Assembly: GCA_034411995.1 (NCBI GenBank)
Contig: DAOUME010000022.1
Span: forward strand, 3,965-67,964
Source: Anaerolineae bacterium
GTDB lineage: Bacteria > Chloroflexota > Anaerolineae > UBA7937 > B3-Chlor
DNA: 64,000 bases
Direction of reading: 5' to 3'
Of the stretch, positions 1 through 64,000 are shown piece by piece (the first letter of the stretch is position 1; each line of letters opens with the position of its first letter). The notes beneath the pieces were generated by a model that worked only from the letters and a program-made list of their open reading frames with translations, made no database searches and was not told the DNA's origin. The position numbers and the translations under genes are program-made.

Positions 1-8
1 CTGACCCC

Positions 9-389
9 TTGCCTCCCGTATGGGGACTAGCGAATCAACTGAAGCAAGTCTTCCTCAACATCATCATCAACGCCGTGGAAGCGATGCCTGGGGGAGGCGA
101 TCTGCACATCGATACGGATGGGGACGAAGAACGGGGCGAGGTAAGTGTGAGCTTCACCGACACGGGTGCGGGTATCCCCCTCTCGGAACTCGGCAACATC
201 TTCGATCCCTTCTTCACCTCAAAGCCCAAGGGTACGGGGCTCGGCCTTTCTATCAGCCACGGCATCATTGAGAGACACGGAGGGAGGATCGAGGTCAAGA
301 GCGAGGCCGGCAAAGGGTCCACGTTCACCGTACATCTTCCCACTCAGGCGCGGAGCCTACACGCGAACGCAATTTCTCCGGCTCGGTGA
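9..389 (+). CDS. Sensor histidine kinase, C-terminal HATPase_c fragment (5-prime end cut by window edge)
   Basis: Translation contains the G-box motifs GTGLGLSISHGIIERHGGRIEVKSEAGKGSTFTVHLP typical of the HATPase_c domain of histidine kinases; the ORF runs from the window start. Confidence 0.8.
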   Translation: MPPVWGLANQLKQVFLNIIINAVEAMPGGGDLHIDTDGDEERGEVSVSFTDTGAGIPLSELGNIFDPFFTSKPKGTGLGLSISHGIIERHGGRIEVKSEAGKGSTFTVHLPTQARSLHANAISPAR

Positions 390-597
390 GCAGCATGATC
401 CACGAGCGTTGCAGCACGAGCGCGCAGTTGTTGACAACTGCGAGAAAAGGTGATATACTACACTGGCAAGGCCCTCGCGTCTGCAACCACGTTGGTCCCT
501 TGTCTTGCCGAGGGGAGTTAGTCAGCAGGTCAGCTTCTGTGGAGATGGAATAGGGGGCTGGCCTTTTTTGCATTCGGGTAGATGACGAGGGGAGGGC

Positions 598-1203
598 ATG
601 AGAAGACAGGCCGTTTCTTCACTGTCGGGGGAGTACCTGGAAGCCATCAGCAGGAGGCTGAAAGAACTGCTTGTCGATGCCGATGCGGCGTCCGTGGTCA
701 TGGTCGACACCATGGGCCAGGTCATCGCGCAGGCCGGAGAAGTCGGCGATCTCGACATCACCACCGTCGTTTCGCTCCTGGCAGCCAGCTTCGCCACCAC
801 CTCGGAAATGTCACGTCAATTGAAGGAGGCGCGCAGGACGTTCAACCTCACCTTCCACGAAGGAGAGAGGTATGACATCTATGCGTCCAACATCGCCAGC
901 GGTCTGTTCCTGGTCCTGATTTTCGACAGGCATGCCTATGCTCCCAAGATCGGGATGGTCTGGCTGTACATCAAGCGGAGCATTCAGGACCTGCTGCGCA
1001 TCGTGGCCGAGACAGACGCCGCAAGGCCCAAGGAGACCCTGACCTCTGACTTCGCCAAGTCCCTTAGCAGCGAGCTGGATAACCTCTTCCAGGATAGAAA
1101 AGCGCCAGCGCCACCGAGTGGCAAATGGGAGGAGGAACAGATGCAGGACCTGATCCGTTGGCGAACCAGAGGCCCGCAAGGGTCCACGAAAGGGGAGGGG
1201 TAG
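598..1203 (+). CDS. Roadblock/LC7 (MglB-like) domain protein with C-terminal extension
   Basis: N-terminal about 120 aa with the Roadblock/LC7 pattern (VVMVDTMGQVIAQAGEV...); GGGAGGG RBS directly upstream of the ATG. Confidence 0.65.
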   Translation: MRRQAVSSLSGEYLEAISRRLKELLVDADAASVVMVDTMGQVIAQAGEVGDLDITTVVSLLAASFATTSEMSRQLKEARRTFNLTFHEGERYDIYASNIASGLFLVLIFDRHAYAPKIGMVWLYIKRSIQDLLRIVAETDAARPKETLTSDFAKSLSSELDNLFQDRKAPAPPSGKWEEEQMQDLIRWRTRGPQGSTKGEG

Positions 1204-1893
1204 ATGCCGCTCGAGGGAAACCTGCGGGAGCTAAGCCTGACGAACATCATCCAGTTGAACTGCAACGAAATGAACACCGCCACAGTGGTTCTGATGCACG
1301 AAGGCAGGGAGGGCATCGTCTGCTTCTCAGATGGAGCGGTCGTGCACGCTGCCGTGGAGGACCTGGTCGGTGAGGAGGCTGTCTACGAACTCCTCGCCTG
1401 GCCGGACGGGTCTTTCGTCGTGCACCAGGGACAGGCGGCGCCGGAGAGAACCATCTCAGGCAATTGGAACACCCTTCTTCTCGAGGGTATTCGCCGACTG
1501 GATGAAGGCGAGAGCGTGACGTGGGACAAGGTGGAGGCGGAACCCGCCACGGCCTCATCCGATCAGGGTGATGACATGACCAGACTCGCTCACGATCTGA
1601 AGATGATAGGCGGTGTGGAAGGGACGGTCATCATCTCCCACGACGGAGTGGTCTTCGCCAGTGACATCGATGGCAACCCTGAGAAAGAGGGTGCGGTCGC
1701 TGTGTTCGTGGGCAATGCGGCCAAGGAAGCAGGGGAAATGATGGAGCTTGCCCCGTTCGACTGGGGACTGATTACCATGGGCAAAGACAGAATGCTGGTC
1801 ATGGAACGGCCCAGGTTCTTCGTCGGCCTGGCCTTGGGCGAGAAGGCGTCACCGGCCCTGGTGAGCGCCGAGGCAGCGAAAATTCTGGGATAG
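1204..1893 (+). CDS. DUF4388 plus Roadblock/LC7 two-domain protein
   Basis: N-terminal LRELSLTNIIQLNCNE...GAVVHAA...YELLAWPDGSFVV resembles DUF4388; the C-terminal half (TVIISHDGVVFASDIDG) is Roadblock-like. The start overlaps the stop of the upstream gene (TAGATG). Confidence 0.6.
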   Translation: MPLEGNLRELSLTNIIQLNCNEMNTATVVLMHEGREGIVCFSDGAVVHAAVEDLVGEEAVYELLAWPDGSFVVHQGQAAPERTISGNWNTLLLEGIRRLDEGESVTWDKVEAEPATASSDQGDDMTRLAHDLKMIGGVEGTVIISHDGVVFASDIDGNPEKEGAVAVFVGNAAKEAGEMMELAPFDWGLITMGKDRMLVMERPRFFVGLALGEKASPALVSAEAAKILG

Positions 1894-1909
1894 AAACGGA
1901 GGGAGGCCC

Positions 1910-3070
1910 GTGGAACAACTCTTGGCTGACATCAATGCTGTGGCTGGCGTGAAGGGGTCCTTCGTATGCGACGTAGACGGCGCGATAGTGGCGCGAGCCC
2001 TACCCGCATCCCTCGATGAGACCAGAATCCTGCCTGCCGCTCGTACCATTCTGCAAACCATCGACGGATTGGAAACCACCAGACGGCGCAAGGTCCAGGA
2101 ATTGGACATACTCTTTCGCGACGCACGGATGGTCGTCAAGAACCTGCGTGTAGGCTGCCTGTACGTCGTCTGCGCGCGCAACATCAATGTCCCCCTGCTG
2201 AACTTGACGGCCAACCTGTCGGCGAAGAAGCTGGCCGAGATGCTGAAGGAGCCAGAGTCGGAAACCGCCGGCCCTCCAGCGGTAGCAGTGGCCGCGGAGA
2301 AAGCCGCAACGCTCGAGGAGGTCCCCACCGGAGACCCCTCCGTCTTGCTGCTGGCGCGGGCCCACGAGCTCATCGGCGCTGCCTCGCGGAGAGGTATCTG
2401 TCTGCGCCTCCTGGGAGGCATGGCCGTCAAGGCCACGTGTGGGAGCGCGGCCAGCATTTCCCTGCCACCGGAGGGACTCGACCTGGATCTCGCCGCCTAT
2501 GGCAAGGATCGCAAGCAACTGGAACTCGTCATGGAGGAGCTGGGTTATGATCCTCAGCGACGCTTCAACGCCCTGCACGGGCACAGACGCCTCAAGTACT
2601 TTAACGAGGAGCAGGGCCTTGGGCTGGACGTGTTCGTCGATACCTTCCACATGTGTCACCAACTGCCCTTCAGCGATCGCCTGGAGATGAGCGAGTTCAC
2701 GCTGCCCATGGCCGATCTGTTGCTGTCCAAGCTGCAGATAGTGCAGATGGGAGAGAATGACCTTAGAGACATCTACGCCATCTTATGTGATCACGAACTC
2801 GGGCACCTGGGAGACGTGGACAGCGTGGAAGCCAGCTACATCGGCTCCATCTGCAGCGATGACTGGGGCTGGTACAAGACGATCACCCTGAACCTGACCA
2901 AGAGTATAGAGTTGGTAGATGACTTCCTGGCAGACGAGGAGAGGGAGGTTTACGTATCCCGCGCCCGTCAACTCATGCAAGTCATCGAGGCGGTGCCCAA
3001 GTCGCTCCGCTGGCAGGCCAGGGCAAGGATTGGCGAGGCCAGGCGCTGGTACGACTTGCCTGAAGAGTAG
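1910..3070 (+). CDS. Roadblock-like N-terminal domain fused to an uncharacterised C-terminal domain (nucleotidyltransferase-like GG..GS..DLDL motif)
   Basis: GTG start with GGAGGGAGG RBS. The first about 120 aa are Roadblock-like (SFVCDVDGAIVARALP). The C-terminal about 250 aa contain LLGGMAVKATCGSAAS...LDLDL, a possible Pol-beta-like NTase signature; the domain assignment is uncertain. Confidence 0.45.
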   Translation: MEQLLADINAVAGVKGSFVCDVDGAIVARALPASLDETRILPAARTILQTIDGLETTRRRKVQELDILFRDARMVVKNLRVGCLYVVCARNINVPLLNLTANLSAKKLAEMLKEPESETAGPPAVAVAAEKAATLEEVPTGDPSVLLLARAHELIGAASRRGICLRLLGGMAVKATCGSAASISLPPEGLDLDLAAYGKDRKQLELVMEELGYDPQRRFNALHGHRRLKYFNEEQGLGLDVFVDTFHMCHQLPFSDRLEMSEFTLPMADLLLSKLQIVQMGENDLRDIYAILCDHELGHLGDVDSVEASYIGSICSDDWGWYKTITLNLTKSIELVDDFLADEEREVYVSRARQLMQVIEAVPKSLRWQARARIGEARRWYDLPEE

Positions 3071-3094
3071 CGACCAACTGATGGAGATGGCAAG

Positions 3095-3577
3095 ATGCAG
3101 CATCTGAATCCCCCAGACGAGCTTTTCGTCCGCATGGATGACTGCCTCGAGCGGCTCCTCGATCGGAGCCGGGCAGTCTGCGTACTACTGGCCGACATCA
3201 GCGGACAGTTGATCGTACAAAGAGGCAAGGACACCAGATTGGACACCTCGGCGCTGGCAGCCGTCACCGCCAGCAACATGGCAGCGACCGAGGAGATGGC
3301 CAGGCAGATAGGTGAGCCTGCACCTTTTTCCTACCTCTTCCACGAGGGGACCAGGCGGAGCATCTACGTCTCGGCCGTCGGCAAGACTTTTCTGCTGGTG
3401 ATCGTCTTTGACGAGATGTCACAAGTGGGGTTGGTGCGCATCTTCGCCAGGCTCGCGGTGAACGAACTGCTGGAGGTCACCACCGAGCTCGAGCCCTGGT
3501 TGGAGAAGGCAGGTTCGGTGGTGGATCGCGACTTCGGTGGGGCACTGGCCGACCAACTGGACAAAGCGTTCATCTGA
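3095..3577 (+). CDS. Roadblock/LC7 domain protein
   Basis: AVCVLLADISGQLIVQRGKD...SYLFHEGTRRSIYVSAVGKTFLLVIVFD fits the Roadblock/LC7 fold; GGAG RBS. Confidence 0.7.
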   Translation: MQHLNPPDELFVRMDDCLERLLDRSRAVCVLLADISGQLIVQRGKDTRLDTSALAAVTASNMAATEEMARQIGEPAPFSYLFHEGTRRSIYVSAVGKTFLLVIVFDEMSQVGLVRIFARLAVNELLEVTTELEPWLEKAGSVVDRDFGGALADQLDKAFI

Positions 3578-3613
3578 TCGAGAGGAACCACGGCCTTTGC
3601 CGTGGAGTGCACC

Positions 3614-4186
3614 ATGTTCGTCAACTGGAAGATGCGCGAGATCAACCTCAAAGTGGTGTACTACGGGCCGGCCCTCAGCGGCAAGACTACCAACCTGGAG
3701 TACATCTACAGCCGAACCAACCCAGAGCTCAGGGGAGAGCTCATCTCCCTCAAGACCCGCGGTGATCGCACGGTGTACTTCGATTTCATGCAGCTTGAGC
3801 TAGGGCGGATCAAGGGACTCAAGCCCAAGTTCAACCTCTACACCGTGCCCGGGCAGCCCTGCTACATAGCCAGTCGAAGACTGGTTCTCCAGGGTGCGGA
3901 CGGTGTGGTCTACGTGGCCGATTCCCAATTGAACCGACTCAAGGCCAACATAGATACGATGCGGAGCCTGCACCAGAACCTTCAGACCCTGGGGTTCGAT
4001 CCGCGCGACTTTCCCCTGGTGATGCAGTACAATAAGCGGGATCTGCCCAGCATAGCGCCCGTCGCCCTTCTGCGGATGCAGCTAGCCCACGACGGCGTCC
4101 CGCAGTTCCAATCGGTAGCCACCGAGGGCGTCGGCGTTCTGGAGACACTGAAGGCCGCCATCAACTTGGTAGTTTCCAGGCTGTAG
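3614..4186 (+). CDS. mglA: MglA-like Ras-superfamily small GTPase
   Basis: REINLKVVYYGPALSGKTTNLEYIY (P-loop), DRTVYFDF, and the NKRD G4 motif (MQYNKRDL) are typical of the MglA / conservon CvnD-like GTPase family. The ORF was trimmed to the ATG at 3614, which has a GGAG RBS. Confidence 0.75.
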   Translation: MFVNWKMREINLKVVYYGPALSGKTTNLEYIYSRTNPELRGELISLKTRGDRTVYFDFMQLELGRIKGLKPKFNLYTVPGQPCYIASRRLVLQGADGVVYVADSQLNRLKANIDTMRSLHQNLQTLGFDPRDFPLVMQYNKRDLPSIAPVALLRMQLAHDGVPQFQSVATEGVGVLETLKAAINLVVSRL

Positions 4187-4191
4187 GAAGA

Positions 4192-4572
4192 ATGCCCAAG
4201 ATACCCTTCGAAGAGACCCTGGAGAGAATCAACCGCGAAGGCAAGTTCGAGGCCTCGGTGCTCGCCACCCACGACGGCCTGCCCATCGCCACCGCACCCT
4301 CGGACTACGACACCGAGATCACGGCCGCCATGGTGGCCCTGCTGAGAAGTGCGGCACAGCAGACTCAGGTCCAGGTGGGATTGGCTGCGGTGGACGAAGT
4401 CTCCATCAGGTCCTCCGATCACATACGGCTGGTGTGCCGCTCTTTCCAGGTGGACGGCGAGGATTTCATCCTGGCGGTCGTGGTGCCCGCCGAGCAACGC
4501 TACTACAGGCAGCTCACCAACCGGGCGATCAAGGAGCTCAGAACAGCCTGGCGCGCCATGGTCCGGGCTTGA
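4192..4572 (+). CDS. Roadblock/LC7 (MglB-like) protein immediately downstream of the GTPase
   Basis: 126 aa, Roadblock pattern (ASVLATHDGLPIATAPS...); classic MglA-MglB gene pairing. Confidence 0.7.
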   Translation: MPKIPFEETLERINREGKFEASVLATHDGLPIATAPSDYDTEITAAMVALLRSAAQQTQVQVGLAAVDEVSIRSSDHIRLVCRSFQVDGEDFILAVVVPAEQRYYRQLTNRAIKELRTAWRAMVRA

Positions 4573-5187
4573 CGGCCCGCGCACTCGACGAAGTTGCGGT
4601 ATCCGGGTGCACGCTGGATATCTCTCCGGTTTCTTCGTCCGTTCGAGGCCACTGGCGGGGATCCCGAGAGCAAGCCCGGCGCCGGACCGCCAGGACCACG
4701 GACTACCAGCCCGACTCGTCGTACCTGCCCCTGGCCGCAGCCAATCACACCAGGCAGACGTGCCTTCTTTCAGTCCGATCCTTCTCGCCCATGTAGCCCT
4801 CGCTGACGATCAGCATACGATTCTGGCACTGATCGTCTTCCTCGCACCTCGCTGGTCGGTTTTCGGATCGTGCGCCCCCTCCGCAGGGAAAGCGGAGTAG
4901 TGGTTGGGCTTCCACCCTCCTGGAAGCGAAGTCCCACGCGCCGCAACGGACACCCCCTCGTCTGGAGCGACGTGGGCGCGGCTCACGCTGGTCACCCTGA
5001 CGGGGAGTCGCAGAGGCTCCCCTTCACGGCCTGACGCCGAAGATGGCCCAGGGCTACCAGTTCCCGAAAGGGAGAGGTCCCCCGGTGTTCGACCGAGGGA
5101 CCTCTGGCGATGGCGTCTAGCCTTGAGTCTGGCAGCGCACCGCCACGGCGGATGCCCACGGCGCGCCTGGCGGTCTGAGCTTTTGCG

Positions 5188-5856
5188 TCACTCCCCCACC
5201 GCCGTCTCCGTGGCTCTCGGCGTGGAGACAGCACCAGGGGTGGCGGGCTCTGCGCTCACCGTCGGTCCCGGTGTATCGGTGGGTGTGGGCGTGGGTTTCT
5301 CGGGCGGCTCGCTGATCAGCCGCTCCAGATCCCCGATGGCGGAGGAGGCCACCAGATAGACTTCGCTGCCCCCTTCTCTTTGTACGTAACTGGAGTAACC
5401 AGCGGGGTTCTTGTTCCCGACCAGGAGTACCTGGCTGCCACCGTCTGCCAGGCCAACCTCCACGCGCAGGGCCGGTTCGGCGAGACCGAAGGCCTCCAGA
5501 TCCACATCCTCCCCCTCCACGACTCTCGTGGACTGCATCTGCGACAGGCTCCCCAGGAGCCCCTCAATCCGCGTCGCATCCGCCTCGGCCTCGAGAGGCG
5601 CGGTCAAACGCCACATCCCCTCCGCAAGCCTCCGGACCATCACCGATTCGCTGCTCCTCTGATCGGTCACCTCCAGCGTTACGGCGTCTTCCACTTCGAA
5701 AGAAAACACGGGTACTCTACCCTCTTCCTCGGGCGCCGTCTCCTGGCCGCCCCTCATCTCCAGCACGAAGACCAGTGCCGCCAGGACCACGAAGACGGCC
5801 ACCACTATGATCGTAGTTCGCTGGTGTAATCTCATCGCTGTTACCTTCGCCTCCAC
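5188..5856 (-). CDS. DUF4340 domain protein (accessory component of GldG-type ABC systems)
   Basis: N-terminal TM helix, central DUF4340-like region and a Pro/Thr-rich C-terminal tail; co-oriented with and overlapping the GldG-like gene. The start could be the internal Met (MRLHQ...). Confidence 0.55.
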   Translation of the reverse strand: MEAKVTAMRLHQRTTIIVVAVFVVLAALVFVLEMRGGQETAPEEEGRVPVFSFEVEDAVTLEVTDQRSSESVMVRRLAEGMWRLTAPLEAEADATRIEGLLGSLSQMQSTRVVEGEDVDLEAFGLAEPALRVEVGLADGGSQVLLVGNKNPAGYSSYVQREGGSEVYLVASSAIGDLERLISEPPEKPTPTPTDTPGPTVSAEPATPGAVSTPRATETAVGE

Positions 5857-7373
5857 CAGACCACGGCGCCGACCAGCAGGATTGCCGCCGGCAAGAAGAT
5901 GACGCTGGAGTACTGCAAGAAACGAGCTTGCCCAGGGGACAGGACCAGGACGCGAGACACGGGCGGCTTCGGCCTTATGGAAATCAGCTCCTCTTCCTCA
6001 GCCAACCAGTTCACGCTATTGAGGAAGAGATCGCTGTTTCCTCCCAGCGTCAGGCTGGAGTTGCCGGCAAAATCCGAGTCTCCAAAGACCACCAGGCGCG
6101 TCCCCACGGTCGCCTCTCCTTCGCCCTGAGCCTCCACGCCCATGGCCATGGACAGCGGTCCCGCGGTGTCTGCGCCAACGTCGTACCGGGCTTCCTGCCG
6201 GCGCAGCGCCTCAAAGTCGGTTTCTCCCCAGCTCCCCTCACTGGATTCCACGAGGGCGAGCGCCGTCACCCCCTCCGGCTGCTCCACCGTGCGGGTAATC
6301 GACCTCGCCGTACTCAGCACCACGCCGGGCAAGTCCCGTGTGATTTCGCTGAACCGGAAGCTATCGACCACGGGCGACAGCGGATCGACGCCGAAAAGCC
6401 CTCGCTCAGGATCTATGACCACGTCATCCTCGTACTCCACACCCCACTCGCCCAGCACCTCGCTCAGGGCCGGTTCCTGCCCAGGTTCTTGCATGATCAG
6501 TGCCTTTCCCCCCTGCTGCAAGTAAGCGCTGATAGCCTCGCTCTCCTGCTCCAGCAAGGGAGTGCTGGGCGCCGCCACCACCAGGACAGATGCATCGACG
6601 GGAACGGTGCTGCTGATCGCCAGATTCAGCGTATTGACGACGTAGTTATCTCGCTCCAGGGCATCCCGGATCTCACTGTAGTCAGACTGATCGTACCCAC
6701 CCGGGTCGCGCTCACCGTGTCCGGTGAGGAAGTAGACGACCTTCTGCGAGTCTCGCGATACCTTCAGAAGGGCCCCGGTGATCTCCTGCTCGTCCACCGT
6801 CAAGCTGTCCTGTCTTCTCCCCGCGCACTCGAAGACGATCGTGCCGTATGACGTGATACCATACTGTTGAGCCACAAAGGGCTGCACGTCGGGATCCACG
6901 ACCTCATACGTGATCTTGTCCGTATGGTACACATACTCGGCCAGCAGGTCATCCAGTTCCTGCTGCGCGGGATCGCCCTGCACGAAGAAGGCCGTCACCT
7001 TCACAGGCTCAGTGAGATCAGACAAGATCTGCATCGTCTCAGGCGACAGCGTATAATCCTGAAACTCCGTCAGATCCAGACGTCGATGATGTCGATCCCC
7101 CAGGAAATTGAGGAGAACCAGTATGCCCAGGAAAGCTACGATGGCGATGCCAATGTTGGAGCCATACCTGGCCGCACGCCCAGTGATGGCAGACCTCAAG
7201 GCGTCCGGCCTGGCCGCCACGGACGCCACCAGCAGGATGGCACCCAGCCCCAACAACGCCTCCACGCGCAGGTCCAGCTCTTGGGTCAGTAGATACAGAA
7301 TCACCGCCAAGGTCAGAATAGCCAGCCCGGCGATGCCACCAGGAATAGCCAGGCGTTTCCACCAACCGCGCAT
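5841..7373 (-). CDS. GldG-like ABC transporter auxiliary/substrate-binding component
   Basis: 510 aa with N- and C-terminal TM segments and a large extracytoplasmic domain; lies in the conserved GldA-GldF-GldG order. Confidence 0.6.
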   Translation of the reverse strand: MRGWWKRLAIPGGIAGLAILTLAVILYLLTQELDLRVEALLGLGAILLVASVAARPDALRSAITGRAARYGSNIGIAIVAFLGILVLLNFLGDRHHRRLDLTEFQDYTLSPETMQILSDLTEPVKVTAFFVQGDPAQQELDDLLAEYVYHTDKITYEVVDPDVQPFVAQQYGITSYGTIVFECAGRRQDSLTVDEQEITGALLKVSRDSQKVVYFLTGHGERDPGGYDQSDYSEIRDALERDNYVVNTLNLAISSTVPVDASVLVVAAPSTPLLEQESEAISAYLQQGGKALIMQEPGQEPALSEVLGEWGVEYEDDVVIDPERGLFGVDPLSPVVDSFRFSEITRDLPGVVLSTARSITRTVEQPEGVTALALVESSEGSWGETDFEALRRQEARYDVGADTAGPLSMAMGVEAQGEGEATVGTRLVVFGDSDFAGNSSLTLGGNSDLFLNSVNWLAEEEELISIRPKPPVSRVLVLSPGQARFLQYSSVIFLPAAILLVGAVVWWRRR

Positions 7374-8084
7374 CTACCTCCACCTCCTCAACTGCAACAT
7401 CTGTACCGACAAGAAGAGAAACCCAGCGGTAGCGCTGAGGTAGAAGATGACGTCTTTGGTATCCACGATACCCCTGAGGAAATCGAAGTAGTGAGCGGAC
7501 ATCGAAAGGTAAGCCACGACATCACCCACAGGAGGGCCAAAGAGGCTTCCTGCGACGTCCACCAGCCAGAGGATGAGCATCGCTCCAAAGGCCAGCAAGG
7601 CTGCCACTACCTGATTTCGACTCAAGGAAGACGTAAACAGCCCAATAGACAAGAACGTCGCCCCCAGCAACGCCAGACCCACATATCCGCCGATGATGGC
7701 ACCTCGATCGGGATTACCGAGGCTGATCATGAGGAGCGGGTAGTATAGAGTCAGGGCCAGCATGACCCCGTAGACACCCAGACCGGCCAGGAACTTGCCC
7801 AGGACCACCTCCCAGTCCCTGACGGGCAGGGTGAGCAACAACTCGATGGTGCCTGACCTCTGTTCTTCGGCCAACAGTCGCATGGTCAGCGCGGGGGTCA
7901 CGAACAGCAAGGTGACCGCCATGTTGGCAAAGACTCCCCTCAGCGAGGCCTCTCGGGTATAGTAGACGATCAGCGAGAAGAAGAACCCCATGATCGCCAG
8001 AAAGGCAGCGATCACCACGTAGGCGATGGGGGATGCAAAATAGGCGTGCAGCTCTTTGCGGGCGATGACGACCATGTTCCTCAT
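7374..8084 (-). CDS. ABC-2 family permease (GldF-like)
   Basis: 236 aa, six predicted TM helices; stop/start abutting the upstream ATPase gene. Confidence 0.7.
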   Translation of the reverse strand: MRNMVVIARKELHAYFASPIAYVVIAAFLAIMGFFFSLIVYYTREASLRGVFANMAVTLLFVTPALTMRLLAEEQRSGTIELLLTLPVRDWEVVLGKFLAGLGVYGVMLALTLYYPLLMISLGNPDRGAIIGGYVGLALLGATFLSIGLFTSSLSRNQVVAALLAFGAMLILWLVDVAGSLFGPPVGDVVAYLSMSAHYFDFLRGIVDTKDVIFYLSATAGFLFLSVQMLQLRRWR

Positions 8085-9026
8085 TTAGGCAGCCTCCTCT
8101 CCCTTGTGCGCTTCCTCTTCCGTGGTCAACCTCAGGAAGATGTCTTCCAGCGTGAGCCCCAGCGGGCGCAGCTCCAGCAAGCCCCAACCCTGCTGAACCA
8201 CCAGAGAGGAGATCTCGGCACGGGGGTCCAGTCCGGCGCCGCACGCGACCACGTACTGGCCGTCTCCGCTGGTCTCCACGCCCGTCACACCCTCTATGGC
8301 GCCCACGAGTCTCACCACGTCTGGAGATGGATCCCGCACCTGAACCAGGACACGCCGAGCCTGCTCGAGCTTCGATCCCAACTCCTCGGGAGTGCCCTCA
8401 GCGGCTATCTCCCCCTCGTTGATGATCACCAACCGATTGCAGACCTCGCTGGCCTCGGGAAGGATGTGGGTACTGAGAATGACAGTGTGACTTCCTCCCA
8501 GACCCTTGATCAGTTGCCGCACCTCGCGGATCTGTCTGGGATCCAACCCGATGGTTGGCTCATCGAGGATGAGCACCTGGGGATCGTGGACCAGAGCCTG
8601 GGCCAACCCCACTCGCTGGCGATAGCCCTTGGAAAGTCTGCCGATCAAGGCGCCTGCGAAGTCGGTGAGATCGCACGTATCCATGATCTCCTCGATGCGC
8701 CGGCGACCATCGCTCACGTGGCGAATGCTGGCCACGAAGCTCAGGTACGAGGACACCGTCATCTCCGGGTAGAGAGGGACCATCTCGGGCATGTATCCGA
8801 TGCGCTTCCTCACCTCGAGAGAATCCTCCCAGACGTCGAACCCGGCGACGCGGGCCGTTCCAGCGCTGGGAGGCATGAAGGCAGTGAGAATGCGCATCGT
8901 GGTGGTCTTGCCCGCCGCGTTGGGACCCAGGAAAGCCAGGATCTCGCCGTCCTCGACTCGAAAACTCACGTCCTTGATCGCTGCGAAGCTCCCATAGTAC
9001 TTGGTGAGGCCCTCAACCTCTATCAT
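8085..9026 (-). CDS. ABC transporter ATP-binding protein (GldA-like)
   Basis: Walker A GPNAAGKTT, signature LSKGYRQRVGLAQAL, Walker B LILDEPT. The start was moved to the internal ATG (MIEVEGLTKYYG), which has a GGAGGA RBS. Confidence 0.8.
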   Translation of the reverse strand: MIEVEGLTKYYGSFAAIKDVSFRVEDGEILAFLGPNAAGKTTTMRILTAFMPPSAGTARVAGFDVWEDSLEVRKRIGYMPEMVPLYPEMTVSSYLSFVASIRHVSDGRRRIEEIMDTCDLTDFAGALIGRLSKGYRQRVGLAQALVHDPQVLILDEPTIGLDPRQIREVRQLIKGLGGSHTVILSTHILPEASEVCNRLVIINEGEIAAEGTPEELGSKLEQARRVLVQVRDPSPDVVRLVGAIEGVTGVETSGDGQYVVACGAGLDPRAEISSLVVQQGWGLLELRPLGLTLEDIFLRLTTEEEAHKGEEAA

Positions 9027-9262
9027 CTTTATCCTCCACTGGTGCTGGCCAGTCCTCAAATAGAGTGAAAGCACAAGGCTCGGCTCTCCGTCGCGTCACC
9101 ATGTGCTTCCCACCATGCGTTCTGTCAGCGCCGATATTACGGCACAAGCGGCACAGTGTCAAGTCACCAACAACTCAGGGTACCTCCGTCCTTCGGGGCG
9201 ATGGTCGAAATAGTATGCCCACCGCGGTGCGGGGCATCGGCCGCTCCGGGTCATCAGGGATC

Positions 9263-10663
9263 TCAGATGGCAGCCTTGTCTCGGAAGAATGTGAAGAACG
9301 TCTTGATAATGATCTTCAGGTCGAACAGGATCGACCAGTTCTCTATGTAGTAAAGGTCGTACTTGGTCCTCGTCACGATGGACGTGTCGCCCCTGAGACC
9401 GTTGACCTGAGCCCAGCCGGTCATCCCTGCCTTTTCCTGGTGCCGCTCGACGTAGCGGGGGATGATCTGCTTGAACTGCTCCACGAACACGGGCCGCTCG
9501 GGCCTGGGTCCTACCAGGCTCATCTCCCCGAGGAAGACGTTGATGAACTGGGGCAACTCATCGAGAGAATAGCGCCTTATGAACGCACCCAGTCTGGTCC
9601 GTCGCGGATCGCCCTTGACGGCCCACACTGGTCCTGTGTCGTTCTCCGCTCCCTCCTTCATCGATCTGAACTTGATCATCCGGAACGGCTTCTCGTCCAG
9701 TCCCATGCGCTCCTGGGTGTAGAAGGCAGATCCCGGAGAATCGAGCTTGATGAGCAGTGCGACGAGCACCATTAGCGGCGAAAGTATGACCAGGCCCACA
9801 GCGCTGCCGGTGATGTCCATGGCCCGCTTGAGAGTCAGTCTCCAGCCCCTGAGCACGGTATCCCTCACCGTCAGCAGCGGCAGGCCGCCCAGATGGCCAA
9901 TGCTCAGATCGGACGTGATGAGCTGGAACGCACTGGGATAGACCCTGGTGGCCACCCTCGCTCGGTGGCAATCGGAGATGATGGGCAAGATCTCACGGCT
10001 GGCCGCGTCCGGCAGGGCAATGATCACCTCATCGATGCGCTCCGAGCGTATCAAGGAAAGCAGCTCGTCAGTGGTTCCCAGAGTCGGGACTCCAAGGTCC
10101 ACACTCTGCTGCGAAGCCTGGCTCACCATCCCCACTACCGCGTACCCCAGGCCGGGCAGCCTGCGCATAGCCTGCAATACCATGCGCCCGGTCTCTCCCG
10201 TGCCCACGATGAGCACCCTGGCCCCGCCGACACCTCTGCTCTGGAGGCTCCATATCAAGCGGCTGTAAACCAACCGACCGAGCGTCACCAGGACGATGGT
10301 CAGCAACCAGCAGAAGACGATCATCCGCCTCGAGTAGTCGGGCCCGTTCCTGATGAGAAACGAGTTGGCCGCCACGGAGATGATGGTCCCCACAGAGACG
10401 GCCACGAAGACGGAGTAGAACTCATCCACGTGAGACAAGCCCCGCTGCCGGTGGTACAACCTGGAGAAGAAAAACACCGAGACCAGGGTCAGCACCTGGA
10501 TGACGATCACACTCGCGTAACCCCGCAAAGAGCCGAGTTCGGCCGGGGTCAGCCGCTCGGTCCACAGCCTCAGGTAGTAGGTGAAGACGAAGGCCAGGAC
10601 CATCATCGCCATGTCGATGATCACCAGGAGTCCTGCGAACAGCACCGCGCTCTTGCCCTTCAC
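9263..10663 (-). CDS. Polyprenyl-phosphate sugar phosphotransferase (WbaP/CpsE-like bacterial sugar transferase)
   Basis: N-terminal TM segments, a Rossmann-like linker and a C-terminal Bac_transf domain (KFRSM...DELPQFINVFLGEMSLVGPRPE). GTG start with GGAGG RBS, chosen to avoid overlap with the upstream GT2 gene. Confidence 0.8.
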   Translation of the reverse strand: MKGKSAVLFAGLLVIIDMAMMVLAFVFTYYLRLWTERLTPAELGSLRGYASVIVIQVLTLVSVFFFSRLYHRQRGLSHVDEFYSVFVAVSVGTIISVAANSFLIRNGPDYSRRMIVFCWLLTIVLVTLGRLVYSRLIWSLQSRGVGGARVLIVGTGETGRMVLQAMRRLPGLGYAVVGMVSQASQQSVDLGVPTLGTTDELLSLIRSERIDEVIIALPDAASREILPIISDCHRARVATRVYPSAFQLITSDLSIGHLGGLPLLTVRDTVLRGWRLTLKRAMDITGSAVGLVILSPLMVLVALLIKLDSPGSAFYTQERMGLDEKPFRMIKFRSMKEGAENDTGPVWAVKGDPRRTRLGAFIRRYSLDELPQFINVFLGEMSLVGPRPERPVFVEQFKQIIPRYVERHQEKAGMTGWAQVNGLRGDTSIVTRTKYDLYYIENWSILFDLKIIIKTFFTFFRDKAAI

Positions 10664-10665
10664 CA

Positions 10666-11556
10666 CTAAGCCTCCGCAGCCGTCTGTTCTCCCTCCAGGC
10701 GCACCATCTCTCGCAGCATCCTCCTCCCGCCGCGCAACGCCAGCCCTCCGAGAACCAGATAGTGAGCCCACGACGGAGTCGTTTCGGCATAATGCTTGCG
10801 ATAGAAGATGTACATCGCGCGCCAGAACTCGTAGTTGGCCTTGTCCCTGTTCTGCTCGCTGGCCTTTCGCTTGTAGTGGAGCACAGTCACTTCGGGATAG
10901 TAATAGACCTTCCAGCCAGCCTGCTTGGCCCGAAGAGCCCAGTCCAAGTCCTCAGCGTACATGAAGTAGGACTCGTCCAGACCGCCCACCTGCTCGATGA
11001 CCTCCCCGCGGACTATCATAAACGCGCCCACCACCGAGTCTACCTCAGCCGTCTCGTCGGGGTCAAGATACGTCAGGTTGTACCGTCCGAAGCGCTTGCT
11101 CTTGGGGAAGAGATGGCTCAAACCGAACAGCTTGTAGAAGGAGTTCTCCACGGTCGGGAAACTGCGCCGGCAAGCCAGGTCCAAACTCCCGTCGGCCAGG
11201 ACCAGCTTGGGGCCCGCCATGCCGGCCTCAGGGTGGGTATCCATGAACTCCAGCATCTGCTCGAGGGCGTGCGGAGGAAGCACTGTGTCGCTGTTCAGCA
11301 AGAGGTAGTAGCGCGCGTGGAAGCGCCGCAACCCCAGGTTGTTCGCGTAGGCGTAGCCACCATTGATCTCACTCTCGATGACGTGCACCTGGGGGAACTC
11401 GTGTCCCACCATGGCACAGCTCCCGTCGCGAGAGCAGTTGTCCACGACCACGGTTTCGAAGGTGAACAAACCTTCGCTCTCGTATACGGACTTCAGGCAA
11501 TCCCGCAGCAGCTCTCGGGTATTCCAGTTGACGATGACGATCGAGAGATCACGCAT
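10666..11556 (-). CDS. Family 2 glycosyltransferase
   Basis: [18 protein letters not shown]...[10 protein letters not shown] is a typical GT2 N-terminus; contains a DxD-like motif. Confidence 0.8.
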
Positions 11557-11625
11557 GGTAAGCTACCGAAGACAGCCGTTCCACTGGGCCCGGCACAGGA
11601 TCATCCAGACGGAGGCACAGAAGCC

Positions 11626-12294
11626 TCACTCGGGGGCCGTATCCTCCCCCCGTTCTCCCACCGCCGATAGCACCCTCTGGAGCATGAGTGGTTCAGGCAC
11701 CATCCCGTCCACGAAGGTGGTCTGGTTGATCACGGTACGCGGCACACCGCGGACTTGATAATTGATTGCCAACTGGGGAAACTCGGTGGCCTCCACCATG
11801 TCTGCGGTAACGTAATCACTCTCCACCGCCATCCTGTGCGTCAGCACGACCGCGCTGGGGCAGTATGGTCAAGTAGGAGTGACGAAAACCTGAAAGTGGA
11901 TCGCTTCATCTATCCCCGCCAGCGCCTTCCTCGTGGCCTCGCACAACCTGGACTGTCCGGAGGAGACCGCCTTGATGGCCTCGATCAAAGAGACGAACTC
12001 GTAACCTGAGGGTATGCCATAGAAACGTACCCCGTAATCCCTCTCACCCACGACGGCGATGGCCGGGATCTTGTCTATGCCATACTCATCGACCTCGTCC
12101 TTGTCCGTGGCGAAATCGTAGATCTCGGCCTCCACCTTGTCGGACAGAGAGGCCAGCTCCTCCACCAGCTCGTGCGTTTCGGCGCAGAAGTCGCATTCCA
12201 AGTTCTGCGTGAACATCAACAGCCGCACCGGGCTCACCAGCTCGGCCAGTTGCTTGCCGACCTCCTTCCTGTCCTCATCCCTCAGCATGGGCAT
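11626..12294 (-). CDS. Two-domain thioredoxin-fold protein (Pyrococcus PDO / glutaredoxin-like family), candidate selenoprotein with in-frame TGA (Sec) at 11869-11871
   Basis: ORF 11869..12294 ends ...HFQVFVTPT-TGA. Reading straight through in the same frame gives PYCPSAVV and then the 11626..11847 ORF (LTHRMAVESDY...). The first domain has a CDFC motif. The second site therefore reads TPT-U-PYC, i.e. the canonical CPYC with Sec replacing the first Cys. Confidence 0.6.
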
Positions 12295-12327
12295 GACTTT
12301 CCCTCCTCGTCCAAGGGGACACGGCCC

Positions 12328-13095
12328 TCACCGCCGACTCGCCGCTGGCTTCCTGCCCAGGGCCCAGAAATGGGGCATGAAGAACAGACGCGATCCGTCC
12401 TGGAGAGCCTTCCACGCCCGGTTCCGATACCCCCGCAGTAAGGCTCCGTCGGCGACGTTGTCCAGCGTCTCGAAGATGAAATCCCATTCTGCATCGAACT
12501 CCTCCGAGAGCTGCCGGTCGTCCCAAACAGAGCCGATAATCCCCGCTTGCGCCACCAGCCCGGCGCCCGAGAGAAGCGCCTTCAAGCGCCGGCCGAGGCG
12601 AGGATTCGCCCCCTCGCGGCGCAGCGACTCCTCCATCAGCGGGCCCAGCTCAATGTCTTCTGGATAGTCTATCCGTCCCCCGTAGTCAGGCTCCGTCGTG
12701 GCCAGGACCGCGCCACCCTCCTTGACCACGCGAGCCATCTCCTGCACTACCAACGCCGGGCTCTCCACCCACAACAACAGGTAGCTGCACACCACCAGGT
12801 CGAAGCTCCCGTCTCGGAACGGCAACTGCTGGGCATCTCCCACCAGCCAGTCCACATCCGAGATCCAGGCGGCCGCAAACCTGATCACGGACGGGTCCAG
12901 ATCGAGACCCGTCACCCTCCCTCGGGTTCGCTGCGCGATCTCTGCGGTCACGGCCCCGGTGCCGCAGCCGACGTCGAGCACCCTCTCCGCGCCCCACAGT
13001 CCCGCCTGGCGATAGAGATGAAAACGTGTTTCCTGGGTCCAGTGAGCCTGCCGCTGGAACTGCCGATGCCATTGCTCAACGGTGAGGCTCACCAA
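12328..13095 (-). CDS. Class I SAM-dependent methyltransferase
   Basis: VLDVGCGTGAVTAEIAQ motif I, DLVVCSYLLLWV motif; 255 aa. Confidence 0.75.
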   Translation of the reverse strand: MVSLTVEQWHRQFQRQAHWTQETRFHLYRQAGLWGAERVLDVGCGTGAVTAEIAQRTRGRVTGLDLDPSVIRFAAAWISDVDWLVGDAQQLPFRDGSFDLVVCSYLLLWVESPALVVQEMARVVKEGGAVLATTEPDYGGRIDYPEDIELGPLMEESLRREGANPRLGRRLKALLSGAGLVAQAGIIGSVWDDRQLSEEFDAEWDFIFETLDNVADGALLRGYRNRAWKALQDGSRLFFMPHFWALGRKPAASRR

Positions 13096-13158
13096 TGTCG
13101 CTCCATCCTGCCTGCCGATGGCCCCCGTACGGAAGAGCCGATGATCACGAAGAGCGAT

Positions 13159-14532
13159 CTAGACCGCGGTTGACGTGCTCTCGACGCACAGGGCACCCTG
13201 GTTCTTCAGGTACAGGGGGCACCCACCACCACACAGCGGCAGCTCATCGCAGGAACGACATTTCTCCATCACCCAGTCCCTGTTCCTGAGACTCACCGCC
13301 TCCTCATGATTCCAGATGGAACCCCAGTCGTCTCGAAGTATGTTCCCCAGGCTCGAATAGTAGCTCTGGCAGGGAATGACGTCCCCGTTGGGCTCGACGC
13401 ACATGTTGTACCTGGCGGCCGTACAGAACTTGGCTCCCAACTCCAGATCCACCGGATGGAACTCACAATACTGCGTCGGCGTGTACCAGATGAGCCTCAT
13501 CCCCTCAGCGATCGCCTTGTCGCGCACCCTGACCATGAGACCTTCCAGCTCTGTTTCCAGGATGCCGATGCCGCTGGAGGGCCCCTTCCCAGAATAGATG
13601 AGACTGTTGCAGGCAAAGGTCTCGATCCCCAGCTCCTTCAGGAACTCTATGGTCCGCTCGAACTGCGGAGCGTTCAGAGTGGTCAGCGTGCTATTGGTGA
13701 TCGTATAGACGTCCGTGGCGACCGCGTTCTTGATGCCCTGCACCGTCTGCTTCCAGACCTCTGCCCCCACCATCCGGTTGTGGATCGCCTCGTCGTGAGA
13801 CTCCAGCGTGATCTGAATGTGGTCCAACCCCGCGTCCACCAGCTCTTCAAGGTACCCTTCGTCCGCCAGCTTGATGCCGTTGGTTAGCAGACCAGCGACC
13901 AGCCCCACGTCCTCGGCGTGCCGAACCAGCTCGACCAGGTCGGGGTACAGGGTCGCCTCTCCCCCGGTGAAGACCACGTGCGGTATGCCCAGGTCCCACA
14001 GCTTGTCGATAACCTGTTTCCACTCCGCCGTGGTCAGGCTCTCCATATCCCTGGGGCGGCCAACGTAGCAGTGCCCGCAGTCAGCGTTGCACCTGTAGGT
14101 GAGCGCCAGGTCCATACGGTAGGGCGCCGAGACAGGTGTGTTGAAGGGTTCGATCCTCTGTACGTCCAGATACGAGATGGGGCACACGTTGTCGGTGGTA
14201 GCCAGGGTGAAGATGGTGTCTTTCAGGTGCTCGTAATCCTCGCGCAGCCTGGCCGTCGACGCTTTGTAACGCCTCTTCAGCTCTCTGACCGCCTCATCTG
14301 TGTCTTTGCCCTCGACGAGCAGCTTGGCATGCTCGGTGGCCGTCTTGTTGAGGTGCAAGACCTTCGCGGCGTTGACCACCAGGATACCCTCGCCGTTATC
14401 CTCCACCCGCAAATGGATCCGGAATCGCTGGTCAGCACCATCCGGAGTCATGTAATGGAACATGCCCTTCTCCAAGGGTTCGGGTGCCGTAGGAAAGAAG
14501 GTGTCCTTCAAAGACCGCCAAACGCTCATCAC
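13159..14532 (-). CDS. Radical SAM / SPASM-domain enzyme with N-terminal PqqD-like RRE domain (putative peptide-modifying maturase)
   Basis: CNADCGHC (CxxxCxxC) after an about 115 aa N-terminal region resembling PqqD/RRE (VLHLNKTATEHAKLLVEGKDTDEAVRELKRRY). C-terminal Cys-rich SPASM region (CVEPNGDVIPCQ...CRSCDELPLCGGGCP). Confidence 0.7.
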   Translation of the reverse strand: MMSVWRSLKDTFFPTAPEPLEKGMFHYMTPDGADQRFRIHLRVEDNGEGILVVNAAKVLHLNKTATEHAKLLVEGKDTDEAVRELKRRYKASTARLREDYEHLKDTIFTLATTDNVCPISYLDVQRIEPFNTPVSAPYRMDLALTYRCNADCGHCYVGRPRDMESLTTAEWKQVIDKLWDLGIPHVVFTGGEATLYPDLVELVRHAEDVGLVAGLLTNGIKLADEGYLEELVDAGLDHIQITLESHDEAIHNRMVGAEVWKQTVQGIKNAVATDVYTITNSTLTTLNAPQFERTIEFLKELGIETFACNSLIYSGKGPSSGIGILETELEGLMVRVRDKAIAEGMRLIWYTPTQYCEFHPVDLELGAKFCTAARYNMCVEPNGDVIPCQSYYSSLGNILRDDWGSIWNHEEAVSLRNRDWVMEKCRSCDELPLCGGGCPLYLKNQGALCVESTSTAV

Positions 14533-14637
14533 ACGCCCTCCGCCCGTTTTCTAGAATGTCGCAGCGCCCTCGTCACTCCGCGACCCCGACGGTGCCCTGG
14601 CCCGTCGACATCGTGCGCGCATCCCTCTACTTCCGCT

Positions 14638-14666
14638 AGTATACCATAGAGGATAGTCTCAAGCAA
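14638..14666 (-). promoter_or_regulatory. Sigma70-like promoter for the radical-SAM operon (-35 TTGCTT, 17 nt spacer, -10 TATACT on minus strand)
   Basis: Minus-strand TTGCTTgagactatcctctatggTATACT about 100 nt upstream of the radical-SAM start; GGAGGG RBS before the ATG. Confidence 0.45.
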
Positions 14667-14669
14667 AAG

Positions 14670-14701
14670 AGGCCGCCTCAACAGAGACTGAGGCGGCCTC
14701 C
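14670..14701 (-). terminator. Rho-independent terminator downstream of the SIMPL gene
   Basis: Perfect 12-bp inverted repeat GAGGCCGCCTCA-acagagac-TGAGGCGGCCTC, followed on the minus strand by TCTTTTGCTT. Confidence 0.6.
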
Positions 14702-14737
14702 GATGTTTCCCGCGAGCGCGTTGCTCCAGGGAGACTA

Positions 14738-15478
14738 TTAGCGAATGTCGAAGGTGACCTGGACCTGCACCGAGACCTCCAACTGGCCCGGCTGCACCGG
14801 CGCCGCACCTCCGCCTATCGCTCTCTCCGCGGTAGCGTAGATCGGCTCCAGATAGTACGGTGGCGACTCCGTGAAGGATTCGTTGATGTACCGGGGTCTC
14901 CCCAGCCCTACACCAGCCAACTGAGCCAGCGCCTCTGCCTTGTCTCGCGCCTGAGCCATCGCGTCGGCCCTGGCCTCTTCACGTAGCGCTGTGGGATCAT
15001 CGAACGTGAACCGGATGCCGTAGATGTTATTGGCTCCCGCCCCGGTCGCCGCATCCAGTACGTCTCCCGCCTTGTCTACCTCTCGCAGTTTCACCACCAC
15101 GGAGTTGTCGACCACGTAGCCGATGACCCGCTGCTCGTCGTCCTCCCAGTCGATCTCAGCCCGGACGCTGTAATCCACCGTCTGGACGTCCTCCTCAGCG
15201 ACTCCCAGCTCCAGGATCGCAGCCATCACGTCGGCCATCCGCTCGTCGTTCTCCGCGGCCGCCGCCCGGGCTTCTGCATTCCTCGTCTCCACCCCGATGG
15301 TGATCATGGCCAGATCTGGTTTCGCCGTCGCTTTTCCCTGGGCCATGACTGTGATGCCGGTCGGCTCTGTCACACCGCCCGACGGGCTAGGCACCGCCAC
15401 CACCATCAACTGAAGCACCAGCACGACAGCCACTAGGACCAGGCCCACTGCACCCACGACGATACCTGCTTTGGACAT
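14738..15478 (-). CDS. SIMPL-domain (DUF541) protein
   Basis: N-terminal TM/signal, then the SIMPL-like pattern (VETRNAEARAAAAENDERMADVMAAILELGV...DYSV...GYVVDNSVVVKL). Confidence 0.65.
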   Translation of the reverse strand: MSKAGIVVGAVGLVLVAVVLVLQLMVVAVPSPSGGVTEPTGITVMAQGKATAKPDLAMITIGVETRNAEARAAAAENDERMADVMAAILELGVAEEDVQTVDYSVRAEIDWEDDEQRVIGYVVDNSVVVKLREVDKAGDVLDAATGAGANNIYGIRFTFDDPTALREEARADAMAQARDKAEALAQLAGVGLGRPRYINESFTESPPYYLEPIYATAERAIGGGAAPVQPGQLEVSVQVQVTFDIR

Positions 15479-15621
15479 CTCGACTTGCCCTCCTTACAGA
15501 CTTGGTCTGATCGCGCCCCAAAAGCGCGTCTCTCTCAGCATGTAGACGACGCGGAGAGGAAGAAGGTTCCCCAGCCCCAGGGAGGAGCGAGAAACAAGAG
15601 CGGAGGCTAGCACCATACCAC

Positions 15622-15650
15622 AAAAAAGGCCCCAGCTCACGCCGGGGCTC
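15622..15650 (-). terminator. Rho-independent terminator after tRNA-Leu
   Basis: GC hairpin (GAGCCCCGGCGTGAGCTGGGGCC on minus strand) followed by TTTTTT. Confidence 0.5.
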
Positions 15651-15660
15651 CCATGCTCAG

Positions 15661-15744
15661 TGCCGAGAAAGGGACTCGAACCCTTACGGGGTTACCCCCA
15701 CTGCGCCCTGAACGCAGCGCGTCTACCTGTTCCGCCACCTCGGC
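15661..15744 (-). tRNA. tRNA-Leu(CAG): tRNA-Leu (anticodon CAG), type II with long variable arm
   Basis: Minus-strand sequence GCCGAGGTGGCGGAACAGGTAGACGCGCTGCGTTCAGGGCGCAGTGGGGGTAACCCCGTAAGGGTTCGAGTCCCTTTCTCGGCA folds with a 7-bp acceptor stem, D-arm, anticodon loop TTCAGGG (anticodon CAG), long variable arm and T-loop GGTTCGAGTCC; CCA is not encoded. Confidence 0.85.
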
Positions 15745-15789
15745 ACGGCACCTGAAGCCAGTATATACTCACTGGACCCGTTTGTCAAG

Positions 15790-17442
15790 TCATTCCTGCG
15801 GCTCCTCGCTGACCACCATTCTCCGGGTCTTGATGTACCACTGGCTGACGGTACGGAAGCGATCGCTGGGGTCGACGAGGGGACTCAACTGCACGCCGTT
15901 CACCATCTCGTCGACCGCGTAGTTGTACACCGGGTAGTAGAGCAGCAAGGCCGGCACCTCGTCGGCGAATAGATCCTGGAAGTCCCGGTACAGTTCGGCT
16001 CGTTCGGCTTGATCGGTGCTCTGGCGGCCCTGCTCCAGGAGCTGGTCGATGTCCACGTTGTTTAGGCCGCCATAGTTCTGCCCCTCCCCACCAATCTGCG
16101 TCGAGTGCCACATCAAGTAGGGGTCAGGATCGCTGGGCAGATTGCCCCAACTGAACAACAGCGCATCGAAGTTGCGGGGTCGAAGGGCCTCGTTCACCAC
16201 CCAGGCGCTGTCTTCCACGACGGGCACTACTCTGACTCCCACCTCCCACAGTTGGCGGGCGATCTCTTCGATGATCTGTCGACGCAGAGGGTCCTTGTTG
16301 GTAAGCAGGTTGAACTCCAGCCTGACCTGCTCCTTCTCGCGAACACCGTCATGATCGCTGTCCACCCAGCCGGCCTCCGTCAGCAATTCAGCGGCCTTGC
16401 CCGGATCGTAGGTGTACTGGTGGACATCGTGGTTGTACGCCCAGGAGTCAGGCATGATCGGGGTGTGGGCCACGATGCCCTGCCCGTCGAGGATGCTATC
16501 GATGATACCCTGGCGGTCGATGCCCCACAGCAACGCCTGCCGCACCTCCTTGTCTTCGAAGATGGGCAGGTCGAGATTGAGAAAGATCAACGTGTAGCCG
16601 GACAGACGCGCGGTGTACAGGTTCAGGTACTCCTCCTCCCGCACCTTGGGCAGGTCCTCCGGCAAGACCTCGCTGATGCCCTCCACCTCGCCTTGCTGAT
16701 AGGCGGTGAAGATGCTCTGGTTGTCCGGATAGAACTTGAACTCGATCTTCGAGAGGAGAGGTTGCTCGCCGTAGTAGTCCGGGTTGGCCTCCAGGATCAC
16801 GTAGTCGGTGCTGACCTCACTGATCTTGAACATGCCCGTCCCCACGGGGCGCACGCTGAACTGATCTCCCGGCAGGTCGCCGGCCGGAACGCTGGCCAGC
16901 ACGTGCTCCGGAAGCATGCCCACCGTCGTGTAATCCAGGAACGTGGCCAGCGGGGCCTGCAAGGTGAACGTGACGGTGTAGTCGTTGATCTTCTCGGCGA
17001 CCACCGTGCGCCACAGCTCGGCCAGTTCAGGTGGGCCCTGGTAGTCCTCATCCTGCATGGCGCTTACCGTGAACAGCACGTCATCTGCCGTGAACGCCTC
17101 CCCATCGTGCCAGACCACGTCCCTGCGCAGATAAAAGGTGTACACCAGGCCATCGTCAGACAAGTCCCAGTCCCTGGCCAGAGCAGGCACGATCTCGCCA
17201 CGCTCGTTGAGGTCGGTGAGACCCGAGAAGATGAGGGAGACCAGATCGGTGTCGACCTGGTTGTACTGACAGAGGATGGGGTTGATGTAGCTGGGGCGTC
17301 CGGCGACGCCCTCCACGTAGGTGCCACCGGCGTCAGGGACGACCACGGTGGTGGTGGTGTACGCGACATACCACAGGAGCAGAATGATCAGCGCCACGCC
17401 TACGATGGCGATGACAGCTTGCCAGCGGATATGTCTCGTCAA
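15790..17442 (-). CDS. ABC transporter substrate-binding protein, family 5 (OppA/DppA-like)
   Basis: 550 aa, N-terminal TM anchor, SBP_bac_5-like pattern (YTFYLRRDVVWHDGEAFTADDVLFT). Confidence 0.8.
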   Translation of the reverse strand: MTRHIRWQAVIAIVGVALIILLLWYVAYTTTTVVVPDAGGTYVEGVAGRPSYINPILCQYNQVDTDLVSLIFSGLTDLNERGEIVPALARDWDLSDDGLVYTFYLRRDVVWHDGEAFTADDVLFTVSAMQDEDYQGPPELAELWRTVVAEKINDYTVTFTLQAPLATFLDYTTVGMLPEHVLASVPAGDLPGDQFSVRPVGTGMFKISEVSTDYVILEANPDYYGEQPLLSKIEFKFYPDNQSIFTAYQQGEVEGISEVLPEDLPKVREEEYLNLYTARLSGYTLIFLNLDLPIFEDKEVRQALLWGIDRQGIIDSILDGQGIVAHTPIMPDSWAYNHDVHQYTYDPGKAAELLTEAGWVDSDHDGVREKEQVRLEFNLLTNKDPLRRQIIEEIARQLWEVGVRVVPVVEDSAWVVNEALRPRNFDALLFSWGNLPSDPDPYLMWHSTQIGGEGQNYGGLNNVDIDQLLEQGRQSTDQAERAELYRDFQDLFADEVPALLLYYPVYNYAVDEMVNGVQLSPLVDPSDRFRTVSQWYIKTRRMVVSEEPQE

Positions 17443-17501
17443 GGGAAGAATCAGGCTCCTTCCAGAGGTCTAGGGCGAAGGTCTGCCCCTACACCGGGGC
17501 T

Positions 17502-17726
17502 TTACGGCTTGACAAGAACCGAGGCCAGCGAGAAGACGAAGAAGACAACCGTCAGGACGATGGTGAGGTTGAACAACGTCTTCTCTGCACCGCGGCGCGT
17601 CTTGTAGATCCCGGCGTCAGTGCCCCCGAAGATGCCCCCCAGGCCCTGACCTTTGACCTGGAGAAGAACGGCCACGATGAGACAGGTCGAGATTATGATC
17701 TGCACGATTTGCAAGTAGCCAAGCAC
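17502..17726 (-). CDS. secG: Preprotein translocase subunit SecG
   Basis: 74 aa, two TM helices, conserved LLQ.KG.GLGG motif (VAVLLQVKGQGLGGIFGG). Confidence 0.8.
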   Translation of the reverse strand: MLGYLQIVQIIISTCLIVAVLLQVKGQGLGGIFGGTDAGIYKTRRGAEKTLFNLTIVLTVVFFVFSLASVLVKP

Positions 17727-17810
17727 TTGACCACCTCCAGACTTCCTACATTATAGCATCCCACCCGTCCACCTGTCAAACTCCGCCCACAGGAGGTTGT
17801 CATGTAGGGG

Positions 17811-17842
17811 CGACCCGGCGGGTCGACCCTACTCTTACCATA
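17811..17842. repeat. REP-like GC-rich palindrome (GTAGGGGCGACCCG-GC-GGGTCGACCCTAC)
   Basis: Imperfect palindrome with GTAGGGG / CCCTAC arms in the secG-lepA divergent intergenic region; same family as the elements at 27315 and 44048. Confidence 0.6.
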
Positions 17843-17943
17843 CCCTCCAGCACCGTCTTTCAGTTTGGGGTCGATTCAAGTATAATGAATCGAAGCCAAC
17901 GTAAAGACACTACCAGTGCCCTGCGAGCACTCTCTCCCCGGCC

Positions 17944-19746
17944 ATGGACCAGGAAAGAATCAGGAACTTCTCCATCATCGCACACATCGATCACGGCAAG
18001 TCCACCCTGGCGGACCGCCTGCTGGAGTACACAGGCACTATCTCCCCCCGGGAGATGGCCGATCAGGTCCTGGACCAGATGGACCTGGAGCGCGAGAAGG
18101 GCGTGACCATCAAGTCCTCCGCCGTGCGCATGCGCTACCAGGCCGACGATGGCCAAGAGTACGAGCTCAACCTCATCGACACGCCGGGCCACGTGGACTT
18201 CACCTACGAGGTCTCCCGGGCCCTGGCGGCCTGCGAAGGCGCCGTCCTGGTGGTGGATGCCACCCAGGGGGTGGAAGCGCAGACTCTGGCCAACCTCTAC
18301 CTGGCCCTGGAGCACGATCTGGCCATCATCCCCGTGGCCAACAAGATCGACCTGGAAAGCGCCCGCCCGGAGGATGTGGCGCACGAGCTGGAAGAGCTGC
18401 TGGGCATCCCGGCGGAGCAGGTGCTGCGAACCTCGGCACGAGAAGGGATAGGGACCAAGGGTGTCCTGGAGGCCATCGTCAGGGCCGTCCCGCCGCCCCA
18501 GGGTCATTCTGAAGCCCCCCTGCGCGCTCTCATCTTCGACTCCCACTACGACCCGTACAAGGGCGTGGTGGCCTACGTGAGGATCGTGGACGGCCAGCTA
18601 AGGGGTCACCAGCGACTCGAGCTTATGTCAAACGAGCGGGCCTTCGAGCCTCTGGAGATCGGTGTCTTTACACCAGGAATGAGACCCACATCTGAGCTGG
18701 CCACCGCCGAAGTGGGATACATCGCCACCGGCCTCAAGAACGTCCGGGACTGCTCCGTGGGCGATACGATCACCACCGCCACAGACTCCGCCCAGGAGCC
18801 GCTCCCCGGATACCGGCCCATCAAGCCCATGGTCTTCGCCGGACTCTATCCCGCGGAAGCTGAAGACTATCACCTGTTGAGGGATGCCCTGGACAAGCTG
18901 CACCTCAACGATGCTTCGCTCTCCTACCAGCCAGAGGACTCCCAGGCTCTGGGCTTCGGCTTTCGCTGCGGGTTTCTGGGCCTCTTCCACATGGAGATCG
19001 TCCAGGAACGGTTGGAGAGGGAATACGGCCTCAGCCTCCTGGCCACGGCGCCCAGCGTGGAATACCACGTCCTGACCGGGGACGGCGAGCTGATCGAAGT
19101 CGACCGCCCCGCTGATCTGCCGGCACCGGTGGACATCGAGTCTATCGAGGAGCCGTGGGTCAAGATCAGCGTCTTCAGTCCCGAGGACTACATCGGCCCC
19201 ATCATGGAGCTGGTCACTTCCCGGCGCGGCGAGTACGAGTCCATGGAATACCTGGACCCTCAGCGGGTGCTGCTCACCTACCAGATGCCTTTGGGCGAGA
19301 TGATCGTGGAGTTCTACGACCAGCTCAAGTCTCGCACCAGGGGATACGCCTCTCTCGACTACGCCCTGTCTGGCTACCGGCCTGGGGACCTGGTCAGGCT
19401 CGACGTGCTGGTGAACAATCAGGCGGTGGATGCGTTGTCCCTGATCACCCACAGGGACCAGGCCTACGGCAAGGGCAGCTTGCTGGTCAAGAAGCTGAAG
19501 GAGGTGATCCCCCGGCAGTTGTTTCCCGTGCCGATTCAGGCCGCCGTGGGCAGCCACGTCATCGCTCGCGAGACGGTGAAGGCGCTGCGCAAGAACGTGC
19601 TGTCCAAGTGCTACGGCGGCGACGTGACCCGCAAACGGAAGCTGCTGGAGAAGCAGAAGGCCGGAAAGAAGAGAATGAAGAAGATCGGCCAGGTGAACAT
19701 CCCCCAGGAAGCGTTCATGGCCGTCTTGAACCTGTCGGAAGAGTAG
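17944..19746 (+). CDS. lepA: Elongation factor 4 (LepA)
   Basis: [35 protein letters not shown] GTPase motifs and the LepA C-terminal domain; 600 aa. Confidence 0.95.
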
Positions 19747-19764
19747 GAACAGCCAGAGCAGGCC

Positions 19765-21198
19765 ATGACCTCAGGCACCACCCGGCTGACCATCCTCCAT
19801 ACCAACGATCTGCACGGGCGCATCGAGCAACTGCCGTTCCTCAGCGCCATGGCCAGGGCCATCCGCAGGGAAGTGGCCAGCCAGGGGGGCCACGCGCTGC
19901 TCTGGGACGCGGGCGACGCAGAGGATCGTATCCTCCTGGAGAGCGACGTCACCAAGGGCGCGGCGATCGTGCCGCTGATGTCTGCCGTGGGCTACGACGC
20001 AGCGGCGGTCGGCAATTCCATCGGCGTCACCTACGGCCCCCAGAACCTGTCCCAGCTGGCGAAGATCGCCCCCTACCCGCTGATGGCCGCGAACCTGGCC
20101 TGGTCCGACACCGGCCAACTGGTAGAGGGGTTGGTGCCGTACAAGCTGTGGGACCTGGGCCCGGCCAGGCTGGGCGTGGTGGGGCTCACCGCTCCCTCCG
20201 TGGCCTACTCGTCGTTCGGCGCTCGCTGCTACGTCCCGGCGCCCCTGGTCACGGAGCTGACCCGTCACCTGCGGGAGCAGGGAGCCACCATCATCTCCAT
20301 CCTCTCGCACCTGGGGCTGGAGGATGACCGGGCGCTGGCCGAGTCAGTGGAAGGCATCGATCTCATCGTCGGTGGGCACTCGCACACCCTGCTAGAGGAG
20401 CCTCTGCTGGTCCAGGGGACGCTCATCACCCAGGCCGGCTCCTACGGACAGCACCTGGGTCAGATCGACCTGGAGGTAGACGACGCCTCTGGAAGGGTCT
20501 TGGAGCGACGGGCACAGGTGCTGCCGGTGGAGACGTCCCGAGCCGACGACGTGGTGGTGGAGGCCATCCAGGCGCAGGCGCAGGAGGTGCAGAAGCTGCT
20601 GGGTCGCGTCGTCGGTCAGACCGTGGCCTTCCTAGACGTGAACTACTTCCAGGAATGCGCCCTCGGCAACTTCCTGGCTGACGTATTACGAGCGCGCATG
20701 GGCACCGAACTGGCCTTCGTGGTCACCGGCATGCTGGACGAGGCCCTCAGGGAAGGCCCCATCACCTTCGGCGACCTGTGCAGAGCCACGTCCTCCACGG
20801 CCAACCCCGGCCGGGCTGAGCTGACCGGCGAGCAGATACTGGGCGCCCTGAACCACGGTCTCCGCCCTGAGGTGGCGCAGGACCGTCCATCTCCCATGCG
20901 CGGCAACCCCCAGGGGATCCTTCAGGTGTCGGGACTCACGGTCACCTACGACCCTTACGGCGACCCCCAGGAGCAGGTGGTGGCGGTTCTGGTAGGAAAG
21001 GAACCGCTGGACAGGAACCGTACCTACACTGTGGCCTCGACAGACTGGGAGCTGGGCCACCTCACCGCCTACGTCGACCTGGACCGGGACGACGTGAGAT
21101 ACGACGTACCGACGATTCTCCGCGAAGCGATGGAGGAGCATTTGCGTCAGCACTCTCCCATCTCCGTAGCAGTGGAGGGGAGAATGCAGCCCGTATGA
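19765..21198 (+). CDS. Bifunctional metallophosphatase / 5-prime-nucleotidase (UshA-like)
   Basis: LTILHTNDLHGR metallophosphoesterase motif, GNHE-like motif, C-terminal 5-nucleotidase domain. Confidence 0.8.
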   Translation: MTSGTTRLTILHTNDLHGRIEQLPFLSAMARAIRREVASQGGHALLWDAGDAEDRILLESDVTKGAAIVPLMSAVGYDAAAVGNSIGVTYGPQNLSQLAKIAPYPLMAANLAWSDTGQLVEGLVPYKLWDLGPARLGVVGLTAPSVAYSSFGARCYVPAPLVTELTRHLREQGATIISILSHLGLEDDRALAESVEGIDLIVGGHSHTLLEEPLLVQGTLITQAGSYGQHLGQIDLEVDDASGRVLERRAQVLPVETSRADDVVVEAIQAQAQEVQKLLGRVVGQTVAFLDVNYFQECALGNFLADVLRARMGTELAFVVTGMLDEALREGPITFGDLCRATSSTANPGRAELTGEQILGALNHGLRPEVAQDRPSPMRGNPQGILQVSGLTVTYDPYGDPQEQVVAVLVGKEPLDRNRTYTVASTDWELGHLTAYVDLDRDDVRYDVPTILREAMEEHLRQHSPISVAVEGRMQPV

Positions 21199-22373
21199 AA
21201 GCCAGAGCTCTTCCGGGGGGTTACAGCCCCACTTTCTACCTGGCCTTCCTGTCCTGCTTTCTCTTCTTCAGCAGTATTCACTTGCTGATCACACCGCTGC
21301 CCACCTACATCGAGGCCCTGGGAGGGGGCCCGGTCCACGTCGGGCTGGCCGGGACGACCTTCGCCCTGGCGGCCCTCGTCCTCCGCCCCTGGATGGGCCG
21401 CCTGGTGGACACTCGAGGGCGCAAGATAGCCCTGCTCATCGGAACGGCCGTCTTCACCGTAGGGCCTCTGTGCTACATTGTGACCACCACCCTGCCCGCC
21501 TTTCACCTGGCGCGGGTCTTCCACGGCATCGGCATCGCCGCGTTCACCAGTGCGTACTTTGCCCTCATCGCCGACGTCACGCCGCCCGCCCGCTGGGGTG
21601 AAGCCCTGGGACTGGCCGGCGTCGCCGCCTCTCTCTCCGTGATCATCGCCTCACCCGCAGGGACGGCGCTCCTCGAACACACCAGCCATCGACTGGTCTT
21701 CGTCGCCTCCAGCCTGACGGCACTGGCCAGCTTCGCCGTCGCCCTTTCCATCCACGAGTCCAGACGGGCGGTCGTCGCCTCCCAGAGCCTGGATTCCAGC
21801 CAAGAGGGCCTGCTCGACGTGATCAAGCTGCCTGGCGTGAGCGCACCGTCCATGGTCACTCTGGCCCTGGGGCTGAGCTACGGCGCGGTCTACTCCTTCC
21901 TGCCCCTCTTTGCCCGAGATCGCAACCTGGGCAACGTGGGGTTCTTCTTCACCGGCCTGAGCCTCTCCATGGTGGTCTCCCGATCCATGGGCGGACGGGT
22001 GTCGGACAGGCTGGGCCGCCTCCCTGTGATCCTGCCCATGGGTGGCCTCCTGGCCCTCAGCCTGGCGGGCCTCAACTGGACCTACGCCTTCGGCACGCTC
22101 ATGCTCATGGCCGTCTTTCATGGCTTGGGCTTCGGGGGCGCCCGGGTGGTCCTGGAGACCATGGTCGTGGACAGCGCACCGGCCAGGGTGAGAGGAAGGG
22201 CCTTGAGTATCGTGTACTTCTGTTTCGACACCGGCCTGGCCGCCAGCGGGCTGTTGTTGGGGCCGGTCATCGATCTGGCGGGATACGGGATGGCCTTCCT
22301 CTTGGTGGGTGGTGTCTGCGTCCTCGCTCTGATCCTCTTCGCGGCGGCCATGAGGCGGGCAGAGACCGCCTAG
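21195..22373 (+). CDS. MFS transporter
   Basis: 392 aa, 12 predicted TM helices, MFS motif GRLVDTRGRK between TM2 and TM3; start overlaps the upstream stop (ATGA). Confidence 0.8.
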   Translation: MKARALPGGYSPTFYLAFLSCFLFFSSIHLLITPLPTYIEALGGGPVHVGLAGTTFALAALVLRPWMGRLVDTRGRKIALLIGTAVFTVGPLCYIVTTTLPAFHLARVFHGIGIAAFTSAYFALIADVTPPARWGEALGLAGVAASLSVIIASPAGTALLEHTSHRLVFVASSLTALASFAVALSIHESRRAVVASQSLDSSQEGLLDVIKLPGVSAPSMVTLALGLSYGAVYSFLPLFARDRNLGNVGFFFTGLSLSMVVSRSMGGRVSDRLGRLPVILPMGGLLALSLAGLNWTYAFGTLMLMAVFHGLGFGGARVVLETMVVDSAPARVRGRALSIVYFCFDTGLAASGLLLGPVIDLAGYGMAFLLVGGVCVLALILFAAAMRRAETA

Positions 22374-22383
22374 TATCCCGAGC

Positions 22384-23502
22384 TCAGACAGGCCCCTGGT
22401 CGGCCACTTCCAGCAGGACCTCCAGCACCCTCCCTGCCGTCACCCCCCAATCGAAGGCCCGCAACCGGTCACGGCCCCGCCGCACCAGTTCGGAGCGTAG
22501 TGCTCGATCCATGATAACCCGCAACGTGGCCTGGGCTATCCCCTCCACGTCCAGGGGGTCGACCAGCAGCGCCGCCTCCCCCGCCACCTCGGCCAGGGCG
22601 GAAGTGTCCGAGGTCACCACGGGCACGCCGTACGCGGCGGCCTCCAGGATGGGGAAACCGAAGCCCTCGTACAGCGAGGGGAAGAGGAAAGCCTCGGCCC
22701 CGGCGAAGAGGCCGGCCTTCTCCCGGCCCACGTATCCGGTGAGCACCACGTCCACGCCGTGTGGTGAGGCGTTGATCAAGCGCGCCACCTCCTCGAACCC
22801 CACGCCGGGCGTGCCCCCCAGCACCAGTTGATGCGGCAGGCCGCGCTCTTTGAGCCTCAGGAAGGCCTGCACGATGCGCGCCACGTTCTTCTTCGTCTCC
22901 AACCGCCCCAGGAAGAGGAGGTACGGCGGGGTGATCTCGTACCGCTCCAACGTGGCGGCCACCTGGTCAGGTGTCGGCAGCTCCGCCTCGGTGACGGTCA
23001 ACCCGGAGAGGACGGCTTCGATGCGCGCCGGGTCAACACCGTAGATGCGCACCAGGTCGTCCTTCGTGGCCTGGGAGACAGCGATGATCTTCGCCGCCGT
23101 GCGCAGGGCGAAGCGGGTGGTGAGCTCCAGGTACCAGCGCGCCAGCGGCGAGTAACACTCCGGGAAGTAGTGAAAGGCCACGTCGTGGATGGTGGTCACG
23201 CAGCGCGGCGGACGCAGGAAGGGGATGACGTTGGCCGGAGCGAAGAACACGTCGGGCTTCAGCCGTCGCAGCTCCGTGGCCATCCGAGTCTGCGCCCACA
23301 GGGTGCGTCGCGGTATCTCGAGAGGGACGAAGTTGGAGGGCAGGTCCCCGAACTCCTCCGGCACCCTGTCGTTCAACAAGAGGGTGTACTGGTTGGTGGA
23401 GTCCAGCCGCGCCAGAGCCAGGATCAGGTGTAGCGTGTAGAACTCCGTGCCGGTCCGGCGTTTCTTGGCCGCCGGGGAAGCGTCGATGGCGATCCTCTTC
23501 AC
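22384..23502 (-). CDS. Family 4 (GT-B) glycosyltransferase
   Basis: C-terminal Glycos_transf_1 pattern (AFLFPSLYEGFGFPILEAAAYGVPVVTSD). The ORF was trimmed to the GTG at 23502 (RBS GGAGGG); the 114-aa Arg/Gly-rich N-terminal extension in the six-frame track looks spurious. Its GTG start overlaps the stop of the upstream methyltransferase (GTGA). Confidence 0.75.
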   Translation of the reverse strand: MKRIAIDASPAAKKRRTGTEFYTLHLILALARLDSTNQYTLLLNDRVPEEFGDLPSNFVPLEIPRRTLWAQTRMATELRRLKPDVFFAPANVIPFLRPPRCVTTIHDVAFHYFPECYSPLARWYLELTTRFALRTAAKIIAVSQATKDDLVRIYGVDPARIEAVLSGLTVTEAELPTPDQVAATLERYEITPPYLLFLGRLETKKNVARIVQAFLRLKERGLPHQLVLGGTPGVGFEEVARLINASPHGVDVVLTGYVGREKAGLFAGAEAFLFPSLYEGFGFPILEAAAYGVPVVTSDTSALAEVAGEAALLVDPLDVEGIAQATLRVIMDRALRSELVRRGRDRLRAFDWGVTAGRVLEVLLEVADQGPV

Positions 23503-24539
23503 CCTACGCCCTCCACCGGTTTCCGGGCCACGGCGGTGAGCCCGTACTCGACGAAGAGCAGCCCAGCCAGGTTGGCCCCCTGCGAACGGAGCATCCTCCG
23601 TGCCCACGCTCCCTTCCACATCCGTCTGGTGAGGGCGAAGAGCGAAGACTTCACCCTCCCCCCCTCTGGGGCTCCCTCCTCCCCGTCCAGCATGGCGCGC
23701 AGCGCCCCGGGGAGGTAGTAGCGGGGATTCAGCCCTGCGGCCCCGAAGGCCTGGCGGTAGTCGAGGATGGTATAGGCGTGCTCGTTGATGCCCGCCTCCG
23801 TCTCCTCGTTGTCCACGCGTTTGTCCTTGAGGATCCTGTAGCACGGCTCACTGGTCAGCGCCAGCCTCCCTCCCTCTCTCAGCACGCCAGCGCACTGTAT
23901 CACCACCTGACCCAGCATCGGGCTATGGTGGATGCTGGCCACGGAGAGCACCAGGTCGAAGGTCTCAGGACGAAAGGGCAGCTTCTCCATGCTGGCCAGG
24001 ACCCGCTCGAAGGGAGGGGTCCCCTGCCGCAGGTACACCTCCCCCGTCTCCAACCCTCCTGCCCGTCTGTCCCTCACCACGTCCAGGGCCACCACCTGGC
24101 ACCCCGCCCGCGCCAGAAAAGCGCTGGCCCAGCACCGTCCAGCCCCCAGCTCCAGCACCCGCTCTCCACCGCGCAGGTCCAGCAGTTCCATCAGGCCGAA
24201 GAAGTTGTCGCCCTGCCTCTTCCAGTGGGCTACGCTCTGGAGGTTGGAGGTGACGCCCTGGTGCACGCGGGGCAGGGACAGGATCCACTCCTCCCTCATC
24301 TCCTCGGCGCCGCCCTGAAGGAACCTCTCCCAGCCGGCCCGCTCCCGAAGGACCGCCTCGGGCGGGTGCGGAAGGAGGTCCAGGACACCGTGGCTGAGGG
24401 CGTAGCGAGCGCCGCAGGCCCCACACTCCAGCCAGCCCTCGGTGAGAACGTCTGGCTGTGCGCTGCGCAGGGCTTCCAGGTGCCAGTGGCCTTCCCCGCA
24501 GGCCGGGCAAACCAGCCAATCCAGTAGCTCCTCTCTCAT
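23499..24539 (-). CDS. Trm112-like zinc-ribbon domain fused to class I SAM-dependent methyltransferase
   Basis: N-terminal LDWLVCPACGEGH...CGACGARY (Trm112/DUF343-like double CxxC), then VLELGAGRCWASAFLARAG methyltransferase motif I. Confidence 0.7.
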   Translation of the reverse strand: MREELLDWLVCPACGEGHWHLEALRSAQPDVLTEGWLECGACGARYALSHGVLDLLPHPPEAVLRERAGWERFLQGGAEEMREEWILSLPRVHQGVTSNLQSVAHWKRQGDNFFGLMELLDLRGGERVLELGAGRCWASAFLARAGCQVVALDVVRDRRAGGLETGEVYLRQGTPPFERVLASMEKLPFRPETFDLVLSVASIHHSPMLGQVVIQCAGVLREGGRLALTSEPCYRILKDKRVDNEETEAGINEHAYTILDYRQAFGAAGLNPRYYLPGALRAMLDGEEGAPEGGRVKSSLFALTRRMWKGAWARRMLRSQGANLAGLLFVEYGLTAVARKPVEGVG

Positions 24540-24626
24540 GGTCAGCCTATCATATCAGCGCTATGGGGCAGAGTCAAGGCAAGGACGTTGGGGCGAGGCG
24601 GCCTTGCCCCCCTTCTTTGCCTCGTC

Positions 24627-24648
24627 GCCGCACGGCATGCCGTGCGGC
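24627..24648. repeat. Perfect 22-nt palindrome GCCGCACGGCATGCCGTGCGGC
   Basis: Shares the CACGGCATGCCGTG core with the palindrome at 27315..27342. Confidence 0.7.
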
Positions 24649-24710
24649 TACACCCAACGCGCGCGCTGCACACATCCTCCCACCTGCGAATCCCTTGCCC
24701 CCCGCAATCC

Positions 24711-24735
24711 GTAGGGCAAGCTTAAGCTTGCCTAG
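24711..24735. repeat. Imperfect palindrome GTAGGGCAAGCTTAAGCTTGCCTAG
   Basis: GGCAAGCTT/AAGCTTGCC inverted repeat with GTAGGG/CCTA flanks; REP-like family member. Confidence 0.6.
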
Positions 24736-24982
24736 CGCTGGATGCCTGATCCTGCGCGTGCCTTCCACGCTCCCATGTCGGCGCCAATACCTGTCCTGCC
24801 ACCCTCGCCCCACGTCGAGCTGAAGCTCGACGCTACATCAGCCCTAAACGCGCCACAGCGCGTTCCTCCCCCCCACCACCCCCTGCTGCACCCCGTCCCC
24901 TGCGTCACCAAGCAGGCATTCCCCATGCCCGGCGACTCGGCCTGCCCCCCCGCCCCTACCCCCGTTCCCAGCCGCACCTGAC

Positions 24983-25011
24983 GTGACACCTGTCACCAGA
25001 CATGGTACAAT
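24983..25011 (+). promoter_or_regulatory. Sigma70-like promoter (-35 GTGACA, 17 nt, -10 TACAAT) with overlapping palindromic operator GTGACAccTGTCAC
   Basis: GTGACAcctgtcaccagacatggTACAAT; the -35 hexamer is the left arm of a 6+2+6 perfect inverted repeat, suggestive of a repressor site. It sits about 45 nt upstream of a GGAGGAA RBS and the small ORF at 25054. Confidence 0.5.
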
Positions 25012-25053
25012 AGCCTGTGACCATCGCCGCTGCTCGAAACGGAGGAATAGCCC

Positions 25054-25299
25054 GTGAGCACGGAAGAAGACCTCATCCCCGAGGAAGCCATCGGGGGTGG
25101 TGGCGCGGCACGCGCCCCATCCCGGCCTCCCTGTGGCTCCGTGGTTCACCATTTCTACTCAAGCACACCGTTCGGCAGCGATGAACGAAGCGTTGGACTT
25201 CTCTGTGACGCCATAGGCCCCGGCTTCGGGGCGTTCGACGCCGTCCTGACCGGCTACTGCTACCCCTCACGGAGATCGCCAGCGAGGTGGTTACGGTGA
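25054..25299 (+). CDS. Small hypothetical protein (81 aa, acidic N-terminus, Gly run, 4 Cys), translationally coupled to the downstream membrane protein
   Basis: GTG start 6 nt after GGAGGAA; sequence MSTEEDLIPEEAIGGGG...CGSVVHHFYSS...LLCDAIGPGFGAFDAVLTGYCY; its stop TGA overlaps the GTG start of the next gene (GTGA). Coding status unproven. Confidence 0.3.
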   Translation: MSTEEDLIPEEAIGGGGAARAPSRPPCGSVVHHFYSSTPFGSDERSVGLLCDAIGPGFGAFDAVLTGYCYPSRRSPARWLR

Positions 25300-27134
25300 A
25301 GAAGAACCTGTGCGGAATAGCCAAGCTCCTGATTCTGCTCGTCGCGCTGGCTCTAGTCATGCCGGCGCGAAACCCTGTGGAAGCCCAGGAAGGAGGGCAA
25401 ACGGTAACCCTCGAGCTGATCCCCGTGGGTATCGAAGGGGAGGTCGGCGGGTCGATATCCTTCCGTCTCCCCCCAGGCTACGAACCGTGGGGGTCCTATC
25501 CCCACGAATCCAGGTGGGGGCCGGCCACGGCTATCTGGACCGACTACGATTACCACGGCACACGAGTGGTCCAGACCGTGACCTTCCCCGATGGTGCCCA
25601 GGACCGACGTACAGGCGATGAGATCGACGGCGTCGGCTTTGGCGGCGGCGTGCTCTATGTCAGAGGGTATGCGGACATTCACACCGAGGCGGAGGAGTCC
25701 CAGAGGCCGTACGTGGCGGGGGTGATCTACGAGGAAGGGGCCACTACCGTAGCTGGGGATGGAGTGGCGTACGATGCGTACTACTACCTCTCCTCACGGA
25801 CCGAAGAGGAGCAAGGGGACTATGAGTGGGTTTACGGCTACCACAATCTGGCGCTCAGGATAGCGCTCTCCGACACTGAGCCCCTTTACACCCTCTGGCT
25901 TCACTTCTGGACCTGGGGGCCTGCCGACTTCACCGACAGCCAGGGTACGGATTATACTTTCACGCTGGACGGCAACCCGGCGATGGACGCCCACCACGAA
26001 TACCTGAAGGCCATGCTCTCCAGCGTCACCATCACCGGCTGGAAGGCGCCACCGGCTGTCGCACCGCCAGAGACGGAGCTCACCGGCAGCGACTGGCTGG
26101 ATACGATCCCCCTGCCCACGGAAATCTCCACCGAGCCCAAGGTGGTGGGCACGAACCTGGGACTGGCTCTCTTCTTCGCCCTGGCCTTCGGGCTCACTTC
26201 GGAGCTCTTCAACGCCACCCTGAAGGAGAACGAAGAGCTCCTCCACGCCCGGCTGGCACCAGTGCTGGCGCCTCTCCGGCGTGGAAAGAAGCGGCTGCCG
26301 CGCCTGGAGGGAGGGCGGTGGACCCGTTTCGCCAAAGCGATGCTCATGCTCCTCCTCTCAGCCCTCCTCTACGCCTTTCTCGACCCTGGATTCGGCCTCA
26401 GCCCCAGCGGGGCCATCGTCTTCCTTTCCCTCTTCGTCGCCCTGCTGGTGGTGGTCTACTCGTACGACGGGTGCCAGGCCCTGCTGGGAGCCAGGTTCTA
26501 CGAGCTGAGGTCCCGCTTTCAACTCTTCCCCATCGCCCTGGCTTTTGGTCTGGCTTGCGTGCTGGTCACGCGAGGTATGGACTTCCACCCTGGCTATCTC
26601 TACGGCTTCGTGGCTGGCCTGGGTCTGCTGGGTCTGGAGGCGGAGACACCACGCCGCCAGGCGCTTCTGGTGCTGGGGGGCGTCGGGGCGCTCCTGGCCG
26701 CCACCCTGGTGGCCTGGGGGTTGGCCGTGCCGGTGGCTGGGCTGGCCGAGGGTGGCCTGCCTGGCGCCTCGGTTCTCTACGGCGTGCTGGTGGCCATCTT
26801 CGTCGCCGGGCTGGAGGGCCTCCTCTTTTCCCTGGTGCCGCTGGCTTTCATGGACGGATCCAAGGTCATGGCCTGGAGCCGGGTCGTCTGGGCGGTGACC
26901 TTCGGCCTGGCAGCCTGGCTGTTCTTCCACGTGCTCATCAACCCCGGCAGCGCTTATCTGGAGGCACTGAGCAGCAAGAAGGTCCTGTTGATGGTGGGGA
27001 CGTTGGCCGCCTACGGTGCCCTGACCGCCGGCACCTGGCTCTGCTTCCGGTGGTATGGGCCAGAAAGCGAGCCAGGACAGGCCGGGCCAGCTATGGAGAC
27101 CATGCAAAGAAAAGGCCGAGCCGGCCGCCGCTGA
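25296..27134 (+). CDS. Large membrane protein: signal peptide plus about 270-aa extracytoplasmic domain followed by about 8 TM helices (unknown function)
   Basis: VKKNLCGIAKLLILLVALALVMPA signal-like N-terminus (GTG at 25296, RBS GAGGTGG); the C-terminal half is highly hydrophobic with multiple helices. Confidence 0.6.
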   Translation: MKKNLCGIAKLLILLVALALVMPARNPVEAQEGGQTVTLELIPVGIEGEVGGSISFRLPPGYEPWGSYPHESRWGPATAIWTDYDYHGTRVVQTVTFPDGAQDRRTGDEIDGVGFGGGVLYVRGYADIHTEAEESQRPYVAGVIYEEGATTVAGDGVAYDAYYYLSSRTEEEQGDYEWVYGYHNLALRIALSDTEPLYTLWLHFWTWGPADFTDSQGTDYTFTLDGNPAMDAHHEYLKAMLSSVTITGWKAPPAVAPPETELTGSDWLDTIPLPTEISTEPKVVGTNLGLALFFALAFGLTSELFNATLKENEELLHARLAPVLAPLRRGKKRLPRLEGGRWTRFAKAMLMLLLSALLYAFLDPGFGLSPSGAIVFLSLFVALLVVVYSYDGCQALLGARFYELRSRFQLFPIALAFGLACVLVTRGMDFHPGYLYGFVAGLGLLGLEAETPRRQALLVLGGVGALLAATLVAWGLAVPVAGLAEGGLPGASVLYGVLVAIFVAGLEGLLFSLVPLAFMDGSKVMAWSRVVWAVTFGLAAWLFFHVLINPGSAYLEALSSKKVLLMVGTLAAYGALTAGTWLCFRWYGPESEPGQAGPAMETMQRKGRAGRR

Positions 27135-27256
27135 CATGGTGGGGGAGGGCCCTCTCGCCGAACCAGCGGCGAGGGTCCCTGACGAGGTCAAGCGGGTACT
27201 GCTGGCTGCTCAGCCTGGTTTCCTGCCGGGACATCCTTGCGCTACCCCACACCGTC

Positions 27257-27280
27257 CTGTAGGGCAAACTTCAGTTTGCC
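27257..27280. repeat. REP-like palindrome CTGTAGGGCAAACTTCAGTTTGCC
   Basis: GGCAAACT-TC-AGTTTGCC inverted repeat preceded by CTGTAGGG. Confidence 0.6.
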
Positions 27281-27314
27281 GCACCCCACACCCCGCAGCG
27301 ATGCCACCGCCCTG

Positions 27315-27342
27315 TAGGGGCACGGCATGCCGTGCCCCTACC
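27315..27342. repeat. Perfect 28-nt palindrome GTAGGGGCACGGCATGCCGTGCCCCTAC (REP-like; possible terminator of the membrane-protein gene)
   Basis: Exact palindrome downstream of the 25296..27134 gene; same arms as the elements at 44048 and 17811 and the same core as 24627. Confidence 0.7.
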
Positions 27343-27514
27343 AAGGCGTACACCCCACCTGTTTTTCTGAGCGCAGCGAAGAATCTCAGGCACAGATTCT
27401 TTGCTTCGACTGGGCTCAGGGCAAGCTCTGGTTCGCGCCTCAGGACGACAGGGGGACCGGGCCCCGAGGGCGGGTGATCCACCAAGTCTTGCCGCGCGGG
27501 CCTCGCCCCGCGCT

Positions 27515-27532
27515 GGGCAAGCCAGCTTGCCC
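27515..27532. repeat. Palindrome GGGCAAGC-CA-GCTTGCCC upstream of the RM gene
   Basis: Perfect 8-bp arms; about 110 nt upstream of the RM gene start. Confidence 0.5.
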
Positions 27533-27646
27533 TCGCTGGCCAGTTGTGCTACTATTGATTGACTTCGCCCCTACTTCGAGAACCGCTCGACAGACGCCTC
27601 GCCCCGGCAATGACCCGGGTCTGCCCACGCGCCAGAGGAGGAAAGC

Positions 27647-30600
27647 TTGGTGGCTCAAGAGGATCGCCCACAGGCAACCGCCCCGCCGGAGAGCCGTCGG
27701 GAGATCGAGGGTCTCGTCCAGCGCTTCGCCCGCAACCGCGACGTGTACACCCGCCCCGACTACAAAGAGACCCAGGTCCGCGTGGAGTTCATCGACCCCT
27801 TCTTCGAGGCCCTGGGCTGGGACGTGCGCAACGTCAAAGGGTACGCGGAACAGTACAAGGACGTGGTCCACGAGGACGCCATCAAGATCAGCGGGGCCAC
27901 CAAGGCCCCCGACTACTGCTTCCGCGTGGGCGGGGTGAGGAGGTTCTTCCTGGAGGCCAAGAAGCCCTCCACCGCGGTCAAGGGTGAGGTAGGCCCGGCC
28001 TACCAACTGCGCCGCTACGCCTGGAGCGCCAGGCTGCCCCTCAGTCTGCTCACCGACTTCGAGGAGCTCGCCGTCTACGACTGCCGCCAGCGGCCCCGGC
28101 CCACCGACAAGGCTGGCGTGGGCCGGGTGATGTATTACACCTTCGACCAGTACCTGGAGCGCCTGGACGAGATCTACTCCATCTTCGCCCGGGAATCGGT
28201 CCTCAAAGGCTCCTTCGACCGGTACGTGGAGGACACCAAACGCCAGCGCGGCACCAGCGAGGTGGACGTGGAGTTCCTCAAGGAGATCGAGGGCTGGCGC
28301 GACGAGCTGGCCCGCAACCTGGCCCTGAGGAACCCCCAGCTCTCCGTCCACGAGCTGAACTTCGCCGTGCAGCGCACCATCGACCGCATCATCTTCCTGA
28401 GGATGTGCGAGGACCGGGGCATCGAGAGGTATGGCGGCCTGCTGGGCCTGACCGCCGGTCCCCACGTCTACGACCGTCTGGGGGAGCTGTACCGCGAGGC
28501 CGATCAGAAGTACGACTCCGACCTCTTCGACTTCCAGGCGGACAGACTGACCAGGTCCCTCTCCCTCGACGACAAGACCCTCAAGCCCATCCTCTCCGGC
28601 CTGTACTACCCCGACTGCCCCTACGAGTTCTCCGTGCTCCCCCCGGAGATCCTGGGCCAGGTGTACGAGCAGTTCCTGGGCAAGGTCATCCGCCTCACCG
28701 CGGGCCACCGGGCCAAGGTGGAGGAGAAGCCGGAGGTGAAGAAGGCGGGCGGCGTGTACTACACCCCCTCCTACATCGTGGAGTACATCGTCCAGCAAAC
28801 GGTGGGTCGCCTCATCGAAGGCAAGACGCCCCAGCAGATCTCCAAGCTGCACATCCTGGACCCCGCCTGCGGCTCCGGATCGTTCCTGCTGGGCGCTTAC
28901 CAGCACCTGCTGGACTACCACCGGCGCTGGTACGAAGAGCACGACCCGGAGAAGTACGCCACGGCCAAGCGCCCCGCCCTGTACCAGGGCCGCGGGGGCG
29001 AGTGGCGGCTGACCACGGGGGAGAAGAAGCGCATCCTGCTCAACAACATCTACGGCGTGGACATCGACCGCCAGGCGGTGGAGGTGACCAAGCTGAGCCT
29101 GCTGCTCCAGGTGCTGGAGGGAGAGAGCCAGGAGACGTTGGGCCAGCAGTTGAAGCTGTGGCGGGAGAGGGCCCTGCCCGACCTGGGGGAGAACATCAAG
29201 TGTGGCAACTCCTTGATCGGCCCGGACTACTTTGAGGGGCAGTTGCTGCCCGACGAGGAGGAGATGCGCCGGGTGAACCCCTTCGACTGGGAGAAGGAGT
29301 TCCTCCAGATTATGAAGGCGGGCGGCTTTGACGCGGTCATCGGGAACCCGCCCTACATCCGCATCCAGAGGATCGAGCATAGCGTGGCGGACTACCTCTT
29401 CCGCTCCTATCGGGCTCCGACAAGCAAGACCGACCTCTCTCTGGTGTTTCTTGAGCGCGCTCTGGCCCTAGCAACGGACAGCGGACTTGTCGGCTTCATA
29501 TGCACGTCTCAGTGGCTGTCGACAGACTACGGGCGGAACATGCGGGCCATGCTGTCCGATGGGCGACTTCACCAAGTGGTCGACTTCGGCTCCCTGCCAG
29601 TCTTCCAGAAAGCCAATACATACCCTGCGATCCTGATCCTGAGCCCGACCCGATGCGACGCCCTTGCGCTTAAGCGGATCCGGCGAGGTGAACAGCTGAA
29701 CCTGCCGGGCATCCAAGCTACCGATCCGGTCTTGATCGATCTGGATGGACTATCGGACGACCCATGGAACCTTGGGCGTTTGGATATACCAACGCTGCTC
29801 GGCGAGCGCGGGCTCGAATGGAGACCGCTCAGCGCGTACGCGAACGCGTACATCGGAGTCCTGACCGGCATGGACAGGGCCTTCGTCGTCGAGACGAGGG
29901 CTGCCAAGCAACTCCAGTTGGAGACGGACCTGCTCTTGCCGTACGCGTACCGAGGGGCCGAAGTCCAGCGATATGCTCAGGTGGAGCCTGGGGCCCTGGT
30001 GATTTACCCGTACCGTGAAGGGCCAGGGGGCGCGCCGAGGCTCATCCCCGAACCAGAACTGAGGCGGCACTACCCGAATATCCACCAGCATCTCGTGGCT
30101 CACAAGGATGCTCTGCGTGAGCGAAGAGATAGCCGGAGATTCTACGCGAAGGGGCCAGACTGGTATCGTCACCTGCGCGCGGGCTCCTTCGACTACATTC
30201 ATGCCCGCAAGCTCCTCGTCAAGGGTATTGAGACCCGTACGGTCGTAGGCCTGTTGGACGCGGGGACAGCATTCAATGGCGCGAACTGTCCGGGCGTAAT
30301 CGTCGAAGAGCCACAACAACTCTCGCCTCTCTACATCCTGGGGATCCTCAATTCCGGCGTCATGTCGTATCACCTTCGGATGATCTGCCCGGCGAAGCTA
30401 GGCGGCTACACTAGATTCAATGCTCGCGGCATCAACAGTGCACCCATCCGCACCCTCAGTCGCACAGACCGGGCCGAGGAAGCCCGACACGACAAGATGA
30501 TCGCGCTGGTGGAGCGGATGTTGGACCTGCATGAGAAGCTGGCCGCGGCCACCATCCCCGCCGACAAGAAACTCTACCAGCGTCAGATCGAGGCCACAGA

Positions 30601-30679
30601 TGAGGAGATAGACGCGCTGGTGTATGAGTTGTATGGGTTGACCGAGGAGGAGATCGCTATCGTGGAGGGTCGGGCGTGA
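27647..30679 (+). CDS. Type IIG restriction-modification enzyme (single-chain endonuclease + N6-adenine methyltransferase + TRD; MmeI/Eco57I-like)
   Basis: 1010 aa; N-terminal PD-(D/E)xK-like region (APDYCFRVGG...FFLEAKKP), FxGxG-like SAM motif (ILDPACGSGSFLLGAY), NPPY motif (VIGNPPYIRIQ), and C-terminal methyltransferase-type tail DALVYELYGLTEEEIAIVEGRA. GTG start 9 nt after GAGGAGG. Confidence 0.8.
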   Translation: MVAQEDRPQATAPPESRREIEGLVQRFARNRDVYTRPDYKETQVRVEFIDPFFEALGWDVRNVKGYAEQYKDVVHEDAIKISGATKAPDYCFRVGGVRRFFLEAKKPSTAVKGEVGPAYQLRRYAWSARLPLSLLTDFEELAVYDCRQRPRPTDKAGVGRVMYYTFDQYLERLDEIYSIFARESVLKGSFDRYVEDTKRQRGTSEVDVEFLKEIEGWRDELARNLALRNPQLSVHELNFAVQRTIDRIIFLRMCEDRGIERYGGLLGLTAGPHVYDRLGELYREADQKYDSDLFDFQADRLTRSLSLDDKTLKPILSGLYYPDCPYEFSVLPPEILGQVYEQFLGKVIRLTAGHRAKVEEKPEVKKAGGVYYTPSYIVEYIVQQTVGRLIEGKTPQQISKLHILDPACGSGSFLLGAYQHLLDYHRRWYEEHDPEKYATAKRPALYQGRGGEWRLTTGEKKRILLNNIYGVDIDRQAVEVTKLSLLLQVLEGESQETLGQQLKLWRERALPDLGENIKCGNSLIGPDYFEGQLLPDEEEMRRVNPFDWEKEFLQIMKAGGFDAVIGNPPYIRIQRIEHSVADYLFRSYRAPTSKTDLSLVFLERALALATDSGLVGFICTSQWLSTDYGRNMRAMLSDGRLHQVVDFGSLPVFQKANTYPAILILSPTRCDALALKRIRRGEQLNLPGIQATDPVLIDLDGLSDDPWNLGRLDIPTLLGERGLEWRPLSAYANAYIGVLTGMDRAFVVETRAAKQLQLETDLLLPYAYRGAEVQRYAQVEPGALVIYPYREGPGGAPRLIPEPELRRHYPNIHQHLVAHKDALRERRDSRRFYAKGPDWYRHLRAGSFDYIHARKLLVKGIETRTVVGLLDAGTAFNGANCPGVIVEEPQQLSPLYILGILNSGVMSYHLRMICPAKLGGYTRFNARGINSAPIRTLSRTDRAEEARHDKMIALVERMLDLHEKLAAATIPADKKLYQRQIEATDEEIDALVYELYGLTEEEIAIVEGRA
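30548..30679 (+). repeat. Master copy (3-prime end of the RM gene) of a 35-130 bp direct repeat found five more times downstream
   Basis: GCCACCATCCCCGCCGACAAG...GAGGAGATCGCTATCGTGGAGGGTCGGGCGTGA; see partial copies at 31680, 33545, 34771, 37506 and 43994. Confidence 0.85.
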
Positions 30680-30789
30680 GCGGACGGCGCAGCTGGTCGA
30701 GCCGCACATCCGCTGGTAGGCGCGATGGCCCCGAATCTCGCAATCAGGGCAACCCAATGGGCAGCTAGGTTCGACAGCCGGCCGCGGCC

Positions 30790-31656
30790 GTGCGGATATT
30801 GGCTGGGCCGGGAGCGCGGAGAGTTGGAGTGACCGCAGTTGTAGGCGTAAGTTTCCTCTCGGAAGTCATAATGATCGCAGATACTAGGGTGTCCTGGCCA
30901 GGCGCCCCACGGCCACCAGCAGATATGTTGCGGAAGCTGTACCCGGTCTTTTCGCCGCGAACTCCACAAAAGGCAGCTGTGCTGGGTTTCTCCGGCACAA
31001 TATCGGCGGCCAAAACAGTAATGATACACCTCGTGAAGGACAAGCTTCGCAACTACAATCGGCCCCTGATAATGGTCAATCTGAAAGACCATTTGAAGTG
31101 CTGGATAGAAGAAGTGACGGTGACCTGCCTGAGTCCGAGGAGCAGAACCGGCCTCACCTTCATGCTCTGCGGGCTTGAACCCTCCCGCACTGCTGCTGCA
31201 AGAAAGGGAAACGCGCTCGTGAGGTATAGACAGATCTTGGAAACCCACATATACGTCTTCAGTGTGAGCCAGAGCACCGGCAGAGTAGACGTGGTGAAGA
31301 AAGGCCTCTTCGCCGTCATTGGCTCGGGTGCAACACTCGAGCGAGAGCTGAAACGGAAGATTCCGCCAATGATCAGGTTCGGATTCAACCAGCCGAATCT
31401 GCATTGGGCACGAGCTCGCTTGGTGGGCGAAGTAGCGCGAGGAGTTTTTGACAGCGGCGGCGCAACCACAGTTGGCGGACCGTTTCAAGTGTTCCGCATC
31501 ACAGCAGAAGGCTTGGTCACCGAGTACATCTGGCCGGCAAGTATACAACCAAGAGACGTCAGCGTACGACAAGAAGGCCAAAAGACCATAATACAGAATC
31601 GAGACCTCAACCAGACTTACACGCTCCATCCCATATGGGACCTGCCATTGCAGTAG
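30790..31656 (+). CDS. Hypothetical protein, weak resemblance to Ntn-hydrolase / HslV-proteasome-like fold (cassette A)
   Basis: Segments AVLGFSGTISAAKTVMIHLVKDKL and LFAVIGSGATLERELKRK resemble HslV/proteasome-beta motifs (IAGFAGGTADAF.., AIGSGG..). The start is uncertain (GTG 30790 or ATG 30874). Lower GC than surrounding sequence. Confidence 0.4.
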   Translation: MRILAGPGARRVGVTAVVGVSFLSEVIMIADTRVSWPGAPRPPADMLRKLYPVFSPRTPQKAAVLGFSGTISAAKTVMIHLVKDKLRNYNRPLIMVNLKDHLKCWIEEVTVTCLSPRSRTGLTFMLCGLEPSRTAAARKGNALVRYRQILETHIYVFSVSQSTGRVDVVKKGLFAVIGSGATLERELKRKIPPMIRFGFNQPNLHWARARLVGEVARGVFDSGGATTVGGPFQVFRITAEGLVTEYIWPASIQPRDVSVRQEGQKTIIQNRDLNQTYTLHPIWDLPLQ

Positions 31657-31679
31657 TGGGCGAACCAGCAAGTGGCGCC

Positions 31680-31811
31680 GCCACCATCCCCGCTGACAAG
31701 AAGCTCTGCCAGCGCCAGATGGAGGCCACCGATGAGCAAATCGACGCGCTGGTGTACAAATTGTATGGGGTGACGGAGGAAGAGATCGCTATCGCGGAGG
31801 GCCGGGGTTGA
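31680..31811 (+). repeat. Direct repeat copy 2 of the RM-gene 3-prime end (about 130 bp, about 88% identical), ends in TGA
   Basis: GCCACCATCCCCGCTGACAAGAAGCTCTGCCAGCGCCAGATGGAGGCCACCGATGAGCAAATCGACGCGCTGGTGTACAAATTGTATGGGGTGACGGAGGAAGAGATCGCTATCGCGGAGGGCCGGGGTTGA. Translated in frame it reproduces ATIPADKK...ALVYKLYGVTEEEIAIAEGRG*. Confidence 0.85.
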
Positions 31812-31851
31812 CAGCCAGAAACCCGATGCGGTAGGGACCTAGACGGGCGGC

Positions 31852-33510
31852 TTGCGGCATGACCAGACCGGCCTCCTCTCGCAGAGCGCAAGGCCGGGCA
31901 ATGCAGCGACCGGGGGCATCAGGGGAAATACATTGACAACCATCTCGCAGGGTGAACTGAACAACCTGAGCGTGCTCATCGTGGAAGATGCGCGGCAGGC
32001 TCTGGAGATGCTACTACGGTATCAGCAGAAGTACCGCGACGACATCAATTTCGCCGCGAACAAAGGAGGTTTGCTGATTGACATTGGTAGTCGTCTCGGC
32101 GACACCGGTGTTGTACGGCAGGGCATGGCGTCGATTGATGAGTTGCTGCCGAGGGCTGGTGAGCAATCTCGTCCCCTTCTCCTCTACAATCTAGGCAACG
32201 GGTATATGGCGTTGCACTCCATTGCTCGGCGCCAACCTGGCTTCTCATTCGACCCCGATGACACTAGACTCCGTGAAGCCAAGCGCTGTTACCGCGGCGT
32301 GCTGGGAGGATCAGAGCGTCTTGATGCCAACCAACGCGCTGGACTCCGAGTGAACTATGGCAACTGTCTCGCGAGTCTTGGCCGTTCCCTCGAGGCAATC
32401 CACCAATACGAGACGGCTCTCCGCCACGCGCCCAATCACCCCATGGCATGGGGGAACCTGGGAGTTGAGTTGGAGCGCTTCGCGTTCGTTGGTCAAGACC
32501 CGGCCATCCTGCGGGCTGCGAATGAAGGGCTACTCAGGGCTCTTGCAGATGATAGCCTTGAGCAAATGGGAGAGGATTCGGCGCGCCCCGGTTTCGAAAA
32601 GGCGCAGCAACGTATTGCACGGCTGTTGAGCCAGCTTGTAGAAGACGCGGGACTGGGCGGGCCCGAGGTGCCCCAGGCCGCGACACCGTATCATCAAGCG
32701 TACAGCGAGTTCTGTGTGAAGCATGAACTCTTCCTGAATTTCTGTCTGAAGGGCCGCCCATGCCAGCGGGTGGCTGAAGATGCTGTCAGTTTGTCAATTA
32801 CCACGCCACTTGATGACGAGACGACCTACCCTCGGCTCGCACGAGTGGTCAACGAGATCAAAGAACGATACGCGGTCGCCCGCCTACTGCTGTTCGAAGC
32901 CTGCAATCCGCCTCTTGACACTCAGCCATATGACGAGATGACCTACTACGCGGACAATCTCGACTACGCCGTATACGGGATTGGTCCCACCAAGCTGAAG
33001 CTGGCCTTTGAAAGTGCCTACAACATCTTGGACAAGCTGGCCTTCTTCGTCAACGACTATCTCGATCTGGGGATCAAGGTGCGGCTGGTGAGTTTTCAGG
33101 GGCTATGGAAGGAGCGCAAGACGGCCGCTCTCAGGCCTGCGATTGTCGAACGTGGTAATTGGCACCTGTATGGCCTGTACGACCTCTCCAAAGACCTAGC
33201 ACCGACAGGCTACCTTGAGCACCTGCGGCTCACCCGAGACTATCTAACACACCGCTATCTGGTGCTCCATGTTGAGGGGCTAGATTGGCTAACGTCCGCC
33301 GATGGTCCTGGGTACCACTCGGGCTACCGCCAGTTGCTGACCAACACGATCGAATTGATGCGACTCGTCCGCAGTGCGGTCATCTACCTCATCGCCTTCA
33401 TCGACCGAGAGGAGCGCGCGAAACGCCAAGACGGAGAGGGCTCTATTGCACCCATGCGTGTCCCGCCTTATAGGCCTTACCGGTTGGGTCCGCAGGATGC
33501 TCCAATGTAG
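31852..33510 (+). CDS. TPR-repeat protein with C-terminal HEPN-like domain (candidate defence/abortive-infection effector; cassette B)
   Basis: TPR-like helical repeats in the N-terminal half (LLYNLGNGYMALH..., YETALRHAPNHPMAWGNLG). C-terminal region with Rx4H motif (LRLTRDYLTHRYLVLH) in a context resembling LA2681/Abi-type HEPN domains. Confidence 0.5.
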   Translation: MRHDQTGLLSQSARPGNAATGGIRGNTLTTISQGELNNLSVLIVEDARQALEMLLRYQQKYRDDINFAANKGGLLIDIGSRLGDTGVVRQGMASIDELLPRAGEQSRPLLLYNLGNGYMALHSIARRQPGFSFDPDDTRLREAKRCYRGVLGGSERLDANQRAGLRVNYGNCLASLGRSLEAIHQYETALRHAPNHPMAWGNLGVELERFAFVGQDPAILRAANEGLLRALADDSLEQMGEDSARPGFEKAQQRIARLLSQLVEDAGLGGPEVPQAATPYHQAYSEFCVKHELFLNFCLKGRPCQRVAEDAVSLSITTPLDDETTYPRLARVVNEIKERYAVARLLLFEACNPPLDTQPYDEMTYYADNLDYAVYGIGPTKLKLAFESAYNILDKLAFFVNDYLDLGIKVRLVSFQGLWKERKTAALRPAIVERGNWHLYGLYDLSKDLAPTGYLEHLRLTRDYLTHRYLVLHVEGLDWLTSADGPGYHSGYRQLLTNTIELMRLVRSAVIYLIAFIDREERAKRQDGEGSIAPMRVPPYRPYRLGPQDAPM

Positions 33511-33544
33511 TCCCCAGGTGCCGCGTGCAGAACTCTAGTTCGGG

Positions 33545-33598
33545 GTGCTAGTGTATGAGTTATATGGGTTGACCGAGGAGGAGATCGCGATTGTCTGA
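33545..33598 (+). repeat. Direct repeat copy 3 of the RM-gene 3-prime end (about 55 bp), ends in TGA
   Basis: GCTAGTGTATGAGTTATATGGGTTGACCGAGGAGGAGATCGCGATTGTCTGA. Confidence 0.8.
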
Positions 33599-33631
33599 AG
33601 GGCTTCCTCAGCGCAGAGAGTAGGCTGTAGC

Positions 33632-34135
33632 ATGATTCAGCCTTGGAGCGACCCCATACCGTACGACCTATCCCGCACGCTGCGTCGGGCAAGTGTCCCG
33701 CCGGGGTTCAGCAGTAGTGTGCCGCAGACTCCGGGTACGTACGTGATCTATTGCACCGCTCAACCAGACCTATGTGAAGCTATCATTGATATCGGAGAAG
33801 CTGGCCCGCGCGCCAAAGCGAGACCAAAGGGCCTCCGAGGGAGGCTGGCAACTACAGTTGCCCACACGGCCTCTGAAAGGATGGCCGCTGACGTACAGGC
33901 CGGCAAACTCCCGAACAGACTCCGTGTAGTTTGGATCGAGAGGCCGTCCAAAGAGGACGCCAAGGAGTTACAGGACGCACTTATCAGCCTCTTCCGAACG
34001 GATTGCGGACGCCAGCCGCGACACAACAAGAGACTGGAGCAGCACCCAAAGCCTGAGGCCTTCCTGGCGATTTGCGCCGCCCTGAAGAGGCACATTGGCG
34101 GCCTATTGCGCCACCCGACGGCCCGCTGCGGGTGA
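33632..34135 (+). CDS. Hypothetical protein with GIY-YIG-like nuclease motif (cassette C)
   Basis: PGTYVIYCTAQ...AIIDIGEAG...R..E spacing resembles GIY-(10-11)-YIG with downstream Arg/Glu; weak and unverified. Confidence 0.35.
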   Translation: MIQPWSDPIPYDLSRTLRRASVPPGFSSSVPQTPGTYVIYCTAQPDLCEAIIDIGEAGPRAKARPKGLRGRLATTVAHTASERMAADVQAGKLPNRLRVVWIERPSKEDAKELQDALISLFRTDCGRQPRHNKRLEQHPKPEAFLAICAALKRHIGGLLRHPTARCG

Positions 34136-34245
34136 CCAGACCGGCGTGCCCCAGGTTGGAGTGAGCGCTGCCCCCCGGCGGGCTCAGCCCGAGGGGGCCG
34201 GGGGCAAATCGTTCGGTGCAACAGCAGAATCAAAGGAGGAGGAGA

Positions 34246-34691
34246 TGTCTGAGTTGCTCACTGCTATCGGCGTCGTATCAGCCGCTAGTGTGTCGATCCT
34301 TAGTGTCTTTGTCCCTTCTTACTACGACAGGCAGCACCGCAAGGAGGAGAAAGCCGACGCCGAACTCCGAAGAATAGACGAGACTACCTTGGGTTTTCTA
34401 GCACAGCTCTCGAACTTCCGGCATTGGGAACCCAGGAGCCTTCAGAAGATCGCGGGGGATCGTGCACTAGAGCATCTCTACACCGACTTGCAGGTAGCGC
34501 AGTATGCTTGGGAGCGCGCCGTTTGGCCAAAACTGGGTGATCAAGACCGCGCCAAGGTCGAGACCATCCGCACAAGGCTTGAAGGGGTCCATACCGCCAA
34601 CGACCTGTCGAGACGCGCAAATGAGTCGGATGTTCCTGCATTGGCAGATCAAATCCTCGCATTGGCTCGTGCCGCAAATGGACGGCCCTAG
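34246..34691 (+). CDS. Hypothetical small membrane-anchored protein (cassette C)
   Basis: ATG directly after GGAGGAGGAG; N-terminal TM helix (LLTAIGVVSAASVSILSVFV) then a charged helical region. Confidence 0.4.
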
Positions 34692-34770
34692 TCGACCAAG
34701 TGTGTTTGGTTTTGGTGTACAGTGTGCACTGACGCACAGCTGCTTCGGCCCAACAATGGCTTGACCCCAT

Positions 34771-34848
34771 GGGGAGATCGACACGTTGGTGTATCACTTG
34801 TATGGGTTGACGGAGGGAGAGATCGCTATCGTGGAGGGGCGATCGCTG
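34771..34848 (+). repeat. Direct repeat copy 4 of the RM-gene 3-prime end (about 78 bp), ends in TGA
   Basis: GGGGAGATCGACACGTTGGTGTATCACTTGTATGGGTTGACGGAGGGAGAGATCGCTATCGTGGAGGGGCGATCGCTGA. Confidence 0.85.
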
Positions 34849-35029
34849 AACGCGCTGCGCGGACCGGCTACCCCGAAACAGAGTTCGGTGATCTCTCGGG
34901 GCTCGGATGTGGCATGGTGATGGGGACCAACGTTGGGCCACTGCGCCAGTTGAGGTGACTGGGTGGAAAGATGTCCGCATAATCATTAGTTAGCACGCTT
35001 CACGCCGCTGACGCTCGGGAAGGAAAACC

Positions 35030-36085
35030 ATGAGCAAAGAAATCCTAGTGAGAATGGACATACCAATCCCCGCTCACAAAATCGTCAATACACCTGCCAT
35101 GGTTTTCAGCAGGTGGATGCCTCTGGACGAGGATGAGTCTATTGTAGTCCAAGAGGAAAACGCCACCCTGAGGTTATGGTTCGACAGAAGTTGCTGGCAT
35201 AACGTGACTCACGCGGGAGGAGACATACCTAATCACGTGAATGTTCTCGTAGACAAGGTATTCGCAGATGTAACGCTCCGCGACTTGTCTGAGGGTTTAG
35301 TAGACTACATTGAACTCACAGCCACTGAACCTCACCCTCCAGAGAGCCCCTACCAGCAAGAGTACCGGGAGCTAGGACAGAAAGTGTACCTTCTAACTCT
35401 CACCTACCTGAACAGATTGATTAACTACGCACGAAGCATGAAGGGGCAATACTGGCTACAAGAATACCCCCTTAGCGAAGCTGAGGGCCTGTCTACTGTC
35501 AACCTGGCTTTCAAAGCCCGTGTCCTAATCGACTCTGAATGGGTTAGGTGGTTCCCGGATGTCAGGCAGCTAGTTATCGGCAGGGTGGGAGGCTGTCAAG
35601 ACAGAGAGCGTTTCATAGACAAGGACTCCTGGTCACAGGTCAGGAGCTTCATCACATCAAAGCAACGGGCCTCACTTGTCCGGGAACTCCTCGCCGGGGC
35701 AGAGTGGCTCGCTGGAATTGGGCACCGCAGAAGTGCATTGACAGAAGCAATAACAGCACTTGAAGCCGCAATCACCACATTCTCAAACCAGCCCAAAGCA
35801 GAGGAAGCTTTCGGCTCTCTTATTACGGAGAGAATGAACGTGAGCTCACTGAGCAATTGGACTGAAAAGATGGGTTTGTCGGGCACCATTCACTACCTCT
35901 TCCCACTGGTATTCTCTGAAGAGATGATGCCCACCGACATTCTGACAGATTGTCAGGAGGCGATACTAGAGCGCCAGAATGTGGTGCACAACGCTCAGCG
36001 AGATGTTCAGGAAGATAAGCTGTCAGTGTACCTGGAGGCAATTCGCAATATGTGTCGCCTGCTCGAAACTTACCAGCAAACTTAG
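35030..36085 (+). CDS. Hypothetical protein, 351 aa, markedly lower GC (cassette D)
   Basis: AT-richer codon usage than the flanking DNA. No recognisable domain; a C-terminal Rx4H (ERQNVVH) could be an HEPN-like motif or chance. Confidence 0.45.
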   Translation: MSKEILVRMDIPIPAHKIVNTPAMVFSRWMPLDEDESIVVQEENATLRLWFDRSCWHNVTHAGGDIPNHVNVLVDKVFADVTLRDLSEGLVDYIELTATEPHPPESPYQQEYRELGQKVYLLTLTYLNRLINYARSMKGQYWLQEYPLSEAEGLSTVNLAFKARVLIDSEWVRWFPDVRQLVIGRVGGCQDRERFIDKDSWSQVRSFITSKQRASLVRELLAGAEWLAGIGHRRSALTEAITALEAAITTFSNQPKAEEAFGSLITERMNVSSLSNWTEKMGLSGTIHYLFPLVFSEEMMPTDILTDCQEAILERQNVVHNAQRDVQEDKLSVYLEAIRNMCRLLETYQQT

Positions 36086-36259
36086 TACCTAGTCACGCAG
36101 TCCATCCCGAGAAGAGCGTGGTAACAGGTCGCTGGCGGCGACAGCCCCTGTCGGTGCCAGGCTGCGTGTGGAGCGACGACTCGGCGATACTCCAGGCTAG
36201 CGGAAGAGCGTCGACGAGAAGACTCAGGCACGCGAAATGACCTATCGCTTCTACGAGAA

Positions 36260-36460
36260 TTGTGCGTGCGACCCAAGAAGGCGAAGATACATTTCTCCAA
36301 TTGCAGGTCCTGCAACTACGGATTAGGAAAAAACAAGCACAAGGTGGAAGGGCTTCACGGGAGATGGCACGGCCCATTCTCGACGTTCGAGGAGGCATGG
36401 GACGCAGCACAACACACCGGCAAGAAGCCGACCACCTGCGGCCACTGCAGACCTCGGTGA
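36260..36460 (+). CDS. Possible small zinc-ribbon protein (two CxxC pairs)
   Basis: SNCRSC...TCGHC in 66 aa. TTG start and no clear RBS, so low confidence. Confidence 0.2.
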   Translation: MCVRPKKAKIHFSNCRSCNYGLGKNKHKVEGLHGRWHGPFSTFEEAWDAAQHTGKKPTTCGHCRPR

Positions 36461-36574
36461 GAGGGGCGGCGCTGCGCCTTGTGCGCTTGCGCGCCGCTGG
36501 TCCAGCTCTACCCAAGCAGACCGCTCTGCCATGGAGGGGTCAATCACCCAGGCACCCAGCGACACCTTCGTAGA

Positions 36575-36593
36575 GGCGGGTCTGAGACCCGCC
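36575..36593. repeat. Palindrome GGCGGGTCTGAGACCCGCC (member of the GGGTCTSAGACCCGCCC repeat family)
   Basis: Perfect 9+1+9 palindrome followed by CGCAAG, the same tail as the copy at 46635. Confidence 0.6.
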
Positions 36594-36734
36594 CGCAAGC
36601 GGCCTCCCGATTCGTCATGGTCGTTCGCACAAACCTCGGCCGGTGCGCCGGTTTGGAGCACCACGCGCGACGCTGTCGGCCAGGCAGCTCGGATCAAAGA
36701 GCTCCATAGTCACGAGTGAGGGACTAGCAACGTC

Positions 36735-37478
36735 ATGAGCATTCGTTTACTCGATTGCGCGCCGATGGCTCCCCGGTACCCACGGTGGCACCTGGGGACT
36801 CCCTGTCTGCTCGTCGACACCGACCAGGGCCTCGTTCTCGTCGATACCGGCCTCGGCCTGCACGACTTTCTGGCCCCAGGGCCCCTGGTCCGCCTCTTCG
36901 CGTGGGCTTTGCGCTTCCCTCACGATCCCGAGCACGCCGCCGTGCGCCAGCTCTCGCGCCTGGGCCACGACCCCGAATCTGTCCGGCACATCGTGATGAC
37001 CCACCTCCATTTCGACCACGCCGGGGGCCTTCCCGACTTCCCCCACGCTCAGGTTCACGTACACCGCCGCGAGTACGAGGCCATGCTCCATCCTCGCAGT
37101 CTGCTAGAGCTGGGCTACGATGGCCTCGATTTCGCCCATGGGCCCTCCTGGGTTCTCTACGACCAACCCACCGAGGACTGGCTCGGGTTCGAGGCTTTCC
37201 GGCTGCCCTTCACGCCGGAGATGTATCTCGTCCCACTCTTCGGCCACACCCGCGGCCATTGCGGGGTAGCCATCCAGGACGATGATGGTTGGGTCTTGCA
37301 GTGTGCCGACGCCCTGCCCACGAATGCTGACTTCGACCTCACCCCGCCATGGCTCAACCGTTTGGTGATCGGACCGCACGTTGCCAGGTTGCGGGAGTGG
37401 GCTTGCCGCCATCCCGAAGTTCGCCTGTTGGCCGGGCACATGCGGCACCCTTTCCCCGATCACAAGGGCGAAGTCTGA
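36735..37478 (+). CDS. MBL-fold metallo-hydrolase
   Basis: HxHxDH motif (MTHLHFDHAGG) and downstream His/Asp ligands (GHTRGH). Confidence 0.8.
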   Translation: MSIRLLDCAPMAPRYPRWHLGTPCLLVDTDQGLVLVDTGLGLHDFLAPGPLVRLFAWALRFPHDPEHAAVRQLSRLGHDPESVRHIVMTHLHFDHAGGLPDFPHAQVHVHRREYEAMLHPRSLLELGYDGLDFAHGPSWVLYDQPTEDWLGFEAFRLPFTPEMYLVPLFGHTRGHCGVAIQDDDGWVLQCADALPTNADFDLTPPWLNRLVIGPHVARLREWACRHPEVRLLAGHMRHPFPDHKGEV

Positions 37479-37505
37479 GAGTCCCCGGCCGAAGCGGACC
37501 CGACT

Positions 37506-37544
37506 GGAGAAGAGATCGCTATCGTCGAGGGCCGGAATTGCTGA
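37506..37544 (+). repeat. Direct repeat copy 5 of the RM-gene 3-prime end (about 39 bp), ends in TGA
   Basis: GGAGAAGAGATCGCTATCGTCGAGGGCCGGAATTGCTGA. Confidence 0.8.
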
Positions 37545-37836
37545 ACCGCTGAGGCCAGCTTCGCAAGGCCAGGCCTGACACCCGCCCCTACCAACCCCCC
37601 AGCCCTGCGTGCGGCGGGCCTTTCTTTGCCCAACACAGACTCGCGAAAGAACCTGAGCTCAGCATACACTTGCGGCAGCTAGCCCTTCTGGCGCCACTGA
37701 GTGCCGCCCGGACACAGCCCATTGGCGAGGACAAACGTGCGCCTGAGGCGCCAGATGGCTTGACGGCGCCGAACGATATCCCCATAATCACTAGTTGGGA
37801 GGACACAACAGGAGGGAATATGAAAGAGCGCGAATC

Positions 37837-38832
37837 AGTATGGGAAGATTGAGAGTCGGCTTGCTGAACAAGAAACGGGGCAACTTTGCACTCGAAGAAA
37901 GGTTCATAGGCCCCGATGGCGTCGTTGATAGGACGAACGCCGAAGCAGAACATCACCAGCGGGCCCTGACCGAAGCCGGTTACGTTGTCCGCCAGATTCG
38001 CTGGGGCCCTGATTTCATCAACGATCTACAGGCTTCCCCAGTCGATCTTGTGTTCAACGTTTCCAGTCTGGTAGAAGCCGCGATCCTCGAAGAATTGCAG
38101 ATACCCTACGTGGGCTCCGATACGTTCACCATCGCCATCGCCACCGACAAATCGCTGGCGAAAAGGCTCTGGCAGCAGGCGGGCCTGCCGACATCGCCTT
38201 TCTGGCTGGCCAGATCGCAGAAGGACTGTGGCCTGTTTGGGGGCATCCCACCCTTCGAGTATCCCCTGTTCGTCAAGCCGGTGGCCGGCCGAGGCAGCGC
38301 AGGGATCGACGACACGTCCATCGTTCACAGCTACGACCAACTGGTCAGCGCAGTTGTGGAAAGGCTGGAGACTATCGGTCAACCAGTCCTCATAGAGAAG
38401 CTGCTGCGGGGCAGAGAAATCACCCTGGGCGTCCTGGGAAATGAGCGCGCAAGGGCCCTTCCTCCATTAGAGATCGCGTATTGCGAGGGGGATGACACAC
38501 TGACTTTCGAGAAGAAAGAGTTGGACAACGATACCTTCCTCTGCCCTGCTCCGCTGACCGCTGAAGAGACCCACACCATGCAGCAATTGGCGCTTCGGGC
38601 CTACCACGTGTTGGGCTTCAGGGACTTTGGCCGAATTGACACGATCTTGACCGACGAAGGGCCGTGCTTGTTGGAGGGGAACACTTTCGCGGGGCTCATG
38701 TGCACACCCAAGGAGAAACCTCGTAGCTATATTGGCTTCATGGCTCGCGCAGAGGGAAAGGACGGCAAGGCTCTGCTGGATGAGATCATGCAGATAGCTA
38801 TCAGGAGACTCAACTTGAAAGCCTGTGATTGA
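37837..38832 (+). CDS. ATP-grasp enzyme of the D-alanine--D-alanine ligase family
   Basis: Ddl-like N-terminal and ATP-grasp patterns (LRVGLLNKKRG..., EYPLFVKPVAGRGSAGI, ITLGVLG). The ORF was trimmed to the ATG at 37837. Confidence 0.7.
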   Translation, partial: SMGRLRVGLLNKKRGNFALEERFIGPDGVVDRTNAEAEHHQRALTEAGYVVRQIRWGPDFINDLQASPVDLVFNVSSLVEAAILEELQIPYVGSDTFTIAIATDKSLAKRLWQQAGLPTSPFWLARSQKDCGLFGGIPPFEYPLFVKPVAGRGSAGIDDTSIVHSYDQLVSAVVERLETIGQPVLIEKLLRGREITLGVLGNERARALPPLEIAYCEGDDTLTFEKKELDNDTFLCPAPLTAEETHTMQQLALRAYHVLGFRDFGRIDTILTDEGPCLLEGNTFAGLMCTPKEKPRSYIGFMARAEGKDGKALLDEIMQIAIRRLNLKACD

Positions 38833-39436
38833 GATGTCAGTACCTCGGATAGAGATAGAACTCGACAAACTGAGCCATAACGCCCGCAAGCTGATAGCTC
38901 TATACGGTTCCAAGCGAATCCACATCGTGGCTGTCACGAAGGGGCTCTGTGGCTCTCCCAGGATTGCGAATCCTCTGCTCAAGAGCGGATTCCGCTGCTT
39001 CGGCGACTCACGCACCCCCAACGTACGAGAGCTGCGCGAGGGTGGCATAGATGCGCAATTCACCTTCATCCGCTCCCCCATGCCCAGCCGGGTCGAGCGA
39101 GTGCTCGAATCTGACGACGTAAGTCTCGATACAAAGATCGCCGTTATGCAGCTTCTTGCCGATGAGGCCACCAGATGTGGCAGAAGCCATCGAGTCAGTC
39201 TGATGGTTGGGCTGGCCTATCTACGGGAGGGCATACTACCCTCCGATCTCGAGCCGGTGGTGAAGGGGATCATTGGCATGCAAGGCATGGATCCACTTGT
39301 CTCCGGCAGGCTGCGGGACGATAATCTGCTGGGCTGGGGTAGTGCCCGCCCGTGGGAGGAAAGGGCAGGCCCAGCGTGCTCATCCGCGTGGATCGGCGGA
39401 AGGGTCGCGCCTGATTCTCTCCCTGAGCAGCGATGA
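38825..39436 (+). pseudogene. Alanine-racemase-like N-terminal (PLP-binding barrel) fragment, apparently truncated or frameshifted
   Basis: LIALYGSKRIHIVAVTKGLCGS resembles the alanine racemase N-terminal domain. Only about 200 aa are present, the C-terminal 60 aa look like out-of-frame read-through, and the ORF overlaps the downstream ADH start. Confidence 0.35.
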
Positions 39437-39483
39437 CCTTCGAGCAGTCGAACCGGCGCGGTTCGGAAAGGAGGGCTACACCA

Positions 39484-40512
39484 ATGTCTGCTTCAACCAT
39501 ACTGGGATACGCCGCGAGGGCGGTGGGACAACCGCTCGAGCCCTTCACCTACGAGCCGCCGCCGTTGGACGAACACGACGTGCGGGTTTCTGTCACTCAC
39601 TGCGGCGTCTGCCACACCGACGTCCACGCCATCGACGACTACTACGGAATCACCACCTATCCCTTCGCGCCCGGTCACGAGATCGTGGGCTACGTCTCGG
39701 ATGTGGGCCCGGCAGCGTCCGGCCTGAAGGAAGGGGACAGGGTGGGCATAGGCTGGCAGGGCCGTTCTTGCGGGCAGTGTGAGTGGTGCTTGAAGGGAGA
39801 AGAGCAACTGTGTATGGACATCGTCCAGGCGGCAACCTGGCTCCCCTACGGAGGGTTCTCCTCCTCCGTCGTCGTGGACAGCCGCTTCGCCTACGGGCTC
39901 CCTGACGGTATGCCCTCGGAGATAGCCTCGGTGCTCATGTGCGCCGGGATCACCGTCTACTCTCCCCTCCGCTCCTTCGCCGCGCCACCCTCGCAGAAAC
40001 TCGGCATCGTCGGCGTGGGAGGGCTGGGCCATCTCGCCCTACAGTTCGCCCGCGCCTTCGGCTACGAGGTCACCGCCATTTCCTCGTCCCCAGAGAAGAA
40101 GGAGCAGGCGCTGGCCTTCGGCGCAGACCACTTCGTCGTCTCGGACCAGGCCAGCCTGTCCGAGCTCGAGTTCACCTTCGACCTGCTGCTATGCACCGCC
40201 AGCGGCAAGATCGACTGGGTGCCGCTGCTGGACACTCTGAAGAAGAACGGCAAGATGATCCTCGTCGGCTTCCCCGACGTGGAGCTCAATTCGACCGACC
40301 TGGTGGCGCACCAACTCTCCATCCTCACGTCCTTCCTGGGCAACCGGGCGCGAATGCGGGAGATGCTGTCGTTCGCGCAGGCCCACGGCATTACCCCCGC
40401 CATCGAGCAAATGCCCATGTCGGAGGTCAACGAAGCCCTTCAGAGAGTGAGAGACAACCAGGCCCGCTACCGCATCGTGCTCGTCAACGAGACGGAGAGC
40501 ACAGGGGCCTAG
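39484..40512 (+). CDS. Zinc-dependent alcohol dehydrogenase (MDR family)
   Basis: CGVCHTDVH, GHEIVGYV, a structural-zinc Cys cluster (CGQCEWCLKGEEQLC) and GxGxxG (GIVGVGGLGH); ATG at 39484 with GGAGGG RBS. Confidence 0.85.
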   Translation: MSASTILGYAARAVGQPLEPFTYEPPPLDEHDVRVSVTHCGVCHTDVHAIDDYYGITTYPFAPGHEIVGYVSDVGPAASGLKEGDRVGIGWQGRSCGQCEWCLKGEEQLCMDIVQAATWLPYGGFSSSVVVDSRFAYGLPDGMPSEIASVLMCAGITVYSPLRSFAAPPSQKLGIVGVGGLGHLALQFARAFGYEVTAISSSPEKKEQALAFGADHFVVSDQASLSELEFTFDLLLCTASGKIDWVPLLDTLKKNGKMILVGFPDVELNSTDLVAHQLSILTSFLGNRARMREMLSFAQAHGITPAIEQMPMSEVNEALQRVRDNQARYRIVLVNETESTGA

Positions 40513-40590
40513 TCCCCCCTTCCCTCACGGGTGATCTGGTCCAGCCAGACTCGCACCATTACTGCTCAGACTACGGCACAGGAGGCCACC

Positions 40591-41823
40591 ATGGATTACG
40601 ACTTCGACGCCGAGGTCGACCGCCGAGGCACCGACTCTCTGAAATGGGAGTTCATACAGAGCGACGAAGATCCGCTGAAGTGGGAGCTCACCGATTCTTT
40701 CTTCGGAGAAGACCGTACCCTCCCCTTGTGGGTGGCGGACATGGACTTCCCCTGTCCCCAGCCGGTAGTGGATGCGCTGGTGGCCAGGGCCCAGCACGGG
40801 ATCTACGGCTACACCATGCCCTCTCCCGCCTTCTATCGATCCGTCGTCGGCTGGATGCGGAGACGGCACGGGTGGGAGATAGCGCCCGAATGGATCTGTA
40901 TCACCCCTGGGGTCGTGCCGGCCGTCAACATGCTGGTCCGCGCCTTCGTCGCCCCTGGCGACAAAGTACTGATCCAGCCCCCGGTCTACTATCCTTTCTA
41001 CTCCGCCATCGAGAACAACGGCGCCGAGCTGGCCCTCAACCCCCTGATCTACGAGGACGGTCGCTATCGCATGGACCTGGCGGACCTGGAGGCCAAATGC
41101 CAGGATCCTCAGGTCAAGCTGGCCATCCTGTGCAGTCCGCACAACCCCGTGGGGCGCGTGTGGACCCCGGAGGAGCTCCGCCGCTTTGGGGAGATCTGTA
41201 TCGACAACGACGTGCTCGTCGTCTCTGACGAGATCCACGCCGACCTGATCTTCAAAGGTCACGTGTTTACGCCCTTCGCCAAGGTCAGCGAACCCTTCGC
41301 CCAGCATTCCGTCACCTGCACCGCGCCCAGCAAGACCTTCAACCTGGCCGGGTTGCAGACCTCTTGTATCGTCATCCCCAATCACGATCTGCGCTCCGTC
41401 TTCGATAGAATCGTGCAGAGCAACGGGCTGGTCACCGTCGGCACCTTCGGCGCGGTTGCCCTTCAGGCCGCGTACGATCTTGGAGAGGAATGGCTGGGGC
41501 AGCTTCTCGACTATCTCCAGGGGAACCTCGAATACCTCGAGCAGTACGTGGCGGAGCAGATCCCGCAACTATCCGTGGTGCGACCAGAGGGGACCTACCT
41601 GGTCTGGCTCGACTGTCGCCGGCTTGGGCTCAGCAAGTGGGGGCTAAAGCAACTCATGCTGGAGGAGGCGAGAGTCTATCTCGACGAGGGTTTCGTGTTC
41701 GGCCCCCAGGGTGAGGGCTTCGAACGTCTCAACATCGCTTGCCCCCGAGGAGTCCTGGCTGAGGCGCTCGATCGAATCAGGCAGGCCGTGGAAAGCCTGC
41801 CGGCCGGACCGATGTCCGCGTAG
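40591..41823 (+). CDS. PLP-dependent C-S lyase / aminotransferase class I-II (MalY/PatB-like)
   Basis: GTDSLKWE N-terminus, PLP-Lys region (SPHNPVGRVW...S.SKTFNLAGL). Start set at MDYDFDAEVD. Confidence 0.75.
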   Translation: MDYDFDAEVDRRGTDSLKWEFIQSDEDPLKWELTDSFFGEDRTLPLWVADMDFPCPQPVVDALVARAQHGIYGYTMPSPAFYRSVVGWMRRRHGWEIAPEWICITPGVVPAVNMLVRAFVAPGDKVLIQPPVYYPFYSAIENNGAELALNPLIYEDGRYRMDLADLEAKCQDPQVKLAILCSPHNPVGRVWTPEELRRFGEICIDNDVLVVSDEIHADLIFKGHVFTPFAKVSEPFAQHSVTCTAPSKTFNLAGLQTSCIVIPNHDLRSVFDRIVQSNGLVTVGTFGAVALQAAYDLGEEWLGQLLDYLQGNLEYLEQYVAEQIPQLSVVRPEGTYLVWLDCRRLGLSKWGLKQLMLEEARVYLDEGFVFGPQGEGFERLNIACPRGVLAEALDRIRQAVESLPAGPMSA

Positions 41824-41881
41824 CCGGTCGCTGAGCAGCCCCACGCCGTGCTCGTCACATCTCCCAGAGGGTTACAGGAAG

Positions 41882-42886
41882 ATGAACGAAGAGGACCAAC
41901 CTGCTTGGGTGAATCCGCGTCTCGTGCGGCCGCACGGCTGGTCACCCATACTGCACGTCGACCTGGAAAAGATGACAGACCAGCAGAGGCAGACGTTTGC
42001 CCTTCATCGCCTCTCCGGTTTCACGGCTGCGGGTTACCCTGCAGAGAGGTGCTACCATTTCTACACCAACAAGCAAGCTGAGTCCTTCTCGCTGCCCACC
42101 TACGTGTGGACACCCTGGAGCAGAGACTCAACCGCGTTGGAACCCGCGAAGATCGAATCGGTGCAGGAAATGCTGCCGTACGTCGCGGATGAGGAAATTG
42201 TCCATGTCTGTCGTTCTCTCATCGAACAGGGACAACTGCTGGACCACACCAGCGAGCAACTGGGCCGGGCACTCGCCGACTTCCTTGGCCTACCCTCCCC
42301 AGAAACCGACCGGCATTCCGAGCAACTGTGGCGACGAGCGAACGAGTATCGCGCGAAGCACGGCCCGGCCTGGGCAAGTCAGGCACAGATCAGGCCACTG
42401 GTCGCCCAGTTGAAGGACGTCTTCGTGGAGCTGAGTTCGTCGCAGTTTGAGCTTCACGGCAGGCTCCGACCCTATTACGAGCGCCTGGCCCCAGGTGGCG
42501 CGGAGATGGGCGATCAACGAGCCGACGACCTGGTCAACCAGGCCATGGAAGAGCCCGACGCCGATCGTGCCATACGCCTGCTCGAGAGAGCCTTACGATA
42601 CGGCAAGACCGGTATCCCGGCCAGCAGGGCCTACGTGGAACTTGCCGGACGCTACTCAGACCGGGGGGAGACCAAGAGAGCCATCGCCTACTACACCAAG
42701 TCCATCGAAGCCTCCAAGATTCCTAACGCCTACGCTCTCTACTGGCGGGGAGAGCTATACTATCAGCAAGAGGAGTGGGACAAGGCGCTCGGCGATTTCG
42801 AACGGGCGGTGTCCATAGGGCTTTTCTCGCCCGAGTGCGAGCAGGCGCAAGAGTATCTAGCCGAGCTGCGTGGCCGTCAGCCCTAG
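41882..42886 (+). CDS. Hypothetical protein with C-terminal TPR repeats
   Basis: ATG at 41882; C-terminal AIAYYTKSIEA..AYALYWRGELYYQQEEWDKALGDFERAV are TPR-like. Confidence 0.5.
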   Translation: MNEEDQPAWVNPRLVRPHGWSPILHVDLEKMTDQQRQTFALHRLSGFTAAGYPAERCYHFYTNKQAESFSLPTYVWTPWSRDSTALEPAKIESVQEMLPYVADEEIVHVCRSLIEQGQLLDHTSEQLGRALADFLGLPSPETDRHSEQLWRRANEYRAKHGPAWASQAQIRPLVAQLKDVFVELSSSQFELHGRLRPYYERLAPGGAEMGDQRADDLVNQAMEEPDADRAIRLLERALRYGKTGIPASRAYVELAGRYSDRGETKRAIAYYTKSIEASKIPNAYALYWRGELYYQQEEWDKALGDFERAVSIGLFSPECEQAQEYLAELRGRQP

Positions 42887-42897
42887 CGATGACCCGT

Positions 42898-42959
42898 GGG
42901 GGTGGGTCTCAGACCCGCCCCTACGCAGGTGCCCTTGCTACGTGGGGTGATCTCACCCC
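42898..42959. repeat. Dispersed about 50-60 bp repeat (GGGGGTGGGTCTCAGACCCGCCCCTACGCAGGTGCC..TTGCTACGTGG) containing two hairpins
   Basis: About 90% identical to 45063..45110; the core palindrome GGGTCTSAGACCC also occurs at 36575 and 46635. Confidence 0.7.
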
Positions 42960-43066
42960 CGCATACCGTCCGGGCCTGAACAGACATGTCGGCATAGCCA
43001 GTAATCAGCCGCCCCGTCGTGGTACTCACGGTCCCGCTTCGTGGGCAAGGGTAGAGCGGAGGGAGA

Positions 43067-43882
43067 GTGATGACCAAGAAAGGCGAGGACAGTCGCAAAC
43101 CGCTTGGCACCCGCGAATGGTACGATTTCGTTGGTCAACTCGCAGACGCGCTGCCAGGGATGCACCTGGGAGGACAGGAAGCTACGCAGAAACTGCTGGA
43201 GATGTGCGATCTGGAAGCGACGAGCCGCGTTCTCGATGTGGGCTGCGGTGGCGGGAACACAGCCTGCTTCATCGCCGAGCAGTACGGTTCGTCTGTCCGA
43301 GGGATAGACATATCCGAGGTCATGATCGACAAGTCCAAAGAGAGGGCGCGCCGACAGGGACTGGAGGACAAAGTCGAGTTCCGGGTTGCCGACGCGGCCG
43401 AGCTACCCTTCGAGGATGACTCATTTGACGTGGTCATCGTTGAGTCCGTCTTGACGCCGATACCTGGCGACAAGAGCAAGGCGCTTGGGGAGATGGTCAG
43501 GGTTGCGCGTGCCGGAGGGCGGATTGGGGCCAATGAATCCACTGTGGATCCGTCGGCGCCGGAAGAGTGGCTGGCTCTCCTGGACGAGCACCCGGCCATA
43601 CATGGGTACTTCACGCCGCAGACGCTCCGCAGCCTGTTCGAAGAATCCGGGCTGCAAGTGGTGGAGATGATCGAGGCTCAATACGTGGATACCCCGAAGG
43701 CGCTCAAGGACATGGGCCTACGCGCGGTGTTCTCCTTCATGCTCAGGGCCTATCCAAAGATCCTGCTCCGGCTGCTGCGCGACGCACGGATCAGGGAAGC
43801 CAGCAGGGTCGATGGCCAAATGACGAAGCGGGGCAAGGAGTACATGGGCTACACCTTGATCGTTGGGCAGAAACCTGGATAG
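43067..43882 (+). CDS. Class I SAM-dependent methyltransferase (UbiE/COQ5-like)
   Basis: VLDVGCGGGNTACFIAEQYG motif I and DVVIVESVL post-I motif. Confidence 0.75.
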   Translation: MMTKKGEDSRKPLGTREWYDFVGQLADALPGMHLGGQEATQKLLEMCDLEATSRVLDVGCGGGNTACFIAEQYGSSVRGIDISEVMIDKSKERARRQGLEDKVEFRVADAAELPFEDDSFDVVIVESVLTPIPGDKSKALGEMVRVARAGGRIGANESTVDPSAPEEWLALLDEHPAIHGYFTPQTLRSLFEESGLQVVEMIEAQYVDTPKALKDMGLRAVFSFMLRAYPKILLRLLRDARIREASRVDGQMTKRGKEYMGYTLIVGQKPG

Positions 43883-43993
43883 CGACCGCGGCCACGTCGT
43901 AGAAAGTGCAGCGCAAAACGGCAGGTGTCGAATGGATTGTGTTCATAGGGGCGACGGCCCATAAGGCGCTACAGGGCCAGACTCGGGCCACCG

Positions 43994-44030
43994 CTGGAGA
44001 GATCGCTACGGTGGAGGGGCGGGACCGCTG
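43994..44030 (+). repeat. Direct repeat copy 6 of the RM-gene 3-prime end (about 37 bp), ends in TGA
   Basis: GGAGAGATCGCTACGGTGGAGGGGCGGGACCGCTGA. Confidence 0.75.
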
Positions 44031-44047
44031 AGAACAGCGAGGGCGCA

Positions 44048-44078
44048 CTGTAGGGGCGAGTCGGCGACTCGCCCCTAC
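44048..44078. repeat. REP-like palindrome CTGTAGGGGCGAGTCGGCGACTCGCCCCTAC
   Basis: 13-bp perfect arms with GTAGGGG/CCCCTAC ends, located directly after direct-repeat copy 6. Confidence 0.7.
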
Positions 44079-44417
44079 TGCTCGATGGACAAAAACGAAA
44101 GCATGACCCCACGATGAATCGAATATCCCAGGCCCAAACCGCTGACCCCACCTACCGGAGCCTCTACAAATTGGGCGGCGCGGCCGCCTTCATCGTGGTG
44201 GGCTTGACCCTGAGCGAGGTCGTCGGCTTCACCATCTTCAGGCAACCTGCCACGGCAGCAGGCTGGTTCGAACTGTTCCAGGGGAACACCGTCCTCGGAC
44301 TTCTGGGGGTTGGAAGTCCCCATGTACGTGTTGTTCGCTTTGGTATATCTGGCGCTCTGCGCCGTGCTCAGAAATGCCAGCCCGGCTGGATATCATCCTC
44401 GTGGGGGTACAATCGTA

Positions 44418-44803
44418 TGAAAGCTGACCACGGCACACCCCGGACTATTGACCAGTACATCGCCGGCTTCCCCGATGAAGTTCGAGAGATCCTGCAACAG
44501 GTGAGGAAAACGATCAGCGAGGCAGCGCCGGACGCGGAAGAGGCCATCAAGTATCGAATGCCGACCTTCACTCTGAGAGGCAATCTGGTTCATTTTGCCG
44601 CGTACAAGAGGCACCTCGGCTTTTATCCCACGTCGACGGGAATCGAAGCGTTCAAGAACGAGCTATCTGCCTATAAGAGCTCGAAGGGTGCGGTACAGTT
44701 TCCGTTGGACAAACCGATCCCTTTCGACCTGATAGGCAGGATCGTGAGGTTCAGGGTAGAGGAGAATCTGGCCAGAGCAGCAGCGAAAGGGAAGAAGAGA
44801 TAG
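44418..44803 (+). CDS. DUF1801 (YdhG-like) domain protein
   Basis: PRTIDQYIAGFPDEVREILQQVRKTI...YRMPTFTLRGNLVHFAAYKRHLGFYP is the DUF1801 pattern. The ORF was trimmed to the ATG at 44418; upstream in-frame sequence lacks this similarity. Confidence 0.65.
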
Positions 44804-45062
44804 AGAGCACCGCCTGCCCTTCGCCCTGTTGTTCACGTCGAGAATCACCGCCCCACAGCTTGCACCGGCGACGGTTGCCGTGCCACCGCCGACCCCGAGC
44901 GCAGGATGCCCGGCCCGCCGCGAGAATCAGGTTCATGGATCCACTGGCACACGCTTCGGTGGGATTGATGGCCAGTCCGTCTCAACCCCCCAACGCTTCT
45001 CCAGGCGGCTGCTACTCGAGATGCTGGGGCTCTGGCGGTATCGGACGCGTGCCGCCCTGGCG

Positions 45063-45110
45063 GGGGTGGGTCTGAGACCCGCCCCTACGAAGGTGCCGTT
45101 GGTACGTGGA
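45063..45110. repeat. Second copy of the dispersed repeat seen at 42898 (GGGGGTGGGTCTGAGACCCGCCCCTACGAAGGTGCCGTTGGTACGTGG)
   Basis: About 44/48 identity to 42898..42945. Confidence 0.7.
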
Positions 45111-45287
45111 TCGATTCTGCCCCAACGCACTCCGCAGCCGGGAGCGGAGGGGGGCCTCTCTGCGGCCGGCACGCCACCGACGTGAACGAAACCCTGCGCG
45201 GCACCAGGTCGGGCCGGCAAAGCCCTCCCGGACGGCACGGTAGCCACCAACGTCGGCGGCGTGCACCAGACGCGGTGACCAGCTACA

Positions 45288-45734
45288 ATGACGTCCACAT
45301 CATCAGTAGTCGGGCGGCGCAGGACGTCCGCCGTGGAGAAGCTATCGTGGCCAGGAGGATTTGCAGTGCGAAACGATCACCGGTGGTTACCGCTGGCCCT
45401 GTTGTTCGTCATGGTGCTAGCCTGCCGATGGACAGGCGCGTCCCTCACGTTCTCGCCGCCTGAGCTTCCGGAGGCCCAGGTGGGCCGGCCGTACGAGGCG
45501 ACCATCGCCGTTTCCGGCAACCACACGCCGGTGTTCCTCATCTCCGTCGACCATGAGGAGCTTCCGCCGGGTCTGACCCTGCAGTACGAAGAGGGCGCCA
45601 GCACCGCCGACATCTCGGGAGTCCCCCAACAGGCCGGGGAGTTCCAGCTCACGGTGCGCGCCTCGTGCTACGGCACCAACGTATCGGGGCAGACCGGGGA
45701 GCGACGGTACAGGTTGCTGGTTCGAGAGGAGTGA
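45288..45734 (+). CDS. Secreted/membrane-anchored protein with Ig-like (putative cadherin-like) domain
   Basis: Hydrophobic leader WLPLALLFVMVLAC, then a beta-rich about 90-aa domain (PPGLTLQYEEGASTADISGVPQQAGEFQLTVRAS). Start uncertain. Confidence 0.45.
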   Translation: MTSTSSVVGRRRTSAVEKLSWPGGFAVRNDHRWLPLALLFVMVLACRWTGASLTFSPPELPEAQVGRPYEATIAVSGNHTPVFLISVDHEELPPGLTLQYEEGASTADISGVPQQAGEFQLTVRASCYGTNVSGQTGERRYRLLVREE

Positions 45735-45843
45735 CGTCGGGGGTGGCAGAAGGGGGGCGAAGCTGAACGAGAAATCAGAATTCGTCGCCGCGCTTGGTGA
45801 AGAGCTCGATCGTTGGGAAGGATTCCTGGCTAGCCTGAACGAA

Positions 45844-46224
45844 GTGCAGATCACCGCCCCGCTCCCGCCTTCTCACTGGTCCGTCAAAGACGTGGTGGCC
45901 CACTTCCGGGCCTGGCAGCAGGTCTCCATCGCCCGCCTGGAAGCCGCTCTGTCGAACGAAGAACCCCAGTTTCCAGAATGGATTGGCGGAGCGCATCCAG
46001 AAGCGGAGGATAATCGAGAGACGTACAACGAAAGGATCTATCGAGCGCATCGTGACCAGCCCTGGGCAGCCGTGCACCGAGCGTGGAAAGAAGGGTTCGT
46101 GCGGTGTCTGGAACTGGCAGAAACGATTCCTGAGGAGGATCTGCTGGAGAGCGGACGTTATCCCTGGCTCGAAGAATACCCTCTCTCAGCGGTTCTTCTT
46201 GGTACCTGCAATCATCATCGATAA
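45844..46224 (+). CDS. ClbS/DfsB-family (DUF1706) four-helix-bundle protein; N-terminus probably extends upstream to about 45763
   Basis: WSVKDVVAHFRAWQQVSIARLEA...ERIYRAHRDQPWAAVHRAWKEGF matches the ClbS/DfsB family. The in-frame upstream sequence (EFVAALGEELDRWEGFLASL) also matches the family but has no ATG/GTG/TTG; a CTG lies 5 nt after an AGGGGGG RBS. Confidence 0.55.
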   Translation: MQITAPLPPSHWSVKDVVAHFRAWQQVSIARLEAALSNEEPQFPEWIGGAHPEAEDNRETYNERIYRAHRDQPWAAVHRAWKEGFVRCLELAETIPEEDLLESGRYPWLEEYPLSAVLLGTCNHHR

Positions 46225-46634
46225 CATCTCGAACCTCTTCTGGTGTTGTTCGGTCAACAGCGAGCGTGAGCCTAGTCCTCCCTGCACCGGCCAGCGAAGC
46301 GCGCCGCGGAGCGCCTGGAGGCCGAGACCGAGGAACACCACCGGACTGGCGCGGTAGAATCGCCTGAGAGGCGTCCACCGACCACACCTCGCTCGCGGCT
46401 CTTGGGAGCTGTCGCTGGGTGCTGCCAGGAGGCAGCACCCCTGCTTTGCGCTGGTGGAAGTTATGTCTATGTGGCGGTACTGTGCAGCCCGATTCCGCTC
46501 AGAGATGGTTATCGAAGCCCAGAGTTCAACTTGCCTCAGTGGTTCAAGGCGAGACAATGCTCCGTGGGGTCGGCGGCCGAGACGGGAACAATCGTGTCAC
46601 GCTGGTTCGCATACAACAACCCCCCGTGGGCACA

Positions 46635-46655
46635 GGACTGAGACCCGCCCGCAAG
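46635..46655. repeat. Half-copy of GGGTCTGAGACCCGCCCGCAAG repeat (GGACTGAGACCCGCCCGCAAG)
   Basis: Identical over 18 nt to 36584..36601. Confidence 0.55.
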
Positions 46656-46831
46656 TGACCTGCCATCGGCGTCAGCCGTTTCCTCTTCGCCCAACCGCGA
46701 CAGTGGTTTGACGGAGAAGCCCTGCGGGGGCAGAATTGCGCCCGGCTTAGTCAGCGGCTGTCCGCCGTTGACTCGAGCTCGCATCCATGTACATCTTCCA
46801 TCTGCATGATGGACAACAGGAGGTTCGTGTG

Positions 46832-47734
46832 TCACACGCGATATCTCGAGCTATCAAACCGCTGGTAATCTTGTCTCTGGCCGCGGTGCTGATCGGTTGC
46901 GCGTCCGCAGCGCAGCCGCAGCCCACGCCCACTCCAGAGTCGGCGGCCCAGATCGCCAACCCCGCCTCCCAGAACTGCGTGGACCAGGGCGGCATGCTGG
47001 TCATTCAGGAACGCCCTGATGGAGGCCAGTACGGTGTGTGTGCCTTCGAGGATAACAAGCAATGCGAGGAGTGGGCCATGTTCCGCGGCGAGTGCCCGGT
47101 CGGTGGGGTCAAGGTCACCGGCTACATCACTCCCGCAGCTTTGTACTGCGCCATCACCGGAGGAGAGTATCAGGTCACGGGCAGCAGCAACACCGAAGAG
47201 GAACAGGGGACCTGCACCCTCCAGAACGGCCAGACCTGCGATGTGTGGGAGTACTACGGAGGGACGTGCAGCGGCGGCGCCGAGGCGAGCCCCTCGTCGT
47301 GGAGCGACCCCTTTGCCTATTGCGCGGCGGTGGGGACCATCGACGCCCCAGACGAGCGATACGACGGGCCCCCGATGCCGGACTCCATCGTTCAGGCCAT
47401 GATCCGCCAGGACATCGTGTCGGCCGATGCGCCGCTGGAGTTCCAGCAGCACGCCGTGTGGCGGTGTTTGGAGAACAGCGTGTGGGTCTGCCATTTTGGG
47501 GCCAACCTCCCCTGCGAGGAAAAAGCCGACACCTCCCAGGTGCCGAACGAGGGCATGGAAGAGTATTGCACGGAAAACCCCACCGCCGAGATCATTCCGG
47601 TTTTCGCCACCGGGCGAGCGACGGTGTACGAATGGGCCTGTCAGGACGGCCAACCCCAGGTGGTCAAGCAGGTCCTCACCGCTGATCCACGAGGGTACCT
47701 GGCCGAATTCTGGTACGAGCTGAGCCCGGAATGA
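46832..47734 (+). CDS. DUF333-domain lipoprotein (tandem DUF333 repeats)
   Basis: GTG start giving a lipoprotein signal (LVILSLAAVLIGC). Two repeats of the ANPASxNCxxQGG...G.C.F.D...C..W pattern are followed by a Cys-rich C-terminal domain. Confidence 0.6.
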   Translation, partial: SHAISRAIKPLVILSLAAVLIGCASAAQPQPTPTPESAAQIANPASQNCVDQGGMLVIQERPDGGQYGVCAFEDNKQCEEWAMFRGECPVGGVKVTGYITPAALYCAITGGEYQVTGSSNTEEEQGTCTLQNGQTCDVWEYYGGTCSGGAEASPSSWSDPFAYCAAVGTIDAPDERYDGPPMPDSIVQAMIRQDIVSADAPLEFQQHAVWRCLENSVWVCHFGANLPCEEKADTSQVPNEGMEEYCTENPTAEIIPVFATGRATVYEWACQDGQPQVVKQVLTADPRGYLAEFWYELSPE

Positions 47735-47835
47735 GCGTTCGAACGAGACCGCCTGTGGTGGCCCCTGGCTGATGGAGGTGAGGCCAGGGAACGAGGAGAA
47801 CGGGAGGGTCGCCCCCCCATAGAGAGGGCTTACCG

Positions 47836-48603
47836 ATGGACGAGAAGCCTCTCGTGATTGCGCGAAGGGGTGACCTGGAGAGGGCGCCCGAGAACACGCT
47901 GCCTGCTTTCGAGAGCGCCATCGCCAGAGGGGCGGACGGCGTGGAGCTGGACGTCCATCTCTCCCGGGATGGTCAACTCGTGGTCCATCACTTCTACAAC
48001 CTGGGCGCCACCGACGACGGCCAGGGCCTGGTCGGCGAGCACACGCTGGCCGAGTTGAAGGCGCTCGACTCCGGTAGCTGGTATGCCGAGCAGTTCGCCG
48101 GTGAGCCGAAGCCCACATTGAGCGAGGTCTTCGAGCTGTGTGCCGGCCGGGCCAGCCTGGAGGTCGACTTGAAGGACTCCAGCCCGGTTTTCCTGCACCT
48201 GGTCATCGAGGAAGTGGAGAGGTTCGACCTGGGGGGCGAGGTGGAGCTGACCACGGCCCACTACCCGCTCCTGACGTTGGTCAAGGAGCTCAACGGGGAG
48301 CTGCGCACCGGGACCTTCTTCTGCGAGCCTCCTGAGTGGATGCCGGTCCGTCTGGCCCAGAACCACCTTCTGGACTGGGCCGAGCTGCTGGGGATCGCCG
48401 TGGCTCACCTGGACATAGCGCTGATCACCCCCGATTTCGTGGACGAGCTGCATGACCGGGGCTTCGTCGTGCACGGCTCGAATCTCGATTCGGTAGAGCA
48501 GATCCAGCGCGGCTTGAATCTGGGGATCGATTCACTGTCGACGGGTCAGCTTGGCCTGGCCTTGCGGCTGCGAGATGAGTTCGTGGAGTCTCGTTGGAGA
48601 TAG
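47836..48603 (+). CDS. Glycerophosphodiester phosphodiesterase
   Basis: LVIARRGDLERAPENTLPAFESAIARGADGVELDVHLSRDGQLVVHH is the GDPD catalytic motif (HR..ENT...E.D). Confidence 0.8.
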   Translation: MDEKPLVIARRGDLERAPENTLPAFESAIARGADGVELDVHLSRDGQLVVHHFYNLGATDDGQGLVGEHTLAELKALDSGSWYAEQFAGEPKPTLSEVFELCAGRASLEVDLKDSSPVFLHLVIEEVERFDLGGEVELTTAHYPLLTLVKELNGELRTGTFFCEPPEWMPVRLAQNHLLDWAELLGIAVAHLDIALITPDFVDELHDRGFVVHGSNLDSVEQIQRGLNLGIDSLSTGQLGLALRLRDEFVESRWR

Positions 48604-48971
48604 TCACTGCCGCTCCAACGTCGTTCGGCAACAGGAGGCAAGAGGTTTCAGTGCGTCAAGCGACCCGTGACACGATCCTCGCCAGCACCGATCCGGCCTT
48701 CGTGCGCGGTGCTGGCGCTGCCCGACGCCGTCTTAGCCGCCAGGCCCGCAACAGATAACGTCAACGACGTGGCTCCCAAGCCCCCACACTTCAAGGCGCA
48801 CGAGCACGGCCTGCACGGGCCGGAAACTTGACCTGGACCGGCTCCTGGGGGATAGTCTACGAAACTGGTCCACCCCTTAGCTGTGGCCGCGAGGTCTGCT
48901 GAAGACGCCCCATCGGCCAGGTCAACGGAACGAGGTCCGCACAGCCGGGTCGCTCTGGCTGGGGAGGAAGA

Positions 48972-49655
48972 ATGGACCACAAGATCATCCTGCGCTACGC
49001 CGTCCGGGAAGCTATGGGGCTTTTCCTCATGGCTGTGGCCCTGTTCTGGTCAGCCGGGCGGATAGACTGGTGGCCAGCCTGGGCTCTGATCGTGCTGATG
49101 CTGGCCTGGACCACGGCCACGGCCATCGTCATCCTGCGTTTCAACCCGGACCTGCTGGCCGATCGTTTGGGACCGCGCCGGGGTGGCAAACGCTGGGACC
49201 TGGCCATCATGAGTATCATAGGCCTCACCACCCTGGTGAGACTGATCGTGGCTGGGCTGGACCAGCGGTATGGCTGGAGCAGGGGTATTCCGCCCACCGC
49301 CCAGGTCGTCGCTCTGGTCGTATCTGCCCTGGGATACGTTCTGGTGGTCTGGGCCACCGCCTCCAACGCCTTCTTTTCGCAGGTCGTCCGTATCCAATCC
49401 GAGCGCGACCACGTTGTGGTTACTGGCGGCCCGTACCGATACGTGCGTCATCCGGCCTACCTGGGCACGATACTCTACGAGCTGGCGGTGCCCATCCTGC
49501 TCGCTTCCTGGTGGGCCTTGGTCGTCGGCGGATTGAACGTCATCCTGTTCGTGCTGCGCACGGCCCTGGAGGACCGCACCTTGCAGGGAGAGTTGAGCGG
49601 CTACGACGACTATGCTCGCCAGGTGCGCTATCGTCTGCTGCCGGGCATCTGGTAG
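48972..49655 (+). CDS. Isoprenylcysteine carboxyl methyltransferase (ICMT/PEMT) family membrane protein
   Basis: Multi-TM protein with C-terminal TGGPYRYVRHPAYLG...E motif, typical of the ICMT family. Confidence 0.65.
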   Translation: MDHKIILRYAVREAMGLFLMAVALFWSAGRIDWWPAWALIVLMLAWTTATAIVILRFNPDLLADRLGPRRGGKRWDLAIMSIIGLTTLVRLIVAGLDQRYGWSRGIPPTAQVVALVVSALGYVLVVWATASNAFFSQVVRIQSERDHVVVTGGPYRYVRHPAYLGTILYELAVPILLASWWALVVGGLNVILFVLRTALEDRTLQGELSGYDDYARQVRYRLLPGIW

Positions 49656-49727
49656 CCACGCGGAGACATGTGCGCACAGTCATCGGTCAGGCACAGTCCC
49701 GAAGTATGAGATCAAAGGGAGGGAGAA

Positions 49728-50366
49728 ATGAATCTGACACTTACTCTCGCGGCACTGCTGGCTACTTTCGAGAGCTACAACCTCGCAATCTGGCCCATGC
49801 AGGTGCTGGCCTACGCGCTGGGGCTGGTGGCGCTGTTCTTCGCCATCAGACCGGGCAGGTATTCCAGTAGAATCATCAGCGGTATCCTCTGTTTCCTGTG
49901 GCTGTGGACGGCGATTGTGTTCTTCCCGTTCTACTTCGGTCCGGTCTACACCCCTGCCTACGGATTCGGCCTGTTGTTTCTCATCCAGGGCCTGGTCTTC
50001 CTGGCCAGCGTGGTCAAGCCGCGAATCTCCTTTGGCTTCCACGGGAGCGTGTACTCCATCGTGGGGCTCCTGTTCGTCGCCTATGCCATGATCGGCTATC
50101 CCGTATTCGGCTACTTCCTGGGTCACGTATTCCCACAATCACCCCCCTTCGGGCTCACTCCTTGTCCCGCTACCATCTACACCTTTGGCCTGTTCCTGCT
50201 CACCGACAAGAAGGTGCCGAGGCTGTTTCTGGTCATTCCGCTGCTCTGGGGCCTGGGCGGAATCTTGCCGGTGTCTATCGGCATCCTAGAGGATCTGGGC
50301 CTGATCACCTCCGGCGTCCTGGGCACGGCCATGATCCTGTACCGGGATAGGAAGATGCAGGCTTAG
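49728..50366 (+). CDS. Polytopic membrane protein (DUF6064-like)
   Basis: 212 aa, about 6 TM helices; no catalytic motif recognised. Confidence 0.5.
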   Translation: MNLTLTLAALLATFESYNLAIWPMQVLAYALGLVALFFAIRPGRYSSRIISGILCFLWLWTAIVFFPFYFGPVYTPAYGFGLLFLIQGLVFLASVVKPRISFGFHGSVYSIVGLLFVAYAMIGYPVFGYFLGHVFPQSPPFGLTPCPATIYTFGLFLLTDKKVPRLFLVIPLLWGLGGILPVSIGILEDLGLITSGVLGTAMILYRDRKMQA

Positions 50367-50506
50367 GAGCGCTGGGTCCCCGACCCGCTGAGCGGGAGGC
50401 GAACAAAGTAAGGCGGTGGGGAGCAACGTCCGGCGCGGGACGACAGATGAGGTCACCAACGGCTGCGGCGTCCCCGTGACCACACGTCAGGCCGCAAACG
50501 AGCCAG

Positions 50507-52334
50507 GTGGACAGTTTCCAGAGCCGTAGCGGCCAGCATGGCCCACTGCGGAAGGTAACCATGGGGCAGGCAGAAAACAGGAGAGCTGTGGCTGGTTCTG
50601 GGCGAAGAAAGGCCCTGAGGGCGTTGCTCGTGGCCGTGGCCTGCGTTGTTTTGGCCGCGATCACGACGAGCCCAGACCTGGCGCAAGAGGGCGAGATGCA
50701 ACTGCCGCCCGAATATGACTACGAGATCATATACCGTCCAGAAATCACAGGGCTCAGCGGGATCGTCGCCAGCCACGATGGCACACTGTACGCCAGACAC
50801 TTGAACTCGACCGGCGGGGTAATGGTCTCCCAGGTAGACGTGGACCTGGGAACGCTGACCACGGTGCTGGACCTGCCGCCAGAGACCTCGGTCTCCGGCA
50901 TCGTCGGCGGCCCTGAAGAGACCTTTTTCGCTTCAGTAGACGGGGAGTTCCGCCAGGTATGGCCCGATGCACTTTACGAGGTTTGGGGCGTCATTTCACC
51001 CGCCGGCTTCCCCATGTACTACACCACAGACGACCACATGCTGGGCATATCGAACGACGGGACCGCCGTCCTGGAGCTCTTCTCAGACGGCTCCTACGAC
51101 ACGCTGCTCATCGGACTGACGTCGGCCTACGACCTCGTGGCTGCTGACGACGGCACGATCTTCGTCGCGGACATGGGAGCCGGCGAGCTCGTTCGTCTCG
51201 AGACCGGCGGCACTCACAGCGTCCTGGCCACGATTGCGCAGGACAATACCGATCTGGCCTTTGACCACGGGGGGAGAGCTCTACGTCAACAACGCCAAAG
51301 ACCGTTTCTCCCAGGTCGACCTCCTCACCGGAGCGTTCACTGAGATGACCGCCCCCAATGCGGAATGTCCAGTGATCAGGAGCCCCGCCGCCGTGGCCTT
51401 CGACAGCTCCAATAGAGCCGTCTTCGGCGCCTGGGCAGAGAACCTGATCACCTGGGCTGATCTGAGCGCAGGTGACGGTGGGTTGGTCATTCACCAACAC
51501 TGGTCCAACTCGAACGCGGCGGACATCGGCCCGGACCAGGCGCTGTATCTCAGCGTGAACGGCTGTGGCAGCTCCCCGTCATCGTTAATCGAGCGCTTCA
51601 CCGCAGATGGTTCGCACGCCACATACCTCAACGGTCTGGTCGGTGGTATCCACGGCCTGGCCTTTGACTCCGCCGGGGGACTGTACGTCTCCCTGGCAAC
51701 GCAGACCGGCAGCGGGGTCTACTTCGTGGCAGCGGGGACCACTACCCTCACGCTGGTCCCCGATTCTGCCAATGCTGACATAGGCTACCTGGCCGTGGAC
51801 CCGGTAACCGGGCACGTCTTCGGCTATGGGGGCCAGGACCCGGCAGATCAGACTCGCGCTGTGCTGGTGGAGTTCTCCACGCTGGGCAAAGTCGACGAAT
51901 ACCAGGTGAAGCTGCCCATGGCAGCGATCGAGGTCCTCCTGGACTTTGCACCCGATGGCACGCTCTACGCCTTCGCCACAGAGGAAGCCCGGTTCATGAC
52001 CGGTCCCGAGGTGGAGCGCTGGATACTGCGTGTGGACCTGGCAGGAGAGACCTCGGAGCTCGTGGCCCAGGTCAATCGAGTGGGTTGTTGTCCCATGGGC
52101 AGCTTCAGCGTCGATGGCGGTGGATACGTCTGGTGGCTCCTCAACCCTGACTTCCTGCTCTATCGGATCTCTCCCAACGATAGGATGAGACTGTTTGGCG
52201 AGAACCTGCCTGTCGATGCAGGTTACGTAAATCGGAACTCCAACGGAGACGTCTTCGTCAACTCGCCTGACGGACTGTACCGGTTGTGGGTCTGGGCCGA
52301 CCACAGGGCGAGCCTGCCCCTCGCCTTGCACTAG
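50507..52334 (+). pseudogene. Secreted NHL/SMP-30-like beta-propeller protein disrupted by a +1 frameshift in a G6 homopolymer (51269-51274)
   Basis: ORF 50507..51343 ends ...TDLAFDHGG and ORF 51234..52334 continues ...GGELYVNNAKDRF. Joining across the G-run restores the NHL-like repeat DLAFDHGGELYVNN. Repeated DxxGxxYVxD motifs occur throughout. Confidence 0.6.
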
Positions 52335-52426
52335 GACGCTGCCCAACGACTTCTTGTCCCTAACGCCGGAGTCCCCATGGACACCGCCTCCTCGCCACCA
52401 TCGTGCGGCTACCCGTTTCCGTACAC

Positions 52427-52455
52427 TTGCCGCATCCCTCCACTTAGGCTATAAA
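52427..52455 (+). promoter_or_regulatory. Sigma70-like promoter (-35 TTGCCG, 17 nt, -10 TATAAA)
   Basis: TTGCCGcatccctccacttaggcTATAAAT about 50 nt upstream of the zinc-ribbon gene. Confidence 0.4.
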
Positions 52456-52505
52456 TCAAGGCGACGCGCGTTTACCTAGATCGACGTTCGTGCAAGGAGA
52501 CCCTT

Positions 52506-53033
52506 ATGCCAGAGATTCCTGACCTCTCGGAATTGTTCGCCACCCTGGGGTTGATCGGCCAGGTGCTGTTCTGGGTGATCGGCGCCTACTTCGTGGCCTT
52601 CTGGTTCAGCCTCATCGTCTGGACCTTTCGAGACGTTCGTTCCCGGTCCCGAGACCTGTTCACGCAAGCGTTGGGCACCCTGTTGGTCGTGCCCCCTCCC
52701 CCCATGGACCTCCTTGGCCTGGTACTGTACCTCATCCTCCGGCCCCGCGAGACCCTGTCCGAGGCGTACGACCGCTCCCTGGAAGAGGAGATCCTGCTCC
52801 AGGGCATCGAGGACGTGAACGTCTGCCCGGCCTGCAAGCAGCTCATCCAGCAAGACTACATCGTCTGTCCCAGTTGCTATACGCAGCTCAGAAAGCAGTG
52901 CCCCGAATGCGGGCGCCTCCTGGAGCTGGGCTGGACCGTCTGCGCCTATTGCGGCGCGAAGGTGCCCGGTCGAGCGGTCCCTGCGACCACACCTACTGAC
53001 CGGCTGCCCGAAAAGCATAGTGAGCCCGAGTGA
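52506..53033 (+). CDS. Membrane protein with C-terminal double zinc-ribbon
   Basis: TM helix (VLFWVIGAYFVAFWFSLIVWTF) then CPACKQL...CPSCYTQL...CPECGRL...CAYCG (four CxxC pairs). Confidence 0.6.
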   Translation: MPEIPDLSELFATLGLIGQVLFWVIGAYFVAFWFSLIVWTFRDVRSRSRDLFTQALGTLLVVPPPPMDLLGLVLYLILRPRETLSEAYDRSLEEEILLQGIEDVNVCPACKQLIQQDYIVCPSCYTQLRKQCPECGRLLELGWTVCAYCGAKVPGRAVPATTPTDRLPEKHSEPE

Positions 53034-54000
53034 CGTCTCCGTCATAGTCACCGTCAAGAACGAAGCCTCCACCATCCACCGGCTGCTGGACTCCCTGCGC
53101 GACCAGACTATCGCCCCTTCTGAGGTGGTGGTGGTCGACGGAGGTTCCACCGACGGGACGGTGGAACGCATAGAAAGCTACCGCCCGCGACTTCCCATCA
53201 AGCTTCTCCTGCGCGCGGGGACCAACATCTCCGAGGGGAGAAACGAGGCTATCAGGGCTGCCGGGGGCAAGATCATCGCCAGCACCGACGCCGGCGTGCG
53301 ACTGGTCCCCCACTGGCTGGAAGAGCTGACCCGCCCGCTGGAAGAGGACGTTTCCCTGGACGTGGTCAGCGGGTTCTTCCTCCCCGATCCCCAGACCGTC
53401 TTCGAGAGGGCCATGGGAGCGGCCGTGCTTCCCGTGGAAGGCGACGTGCATGCGGAGCGTTTCCTGCCCTCCAGCCGCTCCGTGGCCTTTCGCCGGGAGG
53501 CCTGGCAGGAGGTGGGCGGTTATCCTCAGTGGCTGGACTTCTGCGAGGACCTGGTCTTCGACCTGGCCCTGCTGCGTGCTGGCCGCAAATTCACCTTCGC
53601 GCCCCAGGCAGTGGCCTACTTCCGCCCCCGGGAGAGCCTGTCAGCCTTCTGGCGGCAGTACTACCGGTACGCTCGGGGAGACGGCAAGGCCGATCTGTGG
53701 CGCAAGCGCCACGCCATACGCTACCTCACCTATCTCGTCGGGGTACCCCTGGTGACTGTGGCGGGCGTGGCCTACCATCCGCTGTGCTGGATGCTGCTCC
53801 CCCTGGCTGCGGCCGTTTACCTCTGGTCCCCCTACCGGCGTCTAGGGCCGATGATCGAGGGGCTCGCGGTGGGGGAGAAGATCAAGGCCGTCCTCTGGGT
53901 GCCCATCATCCGTCTCTGGGGAGACGTGGCCAAGATGGTGGGGTATCCCGTGGGGGTGTTGTGGAGATTACGCCACCGGGACCTGGTCAGAGCCAGGTGA
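53020..54000 (+). CDS. Family 2 glycosyltransferase with C-terminal TM segments
   Basis: VSVIVTVKNEASTIHRLLDSLRDQT...VVVVDGGSTDGT and a downstream DAG (DxD-like) motif. Confidence 0.75.
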   Translation: MSPSDVSVIVTVKNEASTIHRLLDSLRDQTIAPSEVVVVDGGSTDGTVERIESYRPRLPIKLLLRAGTNISEGRNEAIRAAGGKIIASTDAGVRLVPHWLEELTRPLEEDVSLDVVSGFFLPDPQTVFERAMGAAVLPVEGDVHAERFLPSSRSVAFRREAWQEVGGYPQWLDFCEDLVFDLALLRAGRKFTFAPQAVAYFRPRESLSAFWRQYYRYARGDGKADLWRKRHAIRYLTYLVGVPLVTVAGVAYHPLCWMLLPLAAAVYLWSPYRRLGPMIEGLAVGEKIKAVLWVPIIRLWGDVAKMVGYPVGVLWRLRHRDLVRAR

Positions 54001-54275
54001 GTCTGCAGGAGAAGCCGTCGTAGCCCCCCGCCCTCTGGCACGGCAGTCGCCGTCCACCGCGCGCCAAGCCTACTCGTCACTCGCCATCTCCATGCAACCG
54101 TTGAACCACTGATTTCGACCATTTGCCGCAAAACCGTTGACCCAGCTCAAATCCTCTTCTATAATGGTCATGCAGCCGATATCTACGGCCCATTGCGAGA
54201 AGACCTCGCCGAATCGTCTCCACACGATAGCTGTGCCAGATGTAGCCCGACCGCGACACGGCGAGGAGATCCGGA

Positions 54276-55300
54276 TGGTGACTACTCGAGACGAAGTCAG
54301 GAGATTATTGATCTGGGATGCCCTGGGCGCGCTGGCGGTGGGGCTCATCGCCGGTTTTTTCAGTGGGGACTACGTCTACGCCCTCGCTATCAGCTTCGCC
54401 ATGGTCTACATGGTCGAGGTCTTCTACTTCCTGACCAAGCACCTTCTCAGACCAAGGATCGAGAGCCTCCCGCGCGTGAGGAGGGTGCTGGTGGAGATCG
54501 GTGCCTCCTTCGGGAGCCACCTGCTGGGCGGCGTCCTCGGCGCGTTGTTGGTTACCCTGCTCCTCCAGCGCTACACCCCTTTGCTGCTCGTCTATCTGGT
54601 GACCTTCTCCCTCTTCTTCCCGGCGGCTCACTCGGTGCAGTACGTCCGCATGTTCTACCGGGAGCTGAGAGAGACGGAGCTCCAGGAGGAACGGCTCAAG
54701 TCCCTGGCGGCTGAAGCCGAGCTCAAGGCGCTCAAGGCCCAGATCAACCCCCACTTTCTGTTCAACACCCTCAACACCATAGCCCACCTCATACGCACCG
54801 ATCCCTCGAGGGCTGAGAGGATGGTCGAGAGGCTGGCCGAGGTCTTTCGCTACGCACTCTTCGCCATCGAACGAGATACGGTCTCCTTGGAGGAGGAACT
54901 CGCCTTCATCGAGGATTATCTCGACCTGGAACACGAGCGCTTTGGAGACAGGCTGTCGGTGGAGGTCCGCGTGGCACCGAGCAGCCTTCGGGTCGCGGTA
55001 CCTCCCCTGATTCTCCAACCCCTCGTAGAAAACGCCCTGAAACACGGCCAGGGCCCGAAAGGAGAGGTGTTTCTGGAGCTGCAGGCCTCTCTCGACGATC
55101 AGCGCCTGACCATCGCCGTGAAGGACCAGGGTCCCGGGCTACCAGTTCAGAGGCGACAGGCACGCAGAGACGGCATCGGACTGCGAAACGTCCGGGAGCG
55201 GCTGAAAAAGACCTATGGAGAGGCATACCATCTGAGACTTGCCCCCAACGAGCCAAGGGGAGCAAAGGTCACCATCACCATTCCCCTGGAGCGAACATGA
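54276..55300 (+). CDS. LytS/YehU-family sensor histidine kinase
   Basis: N-terminal TM helices, His_kinase domain INPHFLFNTLNTIAHL, C-terminal HATPase_c (GIGLRNVRERL). The ORF was trimmed to the ATG at 54276. Confidence 0.8.
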
Positions 55301-56046
55301 AGCTGACCACCCTCATCGTTGATGACGAAGCGCCGGCCAGAGACCGGCTCCGGCACCTTCTGGCCGGCAACGAACTCGTGGACCTGGTCGGCGAGGCCAG
55401 GGACGGCGCCGAGGCGATAGAAGCCGTCGAGCGACTCTCTCCGGACCTCGTGCTGCTGGACATCCAGATGCCGGTGCTCGACGGTTTCGAGGTCATCGAA
55501 GCGCTCGACAAGCCGCCCGCCATCATCTTCGTGACCGCTTACGACGAATACGCCATCCGGGCGTTCGAGGTCAACGCACTGGACTACCTCTTGAAGCCCT
55601 TCCGGCAAGAGAGGCTGGAGAGGGCTGTAGCCAGAGCTCACGAGGAACTGACCGCGGGGCGCGAATTCGCCAGCAGAATCGGACCGCTTCTGGAGACCCT
55701 CCGTGAGGAGAAGCGCCTCCTGACTCGTGTGGCTGTACGCAAACCCGGTAGTCTCCTGGTGGTGGATGTCCGTGATATCGACTGGATGGAGGCCAGGGAA
55801 GGCGGTGTGCTCCTCCACATCGGCGCCGAGGAGCACGCCATAAGTCGCACGTTGACAGAGCTGGAGTCCCGACTAGACCCCAGCCTGTTCTTCCGCGCAC
55901 ACCGGTCGATCATCGTCAATCTCGATCGGGTCAAGGAGATCGTGCCCTGGTTCGCAGGGAGCCACCGGCTGCGCTTGACCACCGGGACGGAGGTGGATCT
56001 GAGCCGCTCCCGGGCCAGGGAACTCCGCGAGATACTGGGCCTCTAG
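55297..56046 (+). CDS. LytTR-family response regulator
   Basis: Receiver domain (LIVDDE...DLVLLDIQMP) plus C-terminal LytTR DNA-binding domain; start overlaps the kinase stop (ATGA). Confidence 0.85.
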   Translation: MKLTTLIVDDEAPARDRLRHLLAGNELVDLVGEARDGAEAIEAVERLSPDLVLLDIQMPVLDGFEVIEALDKPPAIIFVTAYDEYAIRAFEVNALDYLLKPFRQERLERAVARAHEELTAGREFASRIGPLLETLREEKRLLTRVAVRKPGSLLVVDVRDIDWMEAREGGVLLHIGAEEHAISRTLTELESRLDPSLFFRAHRSIIVNLDRVKEIVPWFAGSHRLRLTTGTEVDLSRSRARELREILGL

Positions 56047-56074
56047 ATGCCCTGTCAGGCGAGGAGGAGAGGGC

Positions 56075-56992
56075 ATGCCAGCCATCGAGGTCCAGCAACT
56101 CGTGAAGACGTACCACCAGGTGAGAGCGGTGGATGGCATCACCTTCTCCGTGGGCCAAGGAGAGGTCTTCGGGTTCCTGGGACCCAACGGTGCCGGCAAG
56201 ACGACCACCATAGAGATTCTGGAAGGATATCGCAGGCCCGACTCTGGGCTGGTGAGCGTGCTGGGCCTGGATCCCTGTGACGATGGCTACGAGCTCAAAG
56301 AGCGCGTGGGCATCCTGCTCCAGTCAACCTCCCTCCACCCTGACCTGACGGTGGCCGAACTGGTGTCCCTGTTTGAGGGATACTACCGGCACGCCACTCG
56401 ACCAGACACGCTCCTGCAAGCGATGGGACTGGGCGAGAAGCGTAGCGCCCGATACAGAGAGTTGTCAGGAGGTCAGCAGCAGAGGCTAGCTCTGGTTCTG
56501 GGCTTCATCAACGATCCTCGCCTCCTGTTCCTCGACGAGCCCACCGCTGGCCTCGATCCTCAGTCGCGACAAGCCGTGTGGGGATGGATCGTCCAGGCGC
56601 GCCTCGACAGCAAGACTGTCTTCCTCACCACACACCACATCGAGGAAGCACAGGAGTTGTGTGACCGGGTGGCTATCATCGACCACGGCAAGATCATCGC
56701 CCTGGACACCCCCCGGCGTTTGATGGCAGATCTGGGGATCGAGCAGAAGATCGTGTTCCTCACCGAGGACCCCGTGGACCTGGCCAGGCTTTCGTCGCTA
56801 CCGGGAGTGTGGGCAGCCGTGAGCCGCAGGGAGGGCGAATACTTGCTCCACGCAGAGGATCCACAACTGGCCCTCGCAGGTCTGATGGAGCTGGCCTCCG
56901 AGGAAGGGTTTCGACCAAGAGACCTGAGACTCGAGGGTGCCGCTCTGGAGGACGTGTTCATCAGTCTGACCGGCAGGAGAATGAGGGAATGA
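56075..56992 (+). CDS. ABC transporter ATP-binding protein
   Basis: Walker A GPNGAGKTT, signature LSGGQQQRL, Walker B LLFLDEPT. Confidence 0.85.
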   Translation: MPAIEVQQLVKTYHQVRAVDGITFSVGQGEVFGFLGPNGAGKTTTIEILEGYRRPDSGLVSVLGLDPCDDGYELKERVGILLQSTSLHPDLTVAELVSLFEGYYRHATRPDTLLQAMGLGEKRSARYRELSGGQQQRLALVLGFINDPRLLFLDEPTAGLDPQSRQAVWGWIVQARLDSKTVFLTTHHIEEAQELCDRVAIIDHGKIIALDTPRRLMADLGIEQKIVFLTEDPVDLARLSSLPGVWAAVSRREGEYLLHAEDPQLALAGLMELASEEGFRPRDLRLEGAALEDVFISLTGRRMRE

Positions 56993-57735
56993 AAGTCCTG
57001 TGGTCCGAGGTGCTGATTAACGTGAAGCTCTACTTCCGCAACGGACACGCCCTGGTGCCCACGGCGGGGTTTCCTCTGATCCTGATGATGCTCTTCGGCT
57101 ACATGTGTCGCGGCGAGAGCACGGGCGACGTGCCCCTGGTGGCCTACGTATTCGCCAGCACCGTCAGCATGTCGGTGGGAGGAACCGCGTTTCTCAACCT
57201 CTCCATCAGCCTGGTTGAGGAGCGAGACCAGGGAATCCTGAAGAGGCTCCGGGGCACGCCGCTCCGGGAGTGGCAGCTCCTGGGAGGAAAGGTCTTTGCT
57301 GCCAGCCTGGTCATCTGCTTGCAGTTGCTCGTCCTCTCCGTTGTCGGCGTGGCGCTCTTCGAACTCCGCCTGAAGGGGACTCCCCTCCCGTCATTGACCA
57401 TCCTCGTCGTGGGAACCCTGACCTTCCTGGCCATGGGCTTTTGCCTGGCCAGTCTGATGAAGAACGCCAGAGCGGCGGAGGCCTGGGCACTGGCCCTGTT
57501 CCTACCCATGCTGTTCATCGGTGGGGGGTTCTTCCCCACTGAGTCGCTGCCGCGAGCCGTACAGCAACTGGCGTGGGCCTTGCCTCTGACCCACTTCTAC
57601 GAAGCCCTGGTCTCGGTAATGGTGGAGGGCAGCAGCATCGTGAACAGCGCTCATCATCTGCTGATCGTGGGCCTCTGGGCGATAGGTTGTTTTGCGGTGA
57701 CGCTCAAAGCGTTCCGCTGGGAATCAAGCAGATAG
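56989..57735 (+). CDS. ABC-2 type permease
   Basis: MKVLWSEVLINVKLYFRN start overlapping the ATPase stop (ATGA); six TM helices. Confidence 0.75.
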   Translation: MKVLWSEVLINVKLYFRNGHALVPTAGFPLILMMLFGYMCRGESTGDVPLVAYVFASTVSMSVGGTAFLNLSISLVEERDQGILKRLRGTPLREWQLLGGKVFAASLVICLQLLVLSVVGVALFELRLKGTPLPSLTILVVGTLTFLAMGFCLASLMKNARAAEAWALALFLPMLFIGGGFFPTESLPRAVQQLAWALPLTHFYEALVSVMVEGSSIVNSAHHLLIVGLWAIGCFAVTLKAFRWESSR

Positions 57736-57924
57736 GAGAGTACAGGGTGGACTGGCCAGCGGGCAGAGAGGGCGGCGAGGATGCCATGGCCAGAGAACGG
57801 ATTCCCTTCGCCGCCGTGTGCGTATCGCTCGTCCGTAGCTCAGAAGGAGCAATGACCGGCGGGCGATCAGGGACGGCATCTACGGCACGCTGAGCCGGCT
57901 ACCAGTATTCCTGGGAGGACCCAA

Positions 57925-58470
57925 ATGACTTCTTTCAAGGAGCAACTATACAGACTCAACCCCTGGATCCTTTCGTCAGTGGCGGGCGTTCTCACAGCGG
58001 TGCAGATTGGCCTGTGCATCGTTCGCTCCCATCCGGAGGGTGTGCCCCTGCTCAGATATACGGGCTATGTCCTCTGGACAGCAGCCGTGGTCTTCGCTGT
58101 GCTGCCCGTCTTCACCCTCAAGCGCAAGGGGCGGGTGGCCGAGGGCCAGAGCTACATGAAGACCACAACCCTGGTGACCAGCGGGGTGTACTCTCTGGTT
58201 CGGCATCCGCAGGGAGGCCTGGCCTGGCTGCTGATGAACCTGGCAGTGATGCTGGTGGGGCAGACCTGGCCCATCGTACTCCTGGGCGGCGTGTCCATGC
58301 TCCTGGTGTACCTGGACGCGCACAAGACCGATCAGTACTGTGTTGAGAAGTTCGGCGAGGAGTATGAACGTTATATGGAGATTGTGCCCAGGGTCAACGT
58401 GATAGTGGGAGCAACACGGCTGCTGCGGAGAAAGGCAGGGGGTGGCCAGCAACCGGACCCCTCCATCTGA
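57925..58470 (+). CDS. ICMT/PEMT-like methyltransferase-family membrane protein
   Basis: TM helices plus LVTSGVYSLVRHPQ motif typical of isoprenylcysteine carboxyl methyltransferase-like proteins. Confidence 0.55.
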   Translation: MTSFKEQLYRLNPWILSSVAGVLTAVQIGLCIVRSHPEGVPLLRYTGYVLWTAAVVFAVLPVFTLKRKGRVAEGQSYMKTTTLVTSGVYSLVRHPQGGLAWLLMNLAVMLVGQTWPIVLLGGVSMLLVYLDAHKTDQYCVEKFGEEYERYMEIVPRVNVIVGATRLLRRKAGGGQQPDPSI

Positions 58471-58594
58471 GGAACCCAGCACGGGAACACGAGGCAAAGA
58501 AACAGCCCCCGCGATCGCGGGGGCTGTCGTCTTCCTGGTACGAATGCCGAGCGGCGGCGTGTCCGTCGTCTGCGTCAGCCGTAGGGCCTACAGC

Positions 58595-59935
58595 TCATCT
58601 GTTGGGAGTGCAGCAATACGCCTGACCAACGCCGGGAGAGTCCATGGCATCCGTGGCGATCCGATCAAGGTCCAGGCCTACCAGGAAACTTCCATTCGGA
58701 CACCAGGTCACGGGCTGGTGGCTGTTAATCCCGGCCTGTTCCACCTTCACCCAGGAACATGAACCCCAGCCACTGTACTTGGGGTCACCCAGCGGACAGC
58801 AGAAACCTTGTCCAACTCCTGGGGAGTCCATGGGGTCGGTCGCGATACGATCCAGGTCCAGGCCTGTCAGATACTGGCCGTTGGGACACCAAGCCACGGG
58901 CTGGTGGCTATTGATGCCGGCCTGTTCCACCTTCACCCAGGAACACTGGCCCCAGGGACTGAACTGGGCAACACTCAGTGGGCAGCAAAAACCCGCACCA
59001 ACCCCGGGAGAGTCCATGGGGTCCGTGGCGATCCGATCGAGGTCCAGACCGGCCAGGAAACTCCCGTTGGGACACCAGGTCTTCGGCTGATGGCTGTTGA
59101 TCCCTGCCTGTTCCACTCCCACCCAGGAACACTGACCCCACACGGGGACGAAAGTTGTTGGCGTCGCCGTGGCCGCCGGAGGTGGCGGCGGTGGCTGAGT
59201 TGCCGTAGCCGCAGGAGGTGCGGGTGGCTGAGTCGCCGTGGCCGCAGGGGGAGCCGGTGGCTGCGGCGTGGGCTCTGGTGGCGCGCCGTCCTCGACGTGC
59301 AGGGTCACGTTGCGCGTCTGAGGTCCTCCCGGTCCTTCCACCAACAGCTCGTAGGTGACGGTTCCCTCGGGGCACTCCTCCCTCTCCCCAATGGGCGGCG
59401 CCTCCTGACCATTGACGAAGGTGGGGAACTCGGGAGGCTGTACCTCCCAGTGCAGCATGGCGCACCCACCCTTGGGGATCACGTCAGGGTCGACGATGAA
59501 GTTGATGACCTCTGGTCCTCCTTCAGGAGGTGGCTCTTCCGGTGGGACTTCCTCCGGAGGGCCTTCTTCCGGCGGCGGTTCCTCGCCTCCGCCCTCGACC
59601 CGGATCAGCACGGTCTCCCTCACCGATCCGCTGGGTGCCGCCACCACCAGCTCGAAGGTCCTGGTCTCGTCGAGACACACGTCCTGCTCACCCGAGGCAG
59701 GGACTTCCCGGCCGTCGAAGAAGATCGGATAGTCTTCGGCGCCGCTAACGTCCCAGTGCACCAACGTGCACCCGCCCGGCGGGACCACTTCCTCGCTCGA
59801 CCAGAGCTGTATCTCGGGCTCCGTGCCAACACCCGGAAACACGCTGGGAAGCGTACAGCCAGCGGCGCCGGCGAACAGTGCGAGAGCCACCGCCAGCGTC
59901 AGCCCAAGTAAGACTGGAGATCTCTGTCTACTCAT
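58595..59935 (-). CDS. Secreted lipoprotein with two Ig-like modules, Pro-rich linkers and three tandem 62-aa Cys-rich repeats (unknown domain)
   Basis: ATG at 59935 preceded by AGGGAGGA; lipoprotein signal LALALFAGAAGC; repeats WGQCSWV(K/G)VEQAGINSHQPxxWCPNGxxLxGLDLDRIATDPMDSPGVGxGFCC, three copies; PPxE and PPAPPAATATQ linkers. Confidence 0.65.
   Translation of the reverse strand: MSRQRSPVLLGLTLAVALALFAGAAGCTLPSVFPGVGTEPEIQLWSSEEVVPPGGCTLVHWDVSGAEDYPIFFDGREVPASGEQDVCLDETRTFELVVAAPSGSVRETVLIRVEGGGEEPPPEEGPPEEVPPEEPPPEGGPEVINFIVDPDVIPKGGCAMLHWEVQPPEFPTFVNGQEAPPIGEREECPEGTVTYELLVEGPGGPQTRNVTLHVEDGAPPEPTPQPPAPPAATATQPPAPPAATATQPPPPPPAATATPTTFVPVWGQCSWVGVEQAGINSHQPKTWCPNGSFLAGLDLDRIATDPMDSPGVGAGFCCPLSVAQFSPWGQCSWVKVEQAGINSHQPVAWCPNGQYLTGLDLDRIATDPMDSPGVGQGFCCPLGDPKYSGWGSCSWVKVEQAGINSHQPVTWCPNGSFLVGLDLDRIATDAMDSPGVGQAYCCTPNR
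58598..59145. repeat. Tandem 186-bp coding repeat, three copies (inside the Cys-rich repeat gene)
   Basis: Repeat visible in both the minus-strand gene and its plus-strand shadow ORF 58644..59090 (MASVAIRSRSRP.. repeated three times). Confidence 0.75.
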
Positions 59936-60123
59936 CTGATCCTCCCTTCTAGTGCCCTCACTCATTGGGGCCCGGGCACCTGAGCCCCCCCAATGGATTT
60001 CGATTACTATAGCAGCCAGCCAGCACAATGTCAACCCGGTGACGGAGCAGGGTGCGGAAAAAGGCGGCGAGCGAGGGGCGCTGTACAGGCTCGAAAACCA
60101 CACGTATAATGACAGGCAGGGCC

Positions 60124-61554
60124 ATGTCGCGAGCAGGCCATCCTGGTCTGCTGAAGAAACACGTACCGGTGTGGCCGTGCCCGGAACAGGCAGTGAAAGG
60201 TCGAATACTCCTCATCAACCCCTGGATCTACGACTTCGCCGCCTACTGCGAATGGAGCGAGCCCCTGGGCCTGCTCTCCGTCGCCGCCGTGCTGAAGGAG
60301 AACGGCTATGAGGTCTCCCTCATCGACTGCCTGGACAGGCACCATCCCCAACTGCCCACCGGGTCTCGTGAAGACTCCTATGGCCGCGGCAAGTTCCTGA
60401 AGACCTTCATCGAGACACCGCCCCTCCTCTCCCACGTCCCACGTCGCTACGGGCGATACGGCCTCCCGGCGGAGGTCTTCGAGGAGGAGCTGGAGCGGCA
60501 GCCCCGGCCTGACATCACTATGGTCACCTCCGGGATGACCTACTGGTACCCGGGGCCTTTCGAGGCCATCCGGAGAGCCAAGGCGCACTTCCCGGGGGTG
60601 CCCACCGTTCTGGGGGGCGTCTACGCCACGCTCTGCCCCCATCACGCCCGGGAAGAGTCAGGCGCCGATCACATCGTCACGGGCGAGGGGGAGCTCCAGG
60701 CGCTGCGCCTCGTTGATGAGTTGACCGGCAACAGGTCCGACTACGGGCCGTACAGCTCGGATCTCGACTCCCTGCCCTGGCCTTCCCACGAGCTGCGCAG
60801 GAATCAGGGGTACGCAGCTATCCAGACGTCGCGCGGCTGCCCCTTCCACTGCACGTATTGCGCTTCTTCCCTGCTGCACCCACAGGGCTTCAGGCGAAGA
60901 GCTCCACACCGCGTGGCGGACGAGATAGAACAGTGCCGAAGGGAGTTGGGAATCCGCGATTTCGCCTTCTACGACGACGCCCTCCTGGTGGAGGCCACCG
61001 GTCACCTCCACCTCCTCCTGGACCAGGTGCTGCAACGGCGCCTGGACTGCCGGTTTCACACCCCCAACGGCCTGCACGCTCGTTACCTGGACGAACCCCT
61101 GGCCTCCAAGATGTACCGGGCTGGGTTCAGAACGATCAGGCTGGGGTTGGAGACCTCGGATGCCCGCGAGCAGCAGCGCACCGGCTCCAAGGTCAACAAC
61201 GAGGACTTCCGCTCCGCCGTCCGAGCCCTGAAGGGGGCCGGCTTCAGGACGGATCAGATCACCGCCTACGTGCTCATGGGACTGCCCGGGCAAGCGGTGC
61301 CGGAGGTGATGGACAGCGTGGATTTCGCCCACGAAAACGGGGTACTGGTCCAGATCGAGGCCCTCTCACTCATCCCTGGGACCGTGGAATGGGAGCGCGC
61401 CCGGCTCGGCGGCCACCTGGACGGCGGTGTCGACCCGCTTCTGCACAACAACTCCCTCTACCCCTTTTCCTGGTGCGCAGCCAGTATGGATGACTTCCAG
61501 AAAGCCAAGTCGCGCGCCACGGCGGGAAACCGCGCCCTGGTCCGCGCCTCATGA
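60124..61554 (+). CDS. B12-binding domain radical SAM protein
   Basis: N-terminal B12-binding Rossmann region ([15 protein letters not shown]...[21 protein letters not shown]), radical SAM cluster motif ([10 protein letters not shown]). The ORF was trimmed to the ATG at 60124. Confidence 0.75.
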
Positions 61555-61661
61555 CCTGGCCCTGCAAGTGTGGTTTCCACAATCAACCGTTCTATGTTAG
61601 AATACTCTTGGACCCCAGGCTCGCACGCAGAGCAGAGCACCCGGGTCAGGAGGTTGTGGTT

Positions 61662-62567
61662 GTGAGCAAGATTGGCAGGAACGACCCTTGCCCTTGCGGC
61701 AGTGGGAAGAAGTACAAGCACTGCTGTCTCCAGAAGGAAGCGGCCGGCAAGTCGGAAGCCATGAGCCGCGACCGGGCCTGGGACACGATGATGGACAAGC
61801 TCCTCGACTTCTCGCGCGAGACACGATTCCGTGTGGATCTGGAAGCGGCGTTTGACCTCTTCTGGAACAAGAGCTACACCCTCGAACAGAGCGGCGAACT
61901 CGTGCCTCCGCAGATCATGAGTTTTCTGGACTGGTACGTCCACGACTACCAGACCTCGGCTGACGGCCGGAGGATCGTGAAGATCTTCCTCGAGGAGAAG
62001 GGCCGTGCGCTTTCCGAGCAAGAGCGGAACCTGCTGCGAGCGGACACCGACGCCCTCCTCAGCGCCTTCAAGGTCACCGGGGCGGAACCGGGTGAAACCA
62101 TCGGGCTGCTGGACGTGTTTCAGAACTCGGAGGTGGAGCTGCCCCACACTCCCTCTTTGCGGGGCGTGGAGGAAGGTCAGTTGTTGCTGGCTCGCCTGGT
62201 CACCGCGGGCGAGTACCGCCGTTTCTCCTGGATCAGCGCCCTCATACCGCCAGAGGTCGAGGAGAGCTTCACAGCCCACGTCCAGGAGATGTTCGCCGCC
62301 TACCAGGACGAGCACTACCAGGCCCCGTGGCCGCAGTTCCTGCGGCAAAGGAGCTACGTCTTCAATCACTTCCTGCTAGAGCTGAGAGGAGAGGTGGCCC
62401 CACCCAGGATCATACTGCCCGACCAGGAGAGGACTCAGGCTGAGCCTCGGCCCACCGTTCTCACCCTCGACGACCTGCGATCGAAGGATGGTCCTCCCGT
62501 TGCTGTGCCGGGGCAGAAGGAGCGCAGACCCCGACCTACCGTTCTGGTGCCCGGCAGGGACACCTAG
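61662..62567 (+). CDS. SEC-C metal-binding motif protein
   Basis: GTG start after a GGAGG RBS; N-terminal [17 protein letters not shown] (SEC-C motif) followed by about 280 aa of unknown function. Confidence 0.55.
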
Positions 62568-62859
62568 GCGGCGGCCAGACATCGCCGGCGATTGATCGAG
62601 CTCCCAGAATTGCAGCAGATGGACTTCAGGCCGTGGGCCAGTGTGGCGCTCCAGCAACTGAAGGTGTCTCAAGAAAACCACGCTGGACCTCATCGACTTC
62701 CAGGACGACGAGCCCCCAGGGTCGCAATGGCGGTCAGCCTGGAGCACCAGGGGAGGAAAGTCCAACGCAGGCGCTGAAGCGTGCTGCGACCTTCGCGGGC
62801 ATGAATCCGCGGCTCGAAATCCATCGTGGGCGCGAAGTGCTCGAGTGTATTGGGGATGA

Positions 62860-63738
62860 GTGAATCAGGAGCGAGAATTGAACCCAGATGAGCTGGCCGG
62901 TGCACAGCCACAGTCGCGGCCAGTAGAGCTGGAGGCGAAGCTGGACGACCTCAGGCAACTTCTCCGGGACATGGGCCGGGTGATCGTCGCCTACTCCGGA
63001 GGCACGGATAGTACGCTCCTGCTCAAGGTCGCCCACGAGGAACTGGGCCCAGGCGCCGTCGCGGTGACCGCCGTCAGCCCCACCACCCCCAGAGAGGAGC
63101 TGGATAGTGCGGCCAGCGTGGCCAGGGAGATCGGCGCTCAACACCTGCTCGTCGACAGCGATGAACTGGACGACGCGGACTACGTGGCCAACACGCCGGA
63201 ACGGTGTTATCACTGCAAGCACGTGCGCTTCGGCAAGCTCACGGAGATGGCTCGAGACAGAGATTTCTCCTACGTGGTAGATGGAAGTAACCTCGACGAT
63301 CTGGGAGACCACAGGCCGGGCATGAGGGCCGCTCGCGAACTGGGCGTGCGCAGCCCTCTCCGGGAGGCTGGTCTGAACAAGGCTGACATTCGTGCCCTGA
63401 GCCGGAAGCTGGGCCTATCCACCTGGGACAAGCCGTCCGGCGCATGTCTGGCCAGTCGCCTCCCTTACGGGACCCCCATCACCGGCGCGCGTCTAAAACA
63501 GGTCGAAGATGCGGAGAGGTTTGTCCGCAGTCTGGGCATCTCTCAACTGCGCGTCCGGCTCCACGGGGACATAGCCCGCATCGAGGTAGAAGCGAAAGAC
63601 CTGCCGGTACTGCTTCAGAACCGATCGTTGATCGTGAAGGAGTTGCGAGGACTGGGATTTTCGTACGTGACGGCCGATCTGGAGGGGTATCGCACGGGGA
63701 GCATGAACGAGACCCTGGCGGAAGAAGAGCATGAATGA
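62860..63738 (+). CDS. larE: ATP-dependent sacrificial sulfur transferase LarE (PP-loop ATP pyrophosphatase)
   Basis: PP-loop SGGTDS ([14 protein letters not shown]), conserved Cys in ...[13 protein letters not shown]..., and the overall LarE pattern; immediately followed by LarB. Confidence 0.75.
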
Positions 63739-64000
63739 CCGGATGAGAAAGCTCCTGGAAGACGTCAGGAGTGGCCGCCTGGAGGTCGAGGAAGCCCTCT
63801 CCCTCCTGCGGGATCTGCCCTACCAGGATCTGGACTACGCGATACTGGACCACCACCGCGGATTGAGGAAAGGCTTTCCCGAGGTAGTCTTCTGTCAGGG
63901 CAAGACGCCCGCACAGGTCGCGGAGATTCTGGTCGAGTTGTCCAAGCACCACGACCGCGTCATGGCCACGCGGGCCGACGAAGAGACGTTCAGAACGGTG
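63735..64000 (+). CDS. larB: Nickel-pincer cofactor biosynthesis protein LarB (N-terminal part; 3-prime end cut by window edge)
   Basis: [37 protein letters not shown] matches the LarB N-terminal domain; start overlaps the larE stop (ATGA). Confidence 0.7.

Follow-up and report, generated by a model that had tools for sequence, protein, structure and literature searches.

What kind of signaling module surrounds a single small GTPase with five Roadblock domains and joins one of those domains to a nucleotidyltransferase (NTase)-like fold? The closest reference is MglA/MglB, the model system for bacterial Ras-like polarity switches. To our knowledge, the regulators of MglA (MglB, MglC, RomR/RomX, and RomY) are Roadblock or REC proteins without an enzymatic domain. 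The locus studied here, from an uncultured Anaerolineae (Chloroflexota) bacterium, opens the window, the whole 64,000-nucleotide stretch of DNA that was analysed, and occupies positions 1-4572 on the + strand. Seven ORFs had been predicted from the letters alone. All seven were found on the + strand, at the same positions and in the same order, and the ratio of five Roadblock domains to one GTPase also held. The same gene order is present in 11 independent Anaerolineae MAG loci, with fusion proteins 65-85% identical. Because the order recurs in this way, the arrangement is no accident. We conclude with high confidence that these genes encode a small-GTPase switch of the Group-1 MglA/MglB kind, with unusually many Roadblock accessory proteins. 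On balance, we lean towards a composite, in which this module carries a paired PATAN/NTase accessory that would supply nucleotide-dependent input.

Six of the genes are tightly coupled, with gaps of 0, 16, 24, 36, and 5 nt, and the predicted TAGATG junction is present at 1201-1206. The first gene, a histidine kinase whose 3′ end lies at 1..389 (+; ORF fragment 3-389), is separated from them by a 208-nt spacer that contains a conserved, near-consensus promoter. The tightly coupled unit therefore comprises six genes. The single operon originally proposed probably leaves out the kinase, which is syntenic with the unit and probably transcribed separately. The promoter-like site is of the sigma-70 type (431..459, +; TTGACA-17-TATACT with an extended TG) and matches at 11 of 12 positions. 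Its TTGAC and GTGATATACT are kept in 10/10 aligned loci, while the flanking bases vary. A conserved leader follows (472..569, +). Here CCCUCG 472-477 may form a helix with CGAGGG 509-514 (+; 90% of cells paired, 10 loci). Further on, GGUCAGC 528-534 and GCUGGCC 557-563 make up a terminator-like hairpin, directly after which comes U6 at 564-569 (+; 97% of cells paired, 10 loci). Neither element has compensatory double changes across the 10 loci, and an Rfam search with the leader found nothing, even with the threshold relaxed to E <= 1. At the operon end, a consensus scan alone places a terminator-like hairpin with a T-rich tail (4613..4640, +), and the gene that follows is encoded on the other strand.

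A kinase beside Roadblock and GTPase genes recalls the actinobacterial conservons (CvnA-D), and the original prediction had named this resemblance together with that to MglA/MglB. In a conservon-type cluster, a kinase-like sensor would act directly with the Roadblock and GTPase proteins. Two features fit such an arrangement: the kinase gene directly precedes the cluster and keeps this synteny in 11/11 loci of the window's clade, and the cluster encodes no response regulator. The type of kinase does not. Only its ATPase domain falls inside the window (HATPase_c, PF02518, E = 5.8e-28). The full protein, seen in locus L001, has 603 aa and a GAF-GAF-HisKA-HATPase_c architecture, and its precomputed Pfam hits list no HAMP domain. 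By these domains the kinase is of the soluble GAF-GAF type, and the promoter boundary lies downstream of it, whereas CvnA sits in the membrane and carries a HAMP domain (PMC4316618). The DUF742 (CvnC) homolog suspected to be missing is indeed absent, with no match among the seven products at E <= 0.1.

The GTPase also argues against a conservon. Group-1 MglA proteins have an intrinsic Arg in G2 and TVPGQ in G3, whereas the conservon CvnD is a Group 2 MglA without the G2 Arg (PMC4316618). The window's GTPase (190 aa; 3614..4186, +) matches M. xanthus MglA at E = 1.1e-66, with 54% identity over 188 ungapped residues, and Thermus MglA at E = 1.7e-61. It keeps T26, T27, R53, T78, and Q82 (M. xanthus numbering), bearing out its assignment as MglA-type. 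The intrinsic Arg stands next to the G2 Thr at the R53 position, in the sequence DRT. G3 reads LYTVPGQ, so that TVPGQ replaces DxxGQ with T78 and Q82 conserved. This Group-1 MglA has kept what catalysis requires of it: the P-loop, the intrinsic Arg, and TVPGQ. Its start was set at ATG 3614 because homologs are 190 aa, and a GTG at 3602 was rejected on the same ground. Membership in the conservon family is thus largely refuted, and we regard it as very unlikely. The MglA/MglB resemblance stands, while the conservon resemblance is an analogy only, given the lack of DUF742 and of a CvnD-type GTPase.

Sequence comparison marks two of the Roadblock proteins as genuine MglB paralogs. MglB paralog 1 (MglB1; 201 aa; 598..1203, +) consists of a Roadblock domain (PF03259, 26.6 bits) and a C-terminal extension, and it matches the M. 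xanthus MglB structure 6izw_B in the PDB at E = 4e-15, with the C-terminal helix included. MglB paralog 2 (MglB2; 160 aa; 3095..3577, +; PF03259, 40.8 bits) is the closer paralog to the characterised MglB GAP, matching M. xanthus MglB 6h5b_B at E = 4e-21. The NCBIfam Thermus MglB model gives the two paralogs 62-65 bits (62 for MglB1), below its 200-bit equivalog cut-off. If the PDB numbering is native, the alignment places Ala at M. xanthus A64 and Glu at G68 in both, and Glu at the G68 position may alter the MglA interface. In sister clades MglB1 is fused to a REC domain. A short generic Roadblock/LC7 protein (126 aa; 4192..4572, +; PF03259, 39.2 bits) is kept as the cluster's last gene across loci. 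No homologs of RomR, RomX, RomY, or MglC were detected among the genes examined, and the parts of the window that were examined yielded no genes for type IV pili or gliding machinery.

Between the MglB genes lie the two genes of the proposed accessory. The first (1204..1893, +) encodes a PATAN (DUF4388) domain at about residues 4-101 (PF14332, 76.9 bits) and a Roadblock-like half at about 119-229. The Pfam Roadblock match of this half is 14.9 bits. HHalign gives it 91.4% probability against the alignment of the 126-aa Roadblock protein and 92.5% against the N-terminal domain of the fusion. Wherever a fusion locus has upstream sequence, the PATAN-Roadblock gene immediately precedes the fusion gene. 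Other Chloroflexota encode direct PATAN-NTase fusions without Roadblock domains (P0155 and P0165). The P0155 locus is syntenic with locus L002, and there this single protein stands in for the PATAN-Roadblock, Roadblock, and Roadblock-NTase genes. That one protein can fill these places suggests that Roadblock domains dimerise PATAN-Roadblock with Roadblock-NTase. We infer that the two proteins probably act as a pair, in the form of a heterodimer.

The second accessory gene encodes the Roadblock-NTase fusion. Its Roadblock domain (residues 1-115; 1910..2254, +) is followed by a disordered linker of variable length (116-140; 2255..2329, +; pLDDT < 50 for 115-140), which is Pro/Ala-rich and gapped in the alignment. 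The remainder (141-386; 2330..3070, +) is a Pol-beta-type NTase-fold domain with a C-terminal helical subdomain. An NTase fold had been suspected here from a GG...GS...DLDL pattern, and it is borne out by the core fold and the placement of the motif. The alpha-beta-alpha-beta core of the Pol-beta-type nucleotidyltransferase superfamily is present. The hG[GS] element is L168-G169-G170, with GG at the beta1/alpha2 junction (predicted strand 165-168, predicted helix 170-176). The DxD element, D191-L-D193-L, lies on predicted strand 191-196, and the third carboxylate, D240, on the neighbouring predicted strand 237-243. H250, K364, and R371 complete the motif residues. The GG and DLDL of the suspected pattern therefore belong to the NTase motif, but its GS lies outside it. 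The nearest solved structures are ANT(2''), LnuA, and the tRNA-modifying toxins MenT1, MenT3, and MenT4, at identities of <= 19%. The gathering cut-off of PF14907 (NTP_transf_5) is 31.2 bits, and both the fusion (17.6 bits) and stand-alone relatives (18-30 bits) fall short of it, all with partial matches over profile positions ~50-150. In the protein database, precomputed PF14907 hits are attached to a few relatives. A MenT/AbiEii-type toxin or defence system was considered and rejected, as the NTase protein has no PADLOC hit and is surrounded by genes for Roadblock, PATAN, and GTPase proteins.

The C-terminal domain also occurs alone (P0115-P0120), as it would if the 386-aa fusion were an assembly or gene-calling artefact joining two genes. 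The spread of the fusion speaks against this. In a large protein database the family comprises 653 clusters at 90% identity in Chloroflexota, and nearly all of the best 120 of these cover the whole fusion query, from JGI, ENA, NCBI, and Logan assemblies. The architecture is found in > 30 independent loci, with a continuous frame through the conserved linker. We consider an artefact rejected, its probability being close to nil. The same numbers bear on the novelty first claimed for the architecture. It is not rare but belongs to a large Chloroflexota family, yet its members are labelled just 'roadblock/LC7 domain-containing' or 'hypothetical'. Our literature search turned up no description of an NTase linked to Roadblock or to PATAN, in agreement with the original view of the NTase as an undescribed Roadblock partner. 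The Roadblock-NTase is a conserved, undescribed add-on to the well-known MglA/MglB switch.

The NTase domain itself belongs to a much wider family, which counts no fewer than 3,205 clusters (50% identity) across Bacteria and Archaea, annotated 'hypothetical'. The locus offers this large unnamed family a first functional context. Its invariant signature is H250, Q276, WG 319-320, K364, W368, R371, and WY 380-381. Catalytic positions vary more among the fusions. In most fusion clades other than the window's, hG[GS] and the first Asp are gone (e.g., GS/E/N, DP/Q/E, and NS/Q/D). G169/G170 and D191 are also missing from the direct PATAN-NTase fusions, in which D193 or D240 is often lost too. A function common to all fusions therefore cannot need catalysis. 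The fold could then be a non-catalytic pseudoenzyme in the window's clade as well, with nucleotide binding or scaffolding that couples NTP levels or a partner to the MglA cycle. The fusions would share a function independent of the metal-binding carboxylates, and H250, K364, W368, and R371 are invariant in 280/280 sequences, as such a pseudoenzyme predicts. However, no catalytic position is lost in the window protein, in any other member of its 7-gene clade, or in L018 at 46% identity. The 145 stand-alone representatives are nearly invariant too, with G169 in 144, D191 and D193 each in 143, and D240 in 141, with Glu in 3 more. This is the pattern expected from purifying selection on catalysis. 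Retention within the window's clade could partly come from shared ancestry. We rate a pseudoenzyme in this clade as somewhat unlikely and, from the residues retained, regard the case for catalytic activity there as evenly balanced. Clades with intact and degenerate active sites provide a natural, built-in comparison.

A catalytically active domain could also act on a substrate outside the GTPase cycle. It might modify small molecules, as ANT/Lnu enzymes do, or RNA 3' ends in the manner of the MenT toxins, with the Roadblock domain serving only to localise or regulate it. The top structural neighbours, aminoglycoside/lincosamide NTases and MenT1, MenT3, and MenT4, include none that modify proteins. 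Stand-alone members in Archaea and Chloroflexota occur without GTPase context, and one NTase is fused to a phosphoribosyltransferase (P0263). Among the fusion loci with sufficient flanking sequence, only one has no small GTPase (MglA or REC-Ras) in its vicinity. We regard a substrate outside the GTPase cycle as distinctly unlikely.

For the composite of an MglA/MglB module with a paired PATAN/NTase accessory, we propose the following mechanism. MglB1 and MglB2, which may form a heterodimer, would together provide MglA with its GAP platform. An MglB dimer is known to bind a single MglA asymmetrically, which such a heterodimer would match. PATAN-Roadblock would pair with Roadblock-NTase through their related Roadblock domains, so that PATAN, a protein-interaction domain, meets the NTase-fold domain. 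This domain would bind a nucleoside triphosphate through the family-invariant H250, K364, R371, W319, and W368. In the window's clade nucleotidyl transfer is also probable, because the full hGG/DxD/D site is retained. The most plausible target would be a switch component (MglA, an MglB, or the PATAN partner), although that the target is a protein of the module at all is a doubtful proposition. A nucleotidylylated target would place a covalent or nucleotide-sensing layer on the GTPase cycle. Sensory input would come from the kinase or, in sister clades, from the REC domain fused to MglB1. In its most specific form, the NTase, recruited by Roadblock as a heterodimer with PATAN-Roadblock, AMPylates or GMPylates MglA or a regulator, and sister clades have decayed to a nucleotide-sensing pseudoenzyme. 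This form is speculative and, in our estimate, quite unlikely. If true, it would give bacteria an endogenous equivalent of DrrA-type GTPase AMPylation and overlay a Ras-like cycle with a second, covalent switch. More broadly, a Roadblock domain joined to an NTase fold with an apparently intact active site suggests a type of input unreported for MglA switches, possibly covalent nucleotidylylation or direct NTP sensing. The Roadblock-NTase link spans Chloroflexota and two small-GTPase classes, MglA and REC-Ras.

How does this module compare with known systems? Legionella DrrA/SidM uses an NTase fold to AMPylate the small GTPase Rab1. Like the window's fusion, it physically couples an NTase-fold domain to a small-GTPase-binding module, and it sets a precedent for the covalent nucleotidylylation of a Ras-like GTPase. 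Within the Pol-beta superfamily, PF14907 and the ANT(2'')/LnuA/JHP933/MenT branch (DUF1814, AbiEii-like) are set apart from the window's family, which has its own invariant signature, and fusions to Roadblock or PATAN are not described there. PATAN regulators, such as PatA and the Synechocystis PATAN-REC proteins, share the N-terminal PATAN/DUF4388 domain. Synechocystis PATAN-REC proteins are reported to bind the type IV pilus motor. The window's PATAN is instead fused to a Roadblock-like domain, not to REC, and in relatives it is fused straight to the NTase. The conservon resembles the locus in having histidine-kinase-type, Roadblock, and small GTPase genes side by side with no response regulator. 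It differs in its DUF742/CvnC, its Group-2 rather than Group-1 GTPase, and its membrane/HAMP rather than soluble kinase. The closest likeness is to the MglA/MglB polarity module of M. xanthus and T. thermophilus (Group-1; Wuichet & Sogaard-Andersen 2014), with a 54%-identical GTPase carrying the intrinsic Arg, TVPGQ, and Gln, and with adjacent MglB-type Roadblock proteins, one with a C-terminal helix. In a subset of Group-1 systems the MglB genes come as a coupled pair, and PATAN genes occur beside them on occasion (PMC4316618); an association of PATAN genes with MglA and MglB was reported earlier (Makarova 2006, as cited in PMC4316618). Unlike the known MglA/MglB modules, this locus has five Roadblock domains in one operon, and it adds the PATAN-Roadblock and Roadblock-NTase fusions and an adjoining GAF-GAF histidine kinase.

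The first 4.6 kb of the window carries seven reading frames, all on the + strand, as the original prediction had listed. The HATPase_c end of a histidine kinase (3-389, E = 5.8e-28) is followed by a Roadblock-domain gene, mglB1 (598-1203; PF03259, 26.6 bits), and a DUF4388 (PATAN) gene with a weak Roadblock match (1204-1893; 76.9 and 14.9 bits). Next comes the Roadblock-NTase fusion (1910-3070), whose matches, to Roadblock (14.9 bits) and to PF14907 (17.6 bits), are all weak. A second Roadblock gene, mglB2 (3095-3577, 40.8 bits), a GTPase gene (3602/3614-4186; in Pfam a weak Arf-like match only) and a third Roadblock gene (4192-4572, 39.2 bits) complete the set. The full kinase, complete in contig CAZHFM010000005.1 (GCA_964531685.1), has 603 aa in the order GAF-GAF-HisKA-HATPase_c.

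Tight coupling was borne out for the six genes downstream of the kinase, with TAGATG at 1201-1206 and gaps of 0, 16, 24, 36 and 5 nt. These six stand as the predicted single operon; the kinase probably does not belong to it, since a 208-nt spacer with a conserved promoter separates it from mglB1. This near-consensus sigma-70-type promoter (431-459), TTGACA-17-TATACT with an extended TG (TGnTATACT), matches at 11/12 positions and stays conserved across all ten aligned loci amid variable flanking sequence. The leader has a possible CCCUCG/CGAGGG helix (90% of cells paired across the ten loci) and, upstream of the start codon, a terminator-like GGUCAGC/GCUGGCC hairpin followed by U6 (528-569; paired in 97% of cells). 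Neither helix shows compensatory double changes in the ten loci, and Rfam searches of the conserved leader gave no match at gathering thresholds or E <= 1. For the upstream helix, CCCUCG/CGAGGG was chosen over a pairing of columns 7-12 with 46-51, which forms in just 53% of cells. CCCUC could also base-pair with the GGGGAGGG ribosome-binding site. Because the spacer holds promoter, helix and hairpin with U6 (431-597), the six-gene unit would be transcribed from a promoter of its own, with the leader as a candidate attenuator or riboswitch-like element.

The 190-aa GTPase is a Group-1 MglA. Its E-value is 1.1e-66 against solved MglA from M. xanthus and 1.7e-61 against that from Thermus, and it aligns with the M. 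xanthus protein at 54% identity over 188 residues without gaps, keeping T26, T27, R53, T78 and Q82. An intrinsic Arg in G2 and TVPGQ as the G3 motif are hallmarks of Group-1 MglA (PMC4316618). M. xanthus MglB matches MglB2 (E = 4e-21) and MglB1 (E = 4e-15, including the C-terminal helix), and both proteins match the NCBI Thermus MglB model under its equivalog cut-off. In profile-profile alignments, the C-terminal half of the PATAN protein pairs with the 126-aa Roadblock family encoded at 4192-4572 (91.4% probability) and with the N-terminal domain of the fusion (92.5%). The high Roadblock:GTPase ratio is therefore real, at five Roadblock domains per MglA. There is only one MglA match in the window, and no type IV pilus or gliding genes were found by look-ups and a Pfam batch in the examined parts of the rest of it. 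In some related genomes a second cluster adjoins the seven-gene cluster (loci L014, 11100-15825, - strand, and L009, 11127-14953); that in L014 has two more MglA paralogs as well as three Roadblock/MglB-like genes, so several MglA systems exist in these Anaerolineales.

The C-terminal domain of the fusion has an NTase fold. An AF2 model of the full-length protein (386 aa, pLDDT 86) has two domains and a disordered linker at residues 115-140; residues 141-386 alone are modelled at pLDDT 93.8 and pTM 0.91. PDB sequence searches with the fusion and with a family profile gave marginal Roadblock matches and no match for the C-terminal domain, so a fold comparison was needed. The solved structures scored were ANT(2'')-Ia (12.1), MenT1 (11.8), a fungal NTase-like protein (11.2), LnuA (11.0), JHP933 (10.4), TglT/MenT3 (10.2), MenT4 (8.8), Cid1 (8.7), Pol beta (8.5) and Rel (8.4), all at <=19% sequence identity. 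The predicted motif maps correctly: L168-G169-G170 sits where a strand meets a helix, D191-x-D193 on the strand that follows and D240 on the one beside it. A MenT/AbiE-like defence reading was rejected; PADLOC defence models gave no match.

NCBIfam has no model for the domain, and Pfam offers only the sub-threshold PF14907. Across the family, matches to PF14907 score 17-30 bits, all below the 31.2-bit cut-off, and cover the NTase core only. Given these scores and the low identity to solved structures, the family is by sequence an unclassified sister group of PF14907. Its invariant signature is H250, Q276, W319-G320, K364, W368, R371, G375 and W380-Y381. One metagenomic member, P0263 (570 aa), is fused to a phosphoribosyltransferase (PF00156, 54.6 bits), a hint that the family's ligand may be a nucleotide or related to PRPP. 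Some fusion orthologs (P0071, P0074, P0077 and P0081; 466-478 aa) share an extra conserved C-terminal extension of ~80 aa with the precomputed database tag PF26309; a Pfam search gave no match at E <= 0.001.

The fusion is widespread. It is matched by 653 clusters at 90% identity, nearly all of the best 120 covering the whole query. With so many independent homologs of full length, we rejected the idea that the fusion is an artefact. The few named homologs come from Anaerolineae or Chloroflexi MAGs, labelled 'roadblock/LC7 domain-containing protein', 'hypothetical protein' or, at JGI, 'predicted regulator of Ras-like GTPase activity'. The original prediction had set its novelty against a common annotated family: common the architecture is, and its annotation is generic or hypothetical only. 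Taking one genome per species, a scan located 47 loci, every one of them in Chloroflexota (Anaerolineae, Thermoflexus, Chloroflexia and Ca. Aquidulcis). Among 1.84 billion representatives, a profile search gave 3,205 clusters at E <= 1e-3, of which 794 reach <= 1e-30; the best 150 include about 25 of fusion type, and most others are stand-alone proteins of ~250 aa. Stand-alone forms, every one annotated hypothetical, extend to Ktedonobacteraceae, Bathyarchaeia and Thermoplasmata, and stand-alone paralogs are usually present in fusion-bearing genomes. The archaeal members (Bathyarchaeia, Thermoplasmata-like) are solitary genes in unrelated neighbourhoods that give no functional hint. Some loci (L041, 8004-13726; L045; L048; L005, 7024-11224) pair a ~250-aa stand-alone NTase with a nearby ~298-aa paralog, both with intact catalytic motifs. 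Some loci of this type add a 112-aa protein that looks like the PATAN protein's C-terminal half, and a 286-aa protein with an N-terminus like the fusion's Roadblock domain joined to a V4R (small-molecule-binding) domain. Such sets appear to be an unfused paralog of the system.

Neighbours in all loci were typed by phmmer. This exact gene order (kinase, MglB1, PATAN-Roadblock, Roadblock-NTase, MglB2, MglA, Roadblock) is found again in 11 loci (L007-L016 and L019; L013 is cut at its ends), whose fusions are 65-85% identical to the window's. Wherever upstream sequence exists, a PATAN-Roadblock gene lies directly upstream of the fusion. The nearby GTPase varies by clade: it is MglA with MglB in several, and a REC-Ras GTPase after a small DUF7990 protein in L002, L024, L031, L032, L034, L037-L039, L042, L047 and L053. 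Only L021 has no GTPase among loci with enough flank. DUF7990 accompanies the REC-Ras gene in every REC-Ras locus and also stands beside MglB and MglA in L017. In other Chloroflexota (L002, 9242-10455; L054, 9118-10298), DUF7990 (90 aa) and a Rup-like REC-Ras GTPase, not MglA, follow the fusion or a PATAN-NTase protein. L003 and L018 have no kinase and carry an MglB1 with an N-terminal REC domain, which points to two-component input at MglB1.

Two proteins, P0155 and P0165, are direct PATAN-NTase fusions lacking the Roadblock domain. The P0155 locus shares synteny with L002, having GatB upstream and DUF7990, REC-Ras and an amino-acid kinase downstream, and P0155 stands in place of the PATAN-Roadblock, Roadblock and Roadblock-NTase genes. 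This replacement supplies a Rosetta-stone argument that PATAN and the NTase-fold domain work together, joined by two related Roadblock domains.

The catalytic positions are nearly invariant in 145 stand-alone representatives (G169 in 144, D191 and D193 in 143 each, D240 in 141 plus 3 Glu) and relaxed in 135 fusions (G169 in 117, D191 in 84 plus 10 Glu, D193 in 104 plus 20 Glu). When sequences were sorted by locus, these positions were fully intact in the window, its seven-gene clade and L018; they read GS/E/N/H in the REC-MglB1 clade, DP/Q/E, NS/Q/D and similar in REC-Ras clades, and DS/Q/E/E in the direct PATAN-NTase fusions. H250, K364 and R371 are unchanged in every group. We read the family as ancestrally an active NTase. 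What its fused forms have in common would be a function dependent on binding a nucleotide or ligand, not on catalysis. The NTase domain of the window's clade is probably still active in transfer.

We infer the module's function from these parts. The MglA cycle would be governed by two MglB paralogs, with signal input from the GAF-GAF kinase and a nucleotide-dependent, possibly covalent, input from the PATAN-Roadblock/Roadblock-NTase pair. In DrrA/SidM, an NTase-fold domain is able to AMPylate a small GTPase. A protein target within the module seems unlikely here, because the nearest solved structures act on small molecules or tRNA.

Immediately beyond the cluster, in convergent orientation (5188-9074, - strand), are DUF4340, GldG-like ABC_transp_aux, ABC-2 permease and ABC ATPase genes, a set that we take to resemble the GldA/F/G transporter needed for Flavobacterium gliding. 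Its position beside the MglA operon may be coincidence; other loci, such as L014, have different neighbours. A TPR and LA2681-like HEPN protein (31852-33510, + strand; 157 bits) and a PqqD-radical SAM-SPASM maturase (13159-14532, - strand), which suggests a RiPP locus, appear unrelated to the cluster.

Literature searches that combined Roadblock or PATAN with nucleotidyltransferase, or targeted PF14907, gave no relevant paper, in keeping with the prediction that an NTase is not a described Roadblock partner. No paper was found on fusions of Roadblock or PATAN to an NTase, on the obligate partnership of these fusions with a PATAN-Roadblock protein, or on the clade split between active-looking and degenerate catalytic sites, and all three are apparently undescribed. 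Earlier work covers MglA/MglB modules, 1:2 MglA:MglB systems and PATAN neighbours (PMC4316618). The proposed likeness to actinobacterial conservons holds as an analogy, not a classification, because a DUF742 (CvnC-like) protein is indeed missing among the cluster's products and the GTPase is of another type: that of conservons belongs to Group 2, whereas the window's is a Group-1 MglA.

Follow-up and report, generated by a model that had tools for sequence, protein, structure and literature searches.

A radical SAM–methyltransferase pair in Anaerolineae as the candidate enzyme half of a split protein-modification system

Introduction

An RRE-fused SPASM enzyme is usually taken to mean that a strain makes its own small peptide natural product. 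The 64-kb stretch of Anaerolineae DNA analysed here (the window) encodes such a radical SAM enzyme (rSAM) in a block of five genes. A preliminary description, made from the sequence of the window, had suggested that these genes could together make a glycosylated or methylated peptide or a modified polysaccharide, with no precursor peptide in view. This raises the question of what the enzyme acts on, and which of its neighbours act with it.

Results

Organization of the locus

The five-gene block first described at 9263–14666 is borne out in all minus-strand ORFs and domain calls (Table 1). From the promoter onwards, the genes encode the RRE–rSAM–SPASM enzyme, a class I methyltransferase, a protein disulfide oxidoreductase (PDO), a family 2 glycosyltransferase (GT2) and a sugar-phosphotransferase. 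The genes are separated by gaps of 63, 33 and 69 nt and one overlap, and a terminator scan revealed no strong terminator between them; they probably form a single operon. The promoter proposed earlier is also upheld, as its TGGTATACT is unchanged in six related genomes in which the surrounding sequence has diverged, and it lies just downstream of the terminator of the SIMPL/DUF541 gene, which is the 5' boundary of the operon. The stem of this terminator covaries among relatives (GCCGCC/GGCGGC versus GCCATC/GATGGC). The promoter was not listed by a generic scan because its −35 element agrees with the consensus at only 3 of 6 positions. For the rSAM, the likely start codon is the ATG at 14529 rather than position 14532; translation of the phosphotransferase probably begins near 10660, given that its orthologues are called at 465 aa.

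Table 1. Positions of genes and signals, counted from the first nucleotide of the window
Feature	Position (nt)	Strand	Details
Intrinsic terminator of the upstream SIMPL/DUF541 gene	14668–14701	−	15-bp stem, then a T run
Promoter	14638–14666	−	TTGCTT (14661–14666), 17-nt spacer, extended −10 TGgTATACT (14638–14646)
RRE–radical SAM–SPASM enzyme	13159–14532	−	457 aa as longest ORF
RRE of the rSAM	14197–14475	−	About aa 20–112; Pfam PqqD and AlphaFold model
Class I SAM-dependent methyltransferase	12328–13095	−	Pfam Methyltransf_11/25
Two-domain PDO selenoprotein	11626–12294	−	CDFC in domain 1, U-PYC in domain 2
In-frame UGA read as selenocysteine	11869–11871	−	...VTPT-U-PYC...; frame unbroken across TGA
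SECIS-like hairpin CAGCGC-GGUC-GUGCUG	11842–11857	−	6-bp stem, GGUC loop, begins 11 nt past the UGA
GT2	10666–11556	−	Pfam Glyco_tranf_2_3 and Glycos_transf_2
Polyprenyl-phosphate hexose-1-phosphate transferase (WcaJ/EPS initiating type)	9263–10771	−	Bac_transf and CoA_binding_3

The radical SAM enzyme

Pfam assigns to the rSAM a Radical_SAM domain (95 bits), a SPASM domain (43.6 bits) and a PqqD domain (PF05402; 25.9 bits, only marginally above the cutoff of 23.4), the last of which is also recorded in most homologues. The presence of a PqqD-like RRE, as first proposed, is further supported by the AlphaFold model, in which residues 23–112 form four strands (23–61) followed by three helices (63–112), with a pLDDT of about 72–92 per 10-residue block. 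The best Foldseek match of the full-length model is the RRE-bearing SuiB (446 columns). The CX3CX2C motif (C148/C152/C155) is invariant in 63/63 homologues, and the linker residue C117 and the SPASM cysteines C370-X12-G-X4-C388 and C425-X2-C428-X5-C434-X3-C438 are likewise invariant; C449 is present in 50 of the 63, and C356 and C378 also lie in the SPASM region. The preliminary description had asked whether the domain carries one or two sets of auxiliary-cluster cysteines; the full set found here, CX12GX4C...CX2CX5CX3C...C, would suffice for two clusters.

The closest solved relatives by sequence are the peptide maturases SkfB (1.6e-27) and PqqE (2e-26). In the HMM classification that had also been suggested, no named equivalog is matched at its cutoff. 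The top NCBIfam match is PqqE (139.7 bits versus a cutoff of 381), and the other named SPASM equivalogs (MftC, SkfB, AlbA, StsB, GeoRSP, ScmE, SbtM, ACGX and NirJ/Ahb) score at most 118 bits versus cutoffs of 265–850. The nearest models, PqqE, NirJ and Ahb-type, all below cutoff, are in part those of tetrapyrrole enzymes. Taken together, the RRE, the SPASM domain and the relatives SkfB, PqqE and SuiB support a peptide-type substrate. Orthologues of 50–65% identity occur in Anaerolineae, Caldilineae, deltaproteobacteria, Planctomycetota, Acidobacteriota, Coatesbacteria and Bathyarchaeia, a degree of cross-phylum conservation that a strain-specific RiPP maturase would not usually show. Conservation of the RRE between the window's clade and outside lineages (55.5%) matches that within the latter (53.6%).

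The conserved neighbourhood of the rSAM

Our small-ORF scan of 9000–15800 found no Cys-rich or conserved small ORF, in agreement with the earlier observation, and no conserved small ORF occurs near the rSAM in any lineage among 80 orthologous loci, where only antisense shadows turned up. The 12-aa mini-ORF is located in the 5'UTR, which shows no conservation. Every ORF lying up to 7 kb from the rSAM was clustered at 81 loci, namely the window and 80 related genomes of bacteria and Bathyarchaeia with an orthologous rSAM. A membrane protein described below, B560, was found at 61/81 loci, a zinc-ribbon protein at 53/81, the methyltransferase at 39/81 and a Cys-less rSAM paralogue at 21/81; GT2 was found at only 8/81 and the PDO at only 6/81. 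The methyltransferase, for which there is no NCBIfam equivalog, adjoins the rSAM in 30 of the 58 genomes from other clades than that of the window, which supports the partnership suggested in the preliminary description. The PDO, GT2 and phosphotransferase accompany the rSAM only in Anaerolineales relatives of 81–88% rSAM identity, apart from one further locus with GT2. Because the five-gene synteny is limited to this range, it reflects shared ancestry and gives no independent evidence of coupling. Of the five operon genes, only the rSAM and the methyltransferase appear, from these neighbourhoods, to belong together.

The phosphotransferase matches TIGR03025 (472 bits; cutoff 296) and TIGR03023 (461 bits; cutoff 411) over its full length; these families denote initiators of lipid-carrier glycans, and its assignment as a peptide glycosyltransferase was rejected. 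An assignment of GT2 as the mycofactocin glycosyltransferase MftF, its best NCBIfam match, was likewise rejected (66.9 bits versus a cutoff of 280, partial match). Both sugar-transfer genes thus seem to lie next to the rSAM and the methyltransferase without being related to them.

The single five-gene pathway of the preliminary description, leading to a methylated or glycosylated RiPP or an rSAM-modified polysaccharide with its precursor elsewhere or overlooked, accordingly loses its footing with the confinement of the PDO, GT2 and phosphotransferase to close relatives, and we regard it as quite unlikely. The genes do share a strand, short gaps and a single conserved promoter with no internal terminator, the synteny of the block extends to all close relatives, and MftF heads the matches of GT2. 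However, this synteny carries no independent weight, the MftF score is far from its cutoff, the phosphotransferase is a polyprenyl-phosphate initiator that does not act on peptides, the operon and its flanks hold no precursor, and the rSAM has other partners in 50 or more other lineages.

The selenoprotein PDO

When U is replaced by C, the PDO matches TIGR02187 'PDO_seleno_TRX' with 275.5 bits, above the cutoff of 185. The codon is TGA in the window and at six related loci (L005, L007, L009, L010, L088 and L089) and TGT (Cys) at L008, and the downstream frame is conserved in all 8 orthologues. The SECIS-like hairpin, which appears in the consensus fold, is retained in 7/7 TGA orthologues (−6.0 to −8.9 kcal/mol), whereas the TGT orthologue has a degraded form (−3.2). 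The hairpin reaches a shuffle z-score of only −1.5, shows no compensatory double changes among the orthologues and has no Rfam match at the gathering threshold; the only tRNA within the window is a tRNA-Leu. The codon pairing and the conserved frame bear out the Sec-thioredoxin candidate put forward earlier, and the PDO is well supported as a genuine selenoprotein of the known family TIGR02187. Bacterial glutaredoxin-like and thioredoxin selenoproteins have been known since at least 2007 (PMC1914089).

A membrane protein with a Cys–Ala tail

Outside the window's clade, the gene directly upstream of the orthologous rSAM usually encodes B560, a membrane protein of ~560 aa with no Pfam or NCBIfam match. 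B560 is predicted to carry a signal peptide and an extracytoplasmic beta-sandwich, joined through one TM helix to a helical domain in the cytoplasm, followed by an invariant VTLPTLPGAAFA strand–helix motif, a Ser/Gly linker and a near-invariant C-terminal tail, ...CACACACAGCACACAGGGR, of the form ...(CA)nG(CA)nGGGR. Since the TM helix is followed by RRK, the tail is placed in the cytoplasm. Among the 55 loci outside the window's clade with at least 2.5 kb of upstream sequence, the CA tail is found in 49–50, and in 44/55 it ends no more than 400 nt upstream of the rSAM on the same strand. The B560 family comprises 438 clusters at 50% identity (E ≤ 1e-30), and 135 of 150 representatives have five or more Cys among their C-terminal 30 residues. 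The gene preceding B560 encodes the zinc-ribbon protein, which has 126 aa, two TM segments and a CXXC...CXXC zinc ribbon. The B560 tail is the only conserved Cys-rich candidate substrate, and the missing precursor is better explained by this tail than by a small peptide.

Gene adjacency is in itself no proof of an enzyme–substrate relation, and the tail could be a metal- or Fe-S-binding element. Along these lines, the tail might be a metallothionein-like CXC module for metal or Fe-S that the rSAM matures, loads or is regulated by. Alternating CXC motifs, present in the tail, are classic metal ligands, and the companion protein carries a CXXC...CXXC zinc ribbon; however, the catalytically complete CX3CX2C site is strictly conserved, and we know of no precedent for an RRE-SPASM enzyme as a metal loader, which makes this alternative highly improbable in our estimate.

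The rSAM could also be a cofactor-, tetrapyrrole- or lipid-modifying SPASM enzyme working with the methyltransferase, its PqqD-like domain having another role and B560 being a membrane partner. NirJ2, AhbD, AhbC and MoaA do rank among its top NCBIfam matches besides PqqE and MftC, GDGT-MAS and BlsE are among its PDB relatives, and its very high cross-phylum conservation resembles that of housekeeping enzymes. Yet all of these NCBIfam scores are far under the family cutoffs, the best solved relatives are SkfB, PqqE and SuiB, the RRE fold is predicted with good confidence, and the sole universally linked neighbour has an invariant Cys-rich tail, a typical SPASM target. We consider such a non-peptide role very unlikely.

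B560 and the zinc-ribbon protein are absent from the 64-kb window (regex, tblastn and HMM searches, filters off) and from the 10–21 kb around the rSAM of six close relatives. Zinc-ribbon/B560 pairs without the rSAM are found at two related loci (L085 and L086), and the rSAM without B560 at five (L013, L028, L041, L047 and L061), so that split arrangements exist in other lineages as well. We infer that B560 is the substrate of the rSAM and is encoded elsewhere in this genome. A competing account holds that B560 was lost in the window's clade and that the rSAM and the methyltransferase serve a substrate peculiar to the clade, perhaps a protein on which the Sec-PDO also acts. The absence of B560 within 10–21 kb in seven clade genomes, in all of which the rSAM, methyltransferase and PDO genes are contiguous, is consistent with such a loss. 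It is nevertheless unlikely, as the RRE and all invariant residues are kept with no sign of relaxed constraint, split loci recur in other lineages, and the window offers no alternative Cys-rich candidate.

Discussion

On balance, we lean slightly towards the view that a single transcription unit here combines three modules with separate functions, with the rSAM and the methyltransferase as the enzyme half of a split protein-modification system. In the first module, these two enzymes would belong to a widespread and so far unannotated system. The chemistry at the tail is what we infer throughout: the RRE would dock onto a conserved segment of B560, probably the strand–helix motif, and the cysteines of the tail would come up to the SPASM auxiliary clusters. 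Next, a Cys-directed modification would be driven by the 5'-deoxyadenosyl radical; the most likely outcome is thioether bonds of the sactionine or ranthionine type that cross-link the cysteines to adjacent Ala/Gly carbons. The methyltransferase would then methylate the product. In the window genome and its close relatives, the system would be split, the genes for B560 and the 126-aa zinc-ribbon protein lying outside the 64-kb window. The second module would be the PDO, an independent thiol-disulfide oxidoreductase with selenocysteine in its second CXXC site; in the third, GT2 and the phosphotransferase would start a lipid-linked glycan and be neighbours by descent only. The more specific proposal is that the rSAM and the methyltransferase form the catalytic half and that the RRE-SPASM enzyme rewrites the almost invariant (Cys-Ala)n...CACACAGGGR C-terminus of B560, with a zinc-ribbon membrane partner and, in some lineages, a Cys-less pseudo-rSAM, in an as yet undescribed system shared by many anaerobic bacteria and Bathyarchaeia and split here; we hold this to be evenly poised. 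Several points count against our best explanation: no more than about half of the genomes have the methyltransferase alongside the rSAM, the nearest NCBIfam models include those of tetrapyrrole enzymes, the PqqD score is marginal, and B560 and the zinc-ribbon protein are missing from the window and from the rSAM surroundings in close relatives.

Conservation from Chloroflexota to Bathyarchaeia and the near-invariant tail point to a physiological protein modification, not an antibiotic. If the proposal is true, the system would yield a cytoplasmic protein tail of a new kind, cross-linked or modified in some other way. The proposal also provides a concrete, testable enzyme–substrate pair for a large family of 'hypothetical proteins'. 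For genome-mining pipelines, it suggests that an RRE-rSAM without a nearby precursor can signify a split system with a protein substrate. Furthermore, the Sec-PDO adds a well-supported Anaerolineales selenoprotein, with a natural Sec/Cys pair among close relatives.

Comparison with known systems

Two products of the operon are ordinary members of known families. The PDO, which combines two units of the thioredoxin fold with Sec at the second CXXC, lies above the curated TIGR02187 cutoff and shows no notable difference from this family. Nor does the phosphotransferase differ notably from the WcaJ/EPS polyprenyl glycosylphosphotransferases (TIGR03023/TIGR03025), which it matches over its full length and above both cutoffs.

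The rSAM stands further from its relatives. PqqE, its best NCBIfam and second-best PDB match, uses a PqqD-type RRE on a peptide; the rSAM falls far below the PqqE cutoff, its RRE is fused to the enzyme, and no pqqA, pqqB or pqqC is found among the adjacent genes. QhpD, the maturase of quinohemoprotein amine dehydrogenase, and anSME are SPASM enzymes whose targets are Cys residues of genuine protein subunits and not of small RiPPs. The rSAM has no sequence membership in either group; anSME is among its structural matches yet lacks an RRE, and no amine dehydrogenase or sulfatase gene is found among the conserved neighbours. The ACGX-repeat system (TIGR04340 rSAM) likewise pairs a SPASM rSAM with a substrate built from short repeats that contain Cys, but the window rSAM scores 63.8 bits versus a cutoff of 400, and B560 is a large membrane protein with CA in place of ACGX as its repeat.

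The SCIFF/ranthipeptide and sactipeptide maturases (CteB, SkfB, AlbA and PapB) share with the rSAM an N-terminal RRE, the CX3CX2C core and a two-cluster SPASM domain, and their substrates have a Cys-rich C-terminal core, as in the B560 tail. PDB 5wgg, which we take to be CteB, matches the rSAM in the sequence search of solved structures, whereas the NCBIfam models of SkfB, AlbA and StsB give 67–83 bits versus cutoffs of 300–850. The sactipeptide and ranthipeptide maturases act on adjacently encoded peptides of 40–60 aa; for the rSAM, the candidate is a tail on a membrane protein of 560 aa that this locus lacks, and the rSAM family, unlike these maturases, is conserved across phyla and domains.

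Organization and boundaries of the probable five-gene operon

Five successive minus-strand ORFs occupy positions 9263–14666 (see table), as the preliminary description had reported together with their promoter. Intergenic spacings are 63, 33 and 69 nt and the final pair overlaps; a terminator scan between the five genes gave no convincing candidate. The promoter lies after the terminator of the SIMPL gene, whose stem covaries in relatives. The extended –10 element is unchanged in six related genomes. The five genes and their promoter are thus borne out. The ~100-nt leader beyond it is not conserved, and the 12-aa mini-ORF formerly noted upstream of the radical SAM gene, which sits in this leader, is dismissed.

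Coordinates of features in the window
Feature	Position	Strand	Details
rSAM (RRE–radical SAM–SPASM enzyme)	13159–14532	–	457 aa; Pfam PqqD + Radical_SAM + SPASM
Class I SAM methyltransferase	12328–13095	–	Pfam
PDO (two-domain protein disulfide oxidoreductase selenoprotein)	11626–12294	–	Single in-frame TGA read through; NCBIfam TIGR02187
PDO TGA codon	11869–11871		
PDO hairpin	11842–11857		6 bp, GGUC loop; 11 nt after the UGA
GT2 (family 2 glycosyltransferase)	10666–11556	–	Fourth gene of five
Polyprenyl-phosphate sugar-phosphotransferase	9263–10771	–	Bac_transf/CoA_binding_3; above TIGR03025 and TIGR03023 cutoffs
Operon promoter	14638–14666		TTGCTT-17-TGgTATACT
SIMPL gene terminator	14668–14701		15-bp stem at gene end, upstream of operon
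SIMPL/DUF541 gene	14738–15478	–	
tRNA-Leu(CAG) unit	15629–15788	–	tRNA 15660–15744; promoter TTGACA-17-TATACT 15760–15788; terminator 15629–15648
GldA-like ABC ATPase, ABC-2 permease, GldG-like protein	5841–9074	–	Promoter-like site TTGACA-17-TAATAT at 9134–9162
LepA and MFS genes	17944–22373	+	

The SIMPL gene is present in one copy in the window, in three tandem copies in the related locus L005 (1973–5194) and in two in the related locus L009 (4296–6004). Between it and the oppA-like gene lies a tRNA-Leu(CAG) gene with a near-consensus promoter and its own terminator. The GldA-like, ABC-2 and GldG-like genes follow the operon immediately, with a promoter-like site of their own, and an ATPase of the GldA-like similarity cluster, a broad ABC-type family, is found near rSAM in 8 loci outside the window clade (the close Anaerolineales relatives).

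rSAM and its family

Pfam recognizes in rSAM a PqqD domain (residues 53–102; 25.9 bits, cutoff 23.4), a Radical_SAM domain (95 bits) and a SPASM domain (43.6 bits). In the AlphaFold model (mean pLDDT 79), residues 23–112 comprise four strands followed by three helices and form an RRE-type winged helix, in agreement with the N-terminal RRE originally proposed. The CX3CX2C motif is made up of C148, C152 and C155. Across 63 homologues, C370-X12-G-X4-C388 and C425-X2-C428-X5-C434-X3-C438 are invariant, as is C117 in the linker between the RRE and the core, and C449 is present in 50. The preliminary description had asked whether the SPASM domain carries one or two auxiliary-cluster Cys sets; rSAM has the complete set for two clusters.

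Foldseek against the PDB places SuiB (446 aligned columns, including its RRE), SkfB and PqqE at the top, and a profile search of PDB sequences returned SkfB first (1.6e-27) and PqqE next (2e-26). By comparison, rSAM reaches no NCBIfam equivalog cutoff: the best match is PqqE (139.7 bits versus 381), followed by pseudo-SAM/Halo, NirJ2, AhbD, GeoRSP and MftC. HMM classification, suggested earlier, thus assigned no named equivalog. Given these scores and its domain and fold relatives, rSAM resembles an RRE-dependent maturase of peptides or proteins, in a family still without a name.

The family has more than 7,500 database matches, with 56–66% identity outside the window clade and an almost uniform length, about 455 aa. 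At least 586 species genomes encode a member, covering the bacterial Anaerolineae, Caldilineae, deltaproteobacteria, Planctomycetota, Acidobacteriota, Actinomycetota, Nitrospirales, Elusimicrobiota, Coatesbacteria and Cloacimonadota and the archaeal Bathyarchaeia. This is a large family, with an unusual degree of conservation.

rSAM is genomically linked to a membrane protein with a Cys-Ala tail

All ORFs of 80 aa or more lying no further than 7 kb from rSAM were clustered across 81 loci (80 genomes and the window). A membrane protein of ~560 aa, B560, is encoded at 61 of these, on the same strand as rSAM and a median of 51 nt upstream. The methyltransferase lies downstream of rSAM at 39 loci, including the window. 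At 21 loci, mostly downstream, we found a ~385-aa rSAM paralogue (for example, L060:11390–12535 and L075:11399–12556) that lacks the CX3CX2C and SPASM cysteines and keeps the PqqD-like domain; it probably serves the system as a pseudo-enzyme or chaperone, and the window lacks it. PDO (6/81) and the phosphotransferase (5/81) are confined to the window and its close relatives, and GT2 (8/81) to these and one other locus. The close relatives (rSAM identity 81–88%) share the entire oppA–SIMPL–rSAM–methyltransferase–PDO–GT2–phosphotransferase–ABC block, which reflects recent common ancestry and is uninformative on function. The preliminary description had suggested that the five genes together could make a modified peptide or polysaccharide; the GT2/phosphotransferase pair is best read as a separate function sharing the transcript.

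The C-terminus of B560 reads ...GG-CACACACAGCACACAGGGR in bacteria and ...SCVCACASCACACACVSCACACAHGGAR in Bathyarchaeia, an almost invariant tail at the end of every B560. Among 55 loci outside the window clade for which 2.5 kb or more of upstream sequence is available, the tail is present in 49–50; at 44 of them its end lies no more than 400 nt upstream of the start of rSAM, and both are on one strand. An exhaustive profile search for B560 (E ≤ 1e-30) yielded 438 clusters at 50% identity; 135 of the 150 best representatives have at least five Cys within the last 30 residues, and nearly all end ...CACACAGGGR. B560 has no match in Pfam, NCBIfam or PDB sequences and is annotated only as 'hypothetical'. 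In its model, a signal peptide and a TM helix with basic residues after it precede an invariant VTLPTLPGAAFA strand–helix element (residues 479–516); a disordered Ser/Gly linker and, last, the tail complete the protein.

Conserved small ORFs beside 80 rSAM orthologues were only antisense shadows of real genes. Since no lineage has a conserved small ORF beside rSAM, the Cys-Ala tail emerges as the sole candidate substrate that is both conserved and Cys-rich, and the strand–helix element would be a natural candidate docking site for the RRE. Literature searches returned nothing relevant on the tail motif, Cys-Ala repeats with radical SAM, the B560 family or the system, nor on RRE/SPASM proteins in Chloroflexota or Bathyarchaeota.

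The window clade lacks a linked B560

Consistent with the earlier remark that no precursor peptide is visible, a small-ORF scan of the operon (12–110 aa, with RBS and Cys scoring) gave nothing credible, and Cys-repeat regexes in six frames had no match across the window. Neither B560 nor its companion, a 126-aa two-TM zinc-ribbon protein, was matched in the window by tblastn or by HMM with filters off. The assemblies carrying unlinked B560 genes (L085 and L086) differ from those of the window-clade rSAMs P0001, P0005, P0013 and P0015. Assignment of unlinked B560s to the clade by B560/rSAM tree congruence was rejected, the nearest rSAM relatives of locus L015 lying outside the clade.

The window-clade rSAM retains every invariant residue, and the similarity of its RRE to outside lineages (55.5%) is on a par with that among those lineages (53.6%). 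Furthermore, LepA and an MFS gene are found close to rSAM both in the window and in distant B560-linked Anaerolineae (L017, L020–L022, L025, L026, L030 and L039), an old synteny that suggests a local rearrangement separated B560 from rSAM in the window clade. From these three observations we infer that the window system is split rather than lost, with B560 elsewhere in the genome.

Elsewhere in the window, about 30000–36500, GC is 0.55–0.59 versus 0.62–0.67 in the flanks and ORF GC3 is low (0.52–0.67); this stretch may be a horizontally acquired island. Translation of 30482–30679 is up to 80% identical over ~35–47 aa to L086:9170–9390, on a contig unrelated to the window that carries an unlinked B560.

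PDO is a well-supported selenoprotein

The in-frame TGA of PDO is translated ...FVTPT-U-PYCPS..., and NCBIfam TIGR02187 'PDO_seleno_TRX' matches the protein at 275.5 bits (cutoff 185) when Cys is substituted. TGA occupies the aligned codon in seven orthologues (the window, L005, L007, L009, L010, L088 and L089) and TGT in L008, and all orthologues compared keep the reading frame beyond it. Every TGA orthologue has the hairpin after the UGA (–6.0 to –8.9 kcal/mol), whereas it is degraded in the Cys orthologue (–3.2). Its GGUC apical loop is the one found in the E. coli fdhF SECIS. Rfam gave neither a SECIS nor a riboswitch hit across the window; the sole tRNA there is tRNA-Leu, and no Sec machinery is visible within the 64 kb. 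Bacterial glutaredoxin-like and thioredoxin selenoproteins have long been known (PMC1914089). TIGR02187 is already marked by NCBIfam as selenoprotein-containing, and the window PDO is a firmly supported yet unremarkable addition to it, best read as a separate function on the shared transcript.

Proposed mechanism and comparison with known systems

Genomic linkage connects rSAM orthologues with a protein whose (CA)n tail is cytoplasmic and, in roughly half of the genomes, with the methyltransferase described above. We propose that the RRE of rSAM would bind B560, and that the tail thiols would engage a SPASM auxiliary cluster; in CteB and other sacti-/ranthipeptide synthases, substrate thiols engage such a cluster. 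H abstraction from neighbouring Ala/Gly carbons could then form thioether cross-links in the tail, and the methyltransferase might cap the cross-linked product. PDB relatives of the methyltransferase include the RiPP methyltransferase LahSB, a generic similarity. Alternatively, the tail might undergo other Cys-directed chemistry or serve in metal binding. The locus points to a candidate domain-spanning, unannotated protein-tail modification system, a lead that can be tested directly.

The window carries the enzyme half only. The adjacent precursor peptide that defines RRE–SPASM RiPP maturases is absent from its locus, and NCBIfam scores place rSAM outside all named SPASM families. The architecture and likely logic of rSAM match those of the RRE–SPASM maturases CteB, SkfB, AlbA and PqqE, while action on a real protein would recall both QhpD and anSME.

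Follow-up and report, generated by a model that had tools for sequence, protein, structure and literature searches.

An In-Frame TGA Predicted To Encode Selenocysteine in a Two-Domain Protein Disulfide Oxidoreductase Gene from an Anaerolineae Bacterium

The DNA analyzed here is a 64,000-nucleotide stretch from an Anaerolineae bacterium, which we call the window, and it contains on its minus strand a gene for a thioredoxin-fold protein that is interrupted at codon 142 by an in-frame TGA. On the basis of comparative sequence analysis, we predict with high confidence that this UGA is decoded as selenocysteine (Sec), so that the gene would encode one protein disulfide oxidoreductase (PDO) with Sec at its C-terminal active site. 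The original prediction had preferred Sec insertion to a truncated gene followed by a second gene starting at a GTG, and that preference was borne out by conservation of the TGA in relatives, by purifying selection on the codons that follow it, and by a downstream hairpin specific to Sec forms. The gene belongs to a selenoprotein family that has been catalogued since 2006 and is not a new kind of system. What is known of selenoproteins is unchanged by it, and we regard it as a genuine but ordinary, under-annotated member of its family.

Gene structure and protein family

The sequence reads as had been claimed. The minus-strand open reading frame (ORF) 12294..11869, of 141 amino acids, ends in HFQVFVTPT and is closed by the TGA at 11871..11869. 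Past the TGA, the same frame continues with CCA TAC TGC (P-Y-C) and is open to the TGA at 11628..11626, covering the ORF 11847..11626, which starts at an in-frame GTG. Both of the motifs named in the original prediction are present, CDFC in the N-terminal half and TPT-[TGA]-PYC in the C-terminal half (Table 1). Read through with Cys or Sec at codon 142, the gene gives a product of 222 residues. The GC fractions at codon positions 1, 2, and 3 are 0.60, 0.39, and 0.78 in one half of the gene and 0.65, 0.43, and 0.75 in the other, which is the coding signature of the genome. The database copy of the gene is the exact 141-residue fragment, P0035, which comes from a 328-kb contig.

Table 1. Coordinates of the PDO gene, its upstream neighbors, and the predicted RNA structures in the window
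Feature	Position	Strand	Remarks
Complete PDO-type gene, predicted selenoprotein	11626..12294	minus	ATG 12294..12292; true stop TGA 11628..11626; one internal UGA
Shine-Dalgarno GGAGG	12302..12306	minus	7 nt before the ATG; read from sequence
N-terminal redox motif CDFC (Cys34-Cys37)	12184..12195	minus	Both Cys invariant in the homolog alignment
C-terminal active site U-P-Y-C (U predicted)	11860..11871	minus	UGA (residue 142) 11871..11869, at the attacking Cys position
Radical SAM/SPASM enzyme	14532..13159	minus	PqqE-like; under every NCBIfam cutoff
Class I SAM methyltransferase	13095..12328	minus	Directly upstream of the PDO gene
Hairpin A, preferred SECIS candidate	11842..11857	minus	Stem CAGCGC/GUGCUG, 6 bp, -8.9 kcal/mol
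Helix B, mutually exclusive alternative	11823..11858	minus	nt 14-49; apical loop UGAC at nt 29-32

When the window was screened for in-frame stops with flanking coding signal, codon 142 was the sole junction that was spanned by homologs and had no start following it. Other places where an in-frame TGA is flanked by coding signal were rejected, being either ordinary gene boundaries, with an ATG directly after the stop, or antisense frames. At 5841-9095, 17905-21198, and 39427-41823, neighboring genes abut in the same frame and mimic read-through in a naive stop screen; at the first of these, the ATG of the next gene comes directly after the stop codon. TGA is the terminator of 19 of the 45 ORFs in the window, including the PDO gene at its own end and the methyltransferase gene upstream, which indicates that the codon has not been reassigned.

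The read-through protein scored 275.5 bits against TIGR02187 of NCBIfam ("PDO_seleno_TRX, protein disulfide oxidoreductase"), for which the cutoff is 185, with residues 6 to 210 lying on profile positions 2 to 208 of 209; the NCBI name of the model itself contains "seleno." Pfam Thioredoxin_3 matched two stretches of the protein and, as judged from the sequence, there are two tandem thioredoxin-fold units with a redox CxxC in the second and also in the first. The closest solved structure was the PDO of Pyrococcus furiosus (1A8L; E value, 2e-46), both thioredoxin folds of which aligned. Homologs of about 220 amino acids numbered in the thousands in a database search and were up to 74% identical; the read-through protein aligned with such homologs from end to end, far beyond what chance would give. 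Alignment with Cys-containing homologs had been expected to run across the U position, and it does so, with Cys in the TGA column in 19 of 19 aligned homologs (alignment A1); conservation after that column equals conservation before it. With the CPYC of 1A8L also aligned there, the TGA falls at the attacking Cys of a CPYC site, and the proposed two-domain PDO-type identity agrees with both the structural alignment and the score above the TIGR02187 cutoff. By these matches, the gene is a single protein disulfide oxidoreductase of TIGR02187 and is homologous to AhpF's N-terminal domain. The protein is not AhpF itself, since a flavoprotein module is absent and its scores fall well short of the AhpF cutoffs, with 78 bits against a cutoff of 503 for TIGR03140 and 110 against 688 for TIGR03143.

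Conservation of the TGA in relatives and across bacteria

The 90% cluster of P0035 holds a second 141-residue protein, from JGI metagenomes, that differs at 7 residues and has the same TPT end. Five further loci (L001 to L005) were found via the contigs of C-terminal fragments, 68 to 70 residues long, in another cluster and derive from independent JGI (L001, L002, and L004), NCBI (L003), and Logan (L005) assemblies. At the DNA level, codon 142 is TGA in all five, and the frame is intact to the end. They fall into three lineages, the first made up of L001 and L002, with 95% nucleotide identity to the window, and the others of L003 and of L004 with L005, both of which show about 70 to 73% nucleotide identity to the window. 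A sequencing or assembly error, with TGC as the true codon, would require a difference of a single base in a source that is probably a metagenome-assembled genome. However, the same TGA occurs in the independent assemblies L001 to L005, whose sequences depart from that of the window at many further sites, and across the family it is accompanied by a Sec-specific constraint on synonymous sites, described below. We consider such an error extremely improbable.

The frame downstream of the TGA evolves as coding sequence. Between TGA lineages, the post-TGA dN/dS was 0.19 to 0.20 with a dS of about 1. In two comparisons within TGA clades, where all of the divergence arose with the TGA already in place, it was 0.12 and 0.16. 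Within these clades, 7 of 20 post-TGA substitutions were nonsynonymous, versus the 77% expected under neutrality (P = 7e-5). Purifying selection thus acts past the TGA, and it follows that the downstream domain is maintained as protein.

The form with TGA is not confined to the close relatives of the window. One genome per GTDB species was scanned for TTYGTNACNCCNACNTGACCNTAYTGY (F-V-T-P-T-TGA-P-Y-C), which recovered at least 120 loci. FVTPT-TGA-PYC is thus present in at least 120 genomes, each representing a species, and every match listed lies in a PDO-type gene. The matches listed have about 141 or more residues upstream where the locus allows and usually an N-terminal CxxC, and the frame after the TGA is open for 69 to 109 codons, typically 71 to 82. 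The exception among the matches listed is L113, in which the frame runs 396 codons past the TGA. The hosts among the matches listed include many Chloroflexota (Anaerolineae, Chloroflexia, Ktedonobacteria, Thermomicrobia, Sphaerobacter, and Dehalococcoidia), Bacillota (among them the cultured Alicyclobacillus tolerans, A. mengziensis, Sulfobacillus harzensis, and Tepidibacillus), and also Acidobacteriota, Ignavibacteria, Actinomycetota, Zixibacteria, and Dormiibacterota. The genome from which the window comes is absent from the listed species representatives; the closest among the matches listed are L018 and L019, which are about 75% identical. The TGA form is a widespread and stable state of the PDO gene.

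The exceptional locus, L113, is from a Proteobacteria bacterium metagenome-assembled genome (MAG) (DSAQ01000199.1), with the TGA at locus position 6525 on the plus strand. Its product would total about 550 residues, a size like that of AhpF or an AhpF homolog, and it may be a Sec-containing AhpF-type fusion.

These observations bear on a different reading of the locus, that of a nonsense-mutated or split gene. There, TGC would have become TGA, only the 141-residue N-terminal domain would be made, and the downstream ORF would be either dead or separately translated from the GTG at 11847. The change from TGC to TGA takes one base, gene callers do divide the gene into parts of 141 and 68 to 73 residues (141 and 68 to 70 in L001 to L005), and no selA, selB, selD, or tRNA-Sec lies within the 64-kb window. 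A further locus, L006, is 99% identical to L004 and L005 in nucleotides and has TGC, so that the TGA could be read as a segregating nonsense allele. Against this, three diverged lineages and at least 120 species have the TGA at this very codon, in genes without any other stop or frameshift, and selection on the post-TGA codons is purifying even within the TGA clades. The downstream starts are likewise not those of a second gene: they are unconserved (the GTG in the window and different ATGs in L003 and L004), a protein begun at them would lack the PYC active site together with the fold's first strand, and no Shine-Dalgarno sequence precedes the GTG in the window. The differing starts, the loss of PYC, and the absence of a Shine-Dalgarno sequence at the GTG make a separately initiated downstream gene implausible, and the codons from the TGA to the GTG are themselves conserved as coding sequence. 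We consider a split or nonsense-mutated gene very unlikely and Sec insertion the best explanation of the conserved frame.

The comparison with L006 is informative in another respect. The PDO gene of L006 (2646-3320) carries TGC, those of L004 (212-886) and L005 (166-840) carry TGA, and the downstream hairpin is unchanged between them. The difference has the look of a Sec/Cys switch that took place very recently, or of a within-species polymorphism. In a neighbor-joining tree, Sec and Cys forms are interleaved, with the Sec forms in no fewer than two sub-clades. Repeated exchange of Sec and Cys, with remnant SECIS-like structures in the Cys forms, has been documented for thiol-oxidoreductase selenoprotein families (PMC1794560). 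The presence of TGA and TGC among near-identical genomes, with the hairpin intact, raises the idea that UGA is not a fixed Sec codon in this Anaerolineae lineage, which we think very unlikely. The variation could reflect ongoing turnover of Sec and Cys alleles within a population or, more exotically, a SelB-dependent tRNA-Cys(UCA) that decodes UGA as Cys. We know of no description of such a tRNA-Cys(UCA) system in Chloroflexota.

The surroundings of the gene are also partly shared. The order radical SAM/SPASM enzyme, methyltransferase, PDO seen in the window (Table 1) recurs in L001, L003, and L006 to L010 and apparently in L018 and L019, with Sec and Cys forms alike. In L001 to L005, the syntenic genes are those for a radical SAM/SPASM enzyme, a methyltransferase, the PDO, a GT2 glycosyltransferase, and a polyprenyl glycosylphosphotransferase. 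Orthologues of the radical SAM/SPASM enzyme show a faint PqqD-like Pfam match, and neither a precursor peptide nor a functional link was found for this pair of genes. Two genes upstream of the PDO gene, at 14738-15493 on the minus strand, is a homolog of the SIMPL/YggE-type "oxidative stress defense protein" that scores below the cutoff; such a homolog is near the PDO gene in L003 and L007, too.

Several other features were observed farther from the gene. Two genes for MglB/Roadblock-like GTPase-activating proteins are located at 586-1203 and 3071-3577 on the plus strand, and L004 has Arf/Ras-like GTPase, PatA_N, PilZ, and Robl_LC7 genes at 5976-8566, which suggests small-GTPase polarity or motility modules near the PDO locus in this lineage. 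The region 27614-36085 (plus strand) contains a gene for a 1,021-residue protein with partial similarity, below the cutoff, to BREX PglX adenine methyltransferases, followed by three ORFs that have no NCBIfam match and a clearly lower third-position GC, of 0.58 to 0.66, versus about 0.8 elsewhere; the region may be a horizontally acquired defense or restriction island. At 37795-39436 (plus strand), a D-Ala-D-Ala-ligase-like gene, below family cutoffs, precedes a 205-residue ORF whose match to the 351-position ornithine racemase model is confined to positions 1 to 150 and that could be a truncated racemase gene or the result of a frameshift.

The downstream hairpin and the Sec machinery

Published criteria for a bacterial SECIS (bSECIS) element call for a loop of 3 to 9 nt, an upper stem of 4 to 16 bp, and a free energy no higher than -7.5 kcal/mol, with G, mostly as G[G|U], within the first two positions of the loop and a spacing between the UGA and the loop of 16 to 37 nt (PMC13188914). 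The original prediction anticipated a SECIS-like structure downstream of the TGA, and one was found: hairpin A lies within the bSECIS criteria, and it is the Sec forms to which a hairpin at its position is specific. With nucleotides numbered from the U of the UGA, the stem of hairpin A pairs nt 15 to 20 with nt 25 to 30 around the loop GGUC at nt 21 to 24 (11851..11848), and its loop, its 6-bp stem, its 17-nt spacing, and its free energy agree with all of the published values. Helix B, too, agrees with these loose criteria. The short GUGC-UGAC-GCAC hairpin that had been picked out by eye does exist, at nt 25 to 36 (11847..11836), where it forms the tip of helix B, but it is probably not the family-conserved SECIS, for which hairpin A (nt 15 to 30) is the better candidate.

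The two structures differ in their conservation. All six pairs of hairpin A are present in the window, L001, L018, L019, and L004, among which the changes are one-sided and conservative, from A-U to G.U or from G.U to A-U. Four of the six are present in L003. In the Cys relatives L007 and L010, G30 is replaced by U, and the outer pair of hairpin A is lost. The lower stem of helix B is unconserved in L003, L004, L018, and L019, where there is an A19.C44 mismatch. The core of helix B is retained by the Cys form L007, and in the Cys form L010 it is present but weakened by a C28.A33 mismatch. The isolated RNA reaches its minimum free energy, -20 kcal/mol, when folded as helix B, and because this overlapping helix is more stable, RNAfold gives hairpin A a probability of about zero in the isolated RNA. 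Hairpin A has the position of a family-wide hairpin in which the GU of a Val codon (nt 22 and 23) lies in the loop. It is this homology with the hairpin of the rest of the family that leads us to favor hairpin A over helix B as the putative functional SECIS.

Folding of the RNA from the window alone was unremarkable, with no significant signal by synonymous resampling (z = -0.84, p = 0.21) or against dinucleotide shuffles (z of about -1.1). The case for a SECIS accordingly rests on the comparison of Sec and Cys forms, for which 122 FVTPT-C-PYC forms from a metagenome scan served as Cys controls. Over nt 10 to 48, and relative to synonymous-codon nulls, the mean z was -0.76 for Sec forms (p = 2e-22) versus -0.12 for the Cys controls (p = 0.2), and the two sets differed by a Mann-Whitney test (p = 2e-9); the sequences are phylogenetically non-independent, so these p-values and the one that follows are inflated, yet the contrast between Sec and Cys is still large. 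A hairpin with GU (nt 22 and 23) in the loop and a stem of at least 5 bp was found in 89% of the Sec forms versus 22% of the Cys forms, with a median free energy of -10.2 kcal/mol for Sec versus -2.15 kcal/mol for Cys (p = 8e-22). In the context PYCP[RQ]AV[VLTI]LA, Sec forms are almost invariant at the third codon positions nt 15, 18, 21, 24, and 27, with G, A, C, G, and G, whereas the same positions are free in Cys forms. The pair between nt 17 and nt 30 is A-U in 12 Sec forms and G-C in 30, with 1 mismatch, and the Cys forms show no such pattern. This comparative set, with at least 120 species, a Sec-specific GU hairpin, and covariation, may help selenoprotein predictors for the PDO family. 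No Rfam SECIS model matched in the window, and a permissive scan of 11760-11900 gave a chance Prion_pknot hit only (E value, 8.7).

Sec-decoding genes were sought in the window and in related loci. ARAGORN and Rfam found no tRNA-Sec in the 64-kb window, where the only hit was tRNA-Leu, and none was found in 48 related loci. The selA, selB, and selD genes were not found among the 40 window ORFs scanned with NCBIfam; the window ORFs outside that scan are too short for sel genes or, by synteny with L007, are ABC-transporter genes. The phylum does show the Sec trait. Members of the Chloroflexi have an 8/4-type tRNA-Sec (PMC5389517), and selenoproteins of Chloroflexi had already been counted in 2006 (PMC1794560). 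Two Dehalococcoidia MAGs with 46 to 49 selenoproteins are present in BSepDB. The PDO selenoprotein predicted here implies a Sec-decoding trait in an uncultured Anaerolineae-type organism. A second selenoprotein candidate in the window, a methyltransferase at 43055-43882 with weak likeness to NCBIfam "methyltransferase ... selenoprotein" models, was rejected because its frame ends in TAG; more stops follow.

A different question is whether UGA might be recoded to a residue other than Sec, through a selC*-like tRNA-Cys(UCA) acting with a SelB-type factor or through near-cognate read-through with Trp or Cys. In some anaerobes, a selC* tRNA-Cys(UCA) can translate Sec-UGA as Cys (PMC5389517), and a UGA read as Cys would make the TGA/TGC difference between L004/L005 and L006 neutral. 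Yet selC* has been reported from Firmicutes, Thermodesulfobacteria, Nitrospirae, and Proteobacteria, not from Chloroflexi, and always in company with complete Sec machinery (PMC5389517). Moreover, catalogues list the family among those with Sec, and the SECIS-type hairpin agrees with Sec insertion of the canonical, SelB-dependent kind. Decoding as another amino acid thus appears to us about as improbable as a split gene, and Sec is the residue that we predict at codon 142.

Proposed function and relation to known systems

The way in which the protein would be made and would act can be outlined from these data. When a ribosome reaches the UGA, SelB carrying Sec-tRNA(Sec) would bind the mRNA hairpin just downstream, and Sec would be delivered at the UGA in place of termination. 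The hairpin bound by SelB would most likely be that of nt 15 to 30, with its loop GGUC presenting G22 and U23, and selA, selB, selC, and selD would be encoded in the host genome. In the finished protein, the selenolate of residue 142 would make the nucleophilic attack in thiol-disulfide exchange, with Cys145 resolving the intermediate. Recycling would be carried out by a thioredoxin-reductase-type flavoprotein, by analogy with the archaeal and Thermotoga PDO/glutaredoxin-like proteins. For annotation, the value of the result is that the locus would be entered as one 222-residue selenoprotein, where the database now has a 141-residue fragment and the sister loci are split in two.

Among proteins of known structure, the P. 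furiosus PDO (1A8L) and the related PDOs (1J08, 2AYT, 2YWM, and 2HLS) align at both CxxC sites. The CQYC of the P. furiosus protein falls on the CDFC of the window protein, and its FVTPTCPYCP falls on FVTPT-TGA-PYCP, to which it is nearly identical. The archaeal and Aquifex PDOs differ in having Cys and not Sec at the attacking position, and their hosts are hyperthermophilic archaea and Aquifex. The N-terminal domain of AhpF (1HYU, 1ZYN, and 4O5Q) and the AhpF homolog TIGR03143 share this double thioredoxin fold, and in them the redox-active CxxC belongs to the second of the two folds. However, AhpF carries a fused thioredoxin-reductase-like FAD/NADH module and has AhpC as the protein it serves, whereas the window protein stands alone, with no AhpC neighbor beside its gene. 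The SECIS of the Escherichia coli fdhF paradigm is, like hairpin A, a coding-region hairpin immediately 3' of the UGA; hairpin A has no sequence similarity to the fdhF element and differs from it in the presence of a more stable overlapping helix.

The closest known system is the TIGR02187 selenoprotein family itself. The original prediction had described UxxC thioredoxin-fold selenoproteins as an established class, in agreement with the literature, in which this family has been listed as a UxxC selenoprotein family since 2006 (Zhang et al. 2006, PMC1794560; reviews of 2022 and 2026, PMC9312934 and PMC13188914). The reference member is ABB15282.1 from Carboxydothermus hydrogenoformans, and the family has been reported too from Symbiobacterium thermophilum and Asgard archaea (PMC1794560, PMC9312934, PMC13188914). 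Its members share with the window gene, as predicted here, the two thioredoxin folds, a single Sec in the UxxC of the C-terminal domain, a SECIS-type hairpin directly downstream, and many homologs of Cys form. The window gene differs from them in its host, an uncultured Anaerolineae-type member of the Chloroflexota, and in the hairpin of its sub-lineage, which has a 4-nt GGUC loop with the 3' strand at nt 25 to 30, whereas the commoner hairpin of the family has a 6-nt CGUGNU loop with the 3' strand at nt 27 to 32.
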